This document shows positions 1-64,000 of a stretch of 64,000 bases of DNA, piece by piece; the first letter of the stretch is position 1; every line of letters begins with the position of its first letter. Made by a program: the position numbers and the translations under genes. This DNA is from an uncultured Candidatus Saccharibacteria bacterium (GTDB taxonomy: Bacteria; Patescibacteriota; Minisyncoccia; UBA6257; 2-01-FULL-56-20). The notes beneath the pieces were generated by a model that was not told where the DNA came from, ran no database searches, and saw only the letters and a list, made by a program, of their open reading frames with translations. The stretch spans positions 3,301 to 67,300 of the forward strand of contig CAYUBE010000001.1 of assembly GCA_964442965.1 (NCBI GenBank). The letters are read 5' to 3'.

Positions 1-9099: not shown

Positions 9100-9299
9100 G
9101 TCATACAGCTCGAGGAGAGTGCCTCCTTGAGCTTGGTGTGTTCAATACTGCATGTGTGGATGTCAGTGTGCATAGGATTTCGGATTTTCCAGCACTTTTT
9201 GGAGTGCGGGGCTGGTTTGATAGTATTCCCAGAAGTCGGAAAGGTAGCGTTTCAGGCGGTTCGACGTTTCGCCCCGTCTGTCCACGCGGGCGCAAACCA

Positions 9300-9890
9300 A
9301 TGATCTTCATTAATGAATTGTTACCGAATCCGGTTGGGGCAGATGCAAAAGGGGAATTTATAGAGCTTTGGAATAACGGTACTGCACCGGTGAATTTGAA
9401 TGGTTGGATTTTGCGCACGGATGCGAAAAAAAGATTCAAACTTTCGGGAATGATTGACCCCAACGGATATTTGCTTTTACCGAGAAGCGAAACAAAGCTC
9501 TCGCTTAAAAATACGGACGGCAAGATTTTTCTTTATGATGCTGTCGGAGCGCAGGTAGACCAGTCCGCTTTTGACGGAAGCGCGCCGGAAGGGGAAAGCT
9601 TCAACCGTGTTGGTTACCGGGCGGATGCAAACTCTGCCGCAATTCAGCAGTTTGTTTGGGGCAAACCGACGCCCGGGACGAAGAACGGCGTCGCTGCGGA
9701 AACGAACATTTCTGAAGCATATTATCGGACGGGAATTTCTTTGAACAGCTATAGCCTGAACGGAGTCTCTGTCGCTGGCCTTTCTTTGTTCACGGGGATG
9801 ATTTTCGCGGCGATTTTATGGTACGCTATGAAGCGTGACAAATATATTGCACAGCTTTTCTTCGGAGGAGACGAAGACTTTCGGCGCTGA
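9300..9890 (+). CDS. lamin-tail-domain (LTD) protein with C-terminal TM anchor
   Basis: NELLPNPVGADAKGEFIELWNNG...VNLNGWIL LTD signature; start at internal Met of ORF 9138..9890. Confidence 0.6.
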   Translation: MIFINELLPNPVGADAKGEFIELWNNGTAPVNLNGWILRTDAKKRFKLSGMIDPNGYLLLPRSETKLSLKNTDGKIFLYDAVGAQVDQSAFDGSAPEGESFNRVGYRADANSAAIQQFVWGKPTPGTKNGVAAETNISEAYYRTGISLNSYSLNGVSVAGLSLFTGMIFAAILWYAMKRDKYIAQLFFGGDEDFRR

Positions 9891-10347
9891 AATGGCCGAG
9901 TCTTTAATCGCTCATCGCTTAGCGCAAAGCGCTCGTGCGCTTGTCATTGCTCTCCGCGGCGATCTCGGCGCGGGAAAGACGACGTTCACGCAGGGGTTTT
10001 TCCGCGGGCTTGGCATAAAGCGCAACCCGATCAGTCCGACGTTCGTGATCATGCGGAGATATAGAGTCGCAAAGCGCCCCGCCTTCGCCAGGGCTTCGGC
10101 GGGCAAGAAATTGCAAATCGCTAATTGTTTTACTGATATTTATCATTTCGACGCCTATCGGTTGAAGAAGATAGAAGATGTAGCTGTCTTGGAAATTGAT
10201 CGTATCCTGGCGGATCCTAAAAATATTATTCTTATCGAATGGCCGGAACGGATAAAAAAAATTCTGCCGCGCGGGGCGGTTTGGTTCGAGTTCAAATATG
10301 GGAAGCAAGAGAACGAGCGGATGATCCGAATGAAAAAGCCTATATGA
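9835..10347 (+). CDS. tsaE: tRNA threonylcarbamoyladenosine biosynthesis ATPase TsaE
   Basis: GDLGAGKTTFTQG P-loop ~aa 44, N-terminal pattern like E. coli TsaE; overlaps LTD gene end by ~56 nt. Confidence 0.8.
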   Translation: MTNILHSFSSEETKTFGAEMAESLIAHRLAQSARALVIALRGDLGAGKTTFTQGFFRGLGIKRNPISPTFVIMRRYRVAKRPAFARASAGKKLQIANCFTDIYHFDAYRLKKIEDVAVLEIDRILADPKNIILIEWPERIKKILPRGAVWFEFKYGKQENERMIRMKKPI

Positions 10348-12055
10348 GGTGATAACTCACCTCCTTTACTCCTGGGATGGCCTTGAGCTTCACGATCAAT
10401 TTTTCTATTTTCGCTCTTTCCGTTGTCTGGATCTCAACTTTGTCGAACGGATAGCGGTTGCCTTTGGGGTTATCGGAATGGAAACTCAGGATGTTCGCAT
10501 GGTTGCGGGCGATGGTCGCTGAAATGTCTTTAATGAGGCCGACGCGGTCTTCGACCGCGATCTTGAGTTCGGCGCGCGCCGGTCCCCGTTCTTTTTGAGG
10601 GAATCTGTTTTTTGATCGGAGTGCGGTGCGGATATGGTCGCGGGCGATCGCGGTCTTTGCAAATCGGAGCCAGTCCTCCGACGGTTTCTTTCCTTTTTGC
10701 GTGAGAATTTGGACGACATCGCCCGATTTCAATTTATGGTCGAGCGGAACGAGCGCGCCGTTCACTTTCGCGCCGGTACAGGTGTCGCCGATTTCAGTAT
10801 GAACGTGATAAGCAAAGTCCACGGGCGTTGATTCTGCCGGCAGATCGACGACGTCGCCGCGCGGCGACACGGCGAAGATCCGGTGCTGGAAGAAATCTAC
10901 CTTCATTGCCTGGAGCATTTCCGCGGCATCCGTTGTCTGCCCCGAGAAATGATCCTGCCATGTTCTGAGTTGTTGGACCCAGGTCAATTCCTCGGCGAGT
11001 TTTTTTCCGGATATCTTGCTTCCTCCTTTTTCTTTGTAGAGCCAGTGCGCGGCAACGCCGTATTGGTCCTCGTCATGCATCTCCTTCGTCCGTATTTGTA
11101 TCTCTATGGTCTTATCTTCCGGTCCGATAACGGTTGTGTGCAGGCTCCGGTATCCATTCGGTTTCGGCATGGCGATATAGTCCTTGATGCGCCGCGGCGC
11201 TGGAGGCCACGTTTCATGGATGACGCCGAGGGTCGCATAACATTCTGGAATAGTGGCGACAATGACGCGCAGGGCGACCATGTCATAAATCCTGCCCATC
11301 TCCATGTTCCGTCGCAGGAGTTTTTTATAGAGGCTGCTGTATCGTTTCGCGCGAACTTCGATCTTGAGGGGCGTGATGTCGTGCTCGCGAAGGACCCGCT
11401 CCACGTCCGGTTTTACGGTTTCAAGGTAAGCGAGCCGGGTTTCATATTGTTCCTTGGTATTCGTGATGAGCCACGCATATTCTTTCGGATAGAGAAAAGG
11501 AAAGGCGAGATCCTGGAGTTCTCCCGAGAGGTTGTACATGCCGAGGCGGTATGCGAGAGGTGCATAGATCTCATCGGTCTCGAGTGCTATCCGTTTCTGT
11601 TTGGCGGGCGGCAGGGCCGCGAGTGTGGCCATGTTGTGCAGCCGGTCGGCGAGTTTAATGAATACGACGCGCAGATCCTCGGAGAGGGCGATGACCATTC
11701 TCCGCAGGTTTTCCGCCTGATCTTTTGCATCGTGTTTCCTCGCCTTCTCGCCGCGATATTTAAAATGGCCGAGCTTCGTCACGCCGTTGACGAGGAACGC
11801 GACTTCGTCGCCAAATTCTTTTTTAATGGCCTCGATCGGTGTGCCGGTGTCCTCGATGGTGTCGTGGAGTAATCCGGCCGCGATAGTTGCGTCGTCCATG
11901 TGCCAGGAAGCGAGCGTCTCGGCCGTGGCGAGAGGATGATTGAAATACGGCCCGCCGCTTTTCCGCGTCTGCCCGCGGTGCGCTTTTTCCGCAAATGCGA
12001 GTGCTCGCGCGACAAGGCCGTTGGGATTCTGTTTGATGAGGTCGGCAATCGGCAT
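10340..12055 (-). CDS. bifunctional (p)ppGpp synthetase/hydrolase Rel/SpoT
   Basis: HD hydrolase motif HRGQTRKSGGPYFNHPL, RelA/SpoT synthetase, TGS/ACT region; 571 aa. Confidence 0.9.
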   Translation of the reverse strand: MPIADLIKQNPNGLVARALAFAEKAHRGQTRKSGGPYFNHPLATAETLASWHMDDATIAAGLLHDTIEDTGTPIEAIKKEFGDEVAFLVNGVTKLGHFKYRGEKARKHDAKDQAENLRRMVIALSEDLRVVFIKLADRLHNMATLAALPPAKQKRIALETDEIYAPLAYRLGMYNLSGELQDLAFPFLYPKEYAWLITNTKEQYETRLAYLETVKPDVERVLREHDITPLKIEVRAKRYSSLYKKLLRRNMEMGRIYDMVALRVIVATIPECYATLGVIHETWPPAPRRIKDYIAMPKPNGYRSLHTTVIGPEDKTIEIQIRTKEMHDEDQYGVAAHWLYKEKGGSKISGKKLAEELTWVQQLRTWQDHFSGQTTDAAEMLQAMKVDFFQHRIFAVSPRGDVVDLPAESTPVDFAYHVHTEIGDTCTGAKVNGALVPLDHKLKSGDVVQILTQKGKKPSEDWLRFAKTAIARDHIRTALRSKNRFPQKERGPARAELKIAVEDRVGLIKDISATIARNHANILSFHSDNPKGNRYPFDKVEIQTTERAKIEKLIVKLKAIPGVKEVSYHLI

Positions 12056-12072
12056 ACCGTAAGTATGCTATG

Positions 12073-12106
12073 AAAAAGCCGTCCCGCCAAGGCGGGACGG
12101 CTTTTT
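12073..12106. terminator. bidirectional intrinsic terminator AAAAAGCCGTCCCGCC-aa-GGCGGGACGGCTTTTT
   Basis: perfect 14-bp stem flanked by A-run and T-run, 18 nt upstream of rel start codon. Confidence 0.6.
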
Positions 12107-12276
12107 CTATTAGAGGAAACCCCGGGCGAGGGCCATTGAAAACGGGTATACTGTGGTTATCTCACGCCCGAGCCCGGGGATGAATCAATCCCGGAGCGCA
12201 GCGGAGGCATGTTGCGTCAGACGTAGTTCAAAGGAAGCCCCGGGTGGAGCAGAGCGGAACCCGGGGAGGATGTCAC

Positions 12277-14529
12277 TCACTTCGATATTTTTTTCTTTTC
12301 TTTGGGTGGATTTTCCTGCCACGCCTTGAATACTTCTTCAAGGTCGGCCTCGGATTCGGGCTTTTTACTCATCAAGAATGTGCACGCGGGCCAGCGGTTG
12401 CAGGCATAGAACGGCCGTCCGCGGCCGCGCGATTTCTTTAAAACAATATCACCGATTTTACAGTTCGGACATTTGAAGCCGGTTTTATCCCAAATTTTTG
12501 AAACGCCTTTGCAGGTCGGATAGTCCACGCAACCGAGGAAGAATCCAAAACGGCCGCGCCGGACTTTCATCGGTTTGCCGCACATCGGACAGTACTCGTC
12601 TTTTGTTTTTTCTTCAAGTTCTTTTATCTGCGCTGCCTCTTCGGGCATCGGAAGCGTGATCTTCATGCCTGGCTGGGGGCAGGCGAGGAATTTTCCCATC
12701 CGGCCGAATTTGATAATCATCATTTCGCCGGGATGCTCCGGGCAGGGGACATCGGAAACCTCGATTTGTTTTTCGACCGTCGCTTCTTTTTCGGCGAGCT
12801 CCTTTTTGAAGGGGACATAGAATTCGCGGCAGACGTCGGTCCATTTCATTTTACCCTCCGCAACCTCGTCGAATTCCTCTTCGATGCGGGAAGTAAATTT
12901 GATGTCAACGATCTCCGGAAAGTTTTCGACAAGGAGATCGTTCACGAGCGTGCCGATTTCGGTTGGCTGGTATTTCTTTTCAATCTTTTCTACATAGCCG
13001 CGGTCCTGGATGGTCGAGAGCGTCGGCGCATAGGTGGATGGCCGGCCGATACCTTCTGATTCGAGGGCTTTTACGAGTGTCGCGTCCGTATAGCGGGCGG
13101 GCGGTTCTGTAAAATGTTGCAGGGGCAGAATTTCTTCGAGCGAGAGCGGTTGGCCGATATCGAGTTTTGGTAATTTCCCTTCGATCTCATTCGCCGTGTC
13201 ATCGTCGCGGCCTTCGGTATAAACACGGATGAAGCCGTCGAATTTTACGGTTTGGCCATTCGCGCGGAAAGTATAGGAACTGGCCACTAGGGACTGGCCA
13301 CTAGGGATTTCATTTTTCCTGTTGGCTGGTGGCAAATGGCTAGTGGCTATATCGACCGCCGTCTGTTCAAGTAAAGCTTCCTTCATCTGTGAGGCGATTG
13401 TGCGTTTCCATATGAGATCATAGAGACGAATGCTGTTTCTGTCCTTGATGCCGAGCGACCCCGCCGAGGCCGCCGCAAGGTTTGTTGGGCGTATTGCTTC
13501 ATGCGCTTCCTGCGCGCCCTTACTTTTTGTAGCATAGCGGCGCGGCTCGGGGAGTGCGTAATCCGCACCGAATTCCTCCGTGATCACGGCGCGCGCTTGC
13601 GCGAGTGCGGACTCGGCGAGATTGACGCTGTCGGTTCTCATATAGGTGATGAAGCCGTTCTCGTAGAGATGCTGGGCAATCATCATGGTTTGTTTTGCCG
13701 AGAAGCCGAGCTTGCGGGCGGCTTCTTGTTGGAGCGTCGAGGTGGTGAATGGCGCCGAGGGATTGCGGCGGACATCTTTTACGGAGATGTCCTTGATATG
13801 AAATTTTGCATCACGGACGCCGTCCACGATTTTCTTCGCTTCGGCCTCGGTTGTGATGCCCATTTTACCGATTGCCTTTTCGTTGATCGCGGTAAGCGTG
13901 GCAGGGAAAGGAGTTTTAGCTTTCTCGGGCAAAAATTTTCCTTCAATCGTCCAATATTCCTCTTTATTGAATGCCTGGATCAGGCGCTCGCGTTCGACGA
14001 CAAGGCGGACCGCGACGCTCTGCACGCGCCCGGCGGAAAGTCCATAGCGCACCTTACGCCAGAGAAAAGGGGAGAGTTCGTAGCCGACGAGGCGATCGAG
14101 GACGCGCCGTGCCTGCTGGGCGTCAACCAGGTTGATGTCAAGGTCTCGTGGATGTTCAAGCGCGCGAAGAATGGCATCCTTCGTGATTTCATGAAAAGCG
14201 ATGCGTTCCGTCGGTTTCTCCTTTCCTTTTTTCTCAAGATCGAGCGCCTGGATCAGGTGCCAGGCAATCGCTTCCCCTTCGCGGTCTTCATCAGTCGCCA
14301 GAATGACACGCTTTGCTTTCTTCGCGAGTTTTTGGAGATTTGCGACGACCGGCTCCGCCTTTTTGGGAATGACATAGGTCGGTTCGAAATCGTGTTTCAC
14401 GTCGATGCCGATCTTGCTCTTGGGCAGATCGCGAATATGGCCATACGACGATTCAACGACAAAATCCTTGCCGACGAATTTGCCGATCGTTTTTGCCTTA
14501 GTGGGGGACTCAACAATAATGAGGTCCAT
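12277..14529 (-). CDS. topA: DNA topoisomerase I with C-terminal zinc-ribbon repeats
   Basis: TOPRIM + Topo IA core, multiple CxxC zinc ribbons; 750 aa. Confidence 0.95.
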   Translation of the reverse strand: MDLIIVESPTKAKTIGKFVGKDFVVESSYGHIRDLPKSKIGIDVKHDFEPTYVIPKKAEPVVANLQKLAKKAKRVILATDEDREGEAIAWHLIQALDLEKKGKEKPTERIAFHEITKDAILRALEHPRDLDINLVDAQQARRVLDRLVGYELSPFLWRKVRYGLSAGRVQSVAVRLVVERERLIQAFNKEEYWTIEGKFLPEKAKTPFPATLTAINEKAIGKMGITTEAEAKKIVDGVRDAKFHIKDISVKDVRRNPSAPFTTSTLQQEAARKLGFSAKQTMMIAQHLYENGFITYMRTDSVNLAESALAQARAVITEEFGADYALPEPRRYATKSKGAQEAHEAIRPTNLAAASAGSLGIKDRNSIRLYDLIWKRTIASQMKEALLEQTAVDIATSHLPPANRKNEIPSGQSLVASSYTFRANGQTVKFDGFIRVYTEGRDDDTANEIEGKLPKLDIGQPLSLEEILPLQHFTEPPARYTDATLVKALESEGIGRPSTYAPTLSTIQDRGYVEKIEKKYQPTEIGTLVNDLLVENFPEIVDIKFTSRIEEEFDEVAEGKMKWTDVCREFYVPFKKELAEKEATVEKQIEVSDVPCPEHPGEMMIIKFGRMGKFLACPQPGMKITLPMPEEAAQIKELEEKTKDEYCPMCGKPMKVRRGRFGFFLGCVDYPTCKGVSKIWDKTGFKCPNCKIGDIVLKKSRGRGRPFYACNRWPACTFLMSKKPESEADLEEVFKAWQENPPKEKKKISK

Positions 14530-14534
14530 GGGGT

Positions 14535-15572
14535 TTAGTGTATCACATATCCCGCACCAATTTCGGTGATCACTCCTTTAATAAGGAGGAAGCTCAGGGT
14601 TTGGTTCGTGATATGGGGTTGAAGTTTAGTCGCCTCTGTTATTTTGTCAATGTCGGCCGGCGCTGAACAGGCTGCGAGAAACTCTAAAATGGCTTTCTCC
14701 TCTGGTGTCCCTGCAAATGTTGCGGCTGCCGTTCGTTCTCTTGCGATGCCGTACGATTCAAGGATATCTTCGGGTCGCGTGACGAGCTCCGCCCCCTGGC
14801 GAATGAGGCCGTGCGACCCTTTGAAGTTTGGATGCGCAATGGAGCCGGGCACGACAAAGACATCCCGATTTTGTTCGAGGGCGAACCGTGCCGTTGCGAG
14901 CGCTCCGGAGCGCTCCGGGGCTTCCACGACGAGTGTTCCTTTTGATAAGCCGCTTACAATCCGGTTCCGTTCGAGAAATCTTGATGGATATGCCGGCATG
15001 TCCGGCGGGTATTCGGAGATGATGCCGCCTCCCTGAGCGAGAATCTTTTTTGCCAAGGGCTCGTTGTTCCGTGGGTAAACGTTCGCAAGGCCGCAGGCGA
15101 GTACGGCAAGGGTTGTACCGTTGGCATCAAGACATCCTTCGTGTGTGGCGGCATCAATACCGAATGCTAGGCCGCTCACGACGATGATTCCCGCGCGTGC
15201 GAATTCCGCGGCAAAACGCCGCGCGATATTTTTTCCATCGGGCGTCGCCCGCCGCGTACCCACGATGGCGAGCGTCATTTGATCATTTTCTGGCAAAGCC
15301 CCTCTTATGTAGATACCAAATGGCGGATGGGGGATTTCCCTGAGAAGCTGAGGGAATCTTTCGTCTTCATAAAGTATGAGTTGGATATTCTGTCCGATGA
15401 GCTTTTTCCATTCTGCCTCCGGATCACAACCTCTGTTGCCATTGGACATTTTTTCATATGCCTGTTTCCAGCTTACGCATCCGCGCCTCGCGCGCCGAAC
15501 GGAAACGTAATCTCCGCCTGCGGTGAGGGTGACTGCGTGATGAAATATTTTCTCTTCCTCTTTGGGCACCAT
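14535..15572 (-). CDS. dprA: DNA processing protein DprA (Smf)
   Basis: Rossmann-like DprA core, GLAFGIDAATHEGCL; 345 aa. Confidence 0.9.
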   Translation of the reverse strand: MVPKEEEKIFHHAVTLTAGGDYVSVRRARRGCVSWKQAYEKMSNGNRGCDPEAEWKKLIGQNIQLILYEDERFPQLLREIPHPPFGIYIRGALPENDQMTLAIVGTRRATPDGKNIARRFAAEFARAGIIVVSGLAFGIDAATHEGCLDANGTTLAVLACGLANVYPRNNEPLAKKILAQGGGIISEYPPDMPAYPSRFLERNRIVSGLSKGTLVVEAPERSGALATARFALEQNRDVFVVPGSIAHPNFKGSHGLIRQGAELVTRPEDILESYGIARERTAAATFAGTPEEKAILEFLAACSAPADIDKITEATKLQPHITNQTLSFLLIKGVITEIGAGYVIH

Positions 15573-15811
15573 TTGAAGATGGTAGCAAAACCAAGATTAA
15601 ATTTTTCTAAAGGAAAAATTTTCTTTGGATCACTCGCACACAATAGGCAAAAATTTTATTTTGCCTATTGTTCTGCTCATTACCAAAGATTAAAAAATCT
15701 TAAAAAGATTTTTTTAATTCGCTCGCAAAAAATGACTCCGTCACGGCAGGGTCATTTTTCTGCTCACTTCTGAAGGTAAAAAATCCTGAAGGAAACGTCC
15801 TTCAAAATCAT

Positions 15812-16840
15812 TTATTTTTTGATGTGTTGCTGATGCAAAAGTCGTTCGTAGAGCGTCCGCATTTTTTCGCCGCAGGCCTCGAGGGACTGTTCTTTCACAA
15901 CCCGTTCTTTCGCGCGTGCGGCGAGGAGATCGCGTTCTGGTTTGTTTTCAAGAAGCCGCGCGAGTTTCGGCACGAACTCGTTTTCGTTCTGCGCCATGAG
16001 GCAATCGCTCTCATTCGTAAAATAGCCGCGATAGGCACGCAGGTTACGCAGAAGCATTGGCACGCCAACCGAGGCGGCCTCAACGTTCGTCATGCCTTGG
16101 TTTTCTTCGTAGGAGGGGAAGATGTAAACATCAAGCGCATTGAATGCGGCGACGATATCTTTTACGTATCCCGTGAAGATGACGTTCGGCGGAATGTTTT
16201 TCGGCAGAGGCTTTGCGAGGAGCGAGCTGTATATTTTTCCGAACCAGACGAATGTGTGCTGGGGAAATTCGCGGGCGAGGGCGATGAAGGTGTCAATGCC
16301 TTTGCGCGGAATAGCCAGCCCGACGGTTCCTGCGACGATTCCCTGAAGGTTGAATTCTGTCCGCGCCTCCTTGCGTTTCGCTTCGTCTTTTTTGAAAACA
16401 TGAACATCAACGCCGTTTGAAACGGCAACCAGCTTGGCGACGGGAAGGCCATAGCTCACCAATAGGGACTTCGTGTATTCGCTGGGGCAAAAGACGATAT
16501 CGGCAAGACCGTAAGCGTAGGCGAGATAGTGTCGCATGAGAGGTGATACGAGTTTTCCGAACCAGAATACGCCGCGGATGTCTTCGGCGGTGACGTGCGA
16601 CCAGATCGCGACCGGCATACCGCGCCTCCGCGCTTTGTGCATCAGGCGGAGCGAATTGAGCCATGGCGTGTTGATCTGGAGGATGTCGCACGACTCATCC
16701 CATGTTTCGACAAAATCGATGCCGCTTTGCAAGAGCACTTCTTTTTGGTTGCGATATGACGAAAGAAGGCCGGTGCCGATGTTTCGGTAGAGCCGTCCGC
16801 CAACAACATGATACATTTCGAGATAGAGGCAGATCTTCAT
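15812..16840 (-). CDS. glycosyltransferase family 1
   Basis: GT-B fold C-terminal E..VEAASVGVPML motif; 342 aa. Confidence 0.8.
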   Translation of the reverse strand: MKICLYLEMYHVVGGRLYRNIGTGLLSSYRNQKEVLLQSGIDFVETWDESCDILQINTPWLNSLRLMHKARRRGMPVAIWSHVTAEDIRGVFWFGKLVSPLMRHYLAYAYGLADIVFCPSEYTKSLLVSYGLPVAKLVAVSNGVDVHVFKKDEAKRKEARTEFNLQGIVAGTVGLAIPRKGIDTFIALAREFPQHTFVWFGKIYSSLLAKPLPKNIPPNVIFTGYVKDIVAAFNALDVYIFPSYEENQGMTNVEAASVGVPMLLRNLRAYRGYFTNESDCLMAQNENEFVPKLARLLENKPERDLLAARAKERVVKEQSLEACGEKMRTLYERLLHQQHIKK

Positions 16841-18024
16841 TTTCTCGATGTTTCCTGAACTATCGTTCCATATAATTTTATCATGGATTGCGCGATATTT
16901 TTTTTCGAATATTGCTCGGCGATCTTGCGCGATGCGGCAGAGGTCGCTTGCAGACCGGACGGCGAGGACAGGAGGTGGACGATCGCGCGGGCGAGAAGGT
17001 TCGGGTGGCCGGGTTCCGCGAGTGACCCATTTTCTCCGTCTTTCACGATGTCGGGAATTCCCTTTGCCCGTACGGCCGCGGCCGGCAAGCCGCAGGCCAT
17101 AGCTTCAATGATGGAAATAGGCATGTTTTCACTCCGGCTCGCCGTGAGAAAAAGATCGTTCGCCTGAAGCGCGTCCCTCAGCTGTTCGCCGTAGAGCATG
17201 CCGCTGAAAATAACCCTCTCCGCGCAACCGAGTTTCCGCGCGACCGCTTCAAGTTTCTTTCGTTCCGGCCCATCGCCCACGATCATGAGTGTCGCATCAG
17301 GAATATCTTGCAGGGCCACCGCAAACGCCACGATCGCCTGATCGATATCTTTTTCATAGCTGACGCGGCCCATGTAAACGACAGCGTGGCGCCCGACGCC
17401 GAATTTTTGTTTAAGGTGATTCTTTACGGTCGCGCTCGGCACCGGAATAAAGAAGTCGGTATCCGCCGGATTCGGGATGATATAAATCGGAGAAGTGAGT
17501 CCGTGCTCTATGAGGGCATTTTTTAAGGCGCGTGACGGAACCGTCACGGCATTGGAACGGTTGTAATAGGCGACCGTATAGTCCCACGAGAATTTTCTTC
17601 CCCATGCATAATCAAGCCCTATATATTTTAAGTAATCATCAAAAAAGGTATGGTGCGTCCCCACGAGAGGTATGTTCAATATTTTCTTCCCCATCACCGC
17701 GCCCCATCCGGCGAGGAATGGCGTGTGGACATGGATGATGTCTGGCTTAAATTTTTTGAGCGCACGGATCGTTCCGGGGCCCGAGGGGAGGGCGATCGCA
17801 AGGCCTTCGCCGGGGTAAATGGACCGGGGCATGGAGAACGAGGGTACCTTATGCACGGTGAACATTTCGTTTCCCATAGATTTCTTTACGCGATCTTCTT
17901 CGATGACGCTGAACACTGCTACGTCATGTCCGAGTTTCGTATAGGTGTCGGCAAGACTGCGCGCGACGCTTGCGACGCCGTTTACCTGCGGGGAAAAGGT
18001 ATCACTCCAAATGGCTATTTTCAT
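16837..18024 (-). CDS. glycosyltransferase family 4
   Basis: ENMPISIIEAMACGLPAAAV GT4 signature; 4-nt overlap with downstream GT1. Confidence 0.85.
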   Translation of the reverse strand: MKIAIWSDTFSPQVNGVASVARSLADTYTKLGHDVAVFSVIEEDRVKKSMGNEMFTVHKVPSFSMPRSIYPGEGLAIALPSGPGTIRALKKFKPDIIHVHTPFLAGWGAVMGKKILNIPLVGTHHTFFDDYLKYIGLDYAWGRKFSWDYTVAYYNRSNAVTVPSRALKNALIEHGLTSPIYIIPNPADTDFFIPVPSATVKNHLKQKFGVGRHAVVYMGRVSYEKDIDQAIVAFAVALQDIPDATLMIVGDGPERKKLEAVARKLGCAERVIFSGMLYGEQLRDALQANDLFLTASRSENMPISIIEAMACGLPAAAVRAKGIPDIVKDGENGSLAEPGHPNLLARAIVHLLSSPSGLQATSAASRKIAEQYSKKNIAQSMIKLYGTIVQETSRK

Positions 18025-18941
18025 GATACTCGTGTTGGTGCCAACGGGTCCGTAAGAAATGGCAGAAGCTCCTGCGCCAGTTCATCCTGATCTCGCGACG
18101 CAAGGAAGTGCCCGTTGCCTGCGAGCGTCACGGCCCGGGCGTTTTTCATCGCCCGCAGCATGTCAGTTACTTCGCATTCCGTAAGGTAAGGATCGCTCGC
18201 ACTTCGGATGAGGAGCGCTGGACAGGTGATGCGGGGGAGCGACGCCGAGAGATCGAGCCGTAAGGTTTGGGCGAGCATCCAGAAATTCACCGAGAGCGGC
18301 ATGGTGAAAAGTCCCGTGAATGTTGAGTCAAGATAACCCTTCGATTTTCCCTGTTCAAAGTAATGATATTTTGTGCGATGCTGCGGATAGGCGAGCCATG
18401 CCATGGTGTCGAGGAATAGGATGCCTGGTCTTGTGATTGCGGAAAAAGGTCCGTAGCGCAGGGGATTCATAAAATTGGTGCTGACGAGCGCGAGGCTGCG
18501 GAGTGATTCGGGATGTGCCGCCGCGTAAGCGATGGCGATGTATCCTCCGAATGAGTATCCCACCATATCGAATTTCCGCAACCGCTCTTGTTCGGTGATG
18601 CGGCGAATATCTTGGGCAAAGACCGGGAAAGTATACCACGATTTTTCTTTGGACATATCCGAAAGGCCGTGGCCGCGAAGGTCGGGCGCGATACTGCGGA
18701 TGCCCTGCGCGGCGAGCTTTTCCATGAGGGTGAGCCAGGTCGTGTGGTTCGAGGAAAGGCCGTGGAGCAGTACCACGGTTTGGGTGCTTGTTGCTGGGCC
18801 AGCGGCAAAATAAGAGATATTGCCTTTATCGGTCGCAACGGATTTTTTTTCAAGCGTGAGGTCCATAAAAAGATTCAACAGCGTCCTGGCGCAAGGAGTC
18901 TTTCGAGAAACATCTCGCAGGACCGGGGATAATTGCGCCAC
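18021..18941 (-). CDS. alpha/beta-fold hydrolase
   Basis: HGLSSNHTTW and GYSFGG nucleophile elbow. Confidence 0.8.
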   Translation of the reverse strand: MAQLSPVLRDVSRKTPCARTLLNLFMDLTLEKKSVATDKGNISYFAAGPATSTQTVVLLHGLSSNHTTWLTLMEKLAAQGIRSIAPDLRGHGLSDMSKEKSWYTFPVFAQDIRRITEQERLRKFDMVGYSFGGYIAIAYAAAHPESLRSLALVSTNFMNPLRYGPFSAITRPGILFLDTMAWLAYPQHRTKYHYFEQGKSKGYLDSTFTGLFTMPLSVNFWMLAQTLRLDLSASLPRITCPALLIRSASDPYLTECEVTDMLRAMKNARAVTLAGNGHFLASRDQDELAQELLPFLTDPLAPTRVS

Positions 18942-19540
18942 TACTCTTCCTTCAGGTATTTCTTACCGACTCTTGAGATAATGATATAGGCGATGATATA
19001 GAGCGCAACCAGGGCGGCGGCGGCGAAGCCCGCGAAGGTAAGGAACCGGTCGAATTTTGCGTATGCCTGCCCAAAATAAAATCCGACAAGGAGAAGGATG
19101 AGCGACTTCGGCATGGTGCCCAGAAAATTGAATTGGATGTATTTAGCAAGCGGCATGCGGGCCATACCTGCGGCGATGAGCACTGGCCCGCCGAAAAAGT
19201 GCGATAGTTTTCCGAAGATCAGGGTCCTTCCAGGATTTTTTTTGAAATGATCTTCCAGTCGTCCGATGATCTCCGGACTGACGCCGAAGAGGTGCCCCCA
19301 TTTTTCCACGGCCGGTTTCCCGCCCCAGCGGCCTTGCGCATACATAAGGACGTCTCCTGTCACATCGCCCACGACGATGAGCGGGTAACATATCCAAAAA
19401 TTGAGGCTGCCGAGCGACGCAAGAAACCCCGCGAGGATCGTGACGACCGGCCCTTCAATGACGACCAAGGGAAAGAGGATGACGTAGCGGTATTGGAGAA
19501 GCCAACCAATGACCGTAGCGAGGGTGATCGTCATGGTCAT
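18941..19540 (-). CDS. DedA/SNARE-associated family membrane protein
   Basis: DedA-like TM topology and G..W..FGK motifs. Confidence 0.75.
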   Translation of the reverse strand: MTMTITLATVIGWLLQYRYVILFPLVVIEGPVVTILAGFLASLGSLNFWICYPLIVVGDVTGDVLMYAQGRWGGKPAVEKWGHLFGVSPEIIGRLEDHFKKNPGRTLIFGKLSHFFGGPVLIAAGMARMPLAKYIQFNFLGTMPKSLILLLVGFYFGQAYAKFDRFLTFAGFAAAALVALYIIAYIIISRVGKKYLKEE

Positions 19541-20079
19541 GGGATTATCCTGCCGTGAGAGGCTGCATCAGCCATTTCAGTGAATGTTTTTTTGAAGATT
19601 GCAGAGTTGGCCTTGGTGATCTTGCGAAGGACAAATTCCCCGGCTTTTTTTCTGACTCGTTCATCTTTCGGGCGGATGCCGATGCGGATGCGTGTGATAT
19701 TGTCCGTGCCGAGTGCGGTGGTAACGGACTCCGCGCCATGGTGTCCGGCGGCACCGCGCTTGCGGGAAATTTTCCATGTGCCGATCGAAAGATCGCTGTC
19801 GTCATGGAGCAGGATAATATTCTCAGGCGAGACGTTGAATTTCCGGACTGCTTCCCGGACGGCCGCGCCGGATTCGTTCATGAAGGTCAGAGGCCTTACA
19901 AATATCCAATGACTGGTCCGCAGGTAAGAGAAAAGCTTTTTATGAACCTCCCAAGAAAGATTGTCGTTGTCGGAGAGCGCCGTTGCGATCGCCGCGAGCG
20001 CGAGGGCTCCCGCGTTGTGGTACGTATTCTCATATTCAGCGCCCGGGTTACCGAGCCCGACGATCAGATGGACATCCAT
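19537..20079 (-). CDS. pth: peptidyl-tRNA hydrolase
   Basis: LIVGLGNPGAEYENTYHNAG N-terminus. Confidence 0.9.
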   Translation of the reverse strand: MDVHLIVGLGNPGAEYENTYHNAGALALAAIATALSDNDNLSWEVHKKLFSYLRTSHWIFVRPLTFMNESGAAVREAVRKFNVSPENIILLHDDSDLSIGTWKISRKRGAAGHHGAESVTTALGTDNITRIRIGIRPKDERVRKKAGEFVLRKITKANSAIFKKTFTEMADAASHGRIIP

Positions 20080-20140
20080 GGCTTGATTATTCCATAACCG
20101 CCTCTATAATAAAAGGCGAGAGAATGCGAATTTCAGCTTC

Positions 20141-20689
20141 ATGAGAAAATTTTTAGCGTCACTTCTTGAAATCTTTGAGATCGCCGTGATCGCCATCGTC
20201 GCGGTGGTTTTAGTGAGAACCTTTCTCATTCAGCCATTTGCGGTGGTCGGCGATAGCATGCTGCCGAACTTTTCGAGCGGTAATTATGTCTTGGTCGACG
20301 AATTGACCTATCGGATCCGTCCGCCGGAGCGCGGCGAAGTTGTCGTGCTGCACGATCCGGAGGATTACAGCACGTATTTCATCAAGCGGATCATCGGGCT
20401 TCCCGGCGAACGCGTGACGATCGCGAGCGACACGGTGACGGTTTACAACGCGAGCAATCCCGCGGGACTCACGCTCGATGAATCATATCTTCCCCAAGGC
20501 ACCGTGACGTCCGGCAACGAGACCTACACGCTCTCTTCGAGCACCTATTTACTGCTTGGCGATAACCGTCCGGAAAGCTATGACTCGCGGGCATGGGGGC
20601 CTCTCCCAACGAAAGATATCGTAGGGCTCGTCAGGGTCCGGCTGTGGCCGCCGGATGCGGTAACGGCATTCGCAGCACCGAAGTACTAA
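20141..20689 (+). CDS. lepB: signal peptidase I
   Basis: GDSMLPNF catalytic Ser box, GDNR..S.DSR box. Confidence 0.9.
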   Translation: MRKFLASLLEIFEIAVIAIVAVVLVRTFLIQPFAVVGDSMLPNFSSGNYVLVDELTYRIRPPERGEVVVLHDPEDYSTYFIKRIIGLPGERVTIASDTVTVYNASNPAGLTLDESYLPQGTVTSGNETYTLSSSTYLLLGDNRPESYDSRAWGPLPTKDIVGLVRVRLWPPDAVTAFAAPKY

Positions 20690-20697
20690 TCTATTTT

Positions 20698-20753
20698 GTC
20701 ATTCCGGCGAAGGCCGGAATCCCTCCTTATTCTTGATAAATACTTGGATTCTC
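20698..20753 (+). repeat. intergenic repeat family copy 1 (GTCATTCCGGCGAAGGCCGGAATCC...TGGATTC)
   Basis: matches copies at 39412, 60543, 61886(inv). Confidence 0.6.
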
Positions 20754-20798
20754 GCCCGCGCAGGAGCGGCAAAAGTCAATCAGATTCGAATTTCACTC

Positions 20799-22112
20799 AT
20801 GGACCAAAAAGAGAAATCAAAAGAGAAGCCCGAAGCATTTCGGGTTCCCAAGGGGATGCATGACGTCGTTCCTGCAGACGAGCCGTATTGGGAAAAGATA
20901 GAAGGCGCGGTGCGCGCGCTGGCGCGCGCCTACGGCTTCAGCCGTCTCGAGCCGCCGATCATGGAAGATGCCCTGCTCTATAATAAAACCTCCGGCGAGG
21001 AGAGCGATGTCGTCGAAAAGGAGATGTATACTCTGCGGACGAAAGGAGGCGACCTCTTGGCGCTTCGCCCGGAGTATACGCCGGGCATCTGCCGCGCGTA
21101 TCTCGAGCACGGCATGGGCCGCCTGCCACAGCCGCAGAAAATATCCTCATTCGGTCCCTTATTCCGGCACGACCGGCCGCAGCTTGGCCGCAGCCGGCAA
21201 TTCTCCCAGGCTGAGTTCGACATCATCGGCGGGCCGAATGATCCTATCTATGACGCGGAGATCATCACTATCTTTGCCAATCTTCTCGCAGAGCTGAAGA
21301 TAAAGAACCCCGTTCTCAAGATAAATTCGATTGGGGATCGCGTATGCCGGCCGAATTACAAGCGCCAGCTTCAGAACTATTATAAAAATTACGAAAAGGA
21401 GCTCTGCGAGGATTGCGTGCGGCGCCTTAAGAACAACCCGCTGAAACTGCTCGATTGCAAACAGCCGCAGTGCCAGCCGTTCAAGGAAAAGGCGCCGAAT
21501 TTTCTCGACAAACTTTGTTCCGCCTGTAAAGGACATTTCCGGTCGACGCTTGAGTATTTGGAAGAGGTCGGCATTACATACGAGGTCGATCCTCGATTGG
21601 TGCGCGGTCTCGATTACTACAACAGGACCGTGTTTGAATTTTTTACCGGCGATAAGGAAGCGGAAGTCGGGGCTCTGGGCGGCGGCGGACGGTACGATTA
21701 TCTGATGGAAATGATCGGCGGCCACGCGATGCCCGCTGTGGGAACCGCCCTCGGCGTTGAACGTTTGATCGCGGTCATGCGGGCGAAGGGGATTGTCGTT
21801 CCGCCGCGCTCCGTGAAAAGAGTATTTCTCGCACACGCAGGAACGCTTGCAAAAAAGAATGCATTTGCACTTCGTGAAGAGCTTCGCAGGTCGGGTATCT
21901 ACGTCGCGGAAGCACTCGCAAAGGATTCGCTCGGTGCCCAATTGAAGGCGGCGGACAAAGAGGGTGTCGGGATCGCTCTCATCCTTGGACAGAAAGAGGT
22001 CTACGAGAAAAGCGTCATCGTCCGCGATCTTGGCGCCGGCACCCAGGAATCGGTGTTGATTGAAAAAATTGTCGACGAAATAAAAAGAAGACTCAAGAAT
22101 CATGATTCTTGA
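20799..22112 (+). CDS. hisS: histidine--tRNA ligase (start taken at MDQKEKSKEK; ORF opens at 20733)
   Basis: class II aaRS motifs, HisRS-typical core and anticodon-binding domain. Confidence 0.9.
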   Translation: MDQKEKSKEKPEAFRVPKGMHDVVPADEPYWEKIEGAVRALARAYGFSRLEPPIMEDALLYNKTSGEESDVVEKEMYTLRTKGGDLLALRPEYTPGICRAYLEHGMGRLPQPQKISSFGPLFRHDRPQLGRSRQFSQAEFDIIGGPNDPIYDAEIITIFANLLAELKIKNPVLKINSIGDRVCRPNYKRQLQNYYKNYEKELCEDCVRRLKNNPLKLLDCKQPQCQPFKEKAPNFLDKLCSACKGHFRSTLEYLEEVGITYEVDPRLVRGLDYYNRTVFEFFTGDKEAEVGALGGGGRYDYLMEMIGGHAMPAVGTALGVERLIAVMRAKGIVVPPRSVKRVFLAHAGTLAKKNAFALREELRRSGIYVAEALAKDSLGAQLKAADKEGVGIALILGQKEVYEKSVIVRDLGAGTQESVLIEKIVDEIKRRLKNHDS

Positions 22113-22116
22113 GTCT
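22089..22116. promoter_or_regulatory. perfect 28-bp palindrome AGACTCAAGAATCATGATTCTTGAGTCT spanning the hisS stop codon
   Basis: read directly: left half reverse-complements right half exactly; member of GAATC/GATTC motif family. Confidence 0.6.
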
Positions 22117-22138
22117 CGATTCCTGAACCAATTTTCCT

Positions 22139-22558
22139 ATGAACCCCGACTGTCTTTTTTGTAAAATTATCACCAAGACAATTCCCGCAAAGATCGTTTA
22201 CGAGGACGAGCACGTAATCGCTTTTCTCGATATCACACCGCGCGCGCCGGGACATACGATGGTCATTCCGAAATATCATGCGCCGACCCTGATCGCGCTT
22301 CCCGATGGTGAGGTTGCACTGCTTTTCGGCACCGTCAAAAAAACGGCAGCGATGCTTATGTCAGCTCTCCATCCTGACGGCATCACGATCGGCATCAATC
22401 AGGGCCGCGCGAGCGGCCAGGAGGTCGATCATCTGCACGTGCATCTCATGCCGCGCTTCCATGGCGATGGCGGCAGTGCCGTTCAGTCAGTCGTTCATAA
22501 TGTGCCGCAGGAATCGCTCGACGAAATGTGCGAAAAGATAAAAAAAGCACCGCTCTAG
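22139..22558 (+). CDS. HIT-family (histidine triad) hydrolase
   Basis: HLHVHLMPR histidine triad. Confidence 0.85.
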   Translation: MNPDCLFCKIITKTIPAKIVYEDEHVIAFLDITPRAPGHTMVIPKYHAPTLIALPDGEVALLFGTVKKTAAMLMSALHPDGITIGINQGRASGQEVDHLHVHLMPRFHGDGGSAVQSVVHNVPQESLDEMCEKIKKAPL

Positions 22559-22591
22559 AGCGGTGCTTTTTTTATCTCACGATGGCCAGCC

Positions 22592-23386
22592 CTAGAATCC
22601 GAACAGATTCTTAAAGAAATTGCCAATGGTGCTGAAAAGATTGAAATGGGATTTCGGCACCGGAGCGTTCGTTCCGGTCTTGCCGTTCGGGGTTCCGCCT
22701 TGGTCGATGATAGACGATGCGGACACTGACGTATTATCCACCGTTCCCTGTACGATGACATTGTCTCCCTGGGCGACACTTGAAACAGTTGTCGTTGCTC
22801 CATTTTTTATGATCTTGGCGTTCGTTATGTCAACCGTATAGGTCACGTCACTGGCGTTCGTTACGGTGAGCGTCTCGCCGTTGATTGAAGCAACACTACC
22901 GCCTATGACTGGCTCACCATTGCCCTGGATTGGTGACGCTCCCGGTGTTCCCGTCGCAGCGTGCCCGAAGCCATTTCCGGGTGCACCACGCTGTCCCATC
23001 ATTCCGCCCATACCGTCGCGGATCATGGTCGCCGTGACGCTCGTGCCGTTCACCGTGCCTTGCACCATCACCATATCGCCCGTTGCGATGTTCGAAACAG
23101 CAGAGGTCGTTCCGTTTTTCATGACCTTGGCATTCGTCGCGTCAACCGTATAAGTGATCGGTGTGGTCGTTGCGTTCGGCCTCGTTCTTTGGGTGACCGT
23201 GAGCGTATCACCACTCACCGAAGCGACTGTCCCGAAAACGCCGGGCGCCATGCTACCGCGCGTGCCGAAGTGGCCACCGCCCTGCCAGCCCATCGCACCG
23301 CCCTGTGTTGCGGCAAGCACCGGAACAACGATTCCCAAGCTTATTGCAAACCCTGCCATTGCTAACCACGGAAGATATTTTTTCAT
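22592..23386 (-). CDS. secreted protein with two tandem DUF5666-like domains
   Basis: signal peptide; internal duplication (..TLTVT..TYTVD.TNAK..KNG.T..VS....GD.V.VQGTV..TSV.A). Confidence 0.55.
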   Translation of the reverse strand: MKKYLPWLAMAGFAISLGIVVPVLAATQGGAMGWQGGGHFGTRGSMAPGVFGTVASVSGDTLTVTQRTRPNATTTPITYTVDATNAKVMKNGTTSAVSNIATGDMVMVQGTVNGTSVTATMIRDGMGGMMGQRGAPGNGFGHAATGTPGASPIQGNGEPVIGGSVASINGETLTVTNASDVTYTVDITNAKIIKNGATTTVSSVAQGDNVIVQGTVDNTSVSASSIIDQGGTPNGKTGTNAPVPKSHFNLFSTIGNFFKNLFGF

Positions 23387-23599
23387 AATATTTTTTTATT
23401 GTTTTTATACTATTTTCTGAGGTGCCATCAGGCCGACTTGCCCGATGTGCCCTTATAGATACGCACGGGAGACGTAAAAGGTTTCATGTCAGAAATCATA
23501 GGTCAATAATAAAAATATCCGCCGACACGGATTTTTTGCCTAGAAAATGAAGTTTTCTTATTAGACCGAGATTATGCAATACAATGGCTTGCATCGCGT

Positions 23600-23960
23600 A
23601 GCCATAAATAAATGGTGATTACAACAGGATATCTCCTTTATTTGTCCTCTTTCGCTCTGGTGAGCTACGAAGGACGCTTCTTCGTGAGAAGTTTTCAATA
23701 CATGATCCGAAGCGCAAGCTTGAATTGTGCTTGCACTTCGTAGCCCCGTCAGGGGCGAAGAAGTGAGCGGGTAACGGGAGGCGAAGGGGAGCGATCTTTT
23801 TGATTGCTGGAGCGGGTAACGGGAGTCGGACCCGTATCTCGACCTTGGCAAGGTCGCATAATAGCCGCTATACGATACCCGCGGCGAATACTTTGTCATT
23901 CTACTGATTCTTTCAAAAATTTCAACCGGGGCCCGCTTCGAGAGCGTGTTCCATTTGCGG
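23600..23960. ncRNA. candidate structured non-coding RNA region, class unknown
   Basis: ~600 nt without credible CDS; nested hairpins (ACGAAG-gacgctt-CTTCGT; CTTCG-tag-CCCC-gtca-GGGG-CGAAG; AGCGATC-ttttt-GATTGCT); exact 16-nt direct repeat GAGCGGGTAACGGGAG at 23765 and 23810. Confidence 0.25.
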
Positions 23961-23989
23961 GCGGATATCCAAAGATAGATGCCCAATCC

Positions 23990-24235
23990 TTAATTCCCTG
24001 GCGGCGGACCGGACGGACCGTGAATGGTCGGCTGGCTGGTCGGACCGTGGAAATTTACCGGCACGGCCGTTGAAGGATTTATTTTCGACATTGATCCCGC
24101 AGGGAGCGAGCTCGCGGTTGACGTTGCCTGGAGCGTGGCCGACTCCCGGGCGATATGGGTAGAATAATAGAAAAAGCCTGCGAATATCACGGCAAAAATA
24201 AAGACGATGATGAGTGTGATATTTAAGATTTTCAT
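23990..24235 (-). CDS. small hypothetical membrane protein
   Basis: 81 aa, N-terminal TM helix, Pro/Gly-rich tail. Confidence 0.35.
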   Translation of the reverse strand: MKILNITLIIVFIFAVIFAGFFYYSTHIARESATLQATSTASSLPAGSMSKINPSTAVPVNFHGPTSQPTIHGPSGPPPGN

Positions 24236-24289
24236 GGATTTTTTGTTGTGTTGTAGGGTGAATAAGCCGCGTTCCGCAGGCGAATCGAG

Positions 24290-24361
24290 TGCTCTCGAGA
24301 GGAGTCGAACCTCTATCGCAAGATCCGCAATCTTGCGTCCTATCCGTTGAACGACGAGAGC
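24290..24361 (-). tRNA. tRNA-Arg (anticodon GCG)
   Basis: clean cloverleaf on minus strand: acceptor GCTCTCG/CGAGAGC, D-arm GTTC-AACGGATA-GGAC, anticodon arm CAAGA-TTGCGGA-TCTTG, T-arm AGAGG-TTCGACT-CCTCT, disc A; no encoded CCA. Confidence 0.85.
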
Positions 24362-24457
24362 CTATTTCGCTCGCCGCAGTGTTCTAAGGCTGGAATGTTC
24401 TAATGATTTTTTCATTACAACACCACAACACTGGAACATTACGACACATTCACCATA

Positions 24458-24961
24458 TTAGAATCCGATGATTTTTTCAAGAGAGTCGAGAAGCGAAGGG
24501 TCGAACTCGGTTTCGCGCAGGACCGGTTTGAAATTTTTCCTGACCTCTTCGATTTTGGTTTTCGGCAGAAGCACCTTGAGTGGCGTCCGAAGTTTCGCCT
24601 TGAAGGTGAAGTGAAGTTCAGTCCAGTCATCATCCAGCTCGTTGACGCTGAAATTTTCAAAGAGTTTAACCTGGTACCGTTTTGCTTCTCCGATCGAGAG
24701 GTCGTTTTCGGTAAGGGTGAAATTTATGGTAGCCGGTATCTCGTTGCCCCAAGCTATGAGCAGGATTTCGGCGATAACGATGAAGATGCCGAAGAGGAAA
24801 TTCCGTTGCCAGATTGCGAAGGCAATGATGGCGGCGGAAATAATGATGGATATCCAATACCATGAAACACTCTTTGGGCGGTACTCGAATTCCGGAGCTT
24901 GCCAGCTTGTTTCGAACGATGCCATGGGTTGATTATAACATAAAATTAATTCAAAAATCAT
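24458..24961 (-). CDS. hypothetical membrane protein
   Basis: two TM helices then soluble domain; start probably at MASFETSW. Confidence 0.45.
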   Translation of the reverse strand: MIFELILCYNQPMASFETSWQAPEFEYRPKSVSWYWISIIISAAIIAFAIWQRNFLFGIFIVIAEILLIAWGNEIPATINFTLTENDLSIGEAKRYQVKLFENFSVNELDDDWTELHFTFKAKLRTPLKVLLPKTKIEEVRKNFKPVLRETEFDPSLLDSLEKIIGF

Positions 24962-24978
24962 GAATCCTGATTTTCAAA

Positions 24979-25737
24979 TCACGCCCTCGCTGCCGTAAGG
25001 CCGATGATCTTTCGTGCCCCAGCGGCCTTCAGGACGCGTGCCGCTTCTCCGAGTGTCGCGCCGGATGTCGTGACGTCGTCAAGGACGATGACGTCTTTAT
25101 GGCGGACTTCTTCCGGCTTTATGACAGAAAAACACCCGAGGATATTTTGCCGTCGCTCGGTGGCGCTGGTTGTCTCGGTTTGCGGCTTAGTATTTTTGCT
25201 TCGTACCAGAATATCGTTTCTCACTTTGCGGGGCGTGTGTTCGGCGAGGCAGCGTGCGATTTCCTCTGCCTGGTTGAATCCGCGCTGGTTTAGCCGTTTG
25301 CGGGAAAGCGGCAGGGGAATGAGAATAAATTCGCCGGGATCTATTTCGATGTTGCCGAGATAAAGGGCGAGCAGATTTGCGAGTGGTTTCGCCGCGCCCT
25401 TCACGCTGCGGAATTTCAGATGATGGATTAAGAGTTTGAGCGTAGGGTCATCATAAGGACCTGCGGAACCCAAAAGGTAATCGGTGTTACGGTGGCAAAT
25501 TTTTTTGGCTCCGGAATTTTTTCCGGGCAGGCGGGCGCCGCATCGCGCACAAAAAAGCGTTGTATAACGGGGGATCCCGTCAAAACAGGTTTGGCATAAG
25601 ACTCCTTCAATAATTGAGATATCGCATGCAAGACATCGCGGCGGGAAGACGATTTTTAAGATGAAATCAATGCATTTCATGGTATAATAGGGAAACAAGT
25701 TTCTTTTATACATGGACAATCCTTTCAATTTTTTCAA
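24979..25737 (-). CDS. comF: ComF family protein (competence; phosphoribosyltransferase domain)
   Basis: N-terminal CxxC..CxxC zinc finger, PRTase motif VIVLDDVTTSGATL; 5' end may start at a downstream Met to avoid overlap with pilM. Confidence 0.8.
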   Translation of the reverse strand: MKKLKGLSMYKRNLFPYYTMKCIDFILKIVFPPRCLACDISIIEGVLCQTCFDGIPRYTTLFCARCGARLPGKNSGAKKICHRNTDYLLGSAGPYDDPTLKLLIHHLKFRSVKGAAKPLANLLALYLGNIEIDPGEFILIPLPLSRKRLNQRGFNQAEEIARCLAEHTPRKVRNDILVRSKNTKPQTETTSATERRQNILGCFSVIKPEEVRHKDVIVLDDVTTSGATLGEAARVLKAAGARKIIGLTAARA

Positions 25738-26797
25738 GAGGAAAGTTTTTCCTTCTTATCTTGGCGTCGACATCGGCACGACCTCGATCAAGGTTGCCGA
25801 AGTCAGGAATGGCGACGAACAGCCGGAGGTCGTGAATTACGGCATTCTCGAATCAAGCGGATACTTGGCCCGCGAGAACCAGGCGCTTCAAACGAGCAGC
25901 CTCAAAATATTCGAGTCGGAGATCATCGAACTTCTGAAAACGGTCGTCCGCGAAATGGGGACTTCGGCGAAAGATGTTGTCGCCTCGCTGCCGCTCTTCT
26001 CGGCGTTCATTTCGGTACTCGACTTTCCGAGAATGGAGGCGCGGGAGATTGAACATGCGATCGTGTACCAGGCCAAGCAGTATGTGCCCCTGCCGCTTTC
26101 CGAGGTTGCGCTCGACTGGCTGAAGGTTGCCGAATATGAAGATGAAAAAGGATTTTTTCATCAGAAGATACTCCTGATCTCAGTACCGCAGGCGCAGATC
26201 AAGAAATACCAGGCGATGTTTCTCTCGGCTGGCCTCACGTTGCGCGCGCTTGAAATCGAAAGTTTGAGCCTGGCGCGCATTTTGGGGAGTGATCCGACAT
26301 CGACTATGGTCGTCGATATCGGCAGCCGATCGACCAATGCTATTTTTTTGGAAAAAGGAAGCTTGATGTGGGCGACCCAGAGCGATTACGGCGGGGCATC
26401 TCTTACGCAGGCATTGGCGTCAAGCCTCAACATCAATCCGCTTCGCGCCGAAGAGCTCAAGAAGGAGCGGGGGATTCTCGGCACCGGTCCGAGCTATGAA
26501 TTATCCACCATCATGCTTCCTTTTCTTGATGTTATACTGAACGAAGTGAAGAAGGCACAGTTCCTTTACGGCGAGCAGTTCCCGTCCGCGCGCAAGCCGG
26601 AACGGATCATTCTTGCGGGCGGCGGTGCGAATTTGCTCGGCGTCGAGCCCTATGTCGAACGGGCGCTCGGCCTCCCGGTCGTGCGGATCGCCCCCTTTTC
26701 GCGTTTCCGCTTTCCGCCAGCCATGGAGCCGCTCGTCGGTGAACTGAATGCCGTGATGCCGATCGCACTCGGCCTAGGGATAAAAGAGTTCTTATAG
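25712..26797 (+). CDS. pilM: type IV pilus assembly protein PilM
   Basis: actin-like ATPase fold start YLGVDIGTTSIKVAEV. Confidence 0.85.
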   Translation: MDNPFNFFKRKVFPSYLGVDIGTTSIKVAEVRNGDEQPEVVNYGILESSGYLARENQALQTSSLKIFESEIIELLKTVVREMGTSAKDVVASLPLFSAFISVLDFPRMEAREIEHAIVYQAKQYVPLPLSEVALDWLKVAEYEDEKGFFHQKILLISVPQAQIKKYQAMFLSAGLTLRALEIESLSLARILGSDPTSTMVVDIGSRSTNAIFLEKGSLMWATQSDYGGASLTQALASSLNINPLRAEELKKERGILGTGPSYELSTIMLPFLDVILNEVKKAQFLYGEQFPSARKPERIILAGGGANLLGVEPYVERALGLPVVRIAPFSRFRFPPAMEPLVGELNAVMPIALGLGIKEFL

Positions 26798-26873
26798 AAA
26801 GCTACTGGTTGAAAGTTATAAAGTAAAAGTTTGTTTCATTATTTTTTAATCTCCGTTTTATTCACTTTCAACT

Positions 26874-27566
26874 TTGCGCTTTTCACCTTATACTTATCTT
26901 ATGGCACTTCCCCAGCAAGTTGTTGAACAATTAAATCAGGGGTCCAGCCGGACGCCGGGCTGGTCGTCGGGCATCTTGCTTTTTTCAGGAAGTATTTTCT
27001 TTATCGTTCTCCTTACGTACGCCGGCCTGCGATTTGGTTATGAGCCGTATCTGAACGCCCAGCTGTCGTCGCTGGAGGGTCAGGCGCAGAAGGTGGGACA
27101 GTCGGTTTCTCCATCGGACGAGGCGAATCTCCTCACGTTCTATTCGCAGATAACCAACATTCAATCACTGATCAAGAATCATGTTTTCTTTTCGCAGTTT
27201 TTGACATGGCTCGAACGGGTTACCGAGGCGAACGTTTATTATACGAACCTGTCGTTCACGTCCGGCGACCAGGTGACGTTGTCCGGTGTGGCGAAGACAT
27301 CTGCGGACGTCTCGGAACAGGTCGCCGCTTTTGAGGCGGCACCCGAGGTCTCGTCAGTGACGCTTTCGAGTGTCGCTCTCGGATCTTCCCTGAATGCATG
27401 GAATTTTAATGTCGTGCTGACCATGCAGCCGTCCGTTTTTCTGTGGACGCCAGGCACGGCGGCGGCGGGGGCTGTGTCTCCGCCAAAATCTGTTGCGGCG
27501 CCCGCAATCACAGCTCCGGCTATTCCCACTGTCGCACCGGGACCAGTGAGTACTACCACGCCATGA
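26874..27566 (+). CDS. PilN-like pilus assembly protein
   Basis: single N-proximal TM helix then periplasmic domain, positioned after pilM. Confidence 0.55.
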   Translation: MRFSPYTYLMALPQQVVEQLNQGSSRTPGWSSGILLFSGSIFFIVLLTYAGLRFGYEPYLNAQLSSLEGQAQKVGQSVSPSDEANLLTFYSQITNIQSLIKNHVFFSQFLTWLERVTEANVYYTNLSFTSGDQVTLSGVAKTSADVSEQVAAFEAAPEVSSVTLSSVALGSSLNAWNFNVVLTMQPSVFLWTPGTAAAGAVSPPKSVAAPAITAPAIPTVAPGPVSTTTP

Positions 27567-28177
27567 AACAAAGCTCAAAACGGATCGCAAGCGTTCTTCT
27601 GGCCTTTCTTTTTATTCTCGCAGCCTTTGTTTTCTTTTTCGATCTTTTGCGGCCGGCATACAGTGACGCGAAGGCTTTGCAAAGCCAGCAGCTTGGCGAG
27701 GCAACGTATCTTAAAAATCAGACCACGCTCGTAGGGCAGGTACAGGCTACCCTCAATACCTATCAGAACGAGGCGCAGGAAGCGGCGAATGTGGGCCTTG
27801 CCATGCCGTCAGGCGAGGACATCGCCGGCGCGCTTGCCCAGATTCAGGGGATTGCGGCGAACAACAATATTTCCATAAACAACATTTCCGTAACGCCCCC
27901 CGAGATCCAGATTCAGACAACTGCCGGCACCGCGGATGCGTCTTCTTCGGATCTTCTAAAACCCCTCGGCAGTTTCACCTTCAAGCTTGCGGCGTCGGGG
28001 AGTTATGAAAGTTTCCAGAATTTTCTCTCGGAACTGGAGACCAACATCAGGATATTTGACGTGAAAACCGTTTCGATTCAGCCCGCCGTTGCTGTGGCGG
28101 CCGGCGCGAAATCCGTACCCTCACCCGACGCCTTCAATTACGCGGTAACGGTTGCAACGTATTACCAAACGCAATAA
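27563..28177 (+). CDS. PilO-like pilus assembly protein (start at MKQSSKR; ATGA overlap with pilN)
   Basis: TM helix + coiled-coil/periplasmic domain; gene order pilM-N-O. Confidence 0.5.
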   Translation: MKQSSKRIASVLLAFLFILAAFVFFFDLLRPAYSDAKALQSQQLGEATYLKNQTTLVGQVQATLNTYQNEAQEAANVGLAMPSGEDIAGALAQIQGIAANNNISINNISVTPPEIQIQTTAGTADASSSDLLKPLGSFTFKLAASGSYESFQNFLSELETNIRIFDVKTVSIQPAVAVAAGAKSVPSPDAFNYAVTVATYYQTQ

Positions 28178-28481
28178 ATTCATGGCTATCATCGTTGAAG
28201 AAGAAAAAAAGAGCAATAACATCCTTGCACTCCTGGGGTGGGTCGTCGTACTTGCGATCATTGTGGCGGCCGTTTATTACGTCTTTTTTGTCGAACCTCC
28301 CTCGGCCATTATTCTGCCAACGGGAAATTTGCAGAGCGTCGGTTCTCTTCCTGCGACGGCGGTAAGTCCGCAGGACGTGGTGAATAATGAAGAGTTTCAG
28401 GCGCTCCAGCAATATGTTGCGGAGCCGACGTCAACGGGCCCGGTTTCCGTGGGACGCCAGAATCCGTTCATCGCGCCATAA
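28152..28481 (+). CDS. small membrane protein (possible pilus-associated PilP-like)
   Basis: 109 aa, one TM helix, follows pilO. Confidence 0.35.
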   Translation: MQRITKRNKFMAIIVEEEKKSNNILALLGWVVVLAIIVAAVYYVFFVEPPSAIILPTGNLQSVGSLPATAVSPQDVVNNEEFQALQQYVAEPTSTGPVSVGRQNPFIAP

Positions 28482-28559
28482 AAGTGAATCAGGATTTATG
28501 AACCAAGATTCAAGAGCAAATCATTCCTGAGTCTTGGTTCATGATTCCTGAATCTATTT

Positions 28560-29054
28560 TTGACTATGATAATTTCGCTCATCGCAGCAGCGGGGGACGG
28601 CAATAATGCCATCGGTTTCGAGGGGAAGATTCCATGGCATCTGCCGGCCGATTTTAGGCACTTCAAGGAACTTACGCTTGGCCATCCGGTCATCATGGGA
28701 CAGAAAACGTTTGAGTCCATCGGAAAGCCGCTTCCCGACAGGAAGAATATCGTCATCACGAACAATGCCGAGTATCGCGCCGAAGGCTGCCTAGTGGCGC
28801 ATTCACTTGAAGAAGCGCTTGCGGCGACGAAGGACGCAGATGAGGTTTTTGTCATTGGCGGCGGACAGATATATCACCTTGCGTTACCTGAAGCCCGAAA
28901 AATATATCTTACTAGAGTACATGGAACATTCAACGGAGACACGTTTTTCCCGGCTATCGATGAGAACGAATGGCGCCTCGTGAGCTCCGAACCGCACTTC
29001 AAGGACGAAAAGAATCCGTTCGACTACACGTTTTGCGTCTACGAAAGAAAATAG
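28560..29054 (+). CDS. folA: dihydrofolate reductase
   Basis: MIISLIAA..NAIG..G.IPWHLPADFRHFKELTLGHPVIMGQKTFESIG. Confidence 0.9.
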   Translation: MTMIISLIAAAGDGNNAIGFEGKIPWHLPADFRHFKELTLGHPVIMGQKTFESIGKPLPDRKNIVITNNAEYRAEGCLVAHSLEEALAATKDADEVFVIGGGQIYHLALPEARKIYLTRVHGTFNGDTFFPAIDENEWRLVSSEPHFKDEKNPFDYTFCVYERK

Positions 29055-29096
29055 AATTTTAGAAACTTTTCATCTCCCGCTTGATAGCATGTTTCC

Positions 29097-29642
29097 ATGC
29101 GGGAGAATAATTACGCGTTTATTGATAGCCAGAACGTGAACCTTGGCATTCGCGCGCTCGGGTGGCAATTGGATTTCAGAAAATTCAGGACTTACTTAGA
29201 GGATAAATATAGCGTCACGAAGGCGTATCTTTTTATCGGCTATATTCCCCAAAATGAGCGAATGTATACCGCGCTCCGAAGTTTTGGTTATGTGTTGGTC
29301 TTCAAGCCGACATTAAAAAATGAGCGAGGAATTATAAAAGGGAATTGCGATGGCGAGCTTATTCTACAGGCGATGATTGATTATCCGAATTATGAAAAGG
29401 CCGTCATTGTGACAGGGGATGGCGATTTTTACTGTCTTGCAAGATACCTTTGGCAGTATCATAAGCTATCAAAGATACTCATTCCCGACAAAGATCGTTA
29501 TTCTTCGCTTCTTAAAGATTTTAGTATTCCGGAAAACAATATGCTCGATTTCATGAATTCTCTTAAAAATAAATTAGAATATCTTTCAAATGAAAAAGGC
29601 TCTCGTCGGGACGAAACCCTTAGAGAACCTTTCTCGTCGTGA
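29097..29642 (+). CDS. NYN-domain (LabA-like) putative ribonuclease
   Basis: AFIDSQNVNLGIR..KAYLFIGY...VIVTGDGDF NYN pattern. Confidence 0.75.
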   Translation: MRENNYAFIDSQNVNLGIRALGWQLDFRKFRTYLEDKYSVTKAYLFIGYIPQNERMYTALRSFGYVLVFKPTLKNERGIIKGNCDGELILQAMIDYPNYEKAVIVTGDGDFYCLARYLWQYHKLSKILIPDKDRYSSLLKDFSIPENNMLDFMNSLKNKLEYLSNEKGSRRDETLREPFSS

Positions 29643-29721
29643 TTGCCTTTATGGTAGACGAACTGATGCGGTTCGTCAAATTGCGTTTAATGATTTTTTA
29701 ATGCCTGAGCATTGGGAATCG

Positions 29722-29746
29722 GTCATTCCGAGCTTTGCGAGGAATC
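29722..29746 (+). repeat. repeat family variant GTCATTCCGAGCTTTGCGAGGAATC
   Basis: 24/25 identical to 38596-38620. Confidence 0.55.
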
Positions 29747-29875
29747 TTTTCTTTGTTCTTATGGGGCTAATTCGCACGAATTGGTCCCATAAGGAATTTT
29801 TGGATGGCAAAACACAGAATTTGACAGAATCCAATAGTTTGTTCTATATTTATCTCCAGTAAGCCATCATTTTAA

Positions 29876-30553
29876 GTGATGGTATTTAAAAAATATAAAC
29901 AGAAAGGAACCGCCATGAAAAAGAATCATGGAACCGCCTTGCTCCACGTTGATGGGGCGTACGTAGAATTTCAGCAGGCAGTAATTCGCGCACTGCCGAG
30001 AGATATCCCTTGTGATATTGCTCTGGGATGGCAAAGAAACGGGGAAGGACTCACAAAAGTTCTTCGCGAAGCTTTGCTTCCGCCAGCAGAAGAGGATTTC
30101 CTCCGCGAAACCGGAGAACTTTCAATTCAAATTCCGGCCTTGAAGCGACCAACACTAAAGCAGCTTCAGGAAAAATGGTCTTGGATAGAGTCCATCGAAC
30201 GGGATAATTCGACCGAAGAATCGGTAACACTTAATCTGGCAACGGTTCTCCGCGTTGACGAAAAAAATTTAATCAACAACAAAGAATATGAACGTCGCCT
30301 TTCCCCAAATATCTCCCGGCTACTCGGTTGCCAGCATTTTGAATGGTTAGTTAGTCATCAGGATGAATATCCCGTCTTCATGAATTTACTCGGAAAAATC
30401 TATATCGACTTTCCAGGGCTTGTCGCGCTGGGCAAGGATGGCTTCCGTGGCGTCCCGTATAGCAATCAGAATGGCGAGCGTTGGGGCGCGAGCTGGCGCT
30501 GGCTTAGCGGTAACTTCCATCAGAACGGGCGTGTTGCCGTGTCCAGCAAATAA
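29876..30553 (+). CDS. hypothetical protein
   Basis: 225-aa ORF, no recognised domain. Confidence 0.4.
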
Positions 30554-30660
30554 CAAAACCTTCGAACTTGGGTGTTTGGGAATTTCGGTCCCCCCACCTC
30601 CTTTATTCTCGGGTTTCTGGCTCCGCAGTGAATACTGTTGGAGCCCTTTTTTATGAAAAG

Positions 30661-31695
30661 CTAGTTATCTTTTTTCTCCGTGAATTTTTTCCACGAATCG
30701 GTGACGAGGCCGCCGGTCGGGGCGAGCTCGGCTTTGATCGTAGGATGCGGATCATAACCCTCGATTTTCGCGTGTTCAGGTTTGAATTCATCGATGGTTT
30801 TAAACGATGGGTCGAGGACAAGCTTTGGCAATGGCTTTGGCTCACGCGCAAGCTGTTCCTTCACGGCATCCTTATGATTATCATAAATATGGACGTCGCC
30901 GAAGGTGTGGATGAATTCGCCCGGCTGGTTGCCCGTTACCTGTGCGAGGATTGCGGTGAGAAGGGAATAGCTTGCGATGTTGAACGGCACGCCGAGGAAG
31001 GTGTCAGCCGAACGCTGATAGAGATGAAGCGATAATTTTCCGTTCTTCACGTTGCATTGCCACATGTTGTGGCAGATCGGGAAGCGGCACGCCTCCTCAG
31101 GAAGTGCCATTTCATAGAGATATTCCGGGTCCCATGCGGAAACGAGGGCATTGTGCGCGTCAGGATCTTTTTTCAGATCATTTACGAGCCATTGAACCTG
31201 ATCCACGGTCCGGCCATTCTTCCCTGGCCAGCGGCGCCAGAGTTCGCCGTAGATGTGCGGCAGTTCGCCGTAAGTTTTAGCGAAAGTTTCATCGCTCGCG
31301 AGCTTCGCGATAAATTCGTCTTTTGTGAGCGGTGGCAGCCCACCGCAATCCATTTTTTCGCGATAGATCTTGTACGGATAGTCGTCCCAGATATGGACGT
31401 TATTGTCCACGAGGTATTTGATGTTCGATTGGCCGGACAAGAACCACGCAAGCTCGTAAAGCACGCCTTTCCAATAAACTTTTTTCGTGGTGAGAAGGGG
31501 AAATCCTTCGCCGAGATCAAAGCGGAGCTGGCGGCCGAAAACGCTCCACGTGACCGCGCCGGTTCCCTTATCTTCCTGCCGCTCGCCATGGTCCAAGATG
31601 TCTTGCAGGAGATCAAGATATTGATATTCAGGATGCCGATGATTTGGTGAAGTTTCCATTAGCTCCAGTTTATCACGAATGAGCATCTGTGCCAA
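30661..31695 (-). CDS. thyA: thymidylate synthase (long form)
   Basis: FPLLTTKK, ..ICHNMWQ.., LSLHLYQRSADTFLGVPFNIASYSLLT motifs. Confidence 0.9.
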   Translation of the reverse strand: MAQMLIRDKLELMETSPNHRHPEYQYLDLLQDILDHGERQEDKGTGAVTWSVFGRQLRFDLGEGFPLLTTKKVYWKGVLYELAWFLSGQSNIKYLVDNNVHIWDDYPYKIYREKMDCGGLPPLTKDEFIAKLASDETFAKTYGELPHIYGELWRRWPGKNGRTVDQVQWLVNDLKKDPDAHNALVSAWDPEYLYEMALPEEACRFPICHNMWQCNVKNGKLSLHLYQRSADTFLGVPFNIASYSLLTAILAQVTGNQPGEFIHTFGDVHIYDNHKDAVKEQLAREPKPLPKLVLDPSFKTIDEFKPEHAKIEGYDPHPTIKAELAPTGGLVTDSWKKFTEKKDN

Positions 31696-31711
31696 AGCAA
31701 TAAAAGACCCG

Positions 31712-32188
31712 CTAATTATAAGCGGGTTTTTTTAAATATTTTTTAACGTGCTCTATCCCTGCTGCGTCATAGAAGGATAGAAAAGAAAAGATTTCTCGTT
31801 TAGCGGCTTCGACGCCATCAGAAGCATGCACCGTATTGAACGGCCCGCCGGCGCTCATAAAGTCATGCCGGATAGTTCCGGAAACCGCTTGTTGTGGGTC
31901 TCTGGCTCCGTTTATTTCCCGAATACGCCTGACGACATCTTTGCCTTGTAATATCAGGCCAACTACGGGGCCGCTCGACATGGCAAGTGTTAACCCGGTA
32001 TAGAAGGGCTTATTACTGTGCTCTTTGTAAAATCTGCCTGCCTTTTCCCGCGTCATAGTGATGGGCGGGAATATCATGACAGGTTCCAGTCCTGCGTCAG
32101 TATATCTTTTTATAATTGCCTCGACCCAATTGTTCGCAACGGCGTCGGGTTTTATGAGGACGAAAGTTTGCTCTAGTTCGGGACCCAT
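31712..32188 (-). CDS. ndk: nucleoside diphosphate kinase
   Basis: FVLIKPDAV start, NDK active-site region. Confidence 0.9.
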   Translation of the reverse strand: MGPELEQTFVLIKPDAVANNWVEAIIKRYTDAGLEPVMIFPPITMTREKAGRFYKEHSNKPFYTGLTLAMSSGPVVGLILQGKDVVRRIREINGARDPQQAVSGTIRHDFMSAGGPFNTVHASDGVEAAKREIFSFLSFYDAAGIEHVKKYLKKPAYN

Positions 32189-32285
32189 ACAGGCCTCCTT
32201 TCTTTTTTATTGTTTAATATATAACTACTAAAAATAAACGTAGCACGCTTTTGCGCACATGACAAGAAAAAACGAGCAAGCAAAC

Positions 32286-32960
32286 TTACTCTATCGTAAA
32301 TACTTTTTCGGTGCCGTAATATTCCGGCCAGTGGGCGTTGTAGTAGGCGAACATCCGTGCGAGGCGTTCCTGCTTGAGTTCCTCGCATCCGACGCTCTGC
32401 ATGAGCTTGCGGAGATTCGCTTTTGTTTCGTCGGCACGCGCAGGATCGGTTTCGATGGATTCGAATTCTGCTAGATAACCATAACCGGCGTTGCGATCGA
32501 TCGTGACATTCACGCCGGAAAATTTATATTCGGTCCGCTCGCGTGACCATTTTGATTGATAGGTAAAACCGGCAGCGAGAATCACATTGTCGAGGTCGTC
32601 AAGCGACATATCTATTTTTTCTTCGAATTCCCGACGTGCCGTGCCATTCGTGCTCGTGGTGTCATCAATCGAAGCTTTCAGAACGAGGAACACGGCGCCG
32701 TCGGCGTCGCGCGTACGGAGCGAAATTTCTTTTGCCTTCGTTGCAACGTCGAGAAACGTCGAGCGAACGCTTTCATCTTTTAAAACCTCTGCGACTTTCT
32801 TGAAATCGCCGTTGCCTTGGAAATAATGATTGAGTTGCCGATGAGACCCGATGCTTTTGAGTTCTGGATCTGTTGCCTTCATTTTCGCTTCCAGGATTTC
32901 CGCGTTTTCGCGGCTGCCGAGAAGAGATTTGATCTCTATTTCGTATTGTTCGTTATTCAT
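32286..32960 (-). CDS. CYTH-domain protein (CyaB/triphosphatase-like)
   Basis: N-terminal YEIEIK (ExExK) signature. Confidence 0.7.
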   Translation of the reverse strand: MNNEQYEIEIKSLLGSRENAEILEAKMKATDPELKSIGSHRQLNHYFQGNGDFKKVAEVLKDESVRSTFLDVATKAKEISLRTRDADGAVFLVLKASIDDTTSTNGTARREFEEKIDMSLDDLDNVILAAGFTYQSKWSRERTEYKFSGVNVTIDRNAGYGYLAEFESIETDPARADETKANLRKLMQSVGCEELKQERLARMFAYYNAHWPEYYGTEKVFTIE

Positions 32961-33028
32961 AATTATAAAAAAATGTTTTTTTACTTGCTTATTTAACTAA
33001 ATAAGCAAGTGAGATTATTTTTCTCAGT

Positions 33029-33631
33029 TCACTGCGATTTTTTGTCATCTATTTCTTTCCCTTCGACATCCTGCGAAAGTTTCGAGGCGAGCGGCTGTTC
33101 CTGTCCGGCATACTTGTTTCCTTTTTTGAGATAGTAGGGCACGTCAACTTTGCTCGACACTTCTTCAAAGGTAAACGAGCAGACGCGCATGCCGGGGTGA
33201 AGGAGCACCGGGACCACGCCGAGGTTGCCAAGCTCCATCACGGGCTTCCCGCGCCATCCCGGATCGAACACCGACGCCGTGCCGTGGACGATGATGCCGA
33301 GCCGGCCGAGCGAACTGCGCCCTTCAATGCGCCCTACAAGATTATCCGCGATCTCAAGCCATTCGCGTGTCGTCGCGAGGACGAGTTCACCGGGCTGGAG
33401 CGTGATCGCTTCATCATCCGGAACCGTGAAGGTTTCCATGATCTCATCAATGTTTTGCGCGGTGCGGGCATCGATGAAAGGGATCTTTGAGCGGCGGAAT
33501 GTTCGGAATTCATTGCCGAGATGGAGATCGAGCGAGCATGAACCGAGCTGGGTCGAAAAATCGGGCGTTGGGGTAAGCTTGATGCGGCCATCAGCAAGGG
33601 CCTTTTTGATGTCACGGTCGGAAAGAATCAT
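33029..33631 (-). CDS. dcd: dCTP deaminase
   Basis: MILSDRDIKKAL..., dUTPase-like fold motifs. Confidence 0.9.
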   Translation of the reverse strand: MILSDRDIKKALADGRIKLTPTPDFSTQLGSCSLDLHLGNEFRTFRRSKIPFIDARTAQNIDEIMETFTVPDDEAITLQPGELVLATTREWLEIADNLVGRIEGRSSLGRLGIIVHGTASVFDPGWRGKPVMELGNLGVVPVLLHPGMRVCSFTFEEVSSKVDVPYYLKKGNKYAGQEQPLASKLSQDVEGKEIDDKKSQ

Positions 33632-33816
33632 GGAGTAAGTATATCGCGCCGTGCGGTGCGAGGCAATGCGTGGTAAAATTGCGCTATGGTGTAACAGGGA
33701 TCATATTATCTTTGCGAGGTTTTTTTATTCTCATGTTCTTAAGAATATGAGAATAAAAACGTTAGCAGAAACCTGGATTCCGTGTCGGGGTACGGAACGA
33801 CAGAGCAGGGCTTGAT

Positions 33817-35085
33817 ATGATACAAATTTTAAAAACTACTACCATGAAGGACAAAAAAATAGAGACTCTTATCAAGAAGGAAACAAAGCGACAAAACGAT
33901 ACGCTCGGCATGATTCCGTCCGAGAATATCGTGTCCCATGAAGTGCGTGAAGCCTTAGGATCGGTGTTGACGAATAAGTATGCCGAGGGATATCCGCATG
34001 CGCGCTATTATTGCGGCAACGAAGTGGTGGATGAGCTTGAAGATCTTTGCCGTGAGCGGGCGCTTGGGGCATTCGGTCTCTCGGGAAAAAAATGGCATGC
34101 GAACGTTCAACCGTATTCCGGGTCGCCCGCAAACCTCGCGGTCTATCTGGCCCTTGTCCCGCCCGGTGAAAAAATCATGGGGCTTCAGCTCGACATGGGC
34201 GGACATCTTACGCACGGCCATAAAGTGAGCGCGACGGGAAAATTCTGGAAAGCGGTGCAGTACGGCGTTGATCCGAAAACGGAAAAGCTCGATTACGGCG
34301 CGATCGCCAAGATGGCGGAACGGGAACAGCCGAAGATCATTGTTGCGGGATATACGGCGTATCCGCGCATTATCGACTTCAAAAAGTTCCGCGCTATCGC
34401 GGATTCGGTCGGCGCGTATCTTCTGGTCGATATGTCTCATGTCGCCGGCCTCGTCGCGGGGAAAGCATATCCGTCGCCGTTTCCGTATGCGGACGTCGTG
34501 ATGGCGACGACGCACAAGACATTGCGCGGCCCGCGCGGGGCAATCCTTTTTGCAAACCGGGAATCGAAGATCGCAGCAAAGAACGGAGTCGACATTCCCA
34601 AATTGCTTGATCGTGCGGTATTTCCGGGACTTCAAGGCGGACCGCATATGAATCAGATTGCGGGAACGGCGGTCGCTCTTTTCGAAGCTCAACGGCCGGC
34701 GTTCGGAAAATATGCGGTGCAGGTGGTAAAAAATGCAAAGGCACTCGCGAATGAGCTCTCGCGCCTCGGCTGGCGGGTTGTTTCCGGTGGCACTGACACG
34801 CATCTGGTGCTGTTTGAAGTCGCCTCGAAGGGCATTGGCGGCCAGGAGGCGAGTGTGCGGCTTGAAGCAAACGGCATCGTCACAAATAAAAACACCATTC
34901 CATACGACACGAATCCACCGGCAAATCCATCGGGAATCCGCCTCGGTACGCCGTCTCTTTCAACGCGCGGCATGAAAGAAAAGGAAATGAAAACCGTGGC
35001 GCGGCTGATCCATGCCGTGCTCGCGGAGAATAAGAATGTGAAACGCGAAGTCCTTGCGCTGACTAAAAAATTCCCGATCAAGTAA
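33817..35085 (+). CDS. glyA: serine hydroxymethyltransferase
   Basis: PLP-lysine region TTHKTLRGPRG, full-length SHMT. Confidence 0.95.
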   Translation: MIQILKTTTMKDKKIETLIKKETKRQNDTLGMIPSENIVSHEVREALGSVLTNKYAEGYPHARYYCGNEVVDELEDLCRERALGAFGLSGKKWHANVQPYSGSPANLAVYLALVPPGEKIMGLQLDMGGHLTHGHKVSATGKFWKAVQYGVDPKTEKLDYGAIAKMAEREQPKIIVAGYTAYPRIIDFKKFRAIADSVGAYLLVDMSHVAGLVAGKAYPSPFPYADVVMATTHKTLRGPRGAILFANRESKIAAKNGVDIPKLLDRAVFPGLQGGPHMNQIAGTAVALFEAQRPAFGKYAVQVVKNAKALANELSRLGWRVVSGGTDTHLVLFEVASKGIGGQEASVRLEANGIVTNKNTIPYDTNPPANPSGIRLGTPSLSTRGMKEKEMKTVARLIHAVLAENKNVKREVLALTKKFPIK

Positions 35086-35104
35086 CGGGAGGTAGGTGTA
35101 TTTT

Positions 35105-36430
35105 TTATTCGCCCGTCTTGGTTACGGCGGTCTTGACGGTTCTCAAGATAATGAGCGCGTCGAAAATGAGAGATCGATTTTCGAGATAATAGATGTCGTA
35201 TTGGAGTTTTTCACTTACGTCATCCAGGTCGCGGTCGGCATGATGGTTGATTTGCGCCCATCCGGTGAGTCCGGGCTTGAGAATGAGCCGTATTTCGTAG
35301 TAGGGGATTTTCTTTTTCAATTCTGAGACAAATTCGGGGCGCTCCGGCCGCGGGCCGACAAAGGAAATGTCACCGCGGATGATGTTCCAAAGCTGGGGCA
35401 GTTCGTCGAGGTGGCTCGCGCGGAGGAATTTTCCAAATGCCGTCACACGCGCGTCGTTCGAACCCGACGACCACTGTGCGCCATGCTTTTCCGCGTCGTT
35501 CCGCATAGTGCGGAATTTATAGAGCATGAATGGTTGTCCGTTTTGTCCCATGCGAAGCTGGCGATAAATCACGGGGCCGGGCGATGAGAGTTTAACGATG
35601 AGCGCGATGAGAATTTCAAAAGGAAGTAAAACGACCCCGACGATGAGCGCGAAAACAAATTCTGCGGCGCGCTTCAGGGAATCATAATATTTTCCAGCTC
35701 CTTCGATGTTTTCCAGGAACCAAGTTTCTTCGATGTCGGTGAGCGGCACTTTTCGCAGGACGCGCTCATAAAGATCGGCGATGTCGATGACCAGGATGCC
35801 TTTGCCAAAAAGCGTATAGAGCGCGAGCGCGAACGCGGATTCTTTTTTCAAATGGCGCGGCACGGCAATGATGTTGGCGTGGGATTCCGCAACCGCTCGC
35901 TCAAGCGCGGCGGGATCATTCTGTTCGTGAATTTGCTGGACGATGGCGTACCCGAATTGCGGGTTTTCGCGGATGGTTTTTACGATTTCGTCCGCGACCA
36001 GATCGTCGCCTACCAGAACGATCCTGTTGGGCGCCTCTCCGGAAGCGAGGAATGTATTTGCCAAGCGCCGCCAAATGATCTCGATCACGACAAAGATGAG
36101 GAAAAATATGAACAGGTTTGTTTTTGGCGCGATGCCGAAAGCGGGGATGAAATAAAAGAGCAGGATGGCGAGTGTCGCGTTCAAGGCGGTGGCGAGCGCA
36201 AGCGTCCTTAAAAAATCAATATTATTATGAAGCCGCCGAAGGTCGTAGAGCCCTGCGATATAAAAAAGGATAACCCACAAAATAAAAATGATGGTAAACG
36301 GGACGACATGAACGTCCACGAATTGCTCATAAAATCCCGATCCATAGCGCAGGGCGAGGGTCGCCAAAAGGGAAGCGTAGAGCGCCACGATATCACCAAA
36401 GAGAAGAAAGAACGTTTTTATGCGGTTCAT
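35105..36430 (-). CDS. polyprenyl-phosphate sugar phosphotransferase (bacterial sugar transferase, WbaP-like)
   Basis: C-terminal PGPVIYRQLRMGQNGQPFMLYKFRTM domain, multiple TM helices. Confidence 0.85.
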   Translation of the reverse strand: MNRIKTFFLLFGDIVALYASLLATLALRYGSGFYEQFVDVHVVPFTIIFILWVILFYIAGLYDLRRLHNNIDFLRTLALATALNATLAILLFYFIPAFGIAPKTNLFIFFLIFVVIEIIWRRLANTFLASGEAPNRIVLVGDDLVADEIVKTIRENPQFGYAIVQQIHEQNDPAALERAVAESHANIIAVPRHLKKESAFALALYTLFGKGILVIDIADLYERVLRKVPLTDIEETWFLENIEGAGKYYDSLKRAAEFVFALIVGVVLLPFEILIALIVKLSSPGPVIYRQLRMGQNGQPFMLYKFRTMRNDAEKHGAQWSSGSNDARVTAFGKFLRASHLDELPQLWNIIRGDISFVGPRPERPEFVSELKKKIPYYEIRLILKPGLTGWAQINHHADRDLDDVSEKLQYDIYYLENRSLIFDALIILRTVKTAVTKTGE

Positions 36431-36503
36431 TTGCGGGAACGGATTTGTTTTTTACTATAACACAAAACTGACAAAAAAGTTAAAACAGTGATATGATAAA
36501 AAA

Positions 36504-37322
36504 ATGGAAATGATAGACGGAAAGGCGATTGCGGATAATATCCTGAAAAAACTGAAAGTTCGTCTCGTGCCGAAGAAATTTTTCGGTGCGGTTTTGGTTG
36601 GCGACGATAAAAGCTCGGTGAGTTTTTTGAAGCAGAAAGAAAAAACAGCCAAGGAGCTTGGTATCGATTTTCGGCTTTATCGTTTTTCTGAGACGATCCA
36701 AAATGACGAGCTTCGGCAAGAGGTCGGGAAGATCGCCGCGCATAAAACCTGCGGCGGAGCGCTGATCCAGTTGCCGTTACCCGCACATCTGAATCAGCAA
36801 TACATTCTGAACGCAATTCCAAAGGAAAAAGACGTCGATGTTCTTTCGGAGCGTGCCATAGGGGCTTTTTACGCGGACCGTAGCATTCTTCTTCCGCCCG
36901 CCGTCGGAGTGGTGGAAGAGCTTATCGCAAATCGCAAGTTGCAAATCGCTCACTGTTCCGTAGCCGTCGTCGGCCTCGGTTTCTTGGTGGGCAGGCCGGT
37001 CGCGAATTGGATCATGCGGCGCGCGAAGGAAACATTGCTTCTCCGAAGCGTGAGCGATCTTGGTTTTTTGAAATATGCTGACATTGTGGTTACGAGCGTT
37101 GGAAAGGCAGGTCTTATCGTGCCCGATATGCTGAAGGACGGCGCTGGCGTTATTGATTTCGGTTACGGAATACTCGACGGAAAATATTCCGGCGATCTCG
37201 ATACGAGGGAATTAGCGATGAGCGATTCGCGATTGGCGTTTTATACGCCGACTCCGGGCGGCACTGGTCCAATTGATGTGGCAAAGCTGTTCGAAAATTT
37301 CTACGAATTGAATAGGGAATAG
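36504..37322 (+). CDS. folD: bifunctional methylenetetrahydrofolate dehydrogenase/cyclohydrolase
   Basis: FolD N-terminal catalytic and NAD(P)-binding domains. Confidence 0.85.
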   Translation: MEMIDGKAIADNILKKLKVRLVPKKFFGAVLVGDDKSSVSFLKQKEKTAKELGIDFRLYRFSETIQNDELRQEVGKIAAHKTCGGALIQLPLPAHLNQQYILNAIPKEKDVDVLSERAIGAFYADRSILLPPAVGVVEELIANRKLQIAHCSVAVVGLGFLVGRPVANWIMRRAKETLLLRSVSDLGFLKYADIVVTSVGKAGLIVPDMLKDGAGVIDFGYGILDGKYSGDLDTRELAMSDSRLAFYTPTPGGTGPIDVAKLFENFYELNRE

Positions 37323-37330
37323 GAAAATAT

Positions 37331-38578
37331 CTATTCGTACCGCAGTGCTTCGATAGGACTCTTTTTGCCGGCTTGGCGCGCAGGGTAGATGCCGAACGCG
37401 ACGCCGCAGGCGGTTGAAACGAAAACTGCGATGATGACAGCCGATAACGGGAACTCGAATGTCCAGCCGCCGGCAATAACGTGCGAGAGAACAAGCCATG
37501 CGAGCGAGACGAATGCGGCCCCGAGTGCGATGCCGATCACGCCGCCGAGGAAAGTGAGCATGACCGATTCGATGAGAAATTGCTGGAGGATATCGCGGTC
37601 GGTCGCGCCGACGGCTTTTCTGAGGCCGATCTCGCGCGTCCGTTCAATGACCGAAACAAGCATGATGTTCATGATGCCGATGCCGCCGACGATGAGCGAG
37701 ATCGAAGCGATGGCGGCAAGGAAGAGCGTCATGACGGAGGTGATGCTGCCGAGGAGCGACAGGATATCCTGCTGGGTCTCGATCGTAAAATCATCTTTGT
37801 TGGAATTCGTGATACCGTGATCGTGTTCAAGGACAGATTGAATGCGCGATTTCACGAAGGAGATGTCGTACGCGGGATTCGCCGAAGCAAAGATATAGTT
37901 GAAATAGGTGATGCCGAGCATCTGGCTCTGGGCGACGGTGATCGGAACAATGGCGAGGTCGTCCTGATTTACGCCGCCCGGGCCAGTGCCTTTCGGTGAT
38001 AGAACGCCGACCACATGGAAGGTTGTATTTTTCAGGCGGATATCTTTGCCGACTGGATTGATATTTGGCCCAAAGAGAGTGGTCGCAAGATCGGAGCCGA
38101 TGACCACGACATGGTTATAGGCGGCGACATCGGCGTCGCTGAAAGGATAACCGTTTGCCACGGTAAAGTTTCGCACCGGAAAAAAGTTTGCAGTTGTGCC
38201 TTGATAGGTCACCGTGAGATCGTTGTCGCCGTACACCGCATCCGCTTGGCCGCCAACGAGCGGCACCACGGCTGAAATGGATGGTTCACGCGAGAGCGCA
38301 TCGACATCCTGCTGAACCAGGCTCGTGATCACGATGCCTTGCGATTGCGCAGGGGATTGGAATCGGCCGTTGTTGGTTCCTCCTGGGATGATGAAGATGA
38401 GGTTCGAGCCGATGCCCTGGACCTGGCCTAAGATATAATCCTGCGCCGATTGGCCGATCGACATCAGAATGATAACGGACGCGATGCCGATCACAATGCC
38501 AAGCATGGTTAAGGCCGATCGCATCTTGCCGTGATGCAGGCTGTCGAGTGCCGAGTTGAATGAATCCTTGATGCGCAT
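37331..38578 (-). CDS. ABC transporter permease, FtsX/MacB-like
   Basis: MacB periplasmic domain + 4 TM FtsX-like domain. Confidence 0.85.
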   Translation of the reverse strand: MRIKDSFNSALDSLHHGKMRSALTMLGIVIGIASVIILMSIGQSAQDYILGQVQGIGSNLIFIIPGGTNNGRFQSPAQSQGIVITSLVQQDVDALSREPSISAVVPLVGGQADAVYGDNDLTVTYQGTTANFFPVRNFTVANGYPFSDADVAAYNHVVVIGSDLATTLFGPNINPVGKDIRLKNTTFHVVGVLSPKGTGPGGVNQDDLAIVPITVAQSQMLGITYFNYIFASANPAYDISFVKSRIQSVLEHDHGITNSNKDDFTIETQQDILSLLGSITSVMTLFLAAIASISLIVGGIGIMNIMLVSVIERTREIGLRKAVGATDRDILQQFLIESVMLTFLGGVIGIALGAAFVSLAWLVLSHVIAGGWTFEFPLSAVIIAVFVSTACGVAFGIYPARQAGKKSPIEALRYE

Positions 38579-38595
38579 GAGATTAGTTATGTAGT

Positions 38596-38620
38596 GTCAT
38601 TCCGAGCTGTGCGAGGAATC
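38596..38620 (+). repeat. repeat family variant GTCATTCCGAGCTGTGCGAGGAATC, followed by hairpin GACCGCGC-taa-GCGCGGTC
   Basis: intergenic within ABC operon. Confidence 0.55.
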
Positions 38621-38685
38621 TTTTTTTAAAGAGAGGATCCTTCGTTCCGCCATTGCGGGACTCAGGATGACCGCGCTAAGCGCGG

Positions 38686-39399
38686 TCATTTGAAGAATTC
38701 ATCTTTCGACCTTCTTGGTTTTGCGACTGGTGTATCGCTTTCGATGAGACCGTCCCTGATGCGAATGATGCGATCGGCGAATTCCGCGGTATAGGTCTCA
38801 TGCGTCACGAGTATGACCGTGTGGCCCTTTTTGTTCAGATCGTCGAGGATGCCCATGACCTGCGCACCGGATTTTGAGTCGAGGTTGCCGGTCGGTTCAT
38901 CGGCGAAGATGACGTTGGGCTTGTTCACGAGCGCGCGGGCGATCGCGACGCGTTGTTTCTGGCCGCCGGAGAGCCGGCCTGCCTCGCTCCATAGTTTTTC
39001 TTCGAGGCCGACCGAGCGCACGGCGTCTTCAACCATTTCTTTCCTTGCCGTAACAGGCAGGTCGAGCGCATAGAGCAGGGGAATCTCGACGTTCTCATAA
39101 ACCGAAAGCCGTGAGAGAAGATTGAACGCTTGAAACACAAATCCCATATCCTTGTTGCGCACGTGAGCCAGCTCCTGGTCGGACATGTCGTCGATGCTTT
39201 TTCCGAAGAAGGCGTAGCGCCCGCCGGTCGGCCGGTCGAGAAAACTGAGGATTTGAAGCAGGGTCGATTTTCCTGAACCGGACGGGCCGATGATCGAGAC
39301 GAAATCGCCTTGATTTATCGAAAAGGAAATGCCTCCGAGCGCGGAGGTCACCGTGCCGTCGTCGATATAATCTTTCTTGAGGTCTTTGACGTCGATCAT
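38686..39399 (-). CDS. ABC transporter ATP-binding protein (MacB/LolD-type)
   Basis: Walker [10 protein letters not shown], signature [15 protein letters not shown]. Confidence 0.9.
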
Positions 39400-39411
39400 G
39401 AAATGAATTTT

Positions 39412-39476
39412 GTCATTCCGGCGAAAGCCGGAATCCAGGTTTTATGTTACTCGTTTTCCTGAGAGTTCTGGATCCG
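39412..39476 (+). repeat. intergenic repeat family copy (GTCATTCCGGCGAAAGCCGGAATCCAGG ... CTGGATCCG)
   Basis: two-hairpin architecture shared with 60543 and 61886 copies. Confidence 0.6.
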
Positions 39477-39529
39477 TTTTTCAACGGGATAACCCGATGG
39501 CATTTTGGGGTGAACCCGTCGGGGCGTGG

Positions 39530-41086
39530 TTATTTCAGCCCGATGTTAATTGCCTGTTCGCCTTCGGTTGCGCCGGAGACGATCTCCACGTTGCCGTTCT
39601 CGTCCGATATGCCGAGGGTTACGGGGTTCTGAACCACCGCACCGTTCACGAGGGTTTCCACGAATGTGCCACTGTCGTTCTGAAGGATCGCATACTGCGG
39701 CAGGATCAGGACGTTATTTTTCGTCTGCGTCGTGATGTCGAGGTTCGCCGTGAGGCCGCTCTTCATAAGAGGATCGCTCTTATCGAACGCCACCTTGACC
39801 TCGTAATCAACGACGCCGGAAATGATCGTCTGCGCGGGGTCGATGTAGAACACCTTGCCGGTGAATGTTTCATTCGGAAAGGCATCGAAAGTCATTGAAA
39901 CGATGTCACCTATTGAAACTTTGCCGATATCGACTTCCGGGACGTCGGCGTCAACTTCAAGTTCGTTTGCGGCAATCAGCGAAACGACCGGAACGCCCGG
40001 CGATGCGATCTCGCCGACTTTCGCATTTTGCGTCGTGATAATGCCGCTCATGGGAGCCGTGAGCGACGCTTCGTTGATCTTCACTTGAATATCCTGGACG
40101 CTTGCCTCTGCCTGTTCGACTTGCGCCGCCTGGGCGTTAATGTCCTCTTGGGTCGAACCGGCAAGGGTCACATTGAGCGCCGCTTGGGCCTGTGCTACCG
40201 AAGCCTTTTCCGAGGCGATGCTCTGCATGAGGGCATTGACGTTCCCGATCGAGGTGTTCACTTCATCGAGACCGGTCGTGACATCGGTTTTGTAGGTGGT
40301 TGCCGTGGATGGCGTTACATCAGTCGTGTTGACGATGGCATTCAGTGCGGTTGTGAGAAGATTTTTTATGACGGCAAGATGAGCAAGCGTATCCTGTAAT
40401 GCCGTATCAAGCGTTGATGACGGCGTTGCGCCCGTTATGTTCTGATCTTCTCCCTGCCATGCGTTGAGCTCGGTGCTCGCTTCGATCCGGTCGAAGGTGA
40501 TGTTGTTCGCGATTTGGGAGTCGCTGATGGGGAACGTGAGCTGGGGGCTGTTTGTCTCGGCGTTCACGAAAAACGAGCTTAATTGATTGCGGACTGCATC
40601 GTTCGCATTCGCGTAAGCGCTCGTGACCACGTTGGGGACACTCGCATAGGAATTTTCGAGAGTTTGCCTCGCGCTTGCGAGAGCGGTCTGTGATACGGCG
40701 ATGTTCTGCGGCGTCGGGCCAACTTGGAGTTTTTGGAGTGTTGCGGTTTCGGCATCTACATTCGCCTGAGCTTCCGCGAGCTGGGCGGCCAGGTCTTGCG
40801 TGTCGAGCCTCGCGATAACGTCGCCGGCGTTCACGTGATCGCCTTCACTATAGTGCACGGCCGCGATGGTGCCGCCATTCTCAAAAGCGAGATTAACGCT
40901 CTGGGTTGAGGTGACGTTTCCGGTGACACTCACTGTTTCCGTGATCGAGCCTCGTTTTACGGTGACGAATTGATAGGTTGCTTTATGCGATCGGGCAATC
41001 AGAAACCAGGCGCCGCCTCCAACTATGATGACGACAAGCGCGATACCCGTTTTTGTTTTTAGAAAACCAAAATTTTTTTTGAACAT
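39530..41086 (-). CDS. HlyD/MacA-family periplasmic adaptor (long coiled coil)
   Basis: N-terminal TM anchor, biotinyl-like lipoyl half-domains, extended alpha-helical region. Confidence 0.8.
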   Translation of the reverse strand: MFKKNFGFLKTKTGIALVVIIVGGGAWFLIARSHKATYQFVTVKRGSITETVSVTGNVTSTQSVNLAFENGGTIAAVHYSEGDHVNAGDVIARLDTQDLAAQLAEAQANVDAETATLQKLQVGPTPQNIAVSQTALASARQTLENSYASVPNVVTSAYANANDAVRNQLSSFFVNAETNSPQLTFPISDSQIANNITFDRIEASTELNAWQGEDQNITGATPSSTLDTALQDTLAHLAVIKNLLTTALNAIVNTTDVTPSTATTYKTDVTTGLDEVNTSIGNVNALMQSIASEKASVAQAQAALNVTLAGSTQEDINAQAAQVEQAEASVQDIQVKINEASLTAPMSGIITTQNAKVGEIASPGVPVVSLIAANELEVDADVPEVDIGKVSIGDIVSMTFDAFPNETFTGKVFYIDPAQTIISGVVDYEVKVAFDKSDPLMKSGLTANLDITTQTKNNVLILPQYAILQNDSGTFVETLVNGAVVQNPVTLGISDENGNVEIVSGATEGEQAINIGLK

Positions 41087-41103
41087 GATCTTTGTTAATT
41101 TTT

Positions 41104-41352
41104 TTACTTCTTTTTTATCAGTTTTCTGACCGATGCAAGATGTTCGGTAAGATGGGACGCCATCGCTTCGAACCGAGACGCTTTCATAATGACGAGTATC
41201 TTGTCATGATTGCCCATGACGATGAGTTTCTCGCCTCTCGTGAGCTTCATGGCGGCACGCGCCTCGGCAGGGATCACAATCTGCCCCTTTTCTCCAAGTG
41301 TCGTTATACCGAGAAATTTTTTGGGAACCGTCGGATGGCTTGACTTGTTCAT
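41104..41352 (-). CDS. AbrB/MazE/SpoVT-family DNA-binding protein
   Basis: GQIVIPAEARAAMKL swapped-hairpin motif; 82 aa. Confidence 0.7.
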   Translation of the reverse strand: MNKSSHPTVPKKFLGITTLGEKGQIVIPAEARAAMKLTRGEKLIVMGNHDKILVIMKASRFEAMASHLTEHLASVRKLIKKK

Positions 41353-41429
41353 ATCTGATACTTTACCATGAAGGGGTAGCGAATAACAAGTAGGAAAAGT
41401 AGGAATATTCGTATGTTAGTATCATAGCT

Positions 41430-42224
41430 ATGCCATCCATCATTGAAGTTAAGAATTTAACGAAAACCTTCGACGGCATGACGGCGGTGGATAATATTTC
41501 ATTTGACGTTGCCAAGGGGGAGATATTCGCGTTTCTTGGGCCGAACGGTGCAGGAAAAACGACAACGATCAAGATGTTGACCACGCTGCTCACGCCGACA
41601 TCCGGCGAGATTGTGCTGGATGGCAAGAATCCGGCGCGCGACGAGAGCGGTGCCCGAAAATCATTCGGTATCGTGTTTCAGGATCCGAGCTTGGATGACG
41701 AGCTTACCGCCCTTGAAAACATGGAATTTCATGCGGTGCTTTATAAGATACCGAAGGACGTACGAGATTCGCGCATCGAGGAATTGATGAATTTTGTGGA
41801 GCTTTGGGACAGGCGGAATGACTACGTGAAGGAGTTTTCCGGCGGTATGAAGCGGCGGCTTGAGATCGCGCGGGGGCTTTTGCATCATCCGAAAATATTA
41901 TTCCTCGACGAGCCGACGACAGGCCTCGATCCGCAGACGCGAAACCATGTATGGAGTTATATAGAGGATCTGAATAAAAAGGAGCAGATCACGGTTTTCT
42001 TCACAACGCATTATATCGAAGAAGCAGATCGGGCTGCGACGCGCGTTGCTATCATGGATCATGGAAAGATCGTCGCACGAGGGACTCCGAACGAACTGAA
42101 AAAGCAGACCGGCACGGAGCTTCTGGAAGATGCATTCATCAAATTGACGGGATATGACATCCGGAAAGAGTCGGCCGGAGCGGATCACATGCGCACCCAT
42201 GCAAAGGTCTGGGGAAGGCGGTGA
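41430..42224 (+). CDS. ABC transporter ATP-binding protein (DrrA-like)
   Basis: Walker A GPNGAGKTT, signature FSGGMKRRLEIA. Confidence 0.9.
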   Translation: MPSIIEVKNLTKTFDGMTAVDNISFDVAKGEIFAFLGPNGAGKTTTIKMLTTLLTPTSGEIVLDGKNPARDESGARKSFGIVFQDPSLDDELTALENMEFHAVLYKIPKDVRDSRIEELMNFVELWDRRNDYVKEFSGGMKRRLEIARGLLHHPKILFLDEPTTGLDPQTRNHVWSYIEDLNKKEQITVFFTTHYIEEADRAATRVAIMDHGKIVARGTPNELKKQTGTELLEDAFIKLTGYDIRKESAGADHMRTHAKVWGRR

Positions 42225-42338
42225 TAAAAATATCTAATTTCTAATACAATGGCGAATGTCAAAAATGAATTAACTTTTTTAGGATTGGACATTTCATTGG
42301 AAATTAGGAATTAGATATTAGAAATTTTTCGAATTACC

Positions 42339-43085
42339 ATGTCTGCCATCTATATTCTCTGGCTTCGCCAACTTAAAAGATATTTCCGCTCGACGGCGCG
42401 GATGATCGGTTCGATCGGCCAACCGGTGCTGTTTTTGGTCGCGCTCGGTTTCGGTTTCGGGCCGATTTTTCAAAAAGCAGGCGGCGGCGATTATCTCCAA
42501 TTTCTCGCACCCGGCGTGATTGCGATGGGCATTCTCTTTACAGCGATGTTCATGGGCATCGAGATTATCTGGGACAAGCAATTCGGATTTTTGAAGGAAA
42601 CGTTGGTTGCTCCGGTGTCGCGGATGTCCATCATGCTCGGGCGGACCTTGGGCGGCGCGACGGTCGCGTTGGCGCAGGGCATTCTGGTGTTTCTTATTGC
42701 GTGGGCGATTGGATTTCGCCCAAGCTTCGCCCTGATCGGCGTCGCGTTTGTTTTCATGATTTTAATTTCGATGCTGTTCACCGGCATCGGTACCGCGATT
42801 GCCTCGGTCATGGATGATATGCAAGCATTCCCGCTCATTATGAACTTTCTCGTCATGCCGACATTTTTTCTCTCGGGCGCGCTTTTTCCTCTCTCGGGTT
42901 TGCCGAATATTATCACGCTCATCGCTCGCATTGATCCCTTGTCCTACGGCATCGACGGACTTCGCGGCGCACTCGTTCCCGGTTCGATCCAATTCGGTTT
43001 CTGGTTCGATTTTGGCGTGCTCGGCGTGATCACGCTCGTCATACTTGGCATTGGTGCCTATCTCTTCTCGAAGATCGAAATCTAG
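42339..43085 (+). CDS. ABC-2 type transporter permease
   Basis: six TM helices, ABC-2 family layout downstream of ATPase. Confidence 0.85.
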   Translation: MSAIYILWLRQLKRYFRSTARMIGSIGQPVLFLVALGFGFGPIFQKAGGGDYLQFLAPGVIAMGILFTAMFMGIEIIWDKQFGFLKETLVAPVSRMSIMLGRTLGGATVALAQGILVFLIAWAIGFRPSFALIGVAFVFMILISMLFTGIGTAIASVMDDMQAFPLIMNFLVMPTFFLSGALFPLSGLPNIITLIARIDPLSYGIDGLRGALVPGSIQFGFWFDFGVLGVITLVILGIGAYLFSKIEI

Positions 43086-43291
43086 CGGACGATCTAAAAG
43101 TTCCAATCCCGCACAGTCGACCTGTTACCAAGTTTGGTAACCTCACTTAATCTCCAAAAGATTAATAAAATAGCACCTCGTCTCCTTGCAGAAATTATTT
43201 TCGAGCAGTGGAGCACTGAGCGGAGTGAACGCCTGCAAAAAGAAATGGAGACGAAAAGGGGGCAACAGCAGGGTAAAATCGCAAAGAAATG

Positions 43292-43316
43292 AAAATCCGC
43301 ATGATGCGGATTTTTT
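43292..43316 (+). terminator. intrinsic terminator AAAATCCGCATGATGCGGATTTTTT
   Basis: perfect hairpin + T-run. Confidence 0.6.
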
Positions 43317-43475
43317 GTCAGAGATCTTACGGAATCCGTTGTAGGTATGCACATTACCCGAATATATCGACGAATTCTATTTTCTATGTTAAAACGGAAT
43401 CGAGCAAAGTGCTCAACTAGCGGAATGTTAGTTCTTTGAAAATTTAAAGCTACGGAATGTAGTAGGAGATTTTAG

Positions 43476-44474
43476 ATGAAAGTTACTTCAGACAAAAACA
43501 GCAAATTGCTTGCTCAGTACCCCTTTTTGTACTCGATGTTTCATCTTACGATGGAACCGCTTCACGGCAATGACGATGATGATTGCGCCATCGACGATCT
43601 TTCTATCCACGTCGAAACAGCAGACGGCACCTTAATGTTCCGAAGAGCCGAAAATGTTGGACTCAGGGAAAATAGTTGTATCTTCTTTCTTGACGGGAAA
43701 CGTAAAGGGCAGGTAATGAAACAGGGAGAATATCTCTTCGCTGTTGACGCAAACGGTAAAATCCTGAACCGTCTCGATTGGCCGAGAAACGAACATGACC
43801 GGCGGAATCAAAAAGGTGAGGTATATGGCTACCATGTCTTTTGGAAGTCCAGATATCAAAGCCATTTTGAAGAACCACTGTTTGATGAGACAAAATACCT
43901 TGTATGGATCAAGATACAATGCTGGCATAAGGATTCCAAAGATGATTCTGCCCCTCCTTATAGATTCGGAGAATTCAAGGATCGTTTGGTAGATATAACC
44001 ATTTACCAGAAACCAGAAGGGGGGTTTGATAAACTTAAGCAAGACTCTAATTTCGCTGAACATCTTTATCTCGATGAAAAGCTGATTATAAGAGCAGCGC
44101 TTGAGAGAAACATTGATATTCTCATATTAGAAAGTAGACTTACTGAGTTATGTCGGTTGTTCCAAGATGATGTTTATCAGAATGGAATGAAAGAAATTCT
44201 GGACCAAGGGAATGTTCGTGGAGCCTCAGGTAGGTTCGGTAATGTAGAAGTCCTCTGTGCTGAAATGTGCGGGTACGATCGGGTTGTGCTTGAAGACAAA
44301 AACTGTTGGATCAGTTTTCAGCTCCGTCCAGGATCATCAAATCTCTATGTGTTAGGAATGGGAGGCACCCTTCCTCAACTCAGGAATGTTATAAAAACGG
44401 TTGTGAAGGTGTGGAGTAGCGATCCTAAAAGCCGCTCCGAATTCAAACCGAATAAAGAACTATCGGTTCTGTAA
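43476..44474 (+). CDS. hypothetical protein, AT-rich island gene 1
   Basis: 332-aa ORF, lower GC than flanks, no recognised domain. Confidence 0.5.
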   Translation: MKVTSDKNSKLLAQYPFLYSMFHLTMEPLHGNDDDDCAIDDLSIHVETADGTLMFRRAENVGLRENSCIFFLDGKRKGQVMKQGEYLFAVDANGKILNRLDWPRNEHDRRNQKGEVYGYHVFWKSRYQSHFEEPLFDETKYLVWIKIQCWHKDSKDDSAPPYRFGEFKDRLVDITIYQKPEGGFDKLKQDSNFAEHLYLDEKLIIRAALERNIDILILESRLTELCRLFQDDVYQNGMKEILDQGNVRGASGRFGNVEVLCAEMCGYDRVVLEDKNCWISFQLRPGSSNLYVLGMGGTLPQLRNVIKTVVKVWSSDPKSRSEFKPNKELSVL

Positions 44475-44494
44475 GATATAGGATTCATAAAACT

Positions 44495-44528
44495 GGGCTT
44501 CGCAAATTCTGCGGAGCCCAAATTTTTT
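44495..44528 (+). terminator. intrinsic terminator GGGCTTCGCAAATTCTGCGGAGCCC + T-run
   Basis: hairpin followed by AAATTTTTT. Confidence 0.55.
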
Positions 44529-44653
44529 ATAACCAAGGCAGGAAGTACGGGCCTAGCCGGTCAGGAAAAGGTTCCGTAATGAAAAAGTGCCTTCGATTTA
44601 TTGAGGGCACTGTTTTTTTGGTTTTATTTCATATACGCTTCTCTCTCGCTTGC

Positions 44654-44679
44654 ATTCCCTTATGGCTTCCTCCAATTTT
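44654..44679 (+). repeat. island repeat R1 (partial: ATTCCCTTATGGCTTCCTCCAATTTT)
   Basis: 26-nt identity to start of R2. Confidence 0.5.
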
Positions 44680-44762
44680 GGAAATTTACTATCCCGAGTC
44701 GGGCTCGCTCCATAATCAGCCTTGTATTTTGAGTACATCATAAAGCAATCTGGCCCAAAGTA

Positions 44763-44779
44763 TGGTATAATGAGACATG
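44763..44779 (+). promoter_or_regulatory. extended -10 promoter TGGTATAAT with ATG 6 nt downstream (leaderless)
   Basis: TATAAT 44766-44771; ATG 44777. Confidence 0.4.
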
Positions 44780-45061
44780 GAAACCTTGGAGAAAAAATCG
44801 TTATTCTGGGATGTTCAAGCTTTGAATCCCGAGAAAGAAAAGAATTTTATCATTACGCGTATCTTGAATTTCGGCGATACGGATGACTTTGCATGGGCCA
44901 TGCAATTCTACGGCCGTGATAAGGTCGAAGAGGTTCTGCAGAAGAGCACGCAATTGGACAAGAAATCGTTTTCTTTTTGGTGTCGGTTTTTCACTATTGA
45001 TCCATCAACATGCATCGAGAAGCAATCAACGAATCAACCGAGCGCGTTCTCGCAAAGATAG
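44777..45061 (+). CDS. hypothetical small protein (possible cognate partner/antitoxin of downstream NTase)
   Basis: 94 aa, overlaps downstream NTase gene start by 52 nt in another frame. Confidence 0.35.
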   Translation: METLEKKSLFWDVQALNPEKEKNFIITRILNFGDTDDFAWAMQFYGRDKVEEVLQKSTQLDKKSFSFWCRFFTIDPSTCIEKQSTNQPSAFSQR

Positions 45062-45624
45062 CCGGTCACGTCAAGGACGATTTTTATCTTGCGGGTGGCA
45101 CGGCGCTCGCGATCCAGTTGGGCCATCGGTTGTCCATAGACTTGGATTGGTTTTCGGCAAAAGATTTTCCGCGCACGGCTCTCCGGGAGACGCTTTCCGC
45201 GGTGGGGCGTTTTGAGTTGACCGGAGAAGAAGAGGGGACGATGCACGGCCTCCTGGATGACGTGCGCATCAGTTTTTTACGGTATGCGTATCCATTACTT
45301 TTCCCGTTAGTTGCCTTTGAGGGTGTGGAGCTTGCTGATGAGCGCGATATCGCCGCCATGAAGCTCGACGCGGTATCCTCACGGGGCAGCAAGAAGGATT
45401 TCATCGATATTTATTTCCTGCTCAAAAAATATTCCTTGCCGGAGCTCTTAGAAATATTTGAAAAGAAGTATGCTGGTATAAAGTTCAATCGGCTCCATAT
45501 CCTCAAGAGTTTGTCATATTTTGAAAATGCGGAGGATGAGCCGATGCCGATTATGCTCGAGCCTGTTATATGGGAGGACGTTAAAAGAAAGATCGTTGCG
45601 GAAGCCGATCAGATTTTGAGGTAG
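45010..45624 (+). CDS. AbiEii/AbiGii-family nucleotidyltransferase (type IV TA toxin-like)
   Basis: FYLAGGTALAIQLGHRLSIDLDWF motif (GGTAL ... R.S.DiD) characteristic of AbiEii NTases. Confidence 0.6.
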   Translation: MHREAINESTERVLAKIAGHVKDDFYLAGGTALAIQLGHRLSIDLDWFSAKDFPRTALRETLSAVGRFELTGEEEGTMHGLLDDVRISFLRYAYPLLFPLVAFEGVELADERDIAAMKLDAVSSRGSKKDFIDIYFLLKKYSLPELLEIFEKKYAGIKFNRLHILKSLSYFENAEDEPMPIMLEPVIWEDVKRKIVAEADQILR

Positions 45625-45709
45625 TATTTTCCCTTGATGATCGATTTCGTCACAGACTAGAAATGCGTGGTCATTGACGCAGCTCCTTTCCATTGATCTT
45701 CTGCTTAGT

Positions 45710-45772
45710 ATTCCCTTATGGCTTCCTCCAATTTTCTTAAATCTTCTTTGAATTGGTTCCAAATGACACACG
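45710..45772 (+). repeat. island repeat R2 (ATTCCCTTATGGCTTCCTCCAATTTTCTTAAATCTTCTTTGAATTGGTTCCAAATGACACACG)
   Basis: ~80% identical to R3; contains CCAATT...AATTGG inverted repeat. Confidence 0.55.
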
Positions 45773-45925
45773 CATAGTGCACTGTGCACTGTACGGGATT
45801 TTGACTGCTAAAATCCTGAATCAGCTCGAATACACAACCTAATTTTGTGGTTTCAAATCCTTGGCTTCGAATCAGGTGAATACATGCTCGCGAGTGGTTG
45901 TTTTATCTTTTTGACGTGATATCCT

Positions 45926-46642
45926 TTGAATATGAAAATGGAAGGGTTCGGCGGTCCTATCGGTAGGAAATATGCAGAAATAGACCTCGCTGGCCGAAAG
46001 GCATTGAGTGAGGGGGAAATACAGAAATTTGAGGGCTTTCCTGAAAATCTCAAAAAACGTTTCAATGTTTCGGCGCGATTCACTTCTGATTCAGAAAAAG
46101 AATTTGCCGAGCGCGTGGTGCGACCCGTTAAAGATATCGCGGCACAGTTAGGCATTGATTTTATTGTTGCAGGCGAAGATTTCCCTCTTCACAGCACTAT
46201 GCTAGAGGGGCTTTATCAGGGTGCCGATGAAGCGGAGCGCCAAACATTATTTTCTGATTTAAAAGATAACATTTCTTTTCAGGAGCGACTCAATGCCCTC
46301 AATGGTCTCGAAGTTCCCTACAAATATCTCCTTATGGACAGGGGAAATATAATTCTCAATTCGGTTGAGATTCCTTATAGCATTCTTGAAATTCGAGAGT
46401 TCCTTACGAAATATTATGCGGAGCAAAAACTGAAACCCCTTGCGATGGACAATATCCTCCATATTAGTGCCGCACGCATGATCAAATTACCGGAAGAAGA
46501 ACGGGAAAAATCTTTTACCGAGTACAAAGGACGCATGGTCGAACTGAGGCATTCGATCTCTTCGACGCCGTTGTCCCTCAAGATGGACCATTTCTATTCA
46601 GGGTCAACACTTCAACTGTTAAAAAGCTCCTCGGAGAGTTGA
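45926..46642 (+). CDS. 2H phosphoesterase superfamily protein (LigT-like)
   Basis: two H-x-T/S-x motifs (PLHSTML and ILHISAA) ~95 aa apart; 238 aa. Confidence 0.5.
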   Translation: MNMKMEGFGGPIGRKYAEIDLAGRKALSEGEIQKFEGFPENLKKRFNVSARFTSDSEKEFAERVVRPVKDIAAQLGIDFIVAGEDFPLHSTMLEGLYQGADEAERQTLFSDLKDNISFQERLNALNGLEVPYKYLLMDRGNIILNSVEIPYSILEIREFLTKYYAEQKLKPLAMDNILHISAARMIKLPEEEREKSFTEYKGRMVELRHSISSTPLSLKMDHFYSGSTLQLLKSSSES

Positions 46643-46861
46643 GCTTTTTGGCATCGCATCAACATCGCTGCATGCATCCCCGTGCGGGATGCCCGGAGTT
46701 TTGGCGCCTTGATCGGATCAGCGCACTGCTCGTTTTCATGTTATGGCATCCTCGATTCGAATCTTCGTCGAGATACTTATGTGCGGTTGTAAAGTCAGAC
46801 TCCCTTGAGAGTCAGTGGTGGACGCGAGACCTCATAAGACTGATCGTTTACACCGTTTTAC

Positions 46862-46924
46862 ATTCCTTTATAGCTTCCTCAGATTTCTTGAGATCTCCTT
46901 TGAATTGGTTCCAGCCGACACACG
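46862..46924 (+). repeat. island repeat R3
   Basis: ATTCCTTTATAGCTTCCTCAGATTTCTTGAGATCTCCTTTGAATTGGTTCCAGCCGACACACG vs R2. Confidence 0.55.
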
Positions 46925-47040
46925 TCCGCCGCATTATTCTTTTCATAAGCGGAAGGTTTCATCTTGGACAATCTGAGCGGAGGTGAGACATCTCTTTTAA
47001 TAAGCGGAGGGTTTCTTTTCTGAAAGATTATTATCTCTGG

Positions 47041-47103
47041 CAAAAAGGATGTCCGTCCTGCGGGACCGTGAGTTGAAGCCCCGTAGGATGGACGTCCTTT
47101 TTG
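47041..47103. terminator. long imperfect inverted repeat AAAAAGGATGTCCGTCCTGCGGG ... CCCGTAGGATGGACGTCCTTTTT (bidirectional terminator-like)
   Basis: ~22-bp arms with G-U wobbles, A-run/T-run flanks. Confidence 0.5.
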
Positions 47104-47198
47104 CGTCTCCATCTTCTGGAAAACGGGAAAACCGGAGCCCTTGCGTTATTTTTTGGTATAGTGTACAATATATGCATAAAAATAAATCATCTTAATCA

Positions 47199-48233
47199 AT
47201 GGCAACACTTCCCAAGATTATTGCGAATGCACTGGCAGAATTAAGCCCTCGACAGAAGGATGTCGTTACGGCTCGTTTTGGGCTTGAAGGAAAAAAAGAA
47301 GGCGCGACGCTTGCGGCAATCGGCGACCGGCTTCATATCACACGGGAACGCGTGCGGCAGATCGAAAAAGGAGCGATGGCTACGGTAGCGAAGAATGTTC
47401 TGAAGCATGATGAGACCGTTGCCACGCTTGCGAAAATCAGGAATTATATTGCGGGGAAGGGGGGAGTTGCCGGCAAGGCCGATGTCGCAACGTATGCTGC
47501 AACGCTCGTCAAGGGGATGGGTGTCGCCCAGCTCGATTTTCTGGCCGAGGCGTCGGGAACTTTTTCGGCGCGCCGCGATGACGATGATTTCGTGCCGCTC
47601 TACGTGAGCGATAACAAAGACTGGAAAGCTGCAAAATCTTTCACGGAAAAGTGGACCGGAATGCTTCGTTCCCGCCGTGGGCAGGTCTTCTCGGGATCGT
47701 ATCAAGCGGAGCTCGCGAGCTTCGTAAAGGAGAACGCCGTTCCATCCGCCGTCGCGGAAAATTATCTTGGCCTCACGAAGCGTCTCGGGAAAAATCCCTA
47801 TGGCGATGCGGGACTTTCGGATTGGCCGGAGATCAGCCCGAAGACCGTTCGCGACAAGATTTACCTCGTTCTCAAAAAGAACGGCGATCCGCTCCATTTC
47901 GAGAGTATCGCCCGGCGCATCAATGAAGTGAAATTCGATGACAGCCGGAAAGCACTAGGTCCGACAGTTCATAACGAGCTCATTAAGGATGATCGGTTCG
48001 TTTTGGTTGGCCGCGGCATGTACGGCCTTCGCGAGCATGGCTACGAGCCAGGAATCGCGCGCGAAGTGATCGCTAAAGTACTCAAGGAGAAGGGACCGAT
48101 GCTTGCGAAGGACGTCGTCATGCACGTGACCAAACAGCGTTTCTTTAAGCCGAATACGGTAGTCATCAATCTCCAAAACAAGACTCTGTTTGAACATCTG
48201 CCGGACGGCAGGTATCGCGTGCGGGAAGCATAG
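47199..48233 (+). CDS. sigma-70 region-4-like HTH domain protein with uncharacterised C-terminal domain
   Basis: LSPRQKDVVTARFGL...TLAAIGDRLHITRERVRQIEKGA region-4 HTH; 344 aa. Confidence 0.55.
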   Translation: MATLPKIIANALAELSPRQKDVVTARFGLEGKKEGATLAAIGDRLHITRERVRQIEKGAMATVAKNVLKHDETVATLAKIRNYIAGKGGVAGKADVATYAATLVKGMGVAQLDFLAEASGTFSARRDDDDFVPLYVSDNKDWKAAKSFTEKWTGMLRSRRGQVFSGSYQAELASFVKENAVPSAVAENYLGLTKRLGKNPYGDAGLSDWPEISPKTVRDKIYLVLKKNGDPLHFESIARRINEVKFDDSRKALGPTVHNELIKDDRFVLVGRGMYGLREHGYEPGIAREVIAKVLKEKGPMLAKDVVMHVTKQRFFKPNTVVINLQNKTLFEHLPDGRYRVREA

Positions 48234-48317
48234 GTTCGGAGTCGAACTCCGGAGATCTCGGGCGGCTTTGTTCGGAGTTCGACTCCGAACGGGTGTGATC
48301 CGTGTTACAATAATCTC

Positions 48318-49607
48318 ATGTTCGCGGCGCTTCAAGGCATCATTCAGGGAATTATGAATAGCGTCTTCGTCGTATGGAGCGAGGTGTGGTGGATTGTTCT
48401 GCCGCTCATCGCGTTTTTTATTTTCTGGGATTTTTGGAGGTTCTACCTTCATGTACGTTTTGTGAAGGGGATTTCATGGAAATTGCTTGAGATCAAGATT
48501 CCGAAAAACGTTCTCAAGACGCCGAAGGCCATGGAGCAGATCTTCGCGGCCGCGCATGCGCCGTATTCTTACGGCATTATACCGTTCGATAAATATTGGA
48601 AGGGAAAAGAGGAATTCTGGATGTCATTCGAGCTGGTCGGCCATGCCGGCGAGAGCCATTTTTATCTCCGCCTTCCCAAGGAATTTCAGCACATGATGGA
48701 ATCCGCGATCTATGGCCAGTATCCCGAAGCCGAGGTCGTGGAGGTGGAGGATTACCTTGAGGATTTTCCGGAGATCCTGCCGAATGCCGAGATTGACATC
48801 TCCGGTTTTGAAGAGATGCTGCGCCACGAGAACTATCTTCCCATCAGGACCTATCTTTCCTTCGAAGATCCGACCGAGGAACGCCGCCTCGATACCATTG
48901 CCCCGATCATGGAGATCATGTCGAAACTGACGAATGACGAACAAGTCTGGTATCAGCTCGTCATCCGGCCGACCGGCGAGGAATTCAAGAAGGAAGGGGA
49001 AAAGAAAATCAACCAGATGCTCGGCGTCGAGTCGAAGGAGAAGAAGAAGGGCATCCTCGCGGAATTTTTTGGCCTCGGCGTTACGCTCGGTGAGGTGATT
49101 AAAGCTCCCTTCGAGCATCCCAATATGGAGGTGAAGAAAAAAGACGAAGTGCCGAAAATGATGCGTTTCATCCTTACACCGGGAGAGAAAGACATGACAG
49201 AGGCGATCCAGGAGAAAATATCGAAGATCGCATTCGAGACAACGCCCCGCTTCGCGTTTCTCACGAAGCAGGGGAATCCTGATCCAGGCATGATGTCGGC
49301 GCTTCACGGGTTTGTCCGCCAGTTCAATACACAGAACCTGAACTCGCTGAAGCCGAACGGCGAAAAGACGACGGCGTCGTACGCCGTGCGTGGCATGTTC
49401 AAGCAAACCCGCATTCGTTGGCGGAAGCGGATCTTTTACGAGGAGTATCGCCATATCGTTCCGAGTGCGAAAAAAGCCATACTTAACATTGAAGAACTGG
49501 CGACCATTTATCACTTCCCGATTGCAACGGTTTCTACAACTGAACTCGAAAAGATCTCGTCGCGCAAGGGCAGCCCGCCGGCGGGAATTCCGACCATCGA
49601 AGAATAA
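48318..49607 (+). CDS. hypothetical membrane protein (N-terminal double TM, large cytoplasmic domain)
   Basis: 429 aa, positioned directly upstream of coupling-protein-like ATPase. Confidence 0.5.
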   Translation: MFAALQGIIQGIMNSVFVVWSEVWWIVLPLIAFFIFWDFWRFYLHVRFVKGISWKLLEIKIPKNVLKTPKAMEQIFAAAHAPYSYGIIPFDKYWKGKEEFWMSFELVGHAGESHFYLRLPKEFQHMMESAIYGQYPEAEVVEVEDYLEDFPEILPNAEIDISGFEEMLRHENYLPIRTYLSFEDPTEERRLDTIAPIMEIMSKLTNDEQVWYQLVIRPTGEEFKKEGEKKINQMLGVESKEKKKGILAEFFGLGVTLGEVIKAPFEHPNMEVKKKDEVPKMMRFILTPGEKDMTEAIQEKISKIAFETTPRFAFLTKQGNPDPGMMSALHGFVRQFNTQNLNSLKPNGEKTTASYAVRGMFKQTRIRWRKRIFYEEYRHIVPSAKKAILNIEELATIYHFPIATVSTTELEKISSRKGSPPAGIPTIEE

Positions 49608-49711
49608 TGCTCATTTCGTGCTACGACACGGGATCCAAAAAATCCTGGGTTCTTGCCTGCCCGGCGGTAGGCCGTTTTTCAACGGAGTGACAGAATGCTA
49701 TCATTATTCTC

Positions 49712-51352
49712 ATGGACGACACGCAGGACCTTACACCGCTCGGTTTCTATAATTTTCGTAACCAGCAAAAGAAATTCGGCATCAAGCTCGACGATCGGCG
49801 ACGGCATATCTATATCGTCGGAAAAACCGGCGTCGGCAAGACGACGCTCCTTGAGAATATGACGATTGCCGATATGCGGTCTGGCAAGGGCGTCGCGATC
49901 GTCGATCCGCACGGCGAGTTCGCCGAAAAGATGCTCGACTTCGTGCCGGAAGAGCGGCTTGATGATGTGATCTACTTCGATCCGTCCGATATGGAATATC
50001 CGATCGCATTCAATCCAATGGAACAGGTGGGCACGGAGTACCGGCACCTCGTGGCATCGGGGCTCATGGGTGTGTTCAAAAAGATCTGGGCCGATGCCTG
50101 GTCGGCGCGCATGCAGTACATTTTGAACAACACCCTGCTTGCGCTTCTTGAATATCCCGGCGCGACGCTCCTCGGCATTCTCCGCATGTTCTCGAACCAG
50201 GATTATCGGAAGCAGATCGTGAGCAATCTGAAGGACCCCGTCATCAAAGCTTTTTGGGAAGACGAGTTTTCGAAATACAGCCAGCGGTTCGAGACCGAAG
50301 CCCTCGCCGCGATCCAGAATAAGGTAGGACAGTTCGTTTCGAATCCGCTCGTGAGGAATATTCTTGGCCAGCCGCGCTCGTCTTTGAATATGCGGGATAT
50401 CATGGACTCGGGAAAGATTTTCATCTGCAACTTATCGAAGGGGAAGATCGGCGAAGATAACTCCGCGCTTCTGGGTGCCATGATCATCACGCGGATGCAG
50501 CTTGCCGCCATGTCGCGCGTCGATACATCCGAAGTAAAACGCCGCGATTTTTTCCTGTACGTCGATGAATTCCAGAATTTCGCGACGGAATCTTTCGCCA
50601 ACATTCTCTCCGAAGCCCGCAAATACCGCCTGAGCCTGGTTCTTGCGCACCAGTACATCGGTCAGCTCGTCACGGGTGACAGCACGTCGGTCCGCGACGC
50701 CGTGTTCGGCAACGTGGGGACGATCATTTCGTTTCGCGTAGGTGCGGCGGACGCGGAATTTTTGGAAAAAGAATTTATGCCGGAATTTTTACAGAACGAT
50801 CTCGTGAATCTTGCGAAGGCGAACGTGTATATCAAACTGATGATCGACGGCGTCGCGTCGCGGCCGTTTTCGGCAGAGACCTTGCCGCCCCAGGGCATGC
50901 CCCTCGAATCGTACCGCGACGTGATCATCAAGAATTCCCGCGAGCACTACGGAACACCGAAGAACGTCGTTGAATCGCGCATTACGGGCGAGTGGCGTTC
51001 CGGCCCAGGCGACGCGGTGGCGGCAAAAGTGGAACAGCGGAAAGAAAGGCGTCTCTCGGAGGTGCTGGTTCCCAACGCCCAGGCGAAACCATTCGTTCCC
51101 GGCGTGCGCAACGTGAGAGACGTCGAACGGCGAACGTTCGTCCGGCCCGTGTCCCCGGTGCAAGCACCGGCGCCGACGATGGTCCCGCAGGTAAAAAAAG
51201 AAACCATTCCAGAAGAAGTCTCGGAACTCGAATCCCGTCCCGAGATGCAGGTTCAGAAGAAAGTCTTACATCCGAATGTCGACATTGAATCATTGAGGCG
51301 GGCCATCACGGAATCGCTGAAAAAGAAGGACGCGGACGGCGGAGAGAAATAA
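49712..51352 (+). CDS. TraG/TraD/VirD4-like (T4SS coupling protein-like) P-loop ATPase lacking N-terminal TM domain
   Basis: Walker A GKTGVGKTT, VAIVDPHGEF, IYFDP...FNP, Walker B FFLYVDEFQNF, ...LVLAHQYIGQL. Confidence 0.65.
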   Translation: MDDTQDLTPLGFYNFRNQQKKFGIKLDDRRRHIYIVGKTGVGKTTLLENMTIADMRSGKGVAIVDPHGEFAEKMLDFVPEERLDDVIYFDPSDMEYPIAFNPMEQVGTEYRHLVASGLMGVFKKIWADAWSARMQYILNNTLLALLEYPGATLLGILRMFSNQDYRKQIVSNLKDPVIKAFWEDEFSKYSQRFETEALAAIQNKVGQFVSNPLVRNILGQPRSSLNMRDIMDSGKIFICNLSKGKIGEDNSALLGAMIITRMQLAAMSRVDTSEVKRRDFFLYVDEFQNFATESFANILSEARKYRLSLVLAHQYIGQLVTGDSTSVRDAVFGNVGTIISFRVGAADAEFLEKEFMPEFLQNDLVNLAKANVYIKLMIDGVASRPFSAETLPPQGMPLESYRDVIIKNSREHYGTPKNVVESRITGEWRSGPGDAVAAKVEQRKERRLSEVLVPNAQAKPFVPGVRNVRDVERRTFVRPVSPVQAPAPTMVPQVKKETIPEEVSELESRPEMQVQKKVLHPNVDIESLRRAITESLKKKDADGGEK

Positions 51353-51355
51353 TCT

Positions 51356-52090
51356 ATGCGGTTTCATATTGTTACGATCTTTCCCGAAATGTTCGATTCG
51401 TATCTCCGAGAATCGCTTTTTAAGCGTGCGGAAAAGAATAAGATCGTTGCGGTGCGTACGTATAACCTCCGTGATTTTACGAACGACAAGCGTCGTAAGG
51501 TAGATGATCGTCCGTTCGGCGGCGGGCCGGGAATGGTGTTGCAGATCAAACCGGTGTTTGACGCCGTGAGGTTCATTAAGAAAAAAGAAGCAAGAAAAAA
51601 GAAGCAAGGGAGGGTGCGAGTGATTCTATTTTCGACGCGCGGGAAGAAATTAAATGCGAAAGAAGCGAAACGATTAGCGAAATATAACGATCTTATTCTG
51701 ATCTGCGGCCGTTATGAAGGCGTCGATGAACGCGTGGCAAAATACGTGGCCGACGAGGAAATTTCGATCGGGGATTACATTCTCTCCGGCGGCGAATTGC
51801 CGGCGTTGGTGCTCATGGAATCCGTCAGCCGATTTCTGCCTGGATTTTTAGGAAAGGAAGAATCGCTCGAAGAAGTGAACGGTTCGTTTCCGACCTACAC
51901 CCGCCCCGAAGTTTTTCATCCATCATCCTCGTCTCGTTCTCCCTTGTCGTTCCGGCCTCGTGTCCGGGCACGGGGTAAACTCCAGCCGGAACCCAGACAT
52001 AAAAAGGCCTGGCTTGTTCCTAAAGTTCTCCTGTCCGGCGACCACAAAAAAATCGCTGAATGGCGAAAAGCAGAATCAAAACCAAGCTAG
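51356..52090 (+). CDS. trmD: tRNA (guanine37-N1)-methyltransferase
   Basis: MRFHIVTIFPEMF..., SPOUT knot motifs. Confidence 0.9.
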   Translation: MRFHIVTIFPEMFDSYLRESLFKRAEKNKIVAVRTYNLRDFTNDKRRKVDDRPFGGGPGMVLQIKPVFDAVRFIKKKEARKKKQGRVRVILFSTRGKKLNAKEAKRLAKYNDLILICGRYEGVDERVAKYVADEEISIGDYILSGGELPALVLMESVSRFLPGFLGKEESLEEVNGSFPTYTRPEVFHPSSSSRSPLSFRPRVRARGKLQPEPRHKKAWLVPKVLLSGDHKKIAEWRKAESKPS

Positions 52091-52607
52091 AGCTAATTTG
52101 AATCTTGCCAATATCAGAATCGTTCGGACATCGTTGCATACACCCCCGTGCCAGGAAAGCATTTGAGATAATAAAATGGACCATCGTGGTGATGGTCCCG
52201 CTTAGAAGCATTAAATTTCTGGTCTAGTGATGCGGAGCACATGCAATCACTATTATTATCGTCAAGATTCCGCCCGCAATGGAGCCTAGGACGATACACC
52301 AGCCCTCAATACTAGATAAGAGCTCGTCCTTTGCGAAAAGGAAAAGCTCTTCAAATATTTTTGGGTCGATTGCTTCTCGAAAGAATTCTTTGACTTCTTC
52401 TTTCATTTGGAAATTCTCCTTTTTATTCTGTTAAAAAGAATACTACTTTAATTTAACAATGTCGAATTTCCGAAGTAGTCGGTTTCTATTTGCCATCAAA
52501 ATCCTGTAAATATCGTCCGCCCCGTGTAGGATCTTTGGCTTGAGTCGCCTTTTACCTGTCATTTTGCTATGATGCTCATATAGATATTTGAGGAAATTAT
52601 TTTTATA

Positions 52608-53468
52608 ATGGATTTTGAAAAGGAACAATTCTCAGCGACTCCGGAAAGGGTGGGCTCCGACCCAAGAGAACAGGAAAATGATTACATTCCTGAATCGGAG
52701 GAGGAACAGCGTTCGGCGGAGACTATCTGGGCCGATCTCTATGATACAGAGCTTGAGCCGTGCAAAGAATTTCTTAAGAGCAGGGTGCTGATCGATAGGG
52801 TCCTCGCGTATGCGAGGACGGCCGCTGAGAGCGGTGCGGGAGGGAGTACGTGGAGCGCGACTGATGCATTCTGCGCCCTTTCCGCTCTTCATTCCTTGGA
52901 TCTTCCGTTGACCACGGAAGAAGAAAACAAGATGAATGCCTTTCTCGAAAACCGGGCTCTCATTGAACACGCATTCACGTACGTAAAAACGAGCGCAAAG
53001 AAAGAGGGTCTGAGCGCCGCAAAAACGCTCTGGACGCTCTCTGCGTTCCGTTCCCTGAATGTTCAATGTACTCCAGCAGAAGAAGAAAAGATAAAATCCT
53101 TTTTTGAAAATTCCGTTTTGGTTGATCACGCGCTTGCTTATGCGAGAAGCGAGGCTGCACGAGGCATTGAAGGAGATTCAAAACACGCCGCGAGCGCGTT
53201 CGAGACCTTGTCAGCCCTTCATTCTCTGAAGGTGTCGTTAGCTCCCGAACAGGAAGACAAGACCACTGCTCTTCTGGTGAATCCCGATCTTATCAACAAG
53301 GCATTTGCATTCGCAAAGAATAGCGCCAAGGAGGGTGCGAGGGGACATATCGCGGATGCCGTGGGGGCATTTGAATCGCTCGCCTCTCTCACTGCTGTCA
53401 GGGATTATCTTCGCGGAAAAGGAGCGGCGCTTGACGAGCGAGCTTCCTCTGACAAGGCCACTTCGTGA
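52608..53468 (+). CDS. hypothetical protein with four ~45-aa tandem repeats
   Basis: repeat unit ...A.A..G.......A..AF..LSALHSL.(V/L).L..E.E.K...F. Confidence 0.5.
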   Translation: MDFEKEQFSATPERVGSDPREQENDYIPESEEEQRSAETIWADLYDTELEPCKEFLKSRVLIDRVLAYARTAAESGAGGSTWSATDAFCALSALHSLDLPLTTEEENKMNAFLENRALIEHAFTYVKTSAKKEGLSAAKTLWTLSAFRSLNVQCTPAEEEKIKSFFENSVLVDHALAYARSEAARGIEGDSKHAASAFETLSALHSLKVSLAPEQEDKTTALLVNPDLINKAFAFAKNSAKEGARGHIADAVGAFESLASLTAVRDYLRGKGAALDERASSDKATS

Positions 53469-53502
53469 TATTTTCTCAGAGTTTTAACATATCGTAAAAC
53501 GC

Positions 53503-53829
53503 ATGAAGAAAACCTGCCTCATTTTTCTGAACGCGCTTCCGGTGCTCGTCATGATCGGTTTTATACCGGTCGTCGTGAATGATTATGCACTGACGTTGAT
53601 AGATATTCTTATCATCATCGCCGCATTCATGGTGCAGCGGAAACGTAACGATCTGCTGATTCTGGGTTTCGGATTTATCATCATGATCATCTCTGAGGCT
53701 ATTTTCGTATCCACCAAGGTGGAGACCTTTGATCGGAAGAGCCTCTTGGGGCTGATGCCGCTCTGGTTACCGTTCCTGTGGGCCTATGGGTTCGTCGCGA
53801 TCAAGCGGTCGATTGAAATTCTGGGTTGA
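53503..53829 (+). CDS. small hypothetical membrane protein
   Basis: 108 aa, three TM segments. Confidence 0.4.
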   Translation: MKKTCLIFLNALPVLVMIGFIPVVVNDYALTLIDILIIIAAFMVQRKRNDLLILGFGFIIMIISEAIFVSTKVETFDRKSLLGLMPLWLPFLWAYGFVAIKRSIEILG

Positions 53830-54168
53830 CGTTTATATGCGGTTATCGCTTGATAAATAGTTATATTTCATTATACTGTAGGCAGTAGTATTTTTTCAAA
53901 AATATGAGGCAGAATCATGGAATTATCAGACGGCTCCAGTGCGGGGCTAAACCAACTCCTTGATCTGCTTAGAGAGATCAGGGAAGGGGTTGTCGCAAAA
54001 CGAATTCCTATGAAAGAAGCTTTTATGCTTTTTCGGGAACTTCGTAAGGACGATATCGCAGGAGGTCTCTCTCCTGATAAAGTTATCGGTATCCTTAAGG
54101 ATTTTAACAAGCGGTATCAGTTATTCCTCGACTGATACTTTTAACTTAAATTTAATCTATCGTCTGTC

Positions 54169-55644
54169 ATGCTGAGCGGCATGGCAGATTTTTTTATAGG
54201 GGATGTAGCTTTCGCGGCAGCGCTCGGTTTTCTCGCGGGAATTTTCGCCGCGGACCTTGGATGGAATTTTGCGGCATTCTCCGTCGGTGTTATTTTAATT
54301 TTCCCGATATTGAAATATGGCGCATCACTAGCGGCACGAATGGCTGCGGTCTTCGCGGCGATCATGCTTCTCGCATCCTTTGCAGGAATTTATTATTTTC
54401 ATTTTTTCCTGAATTGGCGCGCGGCTGGCACACGGTTGCCGGATGGAAAATCTTCTTTTCAGGCAACGGTTGACGACGAACCTATTGCTTCGGAAAAATA
54501 TCTTTCGTTTTCCGCGAAGCTCCAGCCGCCGTTTTCCGGAAATATTTCCGTATTCGCATCGCCTGACAGCAACGTTCAGTATGGCGATCTCGTGAATATT
54601 TCGGGAACGGTTGAACCGCCCCGCGATGCGGGCGAAACATCGGCAGTATTCCCTAAAAATATCACGATTATTTCCCGCAACAACGGTTTTTGGTTAACAG
54701 AGGAATTACTGCATTTCAAAGTGGCGGTCAACGAAAAATTCGACGCGTTCTTATCGCAGGACGCCGCGGCGCTCCTTGGTAGCCTGACGCTCGGCGGAAC
54801 AACCGGCATGAGCGGGGAATTGAAGAACGAAATGACCGTCTCGGAAACGCTTTACGTTACCTCAATGTACGGCTATAAAATGGCAATGATCGTCATGGCT
54901 CTTGAGGCGGTTTTGGCGGGTTTTATTGCGCGTCGCATCAGATTCGGCATTGAGATTTTTGTAACCGTATTTTTTCTGCTGATGTCGGGCGGCAGTATTT
55001 CCGCGCTCCGCGGCGGCGTGATGGCGTGCGCGCTGATATTTGCCAAAGAAACGGGGCGGATTTTTTCCAAGCGAAATACGCTCGCGCTCACTGCCGTGGG
55101 CATTGCTTTGTTTGATCCGATGGCCATCGTGCAGGCTGGATTTTTGTTTTCCTTTGCGAGCGTCGCCGGCATGGCGCTCCTTGCTAAACCGATTCGAAAG
55201 TTTCTGCGGCTCGGGGAAGGAAAGGGGATGTTGGCGTGGAGAGATGCCGTTGTTCTGAGCTTGGCGTCGCTTCTGCCGATTATTCCGCTCGTGAGCGCGA
55301 TGTTTGGATCGTTCTCGATGACGGCGGTTTTCGCGAACGTTCTGATCGCGCCCGCGATCCCGCTCGGCATGATCGCAGGAACTGCGCTCGCAGCGGCAGG
55401 TTTTCTTTCGCCGTACCTCGGATTTTTTGTCGCCCGCATGGCGGGCGTGGTGCTGGGCTATACATCCTGGGTGATTGGATTTTTCGCGATTCACCCGCTT
55501 CCCTTGCCTTTTTCGTTTTCTAACACACCGTCATTTTTAGTCTATTATGCTGTTCTCGTTCTTTTTGCGCATATCTATCGCACACCGGCAAAACTTCACT
55601 CAGGGATGCGCGCGGGATCCCATAAAAAAACAACAGCACCATAA
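54169..55644 (+). CDS. comEC: ComEC/Rec2 competence channel protein (DUF4131 + competence domain)
   Basis: polytopic membrane protein with ComEC-typical TM core; no MBL domain in this ORF. Confidence 0.85.
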   Translation: MLSGMADFFIGDVAFAAALGFLAGIFAADLGWNFAAFSVGVILIFPILKYGASLAARMAAVFAAIMLLASFAGIYYFHFFLNWRAAGTRLPDGKSSFQATVDDEPIASEKYLSFSAKLQPPFSGNISVFASPDSNVQYGDLVNISGTVEPPRDAGETSAVFPKNITIISRNNGFWLTEELLHFKVAVNEKFDAFLSQDAAALLGSLTLGGTTGMSGELKNEMTVSETLYVTSMYGYKMAMIVMALEAVLAGFIARRIRFGIEIFVTVFFLLMSGGSISALRGGVMACALIFAKETGRIFSKRNTLALTAVGIALFDPMAIVQAGFLFSFASVAGMALLAKPIRKFLRLGEGKGMLAWRDAVVLSLASLLPIIPLVSAMFGSFSMTAVFANVLIAPAIPLGMIAGTALAAAGFLSPYLGFFVARMAGVVLGYTSWVIGFFAIHPLPLPFSFSNTPSFLVYYAVLVLFAHIYRTPAKLHSGMRAGSHKKTTAP

Positions 55645-55646
55645 CT

Positions 55647-56516
55647 ATGCAGAACAAAAAATCGGAGACGTGGTTTACGGTCGCCGTCGTTGCGTTCTGT
55701 ACACTTGACGTTCTTTGCTGGTTTTCGATCATAGCCGGACGGCCGATTGCCGCAGCACGAGCATATTTTCTCGATGTCGGCCAGGGCGACAGCGAACTCG
55801 TAGTTTTTCCCGGGGGCATCACGATGATGACGGACGCCGGCCCGACGGATGCGGTGCTCGGTAGTTTAGAAAAGGCATTGCTGGGAAAACGATATATTGA
55901 TCTTGCCCTTATCACGCACCCACAACTTGATCATTTTAATGGTTATAATTTCATCCTCGATCACTACGATGTCGGAGCATTTCTCTATAACGGACGCGAC
56001 GATTCAGACGTTGCGGCATGGACCGATCTGAAAAATAAGATCGTGGCGAAGCATATTCCGTTCATTACACTTGCGGCAGGGGACAGCGTACACTATGGGG
56101 AAGACGAGGTTGATATTTTGTCTCCCGACCGTGAATTTGCCCAAAGCGCGGAATTGAACGATACCGGCCTCGTCGAGATGATACGGACAGGCGACTTCCG
56201 CGCGCTCTTCACGGCGGATATCGGCTTCAACGTCGAGGACTGGCTCGTCGCCAACGTAAAAGATCTTCGCGCAGATGTCTTGAAGGTGCCGCATCATGGA
56301 TCAAAATATTCGTCTGGTGACGCGTTTCTCCGCGCCGTGGATCCGTCGGTTGCGGTGATTGAAGTTGGTGCAAAGAATACGTATGGCCAGCCCGGTGCGG
56401 CAACCTTGGCGCGTATCGCATCATCCACGCACGCGGAAGTTTTTCGTACCGATCAAAACGGCAACGTAGGGATATCCTATGAAAATGGGAAATTGAATGT
56501 CCAGAGAGAAAAATAG
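55647..56516 (+). CDS. metallo-beta-lactamase-fold protein (ComEC C-terminal domain encoded separately)
   Basis: N-terminal TM helix, FLDVGQGDS, HPQLDH, VPHHGSKYS MBL motifs; starts 3 nt after comEC stop in another frame. Confidence 0.8.
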   Translation: MQNKKSETWFTVAVVAFCTLDVLCWFSIIAGRPIAAARAYFLDVGQGDSELVVFPGGITMMTDAGPTDAVLGSLEKALLGKRYIDLALITHPQLDHFNGYNFILDHYDVGAFLYNGRDDSDVAAWTDLKNKIVAKHIPFITLAAGDSVHYGEDEVDILSPDREFAQSAELNDTGLVEMIRTGDFRALFTADIGFNVEDWLVANVKDLRADVLKVPHHGSKYSSGDAFLRAVDPSVAVIEVGAKNTYGQPGAATLARIASSTHAEVFRTDQNGNVGISYENGKLNVQREK

Positions 56517-56745
56517 CACGATGCATCATTCGCGGACTTTCATGTGCCTGTTCGATTGAAAACACGCATGGCTATCGTAGCCAAGTTTCCTTTTTTTGAC
56601 ATCCTCCGGCGGCTCGACTTATGCTTATCATTGGATGAGCAAAGCTTCGCAAGTCGAGGACTTAGCTCTATATCTCACGTTCTTAAGAATGTGGGAATAG
56701 AGGCCGTATGGGCGTGTGATAAGACCCGAGATGGATTAAAAGATC

Positions 56746-57276
56746 ATGAAAAAAAGATTGACAAAAAATGGTGAACAAAACCAGAAAATCGGCGTTATTC
56801 CGGCGTTTTTCAACGATACGACAGGGAATATGCTTTCCCTTACATCCGTGATCGGGGAAGTGGTTTCCTTTATGGCGCAGGATCCGTCACATCGTTATCG
56901 GCTAACCATCGGAACCGATTCGGAGTTGTTGAGTAATAAGAACGCCGATTTTGTGACGGCGATTGTGGTTCATCGGATTGGCAATGGCGGTCGATACTTT
57001 TATCGCCGCTTTGAGCTCGGCACATTCCATACGCTCCGCGACCGTATTATCCGCGAGGCGTTGATTTCGGTGGACGTTGCGAAGGATGTCCTTCTGGAAC
57101 TCAAGAAATTCAAACTTCCTGATTTTGAGTTCGAGATTCACGCCGATATCGGCGAACATGGACCGACGAAAGCGCTCATTCAGGAAGTCGTTGGCATGGT
57201 TCGTGCAAACAATTTCGAGGTAAAAACCAAGCCCGAAAGTTATGCCGCGTCGAACGTAGCTGATAGGCATGTATAA
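56746..57276 (+). CDS. hypothetical protein (RNase H-like / DUF458-like?)
   Basis: IGTDSE...AIVVHRIGNGGRYFYRR; weak family guess. Confidence 0.4.
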   Translation: MKKRLTKNGEQNQKIGVIPAFFNDTTGNMLSLTSVIGEVVSFMAQDPSHRYRLTIGTDSELLSNKNADFVTAIVVHRIGNGGRYFYRRFELGTFHTLRDRIIREALISVDVAKDVLLELKKFKLPDFEFEIHADIGEHGPTKALIQEVVGMVRANNFEVKTKPESYAASNVADRHV

Positions 57277-57321
57277 AATAGGATTTTGATTCAGGAATCT
57301 TGAATCAAGATTCTTTTAACT

Positions 57322-57885
57322 ATGGATACTCTCGTTTTTGATATCGAAACCCAGAATTTCTTCACCGACCCGAATGTGGGTCGGGACAATTTTAATGCGC
57401 TGAAGATTTCTGTCGTGTGCGCATATTCCTATGCCGAAGACAACTACTTCTCCTTTGAAGAACATGAAATGCCGGCTGCCGCGGATCTGTTTGGCCGCGC
57501 GGAACGGCTTGTTGGCTTCAGTAGTAATCGCTACGACATTCCGGTGCTCAATCATTATTTCCAGCGTTTGCGGTTGCCGATCGAAAATCTCTGGAAAAAA
57601 GAACGCATTGATCTTCTTGAGGAGATTGAGCTCGCAACCGGCGAGCGGATCAGCTTGAGCCGGCTCGCCGAAGCGAATCTTGGAGAAAAGAAAGAACAGC
57701 ACGGCGCCGAAGCGATTCAGTTATACAAAGAGGGGAAAATGGACGAGCTTAAAAAATATTGCCTGAACGATGTCCGTCTGACGAAGGAGATTTATGATCT
57801 TTACGCAATTCAGCACTATCTTATGGTGCCCAGCAAAAAGACGGGCGAAACGGTTAAAGTAGAATTTGCTACGCTGATAGAGTGA
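57322..57885 (+). CDS. RNase H-like fold putative 3'-5' exonuclease
   Basis: N-terminal LVFDIETQNF (DEDD Exo I-like motif). Confidence 0.55.
   Translation: MDTLVFDIETQNFFTDPNVGRDNFNALKISVVCAYSYAEDNYFSFEEHEMPAAADLFGRAERLVGFSSNRYDIPVLNHYFQRLRLPIENLWKKERIDLLEEIELATGERISLSRLAEANLGEKKEQHGAEAIQLYKEGKMDELKKYCLNDVRLTKEIYDLYAIQHYLMVPSKKTGETVKVEFATLIE

Positions 57886-64000: not shown

What the first reader, a model, noticed from the sequence alone, without database searches (positions are those of the whole stretch)
43090..47198. AT-rich cassette-like accessory island punctuated by a repeated ~63-nt inter-gene element
Between the ABC-2 permease and the sigma-r4 protein gene lie three gene units: an unknown 332-aa protein, a small-ORF plus AbiEii-like NTase pair, and a 2H phosphoesterase. 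Each unit is followed by a related element, found at 44654-44679 (partial), 45710-45772 and 46862-46924 (~80% identical, both ending ...TTTGAATTGGTTCCA..GACACACG and containing a CCAATT/AATTGG inverted repeat). Strong intrinsic terminators also separate the units. The genes look visibly AT-richer than neighbouring core genes, one has a leaderless extended -10 promoter, and the upstream region has four CGGAAT direct repeats. A gene-plus-repeat modular layout suggests cassette acquisition by site-specific recombination, although no integron-type integrase is in the window.
Basis: seen in the sequence. Interest (0 to 1): 0.7.

Follow-up and report, generated by a model that had tools for sequence, protein, structure and literature searches.

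The report
Recombinase gene relics between island genes
The repeated ~63-nt "inter-gene element" is real, but it is the best-preserved piece of three decayed tail ends of serine-recombinase-like genes on the opposite strand, which marks this small lineage-specific island in a Paceibacteria (CPR) genome as the remains of integrated mobile elements rather than an integron-like cassette array.

Summary
Copies at 45710-45772 and 46862-46924 are 81% identical over 63 nt, and 44654-44679 matches the first copy 26/26. No other copy exists in the window.

The ~4 kb between the ABC-2 permease and the sigma-r4/HARE-HTH gene is low in GC. It is absent from every related species examined and 99.97-100% identical in every contig of this population.

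The attC-like reading fails. The element forms no hairpin (z about 0), the CCAATT/AATTGG inverted repeat is not conserved in copy C, and there is no integron integrase.

A profile of the minus-strand translation found one protein among 1.84 billion (P0129, E=7e-7), matching its C-terminal tail. Reciprocal tblastn extends copy B to 68 codons (45881-45678, 51% identity, E=1.7e-15), running through an in-frame stop. Copies C and A also match.

P0129 aligns colinearly with the region after the zinc ribbon of the window's own large serine recombinase. It also hits the PHROG serine-integrase family.

The repeats are therefore pseudogene relics of recombinase 3' ends, each convergent with a cargo unit: an orphan 332-aa protein, a DUF6922-AbiEii pair, and a 2H-phosphoesterase-fold protein.

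This is ordinary island decay, of modest interest as a footprint of serine-recombinase elements in CPR bacteria.

The parts
43086..47137 (.). Lineage-specific low-GC island between the ABC-2 permease gene (stop codon 43083-43085) and the conserved promoter of the sigma-r4/HARE-HTH gene
   Evidence: blastn homology to relatives ends at 43084 and resumes at 47138. Empty sites are seen in L008/L009, L010 and L012/L013. GC is 0.42-0.47 against about 0.52.
43329..43459 (+). Cluster of four CGGAAT direct repeats upstream of the 332-aa gene; a possible operator or promoter region
   Evidence: Sequence. Three of nine ACGGAATS matches in the whole window fall within these 130 nt.
43476..44474 (+). Cargo 1: orphan 332-aa protein
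   Evidence: No hit in Pfam, NCBIfam, PHROGs or PADLOC. Its 90% cluster contains only this population.
44494..44620 (.). Two intrinsic terminator hairpins (44494-44520 and 44586-44611, each followed by a T run). The second is also followed by a T-rich stretch on the minus strand and overlaps the stop of the relic A reading frame
   Evidence: sequence; ORF 44598-44741 on the minus strand.
44643..44723 (-). Recombinase 3'-end relic A (KADYGAS...KLEEAIRECKRE).
   Evidence: tblastn of P0129 residues 178-206, 55% identity, E=0.008. Its core is 26/26 identical to copy B.
44763..45624 (+). Cargo 2: extended -10 (TGGTATAAT, 44763-44771), then DUF6922 gene (44777-45061) overlapping the AbiEii nucleotidyltransferase gene (45010-45624); a toxin-antitoxin or abortive-infection type pair
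   Evidence: Pfam DUF6922 E=3.4e-15 and AbiEii E=1.1e-13. PADLOC AbiEii. Sequence.
45678..45881 (-). Recombinase 3'-end relic B, 68 codons with an in-frame stop (REY*AEDQWKGAA against RECKREDQYISAA). A minus-strand terminator-like hairpin lies at 45681-45664
   Evidence: tblastn of P0129 residues 148-213, 51% identity, E=1.7e-15. Hairpin.
45932..46642 (+). Cargo 3: 236-aa protein with a 2H-phosphoesterase fold (238 aa if read from the TTG at 45926)
46848..46924 (-). Recombinase 3'-end relic C (CVGWNQFKGDLKKSEEAIKECKTV*), cut off on its 5' side next to the core spacer.
   Evidence: tblastn of P0129 residues 184-204, 67% identity, E=1.4e-5. Similarity to the L012 spacer starts at about 46936.
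46936..47198 (+). Native spacer upstream of the sigma-like gene: duplicated 23-nt motif (46938 and 46993), long hairpin 47040-47104, and the conserved promoter block from 47138
3472..5181 (-). Intact large serine recombinase, 38 kb from the island. It served as the reference for classifying P0129. Its tail sequence differs, so it is not the source of the relics
   Evidence: Pfam Resolvase E=1.7e-17 plus Zn_ribbon_recom. PHROG 95 integrase E=1.7e-47. Translation.

Best explanation
The repeated element has no demonstrated function of its own. It is the most conserved stretch of three pseudogene fragments: the last roughly 25-68 codons of serine-recombinase-like genes encoded on the minus strand. 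Each fragment lies tail-to-tail with a plus-strand cargo unit.

Inferred history. One to three small integrative elements of the form 'cargo gene(s) convergent with a large serine recombinase gene' entered the spacer between the ABC-2 permease and sigma-like genes of this Paceibacteria lineage. They either arrived in tandem or nested into one another. Deletions then removed the catalytic 5' parts of the recombinase genes and any recognisable att sites. Only the 3' ends next to the convergent cargo terminators survived.

Why the edges look as they do. The sharp left edge of the repeat is the natural end of the gene. The right edges differ because the deletion end points differ.

What the island does today is whatever its cargo does: an orphan protein, a DUF6922-AbiEii toxin-antitoxin-like pair, and a 2H phosphoesterase.

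Shown: the repeat, the insertion relative to related species, the coding-relic homology, and the recombinase affinity of P0129. Inferred: the number and order of integration and deletion events.
For: (1) A profile of the minus-frame peptides of copies B and C, searched against 1.84 billion representative proteins, gave exactly one hit. P0129 matched at E=7e-7 over its residues 185-204 of 213.

(2) In the reciprocal tblastn the similarity extends well beyond the 63 nt used as query. Copy B aligns to P0129 148-213 (45881-45678, 51% identity over 68 aa, E=1.7e-15), including the FELIQ.F block upstream and EDQ..AA downstream of an in-frame stop. Copy C aligns at E=1.4e-5 and copy A at E=0.008 (alignment).

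(3) P0129 residues 3-184 align colinearly with residues 355-538 of the window's large serine recombinase, directly after its zinc ribbon (BLASTP E=8e-5). P0129 also hits PHROG 95 'integrase' at profile positions 420-509 (E=1.1e-4). The intact recombinase hits the same family at E=1.7e-47.

(4) Each relic shares different residues with P0129. A has KAD.G and ECKRE; B has QGF.T..G..FELIQ.F and EDQ..AA; C has ECK. A and B also have their own distinct 3' flanks with minus-strand hairpins. This fits separate gene copies better than recent copying of a short fragment.

(5) The island is an insertion. It is absent from L008-L013, L015, L016, L018 and L019. Its GC and GC3 are lower than those of the flanking genes.

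(6) The element has no structure (z between -0.6 and +0.55) and no Rfam hit. No other copies were found.
Against: No fragment of the catalytic resolvase domain and no att sites were found in the island. That the ancestral genes were full-length recombinases therefore rests on P0129.

The link from P0129 to serine recombinases is itself moderate: E about 1e-4 in two independent comparisons, no Pfam hit and no PDB hit.

P0129 is itself a 213-aa ORF that starts just after the zinc-ribbon position. Its genomic context could not be fetched.

Three independent deletions that each leave only a 3' end are not parsimonious.

The perfect 26-nt identity between A and B, next to strongly diverged flanks, is not explained by simple decay. 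Gene conversion or selection could be involved.

Synonymous differences between B and C are uninformative: 3, 4 and 5 of 12 in the three open frames (my own reading of the sequence).
Confidence: 0.72

Rival explanations
1. The three relics descend from one recombinase 3' fragment that was duplicated locally, for example together with successive insertions into or next to it. On this view they are not the remains of three separate recombinase genes.
For: All copies lie within 2.3 kb, in the same orientation, and are spaced 1056 and 1152 nt apart. A and B share a perfect 26-nt stretch. No copy exists elsewhere. This history needs fewer recombinase genes and fewer deletions.
Against: Outside the core the flanks are unrelated. 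A, B and C each keep different P0129-like residues, so none can be a copy of the present form of another. A and B have different 3' flanks, each with its own hairpin. An early duplication followed by independent decay remains possible.
Confidence: 0.18
2. The element is a recombination site, either attC-like or the identity core of attL/attR. Promoter-bearing cassettes would then be captured or exchanged at it by a recombinase encoded elsewhere.
For: Each unit ends with a copy, and the last copy abuts the native spacer. Unit 2 is bracketed by a perfect 26-nt direct repeat. The island is an insertion. A large serine recombinase exists elsewhere in the window.
Against: There is no stable hairpin and the inverted repeat is not conserved between B and C (sequence). 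No copy sits at the left border or in the relatives' spacers. No integron or tyrosine integrase was found among the ORFs scanned. No other copies appear in large collections. The similarity is explained by, and extends as, protein-coding homology on the other strand. From general knowledge, serine-recombinase att sites share only a 2-bp crossover and not 26-63 nt of identity.
Confidence: 0.05
3. The conserved core is kept by selection because it still does something. It could be a small amphipathic peptide, an antisense RNA or a 3'-UTR element acting on the convergent cargo genes.
For: The minus-frame peptide W-x2-F-x3-L-x2-L-x3-I has a heptad-like pattern (sequence). A and B are identical over 26 nt although their flanks have diverged. 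A promoter-like site on the minus strand lies at 46962-46933, just upstream of copy C.
Against: There is no conserved start codon, ribosome-binding site or stop. ORF lengths and ends differ (47 aa, about 24 aa and 32 aa), and B runs through a stop relative to P0129. There is no conserved fold and no Rfam match. Promoter-like matches are no more frequent than in shuffled sequence.
Confidence: 0.05

Closest known systems
Degraded integrative elements or genomic islets carrying integrase pseudogene remnants, including tandem or nested accretion of integrative elements such as the CIME/ICE arrays of streptococci (my own knowledge, not tested here)
   Same: It is a lineage-specific, low-GC insertion at one intergenic hotspot. 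Accessory and toxin-antitoxin-type cargo is present. Recombinase gene fragments are left as direct repeats between modules. There is no functional recombinase.
   Different: The modules are very small, at 1.0-1.6 kb each. Only the last 25-68 codons of each recombinase remain. No att sites could be recognised. The host is a Paceibacteria (CPR) bacterium, for which three literature searches here returned nothing relevant on such elements.
Large serine recombinases (phage, ICE and transposon integrases such as phiC31 Int, TnpX and CcrAB)
   Same: The relics match the C-terminal tail of P0129. P0129 aligns with the segment after the zinc ribbon of a bona fide large serine recombinase and with the PHROG 95 integrase family.
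   Different: No resolvase, recombinase or zinc-ribbon domain survives in the island. The tail motif WNQF..DL.KLEEAI.ECK is lineage-specific: it gave a single hit in 1.84 billion representatives and is absent from the window's own recombinase.
Integron gene cassettes with attC sites
   Same: It has a gene-plus-repeat modular layout, with a repeat at the 3' side of each unit.
   Different: The repeat has no attC hairpin, no R''/R' cores, no intI/attI/Pc platform and no attC-like sequence diversity. The units have their own promoters and terminators. The repeat is coding-derived.
AbiE-type (type IV) toxin-antitoxin or abortive-infection modules
   Same: An AbiEii nucleotidyltransferase gene overlaps a small upstream partner gene.
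   Different: The partner is DUF6922 rather than AbiEi. The function has not been tested.

Membership tests
Integron cassette array | attC: an imperfect palindrome that folds as a bulged hairpin on one strand | tested here: not met
   DNA folds of all three copies on both strands give z-scores between -0.6 and +0.55 against shuffles. The CCAATT/AATTGG pair is present only in copy B (sequence).
Integron cassette array | intI tyrosine recombinase with adjacent attI and Pc | tested here: not met
   No tyrosine recombinase was found among the 40 window ORFs of at least 150 aa scanned outside 33.8-52 kb, nor among the genes annotated for L001, which spans about 33.5-54.5 kb. The rest of the genome was not available.
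Integron cassette array | Mostly promoterless cassettes; attC family found at many cassettes | tested here: not met
   The units have their own promoter-like sites and terminators. No further copies were found in the window or in genome, metagenome and viral collections.
Large serine recombinase gene (as source of the relics) | Homology of the fragment to the C-terminal region of a serine recombinase | tested here: met
   The link is indirect, through P0129. Relic to P0129: E=1.7e-15. P0129 to the window's recombinase, residues 355-538: E=8e-5. P0129 to PHROG 95 integrase: E=1.1e-4.
Large serine recombinase gene (as source of the relics) | N-terminal resolvase catalytic domain, recombinase domain and zinc ribbon | tested here: not met
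   tblastn of the intact 569-aa recombinase against the island gives nothing below E=0.8. The relics are only 3' ends, so the ancestral domain content is inferred.
Large serine recombinase gene (as source of the relics) | Intact reading frame | tested here: not met
   B has an in-frame stop and no start. A and C are 25-30 codon stubs. They are pseudogene fragments.
Integrated mobile element or genomic island | Present/absent polymorphism against an otherwise colinear backbone | tested here: met
   It is absent in related species with conserved flanks. Within this population it is fixed: 99.97-100% identical in contigs from several samples.
Integrated mobile element or genomic island | Recognisable attL/attR at the borders | tested here: inconclusive
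   No repeat copy lies at the left border. Only a palindrome at 43124-43141 and a duplicated 23-nt motif at 46938/46993 are seen near the borders, and their meaning is unknown.
AbiE (type IV TA / Abi) | AbiEii nucleotidyltransferase toxin domain | tested here: met
   Pfam PF08843 at E=1.1e-13, above the cutoff. 13 PADLOC AbiEii models match at E up to 0.1.
AbiE (type IV TA / Abi) | AbiEi antitoxin/regulator partner | tested here: not met
   The upstream overlapping gene is DUF6922 (E=3.4e-15), not AbiEi.
2H phosphoesterase superfamily (236-aa cargo) | Two H-x-[TS]-x motifs on a duplicated alpha/beta lobe fold | tested here: met

The most novel reading that the evidence does not exclude
The layout could record a serine-recombinase-driven accretion process. 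Very small single-cargo modules, each carrying a recombinase of one family, would integrate serially into the 3'-terminal part of the previous module's recombinase gene. This would build an array that is functionally analogous to an integron but based on a large serine recombinase. One later deletion would have removed all the displaced 5' halves at once. This nested model needs 3 integrations plus 1 deletion, against 3 plus 3 for simple tandem decay.
Probability: 0.08. Interest if true: 0.65.

Novelty: new member of a known kind. Interest (0 to 1): 0.3.

Why it matters
Mobile elements and the way accessory genes enter the tiny genomes of CPR/Patescibacteria are poorly documented. This locus gives a concrete footprint. 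A variable hotspot between two conserved genes has acquired a toxin-antitoxin-type pair, a 2H phosphoesterase and an orphan gene. Each is still tagged by the tail of a serine-recombinase-like gene.

It is also a methodological caution. A short intergenic direct repeat with a cassette-like layout was explained only by translating the opposite strand and running an exhaustive profile search. Exact-word protein search and DNA pattern scans had both found nothing.

Beyond that, it is ordinary island decay and not a new mechanism.

Tried and rejected
(1) HEPN lead. My first idea, from memory, was that the minus-frame peptide W.QF...L.KLEEAI is the N-terminus of a HEPN/NTase-substrate-binding toxin. 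There was no Pfam hit, no PDB hit and no plasmid tblastn hit. The only database match is to the C-terminus of a recombinase-like protein. Rejected.

(2) Word-indexed protein search with the concatenated peptides found no candidate.

(3) A degenerate DNA pattern (EEAI...WNQFK back-translated) gave 0 hits in genome contigs and in metagenome contigs. P0129 has WNQFE, so this pattern would have missed it.

(4) The 19-mer scan gave 92 metagenome and 12 viral hits. None extends past the 19-mer (at most 21 of 44 further bases). They are chance matches whose reverse complement would read E-E-A-I-[KR]-E.

(5) attC-like or RNA structure: folds are no better than shuffles, and Rfam gave nothing relevant.

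(6) A copy at the left border or in the ABC-2 3' end: none.

(7) Homology of the element to the relatives' native spacers: not significant.

(8) Flanks of the 236-aa gene's closest homologue (L124): no shared flank, and homology is limited to the ORF.

(9) Strain-level empty site: every contig carrying the exact ABC-2, AbiEii or 332-aa protein has the identical island.

(10) Codon-substitution test on B against C: uninformative.

(11) P0129 against phages, plasmids and viral contigs: no match.

(12) Catalytic-domain remnants in the island: none.

(13) Single-sequence AlphaFold of the 236-aa protein was useless (pLDDT 36). The three-sequence alignment gave a usable fold.

(14) Literature searches for integrons or serine recombinases in Patescibacteria and for DUF6922 found nothing relevant.

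Full report
**The observation**

The stretches 45710-45772 (copy B) and 46862-46924 (copy C) are 63 nt long and 81% identical without gaps. 44654-44679 (copy A) is identical to the first 26 nt of B.

The shared 19-mer ATTCCYTTATRGCTTCCTC occurs three times in the window against 0.03 expected. The right-hand 27-mer occurs twice against 0.00 expected. No further copy exists in the 64 kb window, at the left border of the island, or in the 3' end of the ABC-2 gene.

Two details need qualifying. The CCAATT/AATTGG inverted repeat is present in B only. Strong plus-strand terminators are found only after the first unit, at 44494-44530 and 44586-44620.

The gene calls hold:
- The 332-aa protein is an orphan with no hit in four profile libraries.
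- The small ORF is DUF6922 and its partner is AbiEii.

The island is lower in GC than its neighbours: GC 0.42-0.50 and GC3 0.42-0.59, against GC 0.51-0.55 and GC3 0.60-0.71.

**Is it an island?**

Sources of the closest sigma-like homologues name them Paceibacterota/Minisyncoccia (CPR), so the window most likely comes from that lineage.

I fetched the genomic context of homologues of the sigma-r4/HARE-HTH protein. At 89%, 86% and 83% identity (L008/L009, L010, L012/L013), the ABC-2 permease gene lies directly upstream of the sigma-like gene, separated by only 135-345 nt. Other relatives lack even the ABC pair.

DNA homology to all of them stops at 43084, the ABC-2 stop codon, and resumes at 47138, the conserved promoter block. 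A weaker match of the L012 spacer begins at about 46936, right after copy C. The roughly 4 kb in between is therefore a lineage-specific insertion.

Within this population the island is fixed. Every contig that carries the exact 332-aa, AbiEii or ABC-2 protein has the same island at 99.97-100% identity, and these contigs come from several samples.

**What the repeat is not**

- None of the copies folds better than shuffled sequence on either strand (z from -0.6 to +0.55).
- Rfam gave no relevant hit.
- No copy or homologue is present in the relatives' spacers.
- A degenerate pattern found nothing in 185,579 representative genomes or in the JGI metagenome collection.
- The 19-mer gave 92 metagenome and 12 viral hits, none of which continues beyond the 19-mer.
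- No tyrosine or integron integrase was found among the 40 window ORFs of at least 150 aa scanned outside 33.8-52 kb, nor among the genes annotated for L001, which spans about 33.5-54.5 kb.

The attC-like reading is therefore not supported.

**What the repeat is**

On the minus strand one frame reads:
- B: CVIWNQFKEDLRKLEEAIREY*
- C: CVGWNQFKGDLKKSEEAIKECKTV*
- A...KLEEAIRECKRE...

My first lead was a HEPN toxin N-terminus. It found no support.

I then searched a two-sequence profile of the B and C peptides exhaustively against 1.84 billion representative proteins. It returned exactly one protein, P0129 (213 aa), at E=7e-7. The match is to the protein's C-terminal tail...GGISWNQFEEDLRKLEEAIRECKREDQYISAA.

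The reciprocal tblastn is the key result:
- In the B region the similarity extends far beyond the 63-nt core. Window 45881-45678 aligns with P0129 148-213 at 51% identity over 68 residues (E=1.7e-15).
- This alignment includes IRSQGFETTKLGCVFELIQDF against VRNQGFGTARIGYIFELIQSF upstream of the core.
- Downstream it continues through an in-frame stop: REY*AEDQWKGAA against RECKREDQYISAA.
- Copy C matches P0129 184-204 (67% identity, E=1.4e-5).
- Copy A matches P0129 178-206 (KADYGAS...KLEEAIRECKRE, E=0.008).

The element is thus the best-preserved core of three pseudogene fragments of the 3' end of a P0129-like gene. The sharp common left edge of the repeat is simply the natural end of that gene. 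The different right edges are different truncation points.

**What P0129 is**

P0129 has no Pfam hit and no PDB hit. Two independent comparisons nevertheless place it:
- Its residues 3-184 align colinearly with residues 355-538 of the window's own large serine recombinase (3472-5181, minus strand; Resolvase plus Zn_ribbon_recom). The aligned segment begins directly after the zinc ribbon (E=8e-5).
- It hits PHROG 95 'integrase' at profile positions 420-509 (E=1.1e-4). The intact recombinase hits the same family at E=1.7e-47.

I therefore read P0129 as the C-terminal part of a large serine recombinase, and the three relics as tails of genes of that family.

The window's intact recombinase has a different tail, so it is not the source of the relics. 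No catalytic-domain remnant survives in the island.

**History (inferred)**

Each relic lies tail-to-tail with a plus-strand cargo unit. A and B are each followed, on the minus strand, by their own hairpin. This explains the 'double terminator' after unit 1.

Each relic also keeps different P0129-like residues. None is therefore a recent copy of the present form of another.

The simplest reading is that small 'cargo plus serine recombinase' elements of one family accumulated at this spacer and then lost the recombinase bodies and att sites by deletion. Only the 3' ends next to the convergent cargo terminators remained.

Two variants stay open:
- Local duplication of a single early relic.
- A nested-integration model in which one deletion removed all the displaced 5' halves at once.

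The perfect 26-nt identity of A and B amid diverged flanks is not explained. Gene conversion is possible.

The 236-aa gene illustrates that the cargo is mobile at single-gene resolution. Its closest homologue (78% amino-acid identity) sits in a glycan-biosynthesis cluster in another metagenome. Nucleotide homology there covers only the ORF, 45931-46635.

**Verdict**

This is a new example of a known kind of thing, namely a decayed integrative-element islet. It is of modest interest because such footprints are rarely described in CPR bacteria.

Confidence by claim:
- The repeat is a coding relic of a P0129-like gene: about 0.9.
- That gene family is a large serine recombinase: about 0.75.
- There were three separate elements rather than one duplicated relic: about 0.45.

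Noticed in passing
window 3365-3408 and 15752-15795; 3472-5181 (-): An intact 569-aa large serine recombinase lies convergent with an SDR gene (2438-3187). A 44-nt inverted repeat (82% complementary) sits just downstream of its stop and again 12.3 kb away. Together these bracket the recombinase, a MerR-domain gene, RelA/SpoT, TopA and DprA. This could be an invertible segment or a coincidence.
   Followed up: no
window about 20694, 39408, 60542, 61914 (variant at 29722 and 38596): There is a family of REP-like or terminator hairpins, GTCATTCCGGCGAAAGCCGGAATGAC, in both orientations at gene ends.
   Followed up: no
window 174, 22093, 22107, 24958, 28532, 57284, 62763: Seven copies of a 24-nt intergenic motif rich in TGAATC/TGATTC are present, some forming inverted pairs (28480-28560). 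A related TCCTGAATCAG occurs just right of relic B at about 45815.
   Followed up: no
window 46938-46960 and 46993-47015; L012 7714-7729: The 23-nt motif TCTTTTMATAAGCGGARGGTTTC is duplicated 55 nt apart at the right junction of the island. It is single-copy in the empty-site spacer of relatives L012/L013. It might be related to the integration site.
   Followed up: partly
window 43124-43141: A perfect palindrome, GTTACCAA-GT-TTGGTAAC, lies 39 nt after the ABC-2 stop at the left edge of the island and has no T run after it. A bidirectional terminator follows at 43292-43316.
   Followed up: no
L124 3073-3783 (JGI 3300035696): The closest homologue of the 2H-fold cargo protein (78% amino-acid, 77% nucleotide identity) sits between Methyltransf_21 and WavE genes in a glycosyltransferase cluster that also contains RuBisCO. 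The family has only three members in 5.8 billion proteins.
   Followed up: partly
P0129 / P0130 (JGI contigs of 1.2 and 12.6 kb): The only database relative of the relics is itself a 213-aa ORF that starts right after the position of the recombinase zinc ribbon. It is thus probably another 5'-truncated serine recombinase in a different metagenome.
   Followed up: partly
window 37331-38578 (-) versus L001/L133: The MacB-like permease gene is intact (415 aa) in the window and in L135. It is called as two ORFs (153 + 258 aa) in contig k141_1641509, which differs by one base in this 1.5 kb. This is probably a premature stop segregating in the population.
   Followed up: partly
window 29000-30000, 52000-53000, 59000-60000: Other low-GC patches (0.40-0.45) are present. 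One contains a NYN-domain gene (29097-29642) and others contain ORFs without family hits. They may be further accessory islets.
   Followed up: no
window 14535-15572, 25712-28177, 54169-55644: DprA, PilM/N/O and ComEC genes are present, so the organism appears equipped for natural transformation. This is relevant to how foreign DNA might enter.
   Followed up: no

Follow-up and report, generated by a model that had tools for sequence, protein, structure and literature searches.

A putative AbiE/MenAT-like toxin-antitoxin cassette with a non-AbiEi partner beside a LigT-like phosphoesterase gene in a Patescibacteria genome

In a Patescibacteria (CPR) genome, two units that adjoin each other within a variable stretch of low GC content are very probably unrelated. 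One is probably a mobile AbiE/MenAT-like toxin-antitoxin cassette whose partner gene is not of the AbiEi type; the other is a stray gene for a LigT-like 2H phosphoesterase. The sequence-only reading of this region had proposed that the nucleotidyltransferase (NTase) of the cassette and the 2H enzyme synthesize and degrade a nucleotide signal, or form a reversible nucleotidylation system. Its assignments of the individual proteins were borne out; the pairing was not. All three open reading frames that it had called were present on the + strand of the window (the whole 64-kb stretch of DNA that was analysed). The features of the region are as follows.

44654..44679, + strand: repeat copy 1, 26 nt, ATTCCCTTATGGCTTCCTCCAATTTT; precedes the DUF6922 ATG by 98 nt
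44756..45631, + strand: DUF6922-AbiEii cassette block, delimited by nucleotide homology; promoter-like box, both genes and 7 nt past the stop codon
44763..44771, + strand: extended −10-like box TGGTATAAT, read from the sequence; ends 5 nt before the DUF6922 ATG
44777..45061, + strand: DUF6922 protein, 94 aa, putative antitoxin/partner (open reading frame and Pfam)
45010..45061, + strand: out-of-frame overlap of the DUF6922 and AbiEii genes, 52 nt (conserved geometry)
45010..45624, + strand: AbiEii/DUF1814-family NTase, 204 aa, putative toxin (Pfam, PADLOC and motifs)
45632..45930, no strand: spacer between the cassette and the 2H gene, holding repeat copy 2; no homologue in relatives of either unit
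45710..45772, + strand: repeat copy 2, 63 nt; upstream of the 2H gene
45926..46642, + strand: 2H (LigT-like) phosphoesterase, 238 aa from TTG (motifs, family profile matches and predicted fold)
46862..46924, + strand: repeat copy 3, 63 nt; follows the 2H gene and precedes a sigma70_r4/HARE-HTH gene

Comparison with the nearest relatives revealed purifying selection on all three genes (pN/pS about 0.16–0.22; 0.114/0.699 for AbiEii). The GC content is 0.42–0.47 across positions 43–47 kb, compared to about 0.50–0.56 in most adjacent 1-kb windows. An ABC-transporter gene and the sigma70_r4/HARE-HTH gene border the site, and a hairpin lies at 47040–47104. Scans with Pfam, NCBIfam, PADLOC and PHROGs assigned no known family to orf332, which lies directly upstream. 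An Mza defence system was considered at the downstream sigma70_r4/HARE-HTH protein and rejected: the MzaA matches span sigma region 4 only and score 49.5 bits against an 800-bit cutoff.

The 204-aa protein matched the Pfam AbiEii family (PF08843, E 1.1e-13, 52.2 bits versus a cutoff of 22.5) and 13 PADLOC AbiEii models (best E 3.3e-8), in agreement with the sequence-only reading. Motifs I/II (hGG ... R-x-S/T-x-D-h-D) and III (K..A...R...KD..D) of Pol-beta NTases are present as LAGGTAL (G29-G30), R40-L-S42-I-D44-L-D46 and K118...R125...K129-D130...D133, and 30 homologues all retain residues G29, G30, R40, S42, D44, D46, K118, D120, R125, K129, D130 and D133. Judged by its profile matches, the enzyme is of the DUF1814/AbiEii type and not a cGAS/DncV-type signal synthase (CD-NTase). 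Typical AbiEii proteins are roughly 250–300 aa long, and the putative toxin of the window is short at 204 aa. Searches of the PDB with this protein, both as a single sequence and as a profile, matched no solved MenT or AbiEii structure, and residue equivalences were therefore taken from motif matching and not from structural alignment. In AbiEii (R63/T65) and MenT3 (R76/S78) an R-x-S/T phosphoacceptor element is followed by the catalytic Asp (PMC11375011; bioRxiv 10.64898/2026.01.19.700257); by motif correspondence, R40/S42/D44/D46 of the window protein fit the phosphoacceptor pattern of AbiEii T65 and MenT3 S78. Characterised DUF1814/AbiEii members modify tRNA, adding nucleotides to 3′ ends (PMC7450476, PMC10435456).

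The overlapping 94-aa open reading frame, which had been suggested as the partner of the NTase, matched Pfam DUF6922 (E 3.4e-15), and the association recurs: besides the window, 8 further genomic contexts show the partner-first bicistronic order, DUF6922 then AbiEii with a 52-nt overlap. The DUF6922 stop codon TAG falls within AbiEii codons K16-I17, and synonymous divergence is ~0.35 in the overlap (both frames) versus ~0.70 outside it. The AbiEii gene being in the −1 frame, a fusion of the two products by −1 frameshifting was considered and rejected: the overlap lacks a slippery heptamer, the match to Pfam AbiEii begins at residue 15, and AbiEii M1 is invariant. The DUF6922 protein is predicted to fold as a small bundle of four helices, followed by a disordered tail that is conserved (residues 81–94). 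No AbiEi antitoxin (COG5340, a winged HTH plus a C-terminal domain) was found directly upstream of the NTase gene, and Pfam, PADLOC and sequence comparison, including that with MenA1 and MenA3, detected no similarity of DUF6922 to AbiEi or any MenA antitoxin. It is therefore synteny that points to an antitoxin role for DUF6922. A literature search found no paper mentioning this family.

In 7 of the 8 compared cassettes, the window included, a TGnTATAAT box lies 5–6 nt 5′ of the ATG. Its position implies that the cassette would be transcribed from a promoter of its own into a leaderless or near-leaderless mRNA. Scans for sigma-70 promoters and for terminators gave results no better than those for shuffled sequence. 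In blastn, the window was 76% identical to L015, L016 and L017 over exactly 44756–45631, with homology ending at both edges. In the related genome L015 the cassette is located elsewhere, immediately behind the MBL gene, and is more conserved (79% identity to the window for AbiEii and 70% for DUF6922) than TrmD (65%), MBL (55%) or ComEC (32%). The flanks of the other cassettes vary and include genes for a DUF805 protein, an ABC ATPase, a Fic protein, a pectate-lyase-like protein, an LCAT-like protein with a VirD4-like protein, an MNT-HepT pair, and an OLD nuclease with an integrase and an N6 methyltransferase; several of these contexts are defence or mobile ones. The cassette is a common, self-contained two-gene unit of toxin-antitoxin-like organisation, with a putative toxin and a putative antitoxin.

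AbiE (AbiEi-AbiEii; Streptococcus agalactiae/Lactococcus) and Mycobacterium tuberculosis MenAT are DUF1814 NTase toxin-antitoxin systems of type IV/VII. The cassette resembles them in its PF08843 NTase with the GG motif, the R-x-S/T-x-D-x-D motif with its phosphoacceptor position and the K...R...KD..D motif, in the small partner gene that lies upstream of the toxin gene and overlaps it, and in its variable, defence-rich contexts. Unlike in these systems, the 94-aa partner, a helical DUF6922 protein, lacks the winged-HTH AbiEi (COG5340) domain and shows no similarity to MenA1 or MenA3. The conserved 52-nt dual-coding overlap and the apparently leaderless start of the mRNA are further differences and unusual expression features; the subfamily hardly occurs outside Patescibacteria, and its toxicity is putative.

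We propose that unit 1 (44756–45631) is an autonomous DUF6922-AbiEii cassette controlled by the TGnTATAAT box that abuts the start codon. By analogy with AbiEii and MenT toxins, the NTase would most likely add nucleotides to tRNA 3′-CCA ends and thereby block aminoacylation, and DUF6922 would most likely hold it inactive. DUF6922 may do so by binding the NTase and inducing auto-phosphorylation at Ser42, the conserved serine of R-x-S-x-D-x-D, which is how unrelated antitoxins act on MenT1, MenT3 and AbiEii. On this model the cassette would be a mobile toxin-antitoxin or abortive-infection element that is carried from one genomic site to another. It is very abundant in Patescibacteria, with more than 2374 homologous AbiEii clusters at 90% identity, the named ones being from this group, and its partner is unrelated to the characterised AbiEi/MenA antitoxins. 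If DUF6922 neutralises the toxin, it would represent a further antitoxin class for DUF1814 toxins and would test the generality of antitoxin-induced auto-phosphorylation. Unit 2 (45931–46635) would be a stray copy of a LigT-like 2H phosphoesterase gene that came to lie beside the cassette by chance.

The product of unit 2 had been read as a 2H phosphoesterase from two HxT/S motifs. Databases call the protein as 236 aa from the ATG at 45932, a start that is more likely than the TTG of the 238-aa version. The profile families that had been expected were found in part: PF08843 was recovered for the 204-aa protein, but the 238-aa protein alone had no match in Pfam, NCBIfam, PADLOC or PHROGs, nor among PDB sequences in single-sequence and profile searches. 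The 2H assignment therefore draws on family-level profile matches, motif conservation and the predicted fold. Among 128 homologues, at E values up to 0.1, LigT_PEase was matched by 66 (best E 4e-9), 2_5_RNA_ligase2 by 8 and AKAP7_NLS by 8. Two H-x-T/S-hydrophobic motifs about 80–90 residues apart are conserved across the homologues and correspond to the proximal PLHSTML (H89-S-T-M-L-E) and the distal ILHISAA (H179-I-S-A-A-R184) of the window protein. In the 128 members for which residues were counted, out of a family of about 275 representative clusters, conservation is 127 for H89, 122 for T/S91, 124 for H179, 123 for T/S181 and 126 for R184. Structure prediction yielded a 2H fold with both motifs on β-strands, the placement that the sequence-only reading had proposed to check. 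On the strength of motifs and model, the window protein is a genuine 2H phosphoesterase with the complete catalytic set H89, T91, H179, S181 and R184.

In ThpR the extended motifs are a proximal HxTxxF and a distal HxTxxR, with Phe48 stacking on the nucleobase (PMC4201822). The distal HxSxxR of the window protein fits the HxTxxR catalytic signature of that enzyme (PMC4201822). Unlike in ThpR, its proximal motif is HxTxLE, the Glu being found in 81 of the 128 members and Phe standing outside the five commonest residues at this position; since HxTxLE replaces HxTxxF, the protein is LigT-like and not of the ThpR subfamily by the extended-motif criterion. Its sequence identity to ThpR/LigT (E. coli RNA 2′,3′-cyclic phosphodiesterase) and Pyrococcus PH0099 is about 11%. 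Unlike these enzymes, it has a conserved 44-residue N-terminal extension, in which G23 is nearly invariant, and an extra invariant R157, and its homologues are encoded in sugar-phosphate/GDPD clusters, not in RNA-repair contexts.

The 2H family is a Patescibacteria-restricted, uncharacterised LigT-like branch that is otherwise found within sugar-phosphate/glycan clusters. Its members are flanked by NTP_transferase, GDPD, HAD, NUDIX, Fe-ADH, methyltransferase and glycosyltransferase genes, none of which was found within the 64-kb window; the closest homologue, 78% identical, lies in a glycosyltransferase/methyltransferase cluster. The substrate is probably a phosphodiester or cyclic phosphate, whether at RNA ends or in a sugar or polyol phosphate, and the consistent presence of the family in CPR sugar-phosphate/GDPD clusters hints at a non-RNA cyclic phosphate. 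No member was found in PHROGs or in IMG/VR viral contigs. Acb1 and the poxvirus cGAMP phosphodiesterases, viral 2H enzymes directed against CBASS and cGAS, are no closer to the window protein than are cellular LigT, AKAP18 and USB1. Unlike these viral enzymes, the window protein is the product of a cellular gene from a glycan-cluster family and has no CBASS-type partner.

The association between the NTase and the 2H gene was not observed in other genomes, an outcome that the sequence-only reading had itself named as one that would refute its proposal. A 2H-family profile run over the cassette loci detected no 2H open reading frame in any of the 8 other DUF6922-AbiEii contexts. Conversely, AbiEii and DUF6922 profiles, the former built on close relatives and liable to miss very divergent AbiEii genes, detected neither gene near 2H homologues at about 16 places, about 11 of which have enough flanking DNA to judge; together with the 8 cassette contexts this is a modest sample. 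An 11-sequence alignment retrieved related 2H loci; a scan of genome contigs with a 3-sequence alignment found none. No AbiEii was present among those immediate neighbours that were run through Pfam. The only contigs carrying both the cassette and the 2H gene were near-identical copies of the window's genome from the same species. At the nucleotide level the two units are separate homology blocks, 44756–45631 and 45931–46635, with a 300-nt spacer that has no homologue, and a literature search found no paper tying AbiEii to 2H enzymes. The NTase and the 2H enzyme are thus not a conserved pair, their adjacency is very probably incidental, and the region is therefore not a nucleotide-signalling module.

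In a module of that kind the AbiEii NTase would make a nucleotide messenger or nucleotidylate a target, and the 2H enzyme would degrade the messenger or reverse the modification, the two acting as a single defence or anti-defence module. Besides the lack of co-occurrence and the spacer between the homology blocks, this is opposed by the tRNA-modifying activity of characterised DUF1814/AbiEii members and by the absence of the 2H family from PHROGs and viral contigs. A PADLOC scan of five proteins (the three locus proteins, orf332 and the downstream sigma-like protein) recognised no signal-responsive effector or sensor, the only matches being AbiEii and the weak sigma-region MzaA. Of the marks of a cyclic-oligonucleotide signalling module, CBASS-like or Acb1-type, none was seen here: the NTase is not a CD-NTase, there is no effector among the proteins scanned, and the linkage is not conserved. 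We regard a messenger or nucleotidylation module as extremely improbable; as the signalling pair does not hold, the locus is not a candidate defence system to carry forward. A local, lineage-specific recruitment would make the 2H enzyme, as an RNA-end-healing activity or one like that of the 3′ exonuclease USB1, a second antidote or recovery factor in this genome only, trimming or repairing tRNA 3′ ends extended by AbiEii. Here too the NTase–2H link is conserved nowhere else examined, and nothing points to a specialised sub-lineage, since the 78%-identical homologue sits in the glycosyltransferase/methyltransferase cluster. The proximal Glu in place of the nucleobase-stacking Phe48 of ThpR (PMC4201822) also argues against it, and the similarity of the predicted structure does not single out USB1 among 2H enzymes. 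Such a recruitment appears very unlikely, and we give equally little credence to a three-component toxin/antitoxin/RNA-repair module in which the 2H enzyme is the recovery factor for AbiEii and the repeat-sharing units are co-regulated.

The repeat that these units share occurs only at 44654, 45710 and 46862, three copies in 64 kb against 0.03 expected, and each copy lies upstream of a transcription unit, three consecutive units being involved. Copy 2 reproduces copy 1 exactly in its first 26 nt and shares 81% identity with copy 3 over 63 nt. The 26-nt repeat upstream of both units and the 63-nt copies flanking the 2H gene could stem from joint regulation or from insertion events that the units have in common. 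The units would then be biochemically independent island cargo, co-acquired or co-regulated, and the repeat would be their shared operator, promoter element or recombination scar. The number and placement of the copies, the low GC content and the presence of orf332, a gene without known family, just upstream are in keeping with this. On the other side, the repeat is absent from the loci at which other genomes carry the cassette or the 2H gene and has neither a folding signal nor an Rfam match, no recombinase was identified beside it in the partly annotated window, and the same arrangement was found only in contigs of the same species. Co-acquisition or co-regulation is, on balance, unlikely. 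The repeat data also led us to reject an integron-like cassette array, for which an attC-like inverted repeat or fold signal was lacking as well. The preferred reading, an autonomous cassette beside a stray 2H gene, leaves the 26–63-nt repeat unaccounted for.

A small two-gene cassette with a Pol-beta-fold NTase is also the organisation of MNT-HEPN (MntA-HepT) systems, in which the NTase is the antitoxin and AMPylates the HEPN RNase toxin. Unlike MntA, the window NTase is of the AbiEii/DUF1814 type and has no HEPN partner. An MNT-HepT pair adjoins the DUF6922-AbiEii cassette in L039.

The locus is a DUF6922-AbiEii cassette of a type common in Patescibacteria that lies beside a stray LigT-like 2H phosphoesterase gene. 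The features of the region are as follows.

43476-44474, + strand: orf332, 332 aa, directly upstream of the cassette
44654-44679: repeat copy 1, 26 nt, upstream of the cassette
44763-44771: extended -10-like box TGnTATAAT, with the DUF6922 ATG following after 5 nt
44777-45061, + strand: DUF6922 gene, 94 aa
45010-45624, + strand: AbiEii/DUF1814 nucleotidyltransferase (NTase) gene, 204 aa, sharing 52 nt out of frame with the DUF6922 gene
45010-45061: out-of-frame overlap of the cassette genes, with equivalents in loci L015, L017, L018, L022, L037, L039 and L041 of other genomes or metagenomes
45710-45772: repeat copy 2, upstream of the 2H gene
45926-46642, + strand: 2H gene, 238 aa from TTG
46862-46924: repeat copy 3, upstream of the sigma70_r4/HARE-HTH gene
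within 47199-51352, + strand: sigma70 region 4 and HARE-HTH protein, 344 aa
within 47199-51352, + strand: 429-aa protein, no Pfam family
within 47199-51352, + strand: VirD4/TrwB-like coupling ATPase, 546 aa

The 204-aa protein was confirmed as an AbiEii/DUF1814 NTase by its match to Pfam PF08843 (52 bits, cutoff 22.5; E 1.1e-13). It also matched 13 PADLOC AbiEii models, and the motif quoted for it in the sequence-only reading, LAGGTAL...R40-L-S42-I-D44-L-D46, is found in the sequence. Homologues form more than 2374 clusters (90% identity clustering), almost all of them 203-212 aa long; source-named clusters come from Patescibacteria lineages, including Wolfebacteria, Doudnabacteria and Moranbacteria, and are annotated 'nucleotidyl transferase AbiEii/AbiGii toxin family protein'. 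Residues G29, G30, R40, S42, D44, D46, K118, D120, R125, K129, D130 and D133 are invariant in 30 homologues. The R-x-S-x-D-x-D segment resembles AbiEii R63/T65 and MenT3 R76/S78, segments that contain the phosphoacceptor and catalytic Asp (PMC11375011; bioRxiv 10.64898/2026.01.19.700257); these equivalences are motif-based only, since no solved structure was reached from the 204-aa protein by single-sequence or profile search.

The overlapping 94-aa ORF, put forward earlier as a possible antitoxin or partner, proved to be a real gene and a conserved partner of the NTase. It matches Pfam DUF6922 (E 3.4e-15), is under purifying selection (pN/pS 0.159/0.712 in comparison with L015) and stands before the AbiEii gene in all the other contexts studied. 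A Pfam search of the 94-aa protein (E up to 1) detected no AbiEi family, the PADLOC scan gave no match, and DUF6922 was mentioned in no paper found by literature search. The cassette is a variant of AbiE/MenAT that differs in its uncharacterised partner.

Eight further independent cassette contexts were examined (listed as L015/16, L017, L018-21, L022/23, L037/38, L039/40 and L041-43). In all of them DUF6922 is followed by AbiEii with an identical 52-nt overlap, which is kept down to 47%/63% protein identity and places the DUF6922 stop codon within AbiEii codons 16-17. Synonymous divergence is ~0.35 in both frames inside the overlap compared with ~0.70 outside, a halving expected from dual coding. 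There is no Shine-Dalgarno sequence before the AbiEii ATG. The TGnTATAAT box stands 5-6 nt before the DUF6922 ATG in seven of eight cassettes compared, window included (the others being L015, L017, L018, L022, L037 and L039), suggesting that the cassette has its own promoter and a leaderless transcript.

Nucleotide homology to L015 and L017 covers exactly 44756-45631 (76% identity) and ends at both borders, and the flanking genes are different in every context. Neighbours elsewhere include DUF805, an ABC ATPase, Fic, an MNT-HepT pair, a pectate-lyase-like protein adjoining a RelB/YafQ pair, an LCAT-like protein with a VirD4-like protein and Y1 transposase, and an OLD-family nuclease with LexA, integrase and N6 methyltransferase. 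The order TrmD ... ComEC - MBL is kept between L015 (1-4615), a locus from a related genome, and the window (51356-56516); in L015 the cassette directly follows the MBL gene, a position at which the window has no cassette. That the cassette proteins (AbiEii 79%, DUF6922 70% identity) are better conserved between the two loci than TrmD (65%), ComEC (32%) and MBL (55%) suggests that the cassette has moved horizontally. Its architecture, conservation and varied flanks are properties of a mobile toxin-antitoxin cassette.

Judging from family membership and synteny, the cassette is most likely an AbiE/MenAT-like toxin-antitoxin or abortive-infection system. MenT1, MenT3 and AbiEii are models for nucleotide addition to tRNA 3′-CCA (PMC7450476, PMC10435456, PMC11162799; bioRxiv 10.64898/2026.01.19.700257), and by analogy the NTase would extend 3′-CCA ends of tRNA with nucleotides, which would block aminoacylation. 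The three model toxins are bound by structurally unrelated antitoxins and neutralised through auto-phosphorylation of an active-site Ser/Thr (PMC11375011); DUF6922 may similarly bind the NTase and induce auto-phosphorylation of S42. The 2H enzyme most likely acts independently of the cassette.

The motifs quoted for the 238-aa protein, PLH89STML and ILH179ISAA, are present. The protein alone had no match in Pfam, NCBIfam, PADLOC or PHROG, nor in a PDB sequence search, so that the anticipated LigT/2H assignment by Pfam stood at the level of the family and not of the single protein. Only 3 relatives came from a word-indexed search, whereas exhaustive profile searching recovered 275 representative clusters (179 at E up to 1e-10), nearly all of 220-250 aa. 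Pfam LigT_PEase is matched by 66 of 128 family members (E up to 0.1; best 4e-9), and fewer match 2_5_RNA_ligase2, AKAP7_NLS or HVSL/USB1. Catalytic positions are kept in most of the 128 (H89 in 127, T/S91 in 122, H179 in 124, T/S181 in 123, R184 in 126), as are R157 (128), P150 (122) and G23 (125). An AlphaFold model (pLDDT 68, core ~80) places both His at beta-strand starts. Together, the profile matches, motif conservation and modelled His placement identify a bona fide LigT-like 2H phosphoesterase, as had been proposed, which is probably active. Its family is divergent and has a 44-residue N-terminal extension that is conserved. The distal H179-x-S-x-x-R184 corresponds to the ThpR HxTxxR signature, whose Arg is essential, while the proximal HxTxLE lacks the nucleobase-stacking Phe of ThpR HxTxxF (PMC4201822). 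Public gene calls start the gene at ATG 45932 (236 aa), which is preceded, at a distance of 6 nt, by a weaker box, TGaTATCCT.

The neighbourhood of the NTase and 2H genes is not conserved elsewhere: AbiEii and DUF6922 profiles matched no ORF in any 2H-homologue locus, and the 2H profile matched none in any cassette locus. The pair was found only on contigs near-identical to the window, copies of the same genome. The homology blocks are separate, that of the 2H gene with L001 being limited to 45931-46635, and the 300-nt spacer 45632-45930 had no match in the other loci compared. Thus, the proposed functional module, in which the pair would handle a nucleotide signal or reversible nucleotidylation, is not supported. 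The 2H family has no relatives in IMG/VR viral contigs and no PHROG family, which speaks against the 2H gene having come from phage anti-defence of the Acb1 type.

The closest 2H homologue (L001, 78% identical) lies between Methyltransf_21 and WavE genes in a cluster also containing Glyco_transf_8, NTP_transferase, RuBisCO-like and glycosyltransferase genes; that of L006 (46% identical) adjoins an acetate kinase fragment on a short contig. Four further genome loci (Moraniibacteriota, Liptonbacteria, one mislabelled or other MAG) and 13 metagenome loci, some of them duplicates, were recovered. The usual neighbours of the 2H homologues are GDPD, sugar-phosphate nucleotidylyltransferases and HAD phosphatases: in Pfam scans GDPD adjoins the homologue in L009, L026 and L034, and NTP_transferase adjoins or is near it in six or more loci. 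NUDIX, inositol monophosphatase, Fe-ADH, a GatZ-like protein, Methyltransf_23 and an HD domain also occur. From the cluster context, the substrate may be a cyclic phosphate or phosphodiester other than RNA. Given these GDPD, nucleotidylyltransferase and HAD neighbours and the missing base-stacking Phe, a sugar/polyol cyclic phosphate or phosphodiester would be at least as likely a substrate as RNA>p. None of the neighbouring genes identified in the Pfam scans occurs in the 64-kb window. The family was consistently seen in Patescibacteria sugar-phosphate/glycan clusters (L001, L008-L011, L026, L029, L030, L032, L034, L035), with a KdsC-like protein among the HAD phosphatases and a 375-aa methyltransferase.

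The sole feature linking the cassette and the 2H gene is a repeat, of which 3 copies occur in 64 kb against 0.03 expected. Copies 1 and 2 (at 44654 and 45710) have the 26-nt ATTCCCTTATGGCTTCCTCCAATTTT without a difference, and copies 2 and 3 (at 45710 and 46862) share a 63-nt version with 81% identity. Copy 1 precedes the cassette, copy 2 the 2H gene and copy 3 the sigma70_r4/HARE-HTH gene, which are three successive transcription units. The repeat gave no fold signal or Rfam match and has no copy at the cassette or 2H loci of other genomes; it may be a cis element common to the units, or a scar left by recombination. That both units were co-acquired or are co-regulated, with no biochemical coupling, would fit this placement; we consider it unlikely. 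GC content is 0.42-0.47 over 43-47 kb, compared with ~0.50-0.56 in most neighbouring 1-kb windows. This stretch includes the ORFan orf332, for which Pfam, NCBIfam, PADLOC and PHROGs all gave no match; two hairpins resembling terminators come after it (44494-44520 and 44586-44611).

The 2H and sigma70_r4/HARE-HTH genes are 556 nt apart, and a very stable 25-bp hairpin is predicted in this gap (47040-47104; dG -47 kcal/mol, z -7.6 relative to shuffled sequence). No T-run comes after the hairpin, its single Rfam match, to a miRNA, is at chance level (E 0.76), and a pair of 23-nt direct repeats (46938-46960 and 46993-47015) immediately precedes it. An MzaA assignment of the sigma-like protein was rejected, matches being limited to region 4 and far below cutoff. 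An ARAGORN 'tRNA-???' call with a 2-nt anticodon at 3513-3586 (+), opposite the 3472-5181 (-) ORF, is probably a false positive. In L037 a gene similar to that of the VirD4-like ATPase precedes the cassette at a distance of ~1.1 kb.

What the first reader, a model, noticed from the sequence alone, without database searches (positions are those of the whole stretch)
47199..52090. Orphan T4SS-coupling-protein-like ATPase with a separate membrane partner and a sigma-r4 HTH protein, co-directional and contiguous with trmD
The ATPase (49712..51352) carries VirD4/TraG/TraD-type motifs: Walker A GKTGVGKTT, IVDPHGEF, YFDP...FNP and Walker B FFLYVDEFQNF. It has no N-terminal TM domain. Immediately upstream is a 429-aa protein with an N-terminal double-TM anchor, as if the coupling protein were split. 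No relaxase, VirB4 or other T4SS parts are in the window, and the ATPase stop lies 3 nt before the core gene trmD. An orphan coupling-protein-like motor may be repurposed, for example for DNA uptake alongside the comEC/dprA/pil genes nearby.
Basis: partly seen in the sequence, partly recalled or inferred. Interest (0 to 1): 0.5.

Follow-up and report, generated by a model that had tools for sequence, protein, structure and literature searches.

The report
Split type IV coupling ATPase, Patescibacteria
This is a two-gene version of a VirD4/TrwB-like membrane motor that nearly all Patescibacteria carry in their core genome; here the membrane-anchored front half, whose predicted fold resembles the front half of VirB4, has become a separate protein, and the motor's cargo is still unknown.

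Summary

- **ATPase (49712-51352):** a TrwB/VirD4-type type IV coupling protein (T4CP) domain with no transmembrane (TM) segment.
- **The two genes are one protein cut in two.** Single-chain DUF8128+ATPase proteins of 725-1140 aa align end to end with the pair. They occur in other Patescibacteria, twice directly beside a virB4/prgI/pilin cluster, and in large Bacillus phages (phage G gp156, phrog_5156).
- **Not an ICE edge.** The order sigma-r4/HARE-HTH protein, DUF8128, ATPase recurs in most of 80 loci across the phylum, in housekeeping surroundings. The ATPase is more conserved than TrmD.
- **trmD and comEC adjacency** is specific to one sub-lineage.
- **Published Tn-seq in Southlakia:** the likely orthologous fused ATPase is dispensable, the HTH protein is essential, and a second paralogue is essential.

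Orphan VirD4-like genes in Patescibacteria are already published. The split architecture, the VirB4-like domain and the phage relatives appear to be new. The substrate and its direction of travel remain unknown.

The parts
47040..47104 (.). 25-bp perfect hairpin flanked by an A-run and a U-run. It looks like a bidirectional intrinsic terminator and marks the upstream boundary of the transcription unit.
   Evidence: Sequence read. RNA fold -47 kcal/mol, z -8.4, 0 of 200 shuffles as good. The terminator role is inferred.
47199..48233 (+). 344-aa DNA-binding protein with sigma-70 region 4 (aa 11-61) and HARE-HTH (aa 216-279). It is the conserved upstream neighbour of the module and is probably an essential transcription factor rather than a motor subunit.
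   Evidence: Pfam PF04545 56.6 bits and PF05066 38.3 bits. PDB hits cover only region 4 of RpoS/SigA/RpoD. A homologue (tblastn match) lies upstream of DUF8128 on the same strand in about 70 of 80 loci. SEML1_0294, with the same architecture, is essential in Southlakia Tn-seq.
48318..49607 (+). DUF8128 (PF26449) protein, 429 aa. Hydrophobic N-terminus (aa 1-46, one or two TM), then a cytoplasmic alpha+beta domain with a VirB4-N-terminal-domain-like fold, then a conserved C-terminal motif ILNIEELATIYHFP. It is the front half of the split coupling protein.
49608..49711 (+). 104-nt spacer between the two halves, with a weak G+C hairpin followed by a T-run (49655-49672) and a promoter-like site (49676-49704). 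In relatives the spacer is usually much shorter.
   Evidence: consensus scan only. Fold z -1.9, not remarkable. Gaps of 2-12 nt in L004-L006; median 16.5 nt over 64 loci.
49712..51352 (+). Soluble TrwB/VirD4-like ATPase, 546 aa. Nucleotide-binding domain plus all-alpha domain (aa ~25-425), disordered tail (aa ~431-519), conserved C-terminal helix motif. It is the back half of the split coupling protein.
   Evidence: Pfam and NCBIfam. The only PDB sequence hits are TrwB. hhalign against TrwB prob 96.5%, E 7e-10, over TrwB 118-454. Foldseek hits DotL, Cagbeta, TrwB and HerA, on a low-confidence model. 56-83% identity across 64 loci.
49820..49846 (+). Walker A / P-loop, GKTGVGKTT (aa 37-45).
   Evidence: Translation. 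G37, K38, T39, G40, G42, K43 and T45 are invariant in 49 homologues.
50546..50581 (+). Walker B region, DFFLYVDEFQNF (aa 279-290; catalytic D285 and E286).
   Evidence: Translation. D279, F280, Y283, V284, D285, E286, F287, Q288, N289 and F290 are invariant.
51269..51325 (+). Conserved C-terminal short helix motif HPNVDIESLRRAITESLKK, after a disordered linker of variable length. A candidate partner-docking peptide, by analogy with the TraD tail that binds TraM.
   Evidence: Seen. V523, I525, L528, I532, S535 and L536 are conserved. AF2 models a helix at 525-541. The docking role is inferred.
51356..52090 (+). trmD, tRNA (m1G37) methyltransferase. A housekeeping neighbour, adjacent only in this sub-lineage and not part of the system.
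   Evidence: NF000648 245.5 bits and TIGR00088 237.7 bits. Adjacent to the ATPase only in L004-L006, L009, L016 and L018.
54169..56516 (+). comEC in two ORFs: DUF4131+Competence at 54169-55644 and Lactamase_B at 55647-56516. Listed as context for the DNA-uptake rival.
   Evidence: Precomputed Pfam. comEC lies on the same strand downstream of the ATPase in 12 of 83 loci.

Best explanation
**What it is.** The 429-aa DUF8128 protein and the 546-aa ATPase are the two halves of one Patescibacteria-type type IV coupling protein (T4CP) that has been split by gene fission. That part is shown by the fused homologues.

**How it most likely works (inferred).**
- DUF8128 sits in the cytoplasmic membrane through its hydrophobic N-terminus. 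Its cytoplasmic alpha+beta domain has the predicted fold of the VirB4 N-terminal domain.
- This domain takes the place of the two-helix TM domain of classical T4CPs. It holds the soluble TrwB/VirD4-like ATPase at the membrane.
- The ATPase should form a hexameric ring, as TrwB does, and use ATP to move a polymer, most probably DNA, through its central channel.
- The motor probably hands the polymer to, or receives it from, the relaxase-less MPF-FATA-like type IV secretion system that most Patescibacteria encode elsewhere on the chromosome.
- The long disordered C-terminal tail with its conserved short motifs probably recruits a partner or substrate adaptor.

**Role of the neighbours.** The sigma-r4/HARE-HTH gene in front is a conserved neighbour. 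It is probably an essential transcription factor in its own right, not a motor subunit.

**Importance to the cell.** The function is accessory. The likely orthologous fused ATPase in Southlakia epibionticum is dispensable for epibiotic growth in co-culture.
For: **Family of the ATPase**
- PF10412 49.7 bits and PF02534 42.2 bits, both above Pfam cut-offs.
- The only PDB sequence matches are TrwB.
- hhalign against TrwB: prob 96.5%, E 7e-10, covering TrwB 118-454, the whole cytoplasmic domain. Against TrwK/VirB4 only the P-loop matches, prob 4.8%.
- Foldseek top hits are DotL, HerA, Cagbeta and TrwB; the three T4CPs rank 1, 3-4 and 5.

**Split and fused forms are the same protein**
- phrog_5156 (824 positions) matches DUF8128 at positions 76-366 (E 1.7e-13) and the ATPase at 406-804 (E 3.3e-61).
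- Residues 31-320 of phage G gp156 match the DUF8128 profile at prob 98%, E 2.5e-13.
- About 90 patescibacterial single-chain proteins carry PF26449 plus PF10412. They align with the window proteins end to end. For P0422, DUF8128 aa 26-428 aligns to 19-384 and ATPase aa 6-425 aligns to 390-804, at 54% identity.

**Link to the T4SS**
- Both contexts examined for the TM-less 728-aa fused class lie head to head with a prgI / TraC-like / virB4 cluster next to dnaA-dnaN. One of them also has four T4SS_pilin genes.
- The ATPase domains of this class cluster with the split ATPases at 50% average linkage.

**VirB4-like front domain**
- Foldseek top 10 are all TrwK chains.
- The domain order is the same as in VirB4.

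**Core gene, not a mobile element**
- Conserved order secD-secF-HTH-DUF8128-ATPase-trmD-comEC...ftsW-murG.
- In 80 loci across the phylum, an HTH homologue lies upstream in about 70 and an ATPase homologue downstream in about 63.
- ATPase 83/77/74% identical against TrmD 68/60/58% in the same genome pairs.

**Literature**
- T4CP homologues occur in 2,918 of 3,035 Patescibacteria genomes; only 148 are near virB4; relaxases are nearly absent (PMC12102498).
Against: - No T4SS gene lies in this window, and the genome outside it could not be searched. The link to the T4SS therefore rests on relatives.
- In Southlakia the T4SS is essential, but SEML1_0293 is not. SEML1_0293 is the fused ATPase that follows the HTH orthologue. 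A second paralogue, SEML1_0142, is essential. The essential T4SS function may therefore use the other paralogue. The assignment of SEML1_0293 to the window's clade rests on synteny and Pfam pattern, not on its sequence.
- Sequence conservation of 56-83% across classes is unusual for T4CPs, which normally diverge with their substrates. That fits a fixed, housekeeping-type substrate better.
- The ATPase model is poor (mean pLDDT 57).
- Neither the physical interaction of the two halves nor the hexamer was modelled.
Confidence: 0.55

Rival explanations
1. The motor works without the T4SS as a DNA-uptake motor for natural transformation. It would pull incoming DNA through ComEC, taking the role ComFA has in Firmicutes.
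For: - comEC lies on the same strand 1.5-4.5 kb downstream of the ATPase in 12 of 83 loci, including this window.
- dprA, a ComFC-like gene and pilM/pilN are in the window, and no ComFA-like helicase was noticed among its called genes.
- In Southlakia both comEC and the likely orthologous ATPase are non-essential.
- CedD, a VirD4-like ATPase, is essential for DNA import in Sulfolobus, and some of its orthologues lack a TM domain (PMC11823120).
Against: - comEC adjacency is limited to the sub-clade nearest the window and is absent from 71 of 83 loci.
- In this window trmD and four small ORFs lie between the ATPase and comEC.
- No VirD4-like protein is known to work with ComEC.
- Close relatives of the ATPase sit beside virB4 clusters, not beside comEC.
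- The absence of ComFA from the genome was not tested.
Confidence: 0.17
2. It is a housekeeping chromosomal DNA translocase, FtsK- or HerA-like, used for chromosome segregation, repair or recombination. It would have nothing to do with cell-to-cell transfer.
For: - Core-genome neighbourhood next to secDF, trmD and ftsW/murG.
- Conservation higher than TrmD.
- Near-universal presence in the phylum.
- DUF87/HerA profile also above cut-off, 36.3 against 23.2 bits.
- Non-essential yet highly conserved, the pattern typical of repair proteins.
Against: - The best profile, PDB sequence and hhalign matches are T4CPs; the fold search on the poor model also ranked HerA second, between T4CPs.
- Membrane anchoring through a VirB4-like domain, and T4SS-adjacent relatives.
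- ftsK is mentioned for the saccharibacterium TM7x in two papers found by search; they were not read.
- No nuclease partner such as NurA is next to it.
Confidence: 0.1
3. It is the edge or a remnant of an integrative conjugative element or another mobile element.
For: VirD4-type proteins are typical of ICEs. An AbiEii/DUF6922 pair lies 2 kb upstream.
Against: - No relaxase, VirB4, integrase or other T4SS family between about 0.3 and 59.6 kb of the window.
- The same gene order recurs in housekeeping context in dozens of distant genomes.
- G+C is unremarkable across the region.
- A very high level of purifying selection.
Confidence: 0.02
4. It is part of an anti-phage defence system, with the ATPase acting like MADS mad8 or the DndH translocase.
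For: PADLOC hits: mad8 E 5.3e-18 (63.6 bits) and DndH E 9.3e-8.
Against: - No methyltransferase, nuclease or other defence partner is adjacent.
- Universal, syntenic, highly conserved core genes are the opposite of defence-island behaviour.
- The PADLOC hits reflect the shared VirD4/HerA-type ATPase fold.
Confidence: 0.03

Closest known systems
TrwB / VirD4 / TraD type IV coupling proteins (PF10412, PF02534)
   Same: P-loop nucleotide-binding domain plus inserted all-alpha domain. Passes the Pfam cut-offs. hhalign prob 96.5% over the whole TrwB cytoplasmic domain. Weak TraG-D_C match. A long C-terminal tail, as in F TraD.
   Different: No N-terminal two-helix TM domain on the ATPase chain. Membrane attachment comes from a separate 429-aa protein with a large cytoplasmic domain that classical T4CPs lack. 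No relaxase and no T4SS genes nearby. Chromosomal core gene. Far more conserved than plasmid T4CPs. Below every NCBIfam equivalog cut-off.
VirB4 (TrwK, TraC, TrsE) with its VirB3 anchor
   Different: No sequence-level homology of DUF8128 to VirB4 N-domains (hhalign 1% or less). The ATPase half is closer to VirD4 than to VirB4, where only the P-loop matches.
Fused DUF8128-T4CP proteins of Patescibacteria (e.g. SEML1_0293 and SEML1_0142 of Southlakia epibionticum; P0422, P0484, P0489)
   Same: Same two domains in the same order. ATPase 40-54% and DUF8128 21-31% identical to the window proteins. SEML1_0293 also follows an orthologue of the HTH gene.
   Different: One polypeptide of 725-1140 aa instead of two. 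One class has no TM and lies beside virB4. Clade B is a distinct paralogue at 41-44% identity.
phrog_5156: Bacillus phage G gp156 and SPO1-like (Herelleviridae) proteins such as Shanette gp151
   Same: Fused DUF8128-like domain plus VirD4-like ATPase, including the ...ELA..xH.P motif at the junction.
   Different: 25-30% identity. No N-terminal TM. Phage context: next to a VirB4/TraG-P-loop-like ATPase in phage G, and next to Replic_Relax and an actin-like protein in Shanette. Function unknown.
CedD / TedD of Crenarchaeota
   Same: A VirD4-like ATPase of a relaxase-less, T4SS-related machine. In Sulfolobus it is encoded away from the other components. Some orthologues lack a TM domain. Shows that such motors can serve DNA import.
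   Different: The NCBIfam CedD match covers only the P-loop region (aa 13-77, 35.8 bits against a cut-off of 600). No DUF8128 partner is described.
EccE with EccC in ESX type VII secretion
   Different: Weak structural match only. Different secretion system. No sequence similarity.

Membership tests
Type IV coupling protein (VirD4/TrwB/TraD) | FtsK/HerA-superfamily P-loop domain with intact Walker A and Walker B motifs | tested here: met
   GKTGVGKT (aa 37-44) and hhhhDE (D285, E286) are invariant in 49 homologues.
Type IV coupling protein (VirD4/TrwB/TraD) | Family profiles matched above curated thresholds, with the match spanning the nucleotide-binding and all-alpha domains | tested here: met
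   PF10412 49.7/20.5 bits over aa 27-345, PF02534 42.2/20.1 bits, PF12696 26.1/22 bits. hhalign against TrwB 118-454, prob 96.5%. TrwB is the only PDB sequence hit.
Type IV coupling protein (VirD4/TrwB/TraD) | N-terminal transmembrane domain on the same polypeptide | tested here: not met
   No hydrophobic segment in the ATPase. The TrwB alignment starts after the TrwB TM domain. An anchor is supplied in trans by DUF8128.
Type IV coupling protein (VirD4/TrwB/TraD) | Genomic or functional association with a T4SS (virB4) and a relaxase | tested here: not met
   None between about 0.3 and 59.6 kb of the window. The rest of the genome cannot be tested here. Fused relatives do lie beside virB4 clusters. 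Relaxases are rare in the phylum.
Type IV coupling protein (VirD4/TrwB/TraD) | Hexameric ring and nucleic-acid-stimulated NTPase activity | not testable with these tools
   Needs biochemistry or multimer modelling.
NCBIfam T4CP equivalogs (CD1115, TraD SXT/TOL/F, CedD) | Score above the equivalog cut-off | tested here: not met
   Best is CD1115 at 48.6 bits against 250. CedD scores 35.8 against 600, P-loop region only.
VirB4 | VirB4-type N-terminal domain | tested here: inconclusive
VirB4 | VirB4-type C-terminal ATPase (CagE_TrbE_VirB / TIGR00929) | tested here: not met
   TIGR00929 scores 23.3 bits against 643, over aa 4-57 only. hhalign against TrwK, prob 4.8%.
DUF8128 (PF26449) | Profile match of the 429-aa protein | tested here: inconclusive
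   PF26449 is not in the local Pfam copy, and the window protein's own precomputed entry is blank. Most homologues at 55-82% identity carry it, and so do the syntenic neighbours in L004-L006.
HerA / FtsK | HerA- or FtsK-specific profiles and partners (HAS barrel and NurA; FtsK gamma domain) | tested here: not met
   Only the generic DUF87 central domain matches (36.3 bits). HerA_C scores 14.5 bits, below its cut-off. No NurA or gamma domain is present.
Integrative conjugative element | Relaxase, integrase and a mating-pair-formation gene set in the neighbourhood, with patchy distribution | tested here: not met
   Absent from the window. The module is syntenic across the phylum.

The most novel reading that the evidence does not exclude
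The clade-A motor (split here, fused elsewhere), working with the relaxase-less patescibacterial T4SS, could be a bacterial counterpart of the archaeal Ced/Ted system. It would import nucleic acid from the host or a neighbouring cell, rather than export it, for recombination, repair or scavenging.

Its VirB4-like front domain joined to a VirD4-like ATPase would also mark it as an evolutionary intermediate between the two T4SS ATPase families.
Probability: 0.15. Interest if true: 0.8.

Novelty: new variant of a known kind. Interest (0 to 1): 0.55.

Why it matters
Patescibacteria are a large part of bacterial diversity. They depend on host cells, and how they exchange macromolecules with those hosts is unresolved. 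Their T4SS is essential in the one genetically tractable species, yet it lacks a relaxase and a recognised coupling protein.

What this analysis adds:
- The near-universal 'orphan' VirD4-like genes belong to one family with a previously uncharacterised front domain (DUF8128) that looks like the VirB4 N-terminal domain.
- The family comes in split, fused and TM-less forms. In both contexts examined, the TM-less form sits beside virB4.
- There are at least two paralogous clades. In Southlakia the paralogue that follows the HTH gene is dispensable, while a second paralogue is essential; their clade assignment is inferred from synteny and Pfam pattern.

This gives concrete targets for genetics in Southlakia and for structural work: SEML1_0293, SEML1_0142 and the HTH gene SEML1_0294. 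It also links the family to unexplained genes in SPO1-like and jumbo Bacillus phages.

Tried and rejected
- **Sequence-level homology of DUF8128 to VirB4 or TrsD.** hhalign of the DUF8128 profile against TrwK, pGO1 TrsD, pGO1 TrsE and an 11-member MPF-T VirB4 N-domain profile gave probabilities of 1% or less. hmmsearch against PDB sequences gave only noise. The claim therefore stays at fold level.
- **Local Pfam scan for DUF8128** found nothing, because PF26449 is missing from that copy.
- **Fusions among close relatives.** There were none among the 150 best DUF8128 representatives or the 120 best ATPase homologues. The long ATPase homologues turned out to have disordered tails, not fusions. 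Fusions appeared only through PHROGs and phage G.
- **AF2 model of the ATPase** came out poor (mean pLDDT 57; aa 279-388 below 50), probably because the alignment was too shallow. It was used only as weak support.
- **The afdb50 fold library** was unavailable.
- **trmD as part of the system:** rejected, since the adjacency is lineage-specific.
- **ICE edge:** rejected.
- **FtsK replacement:** down-weighted, because two papers found by search mention ftsK for the saccharibacterium TM7x; they were not read.
- **Regulatory RNA in the 104-nt spacer:** the fold is not better than shuffles (z -1.9) and there is no Rfam hit.
- **R388 under accession BR000038** was not in the collection. NC_028464 was used instead.
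- **Co-residence of paralogues.** Whole contigs cannot be fetched, so I could not test whether the T4SS-adjacent 728-aa class and the split form occur in the same genome.

Full report

Yes. One search lists four co-directional ORFs at the stated coordinates:
- 47199-48233, 344 aa
- 48318-49607, 429 aa
- 49712-51352, 546 aa
- 51356-52090, 244 aa

The ATPase ORF, stop codon included, ends 3 nt before the trmD start. Walker A is GKTGVGKTT at aa 37-45. Walker B is FFLYVDEFQNF, with D285 and E286.

Profile scans give:
- ATPase: TrwB_AAD_bind 49.7 bits (cut-off 20.5), T4SS-DNA_transf 42.2 (20.1), TraG-D_C 26.1 (22), and also DUF87 36.3 (23.2).
- First protein: Sigma70_r4 at aa 11-61 plus HARE-HTH at aa 216-279.
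- Last protein: TrmD at 237-245 bits.

The ATPase has no hydrophobic segment.

The 429-aa protein has one continuous hydrophobic stretch at aa 1-46, which AF2 models as a single long helix. So 'double TM' is possible but unproven.

Precomputed Pfam hits for the called genes between about 0.3 and 59.6 kb of the window show only housekeeping functions. These include ruvB, relA/spoT, topA, dprA, hisS, pth, a ComFC-like gene, pilM/N, folA, thyA, ndk, glyA, ABC transporters and comEC. No VirB4, relaxase, VirB6/8 or pilin is recorded. About 340 nt at the 5' end and the last 4.4 kb of the window were not checked.

A very stable 25-bp hairpin with flanking A and U runs lies just upstream of the first gene, at 47040-47104. 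Its fold energy is -47 kcal/mol with z -8.4. The unit therefore probably starts a new transcript.

**2. What family is the ATPase?**

It is a TrwB/VirD4-type coupling-protein domain.
- The only solved structures found by sequence are TrwB entries.
- A profile of 49 homologues aligns to R388 TrwB residues 118-454, the entire cytoplasmic domain after the TM region, with probability 96.5% and E 7e-10.
- The same profile matches R388 VirB4 (TrwK) only at the P-loop, probability 4.8%.
- It partly matches pGO1 TrsE and TrsK.
- The AF2 model was poor, with mean pLDDT 57. Its best Foldseek hits were still DotL, HerA, Cagbeta and TrwB.
- It does not reach any NCBIfam equivalog cut-off.

So it is a distant member of the family, not an orthologue of any named plasmid T4CP.

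**3. What is the upstream membrane protein?**

It belongs to DUF8128 (PF26449). That Pfam family is absent from the local library, but it is recorded on most homologues and on the syntenic neighbours.

The family is large. It has 2497 representatives of 50% clusters at E<=1e-3 and 820 at E<=1e-30.

An AF2 model has mean pLDDT 76.4, with a well-modelled core. It shows an N-terminal helix followed by two alpha+beta sub-domains.
- Foldseek independently ranks ten TrwK chains first, at E 8e-5 to 9e-4.

At sequence level I found no homology. hhalign of the DUF8128 profile gave probabilities of 1% or less against TrwK, pGO1 TrsD, pGO1 TrsE and an 11-member VirB4 N-domain profile. The resemblance to VirB4 is therefore a fold-level statement only.

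**4. Are the two genes one functional unit?**

Yes. This is the firmest new result.
- PHROG family phrog_5156 has 824 positions. DUF8128 matches positions 76-366 (E 1.7e-13) and the ATPase matches positions 406-804 (E 3.3e-61).
- Bacillus phage G gp156 (825 aa) has an N-terminal region, residues 31-320, that matches the DUF8128 profile at probability 98%, E 2.5e-13. The match includes the junction motif: ALNVQEMSQFIHLP in the phage, ILNIEELATIYHFP in the window protein. The ATPase domain follows.
- The SPO1-like phage Shanette protein gp151 behaves the same way, at probability 91.5%.
- A search started from gp156 found about 90 single-chain proteins of 725-1140 aa in Patescibacteria themselves. 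They carry PF26449 together with PF10412, PF02534 or PF12696.
- BLASTP shows that they cover both window proteins end to end. In P0422, DUF8128 aa 26-428 aligns to residues 19-384 and ATPase aa 6-425 aligns to residues 390-804, at 54% identity.

The window pair is therefore a fissioned form of a single-chain protein.

**5. Is it an ICE edge or a core gene?**

It is a core gene.
- Three distant contigs of 0.44-0.88 Mb share the order secD, secF, HTH, DUF8128, ATPase, trmD, comEC ... ftsW, murG.
- A scan of one genome per species with a diverse DUF8128 alignment returned 80 loci from many patescibacterial lineages. These include Liptonbacteria, Terrybacteria, Wolfebacteria, Nealsonbacteria, Magasanikbacteria, Kerfeldbacteria, Kuenenbacteria and Moranbacteria.
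- tblastn finds an HTH homologue upstream of DUF8128 on the same strand in about 70 of the 80 loci, and an ATPase homologue downstream in about 63. The median gap to the ATPase is 16.5 nt.
- trmD follows the ATPase only in the lineage nearest the window: L004-L006, L009, L016 and L018.
- comEC lies within about 5 kb downstream in 12 of 83 loci.
- The ATPase is strikingly conserved, at 56-83% identity where DUF8128 and HTH are only 30-53% and 30-65%. In the same genome pairs it beats TrmD: 83 against 68%, 77 against 60%, and 74 against 58%.
- G+C content is unremarkable across the region.

**6. How does it relate to the T4SS?**

The literature already reports the following (PMC12102498):
- VirD4-like genes occur in 2,918 of 3,035 Patescibacteria genomes, 5,713 copies in all.
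- VirB4 occurs in 2,417 genomes.
- Only 148 t4cp genes lie near virB4.
- Relaxases are nearly absent.
- The authors state that exaptation 'cannot be ruled out'.

My data add structure to that picture. Clustering the ATPase domains gives three groups:
- **Clade A** contains all the split ATPases. It also holds fused 843-1142-aa proteins with one TM, such as Berkelbacteria P0422, and a TM-less class of about 728 aa.
- **Clade B** contains fused proteins of 771-991 aa, at 41-44% identity to the window ATPase.
- **The phage clade** is at 25-30% identity.

Both contexts examined for the 728-aa class lie head to head with a T4SS cluster next to dnaA/dnaN:
- One shows prgI, a TraC-like gene and virB4, with four T4SS_pilin genes beyond the coupling-protein gene.
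- The other shows prgI and a virB4 split into two ORFs.

A Berkelbacteria contig carries a clade-B gene and a clade-A gene in tandem beside secDF. So genomes hold at least two paralogues.

**7. Experimental anchor**

The supplementary tables of the Southlakia epibionticum Tn-seq study (PMC10633639) give the following:
- SEML1_0294 is 349 aa, with PF04545 at 27-72 and PF05066 at 225-283. This is the same architecture as the window's HTH protein. It is essential at all time points.
- SEML1_0293 lies directly downstream on the same strand. It is a 921-aa fused protein with PF10412 at 402-719, and it is non-essential.
- SEML1_0142 is a second fused paralogue of 1019 aa with no Pfam hit, which is typical of clade B. 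Together with a small upstream ORF, it is essential.

The T4SS cluster SEML1_0006-0019 is essential, and the authors noted 'no recognizable coupling protein' in it. comEC is dispensable for growth.

Assigning SEML1_0293 to clade A rests on synteny with the HTH gene and on the Pfam pattern. I could not fetch its sequence.

**8. Most likely mechanism**

Shown:
- The two proteins are halves of one T4CP-like protein.
- The back half is a TrwB-like ATPase with intact catalytic motifs.
- The front half is membrane-anchored and conserved.

Inferred:
- DUF8128 docks the ATPase ring at the membrane. In this it plays the part that the TM domain plays in TrwB, and that VirB3 plus the N-domain play for VirB4.
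- The ring moves a polymer, probably DNA.
- It works at the patescibacterial T4SS, because clade-A relatives are encoded beside it.
- The role is accessory, because the likely Southlakia orthologue is dispensable.

The ATPase tails are disordered and of very different lengths. They carry two recurrent short motifs that look like docking peptides:
- a VDxxxLRxxLxxSLKK helix, present in the window at aa 520-538
- in other lineages, a terminal (L/I)KPGQxIKF

The direction of transport is open. CedD shows that a VirD4-like motor of a relaxase-less, T4SS-related system can serve DNA import (PMC11823120). A 2026 preprint shows that a patescibacterium takes up host RNA by an unresolved route (10.64898/2026.06.21.733656).

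**9. Rivals**

- **ComEC-linked uptake motor.** This keeps some weight, because of the sub-clade synteny with comEC and the shared dispensability. It lacks phylum-wide support.
- **FtsK/HerA-like housekeeping translocase.** This fits the conservation and the gene context. It does not fit the T4CP-specific matches, the membrane docking or the T4SS-adjacent relatives. Two papers found by search mention ftsK for the saccharibacterium TM7x; they were not read.
- **ICE remnant.** Effectively excluded.
- **Defence system.** Effectively excluded. The PADLOC hits to mad8 and DndH reflect the shared ATPase fold.

**10. Novelty and verdict**

Orphan VirD4-like genes in Patescibacteria are known, and Pfam has already delimited DUF8128. 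A full-text search for 'DUF8128' found no paper. Apparently not described are:
- the split, fused and TM-less series
- the VirB4-N-domain-like fold of DUF8128
- the conserved partnership with the sigma-r4/HARE-HTH gene
- the two-clade paralogy mapped onto published essentiality data
- the relatives in phage G and SPO1-like phages, which sit next to a VirB4/TraG-like ATPase, a Replic_Relax protein and an actin-like protein

I file this as a new variant of a known kind, of moderate interest. The function remains to be tested.

Noticed in passing
window 8021-8143 (-): LOOT RNA (Rfam RF03000) at 71.8 bits against a gathering score of 46.4. Unrelated to the finding.
   Followed up: no
window 3513-3586 (+): ARAGORN reports a tRNA with an undetermined, 2-nt 'anticodon'. 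Rfam scores it as a tRNA at 44.1 bits. It overlaps, in antisense, the 3' end of the long ORF 3472-5181 (-).
   Followed up: no
window 54169-56516 (+): comEC is in two adjacent ORFs: DUF4131+Competence at 54169-55644 and the metallo-beta-lactamase domain at 55647-56516. They are separated by 2 nt.
   Followed up: no
window 47040-47104: A perfect 25-bp hairpin with an A-run on one side and a U-run on the other (-47 kcal/mol, z -8.4). It looks like a bidirectional intrinsic terminator between the upstream gene and the HTH gene.
   Followed up: partly
window 47199-48233 (+); SEML1_0294 of Southlakia epibionticum: The sigma-70 region 4 plus HARE-HTH protein has no sigma regions 2 or 3. Its homologue lies upstream of DUF8128 in about 70 of 80 loci, and it is essential in Southlakia while the downstream ATPase is not. 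It may be an uncharacterised essential RNA-polymerase-associated factor of Patescibacteria.
   Followed up: partly
window 51003-51352 (ATPase aa 431-546); ATPase ORFs in L009-L088: The C-terminal tails are disordered and vary greatly in length. Full-length ORFs run from 456 to 1016 aa. Two short motifs recur: a VDxxxLRxxLxxSLKK helix and a terminal (L/I)KPGQxIKF. Some proteins carry both.
   Followed up: partly
L091 (Bacillus phage G 87972-97138); L092 (Bacillus phage Shanette): Large Bacillus phages encode the fused DUF8128+VirD4-like protein (phage G gp156, Shanette gp151). In phage G it sits next to a VirB4/TraG-P-loop-like ATPase (gp155). In Shanette it sits next to a Replic_Relax protein (gp150), an actin-like protein (gp156) and a weak T4SS_pilin match (gp157). 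This looks like a conjugation-like module inside lytic phages.
   Followed up: partly
L095 / L096 2432-8348: A Berkelbacteria contig carries two fused paralogues in tandem beside secDF: 829 aa (clade B), then a 173-aa ORF, then 937 aa (clade A).
   Followed up: partly
L093 2963-10187 and the JGI 3300075153 contig: The TM-less 728-aa fused class lies head to head with a T4SS cluster next to dnaA/dnaN. The JGI contig shows prgI, a TraC-like gene and virB4, with four T4SS_pilin genes beyond the coupling-protein gene. L093 shows prgI and a virB4 called as two ORFs of 387 and 231 aa.
   Followed up: partly
L045, L052-L054, L064, L072, L076, L078, L079, L083, L086: In about 15 of the 80 loci DUF8128 (often 470-520 aa) is not followed by the ATPase. 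Instead it is followed by, for example, a conserved ~395-aa ORF whose N-terminal sequence looks glycosyltransferase-like (not profile-tested), or by unrelated genes. The ATPase may be elsewhere in those genomes.
   Followed up: no
window 44777-45624 (+): A DUF6922 plus AbiEii-like pair, probably a toxin-antitoxin or abortive-infection module, lies 1.6 kb upstream of the HTH gene.
   Followed up: no
window 49712-51352 (+): In PADLOC the ATPase matches mad8 of the MADS defence system (E 5.3e-18, 63.6 bits) more strongly than it matches Pfam TrwB_AAD_bind. It also matches DndH. This suggests those defence ATPases are VirD4-like translocases.
   Followed up: no
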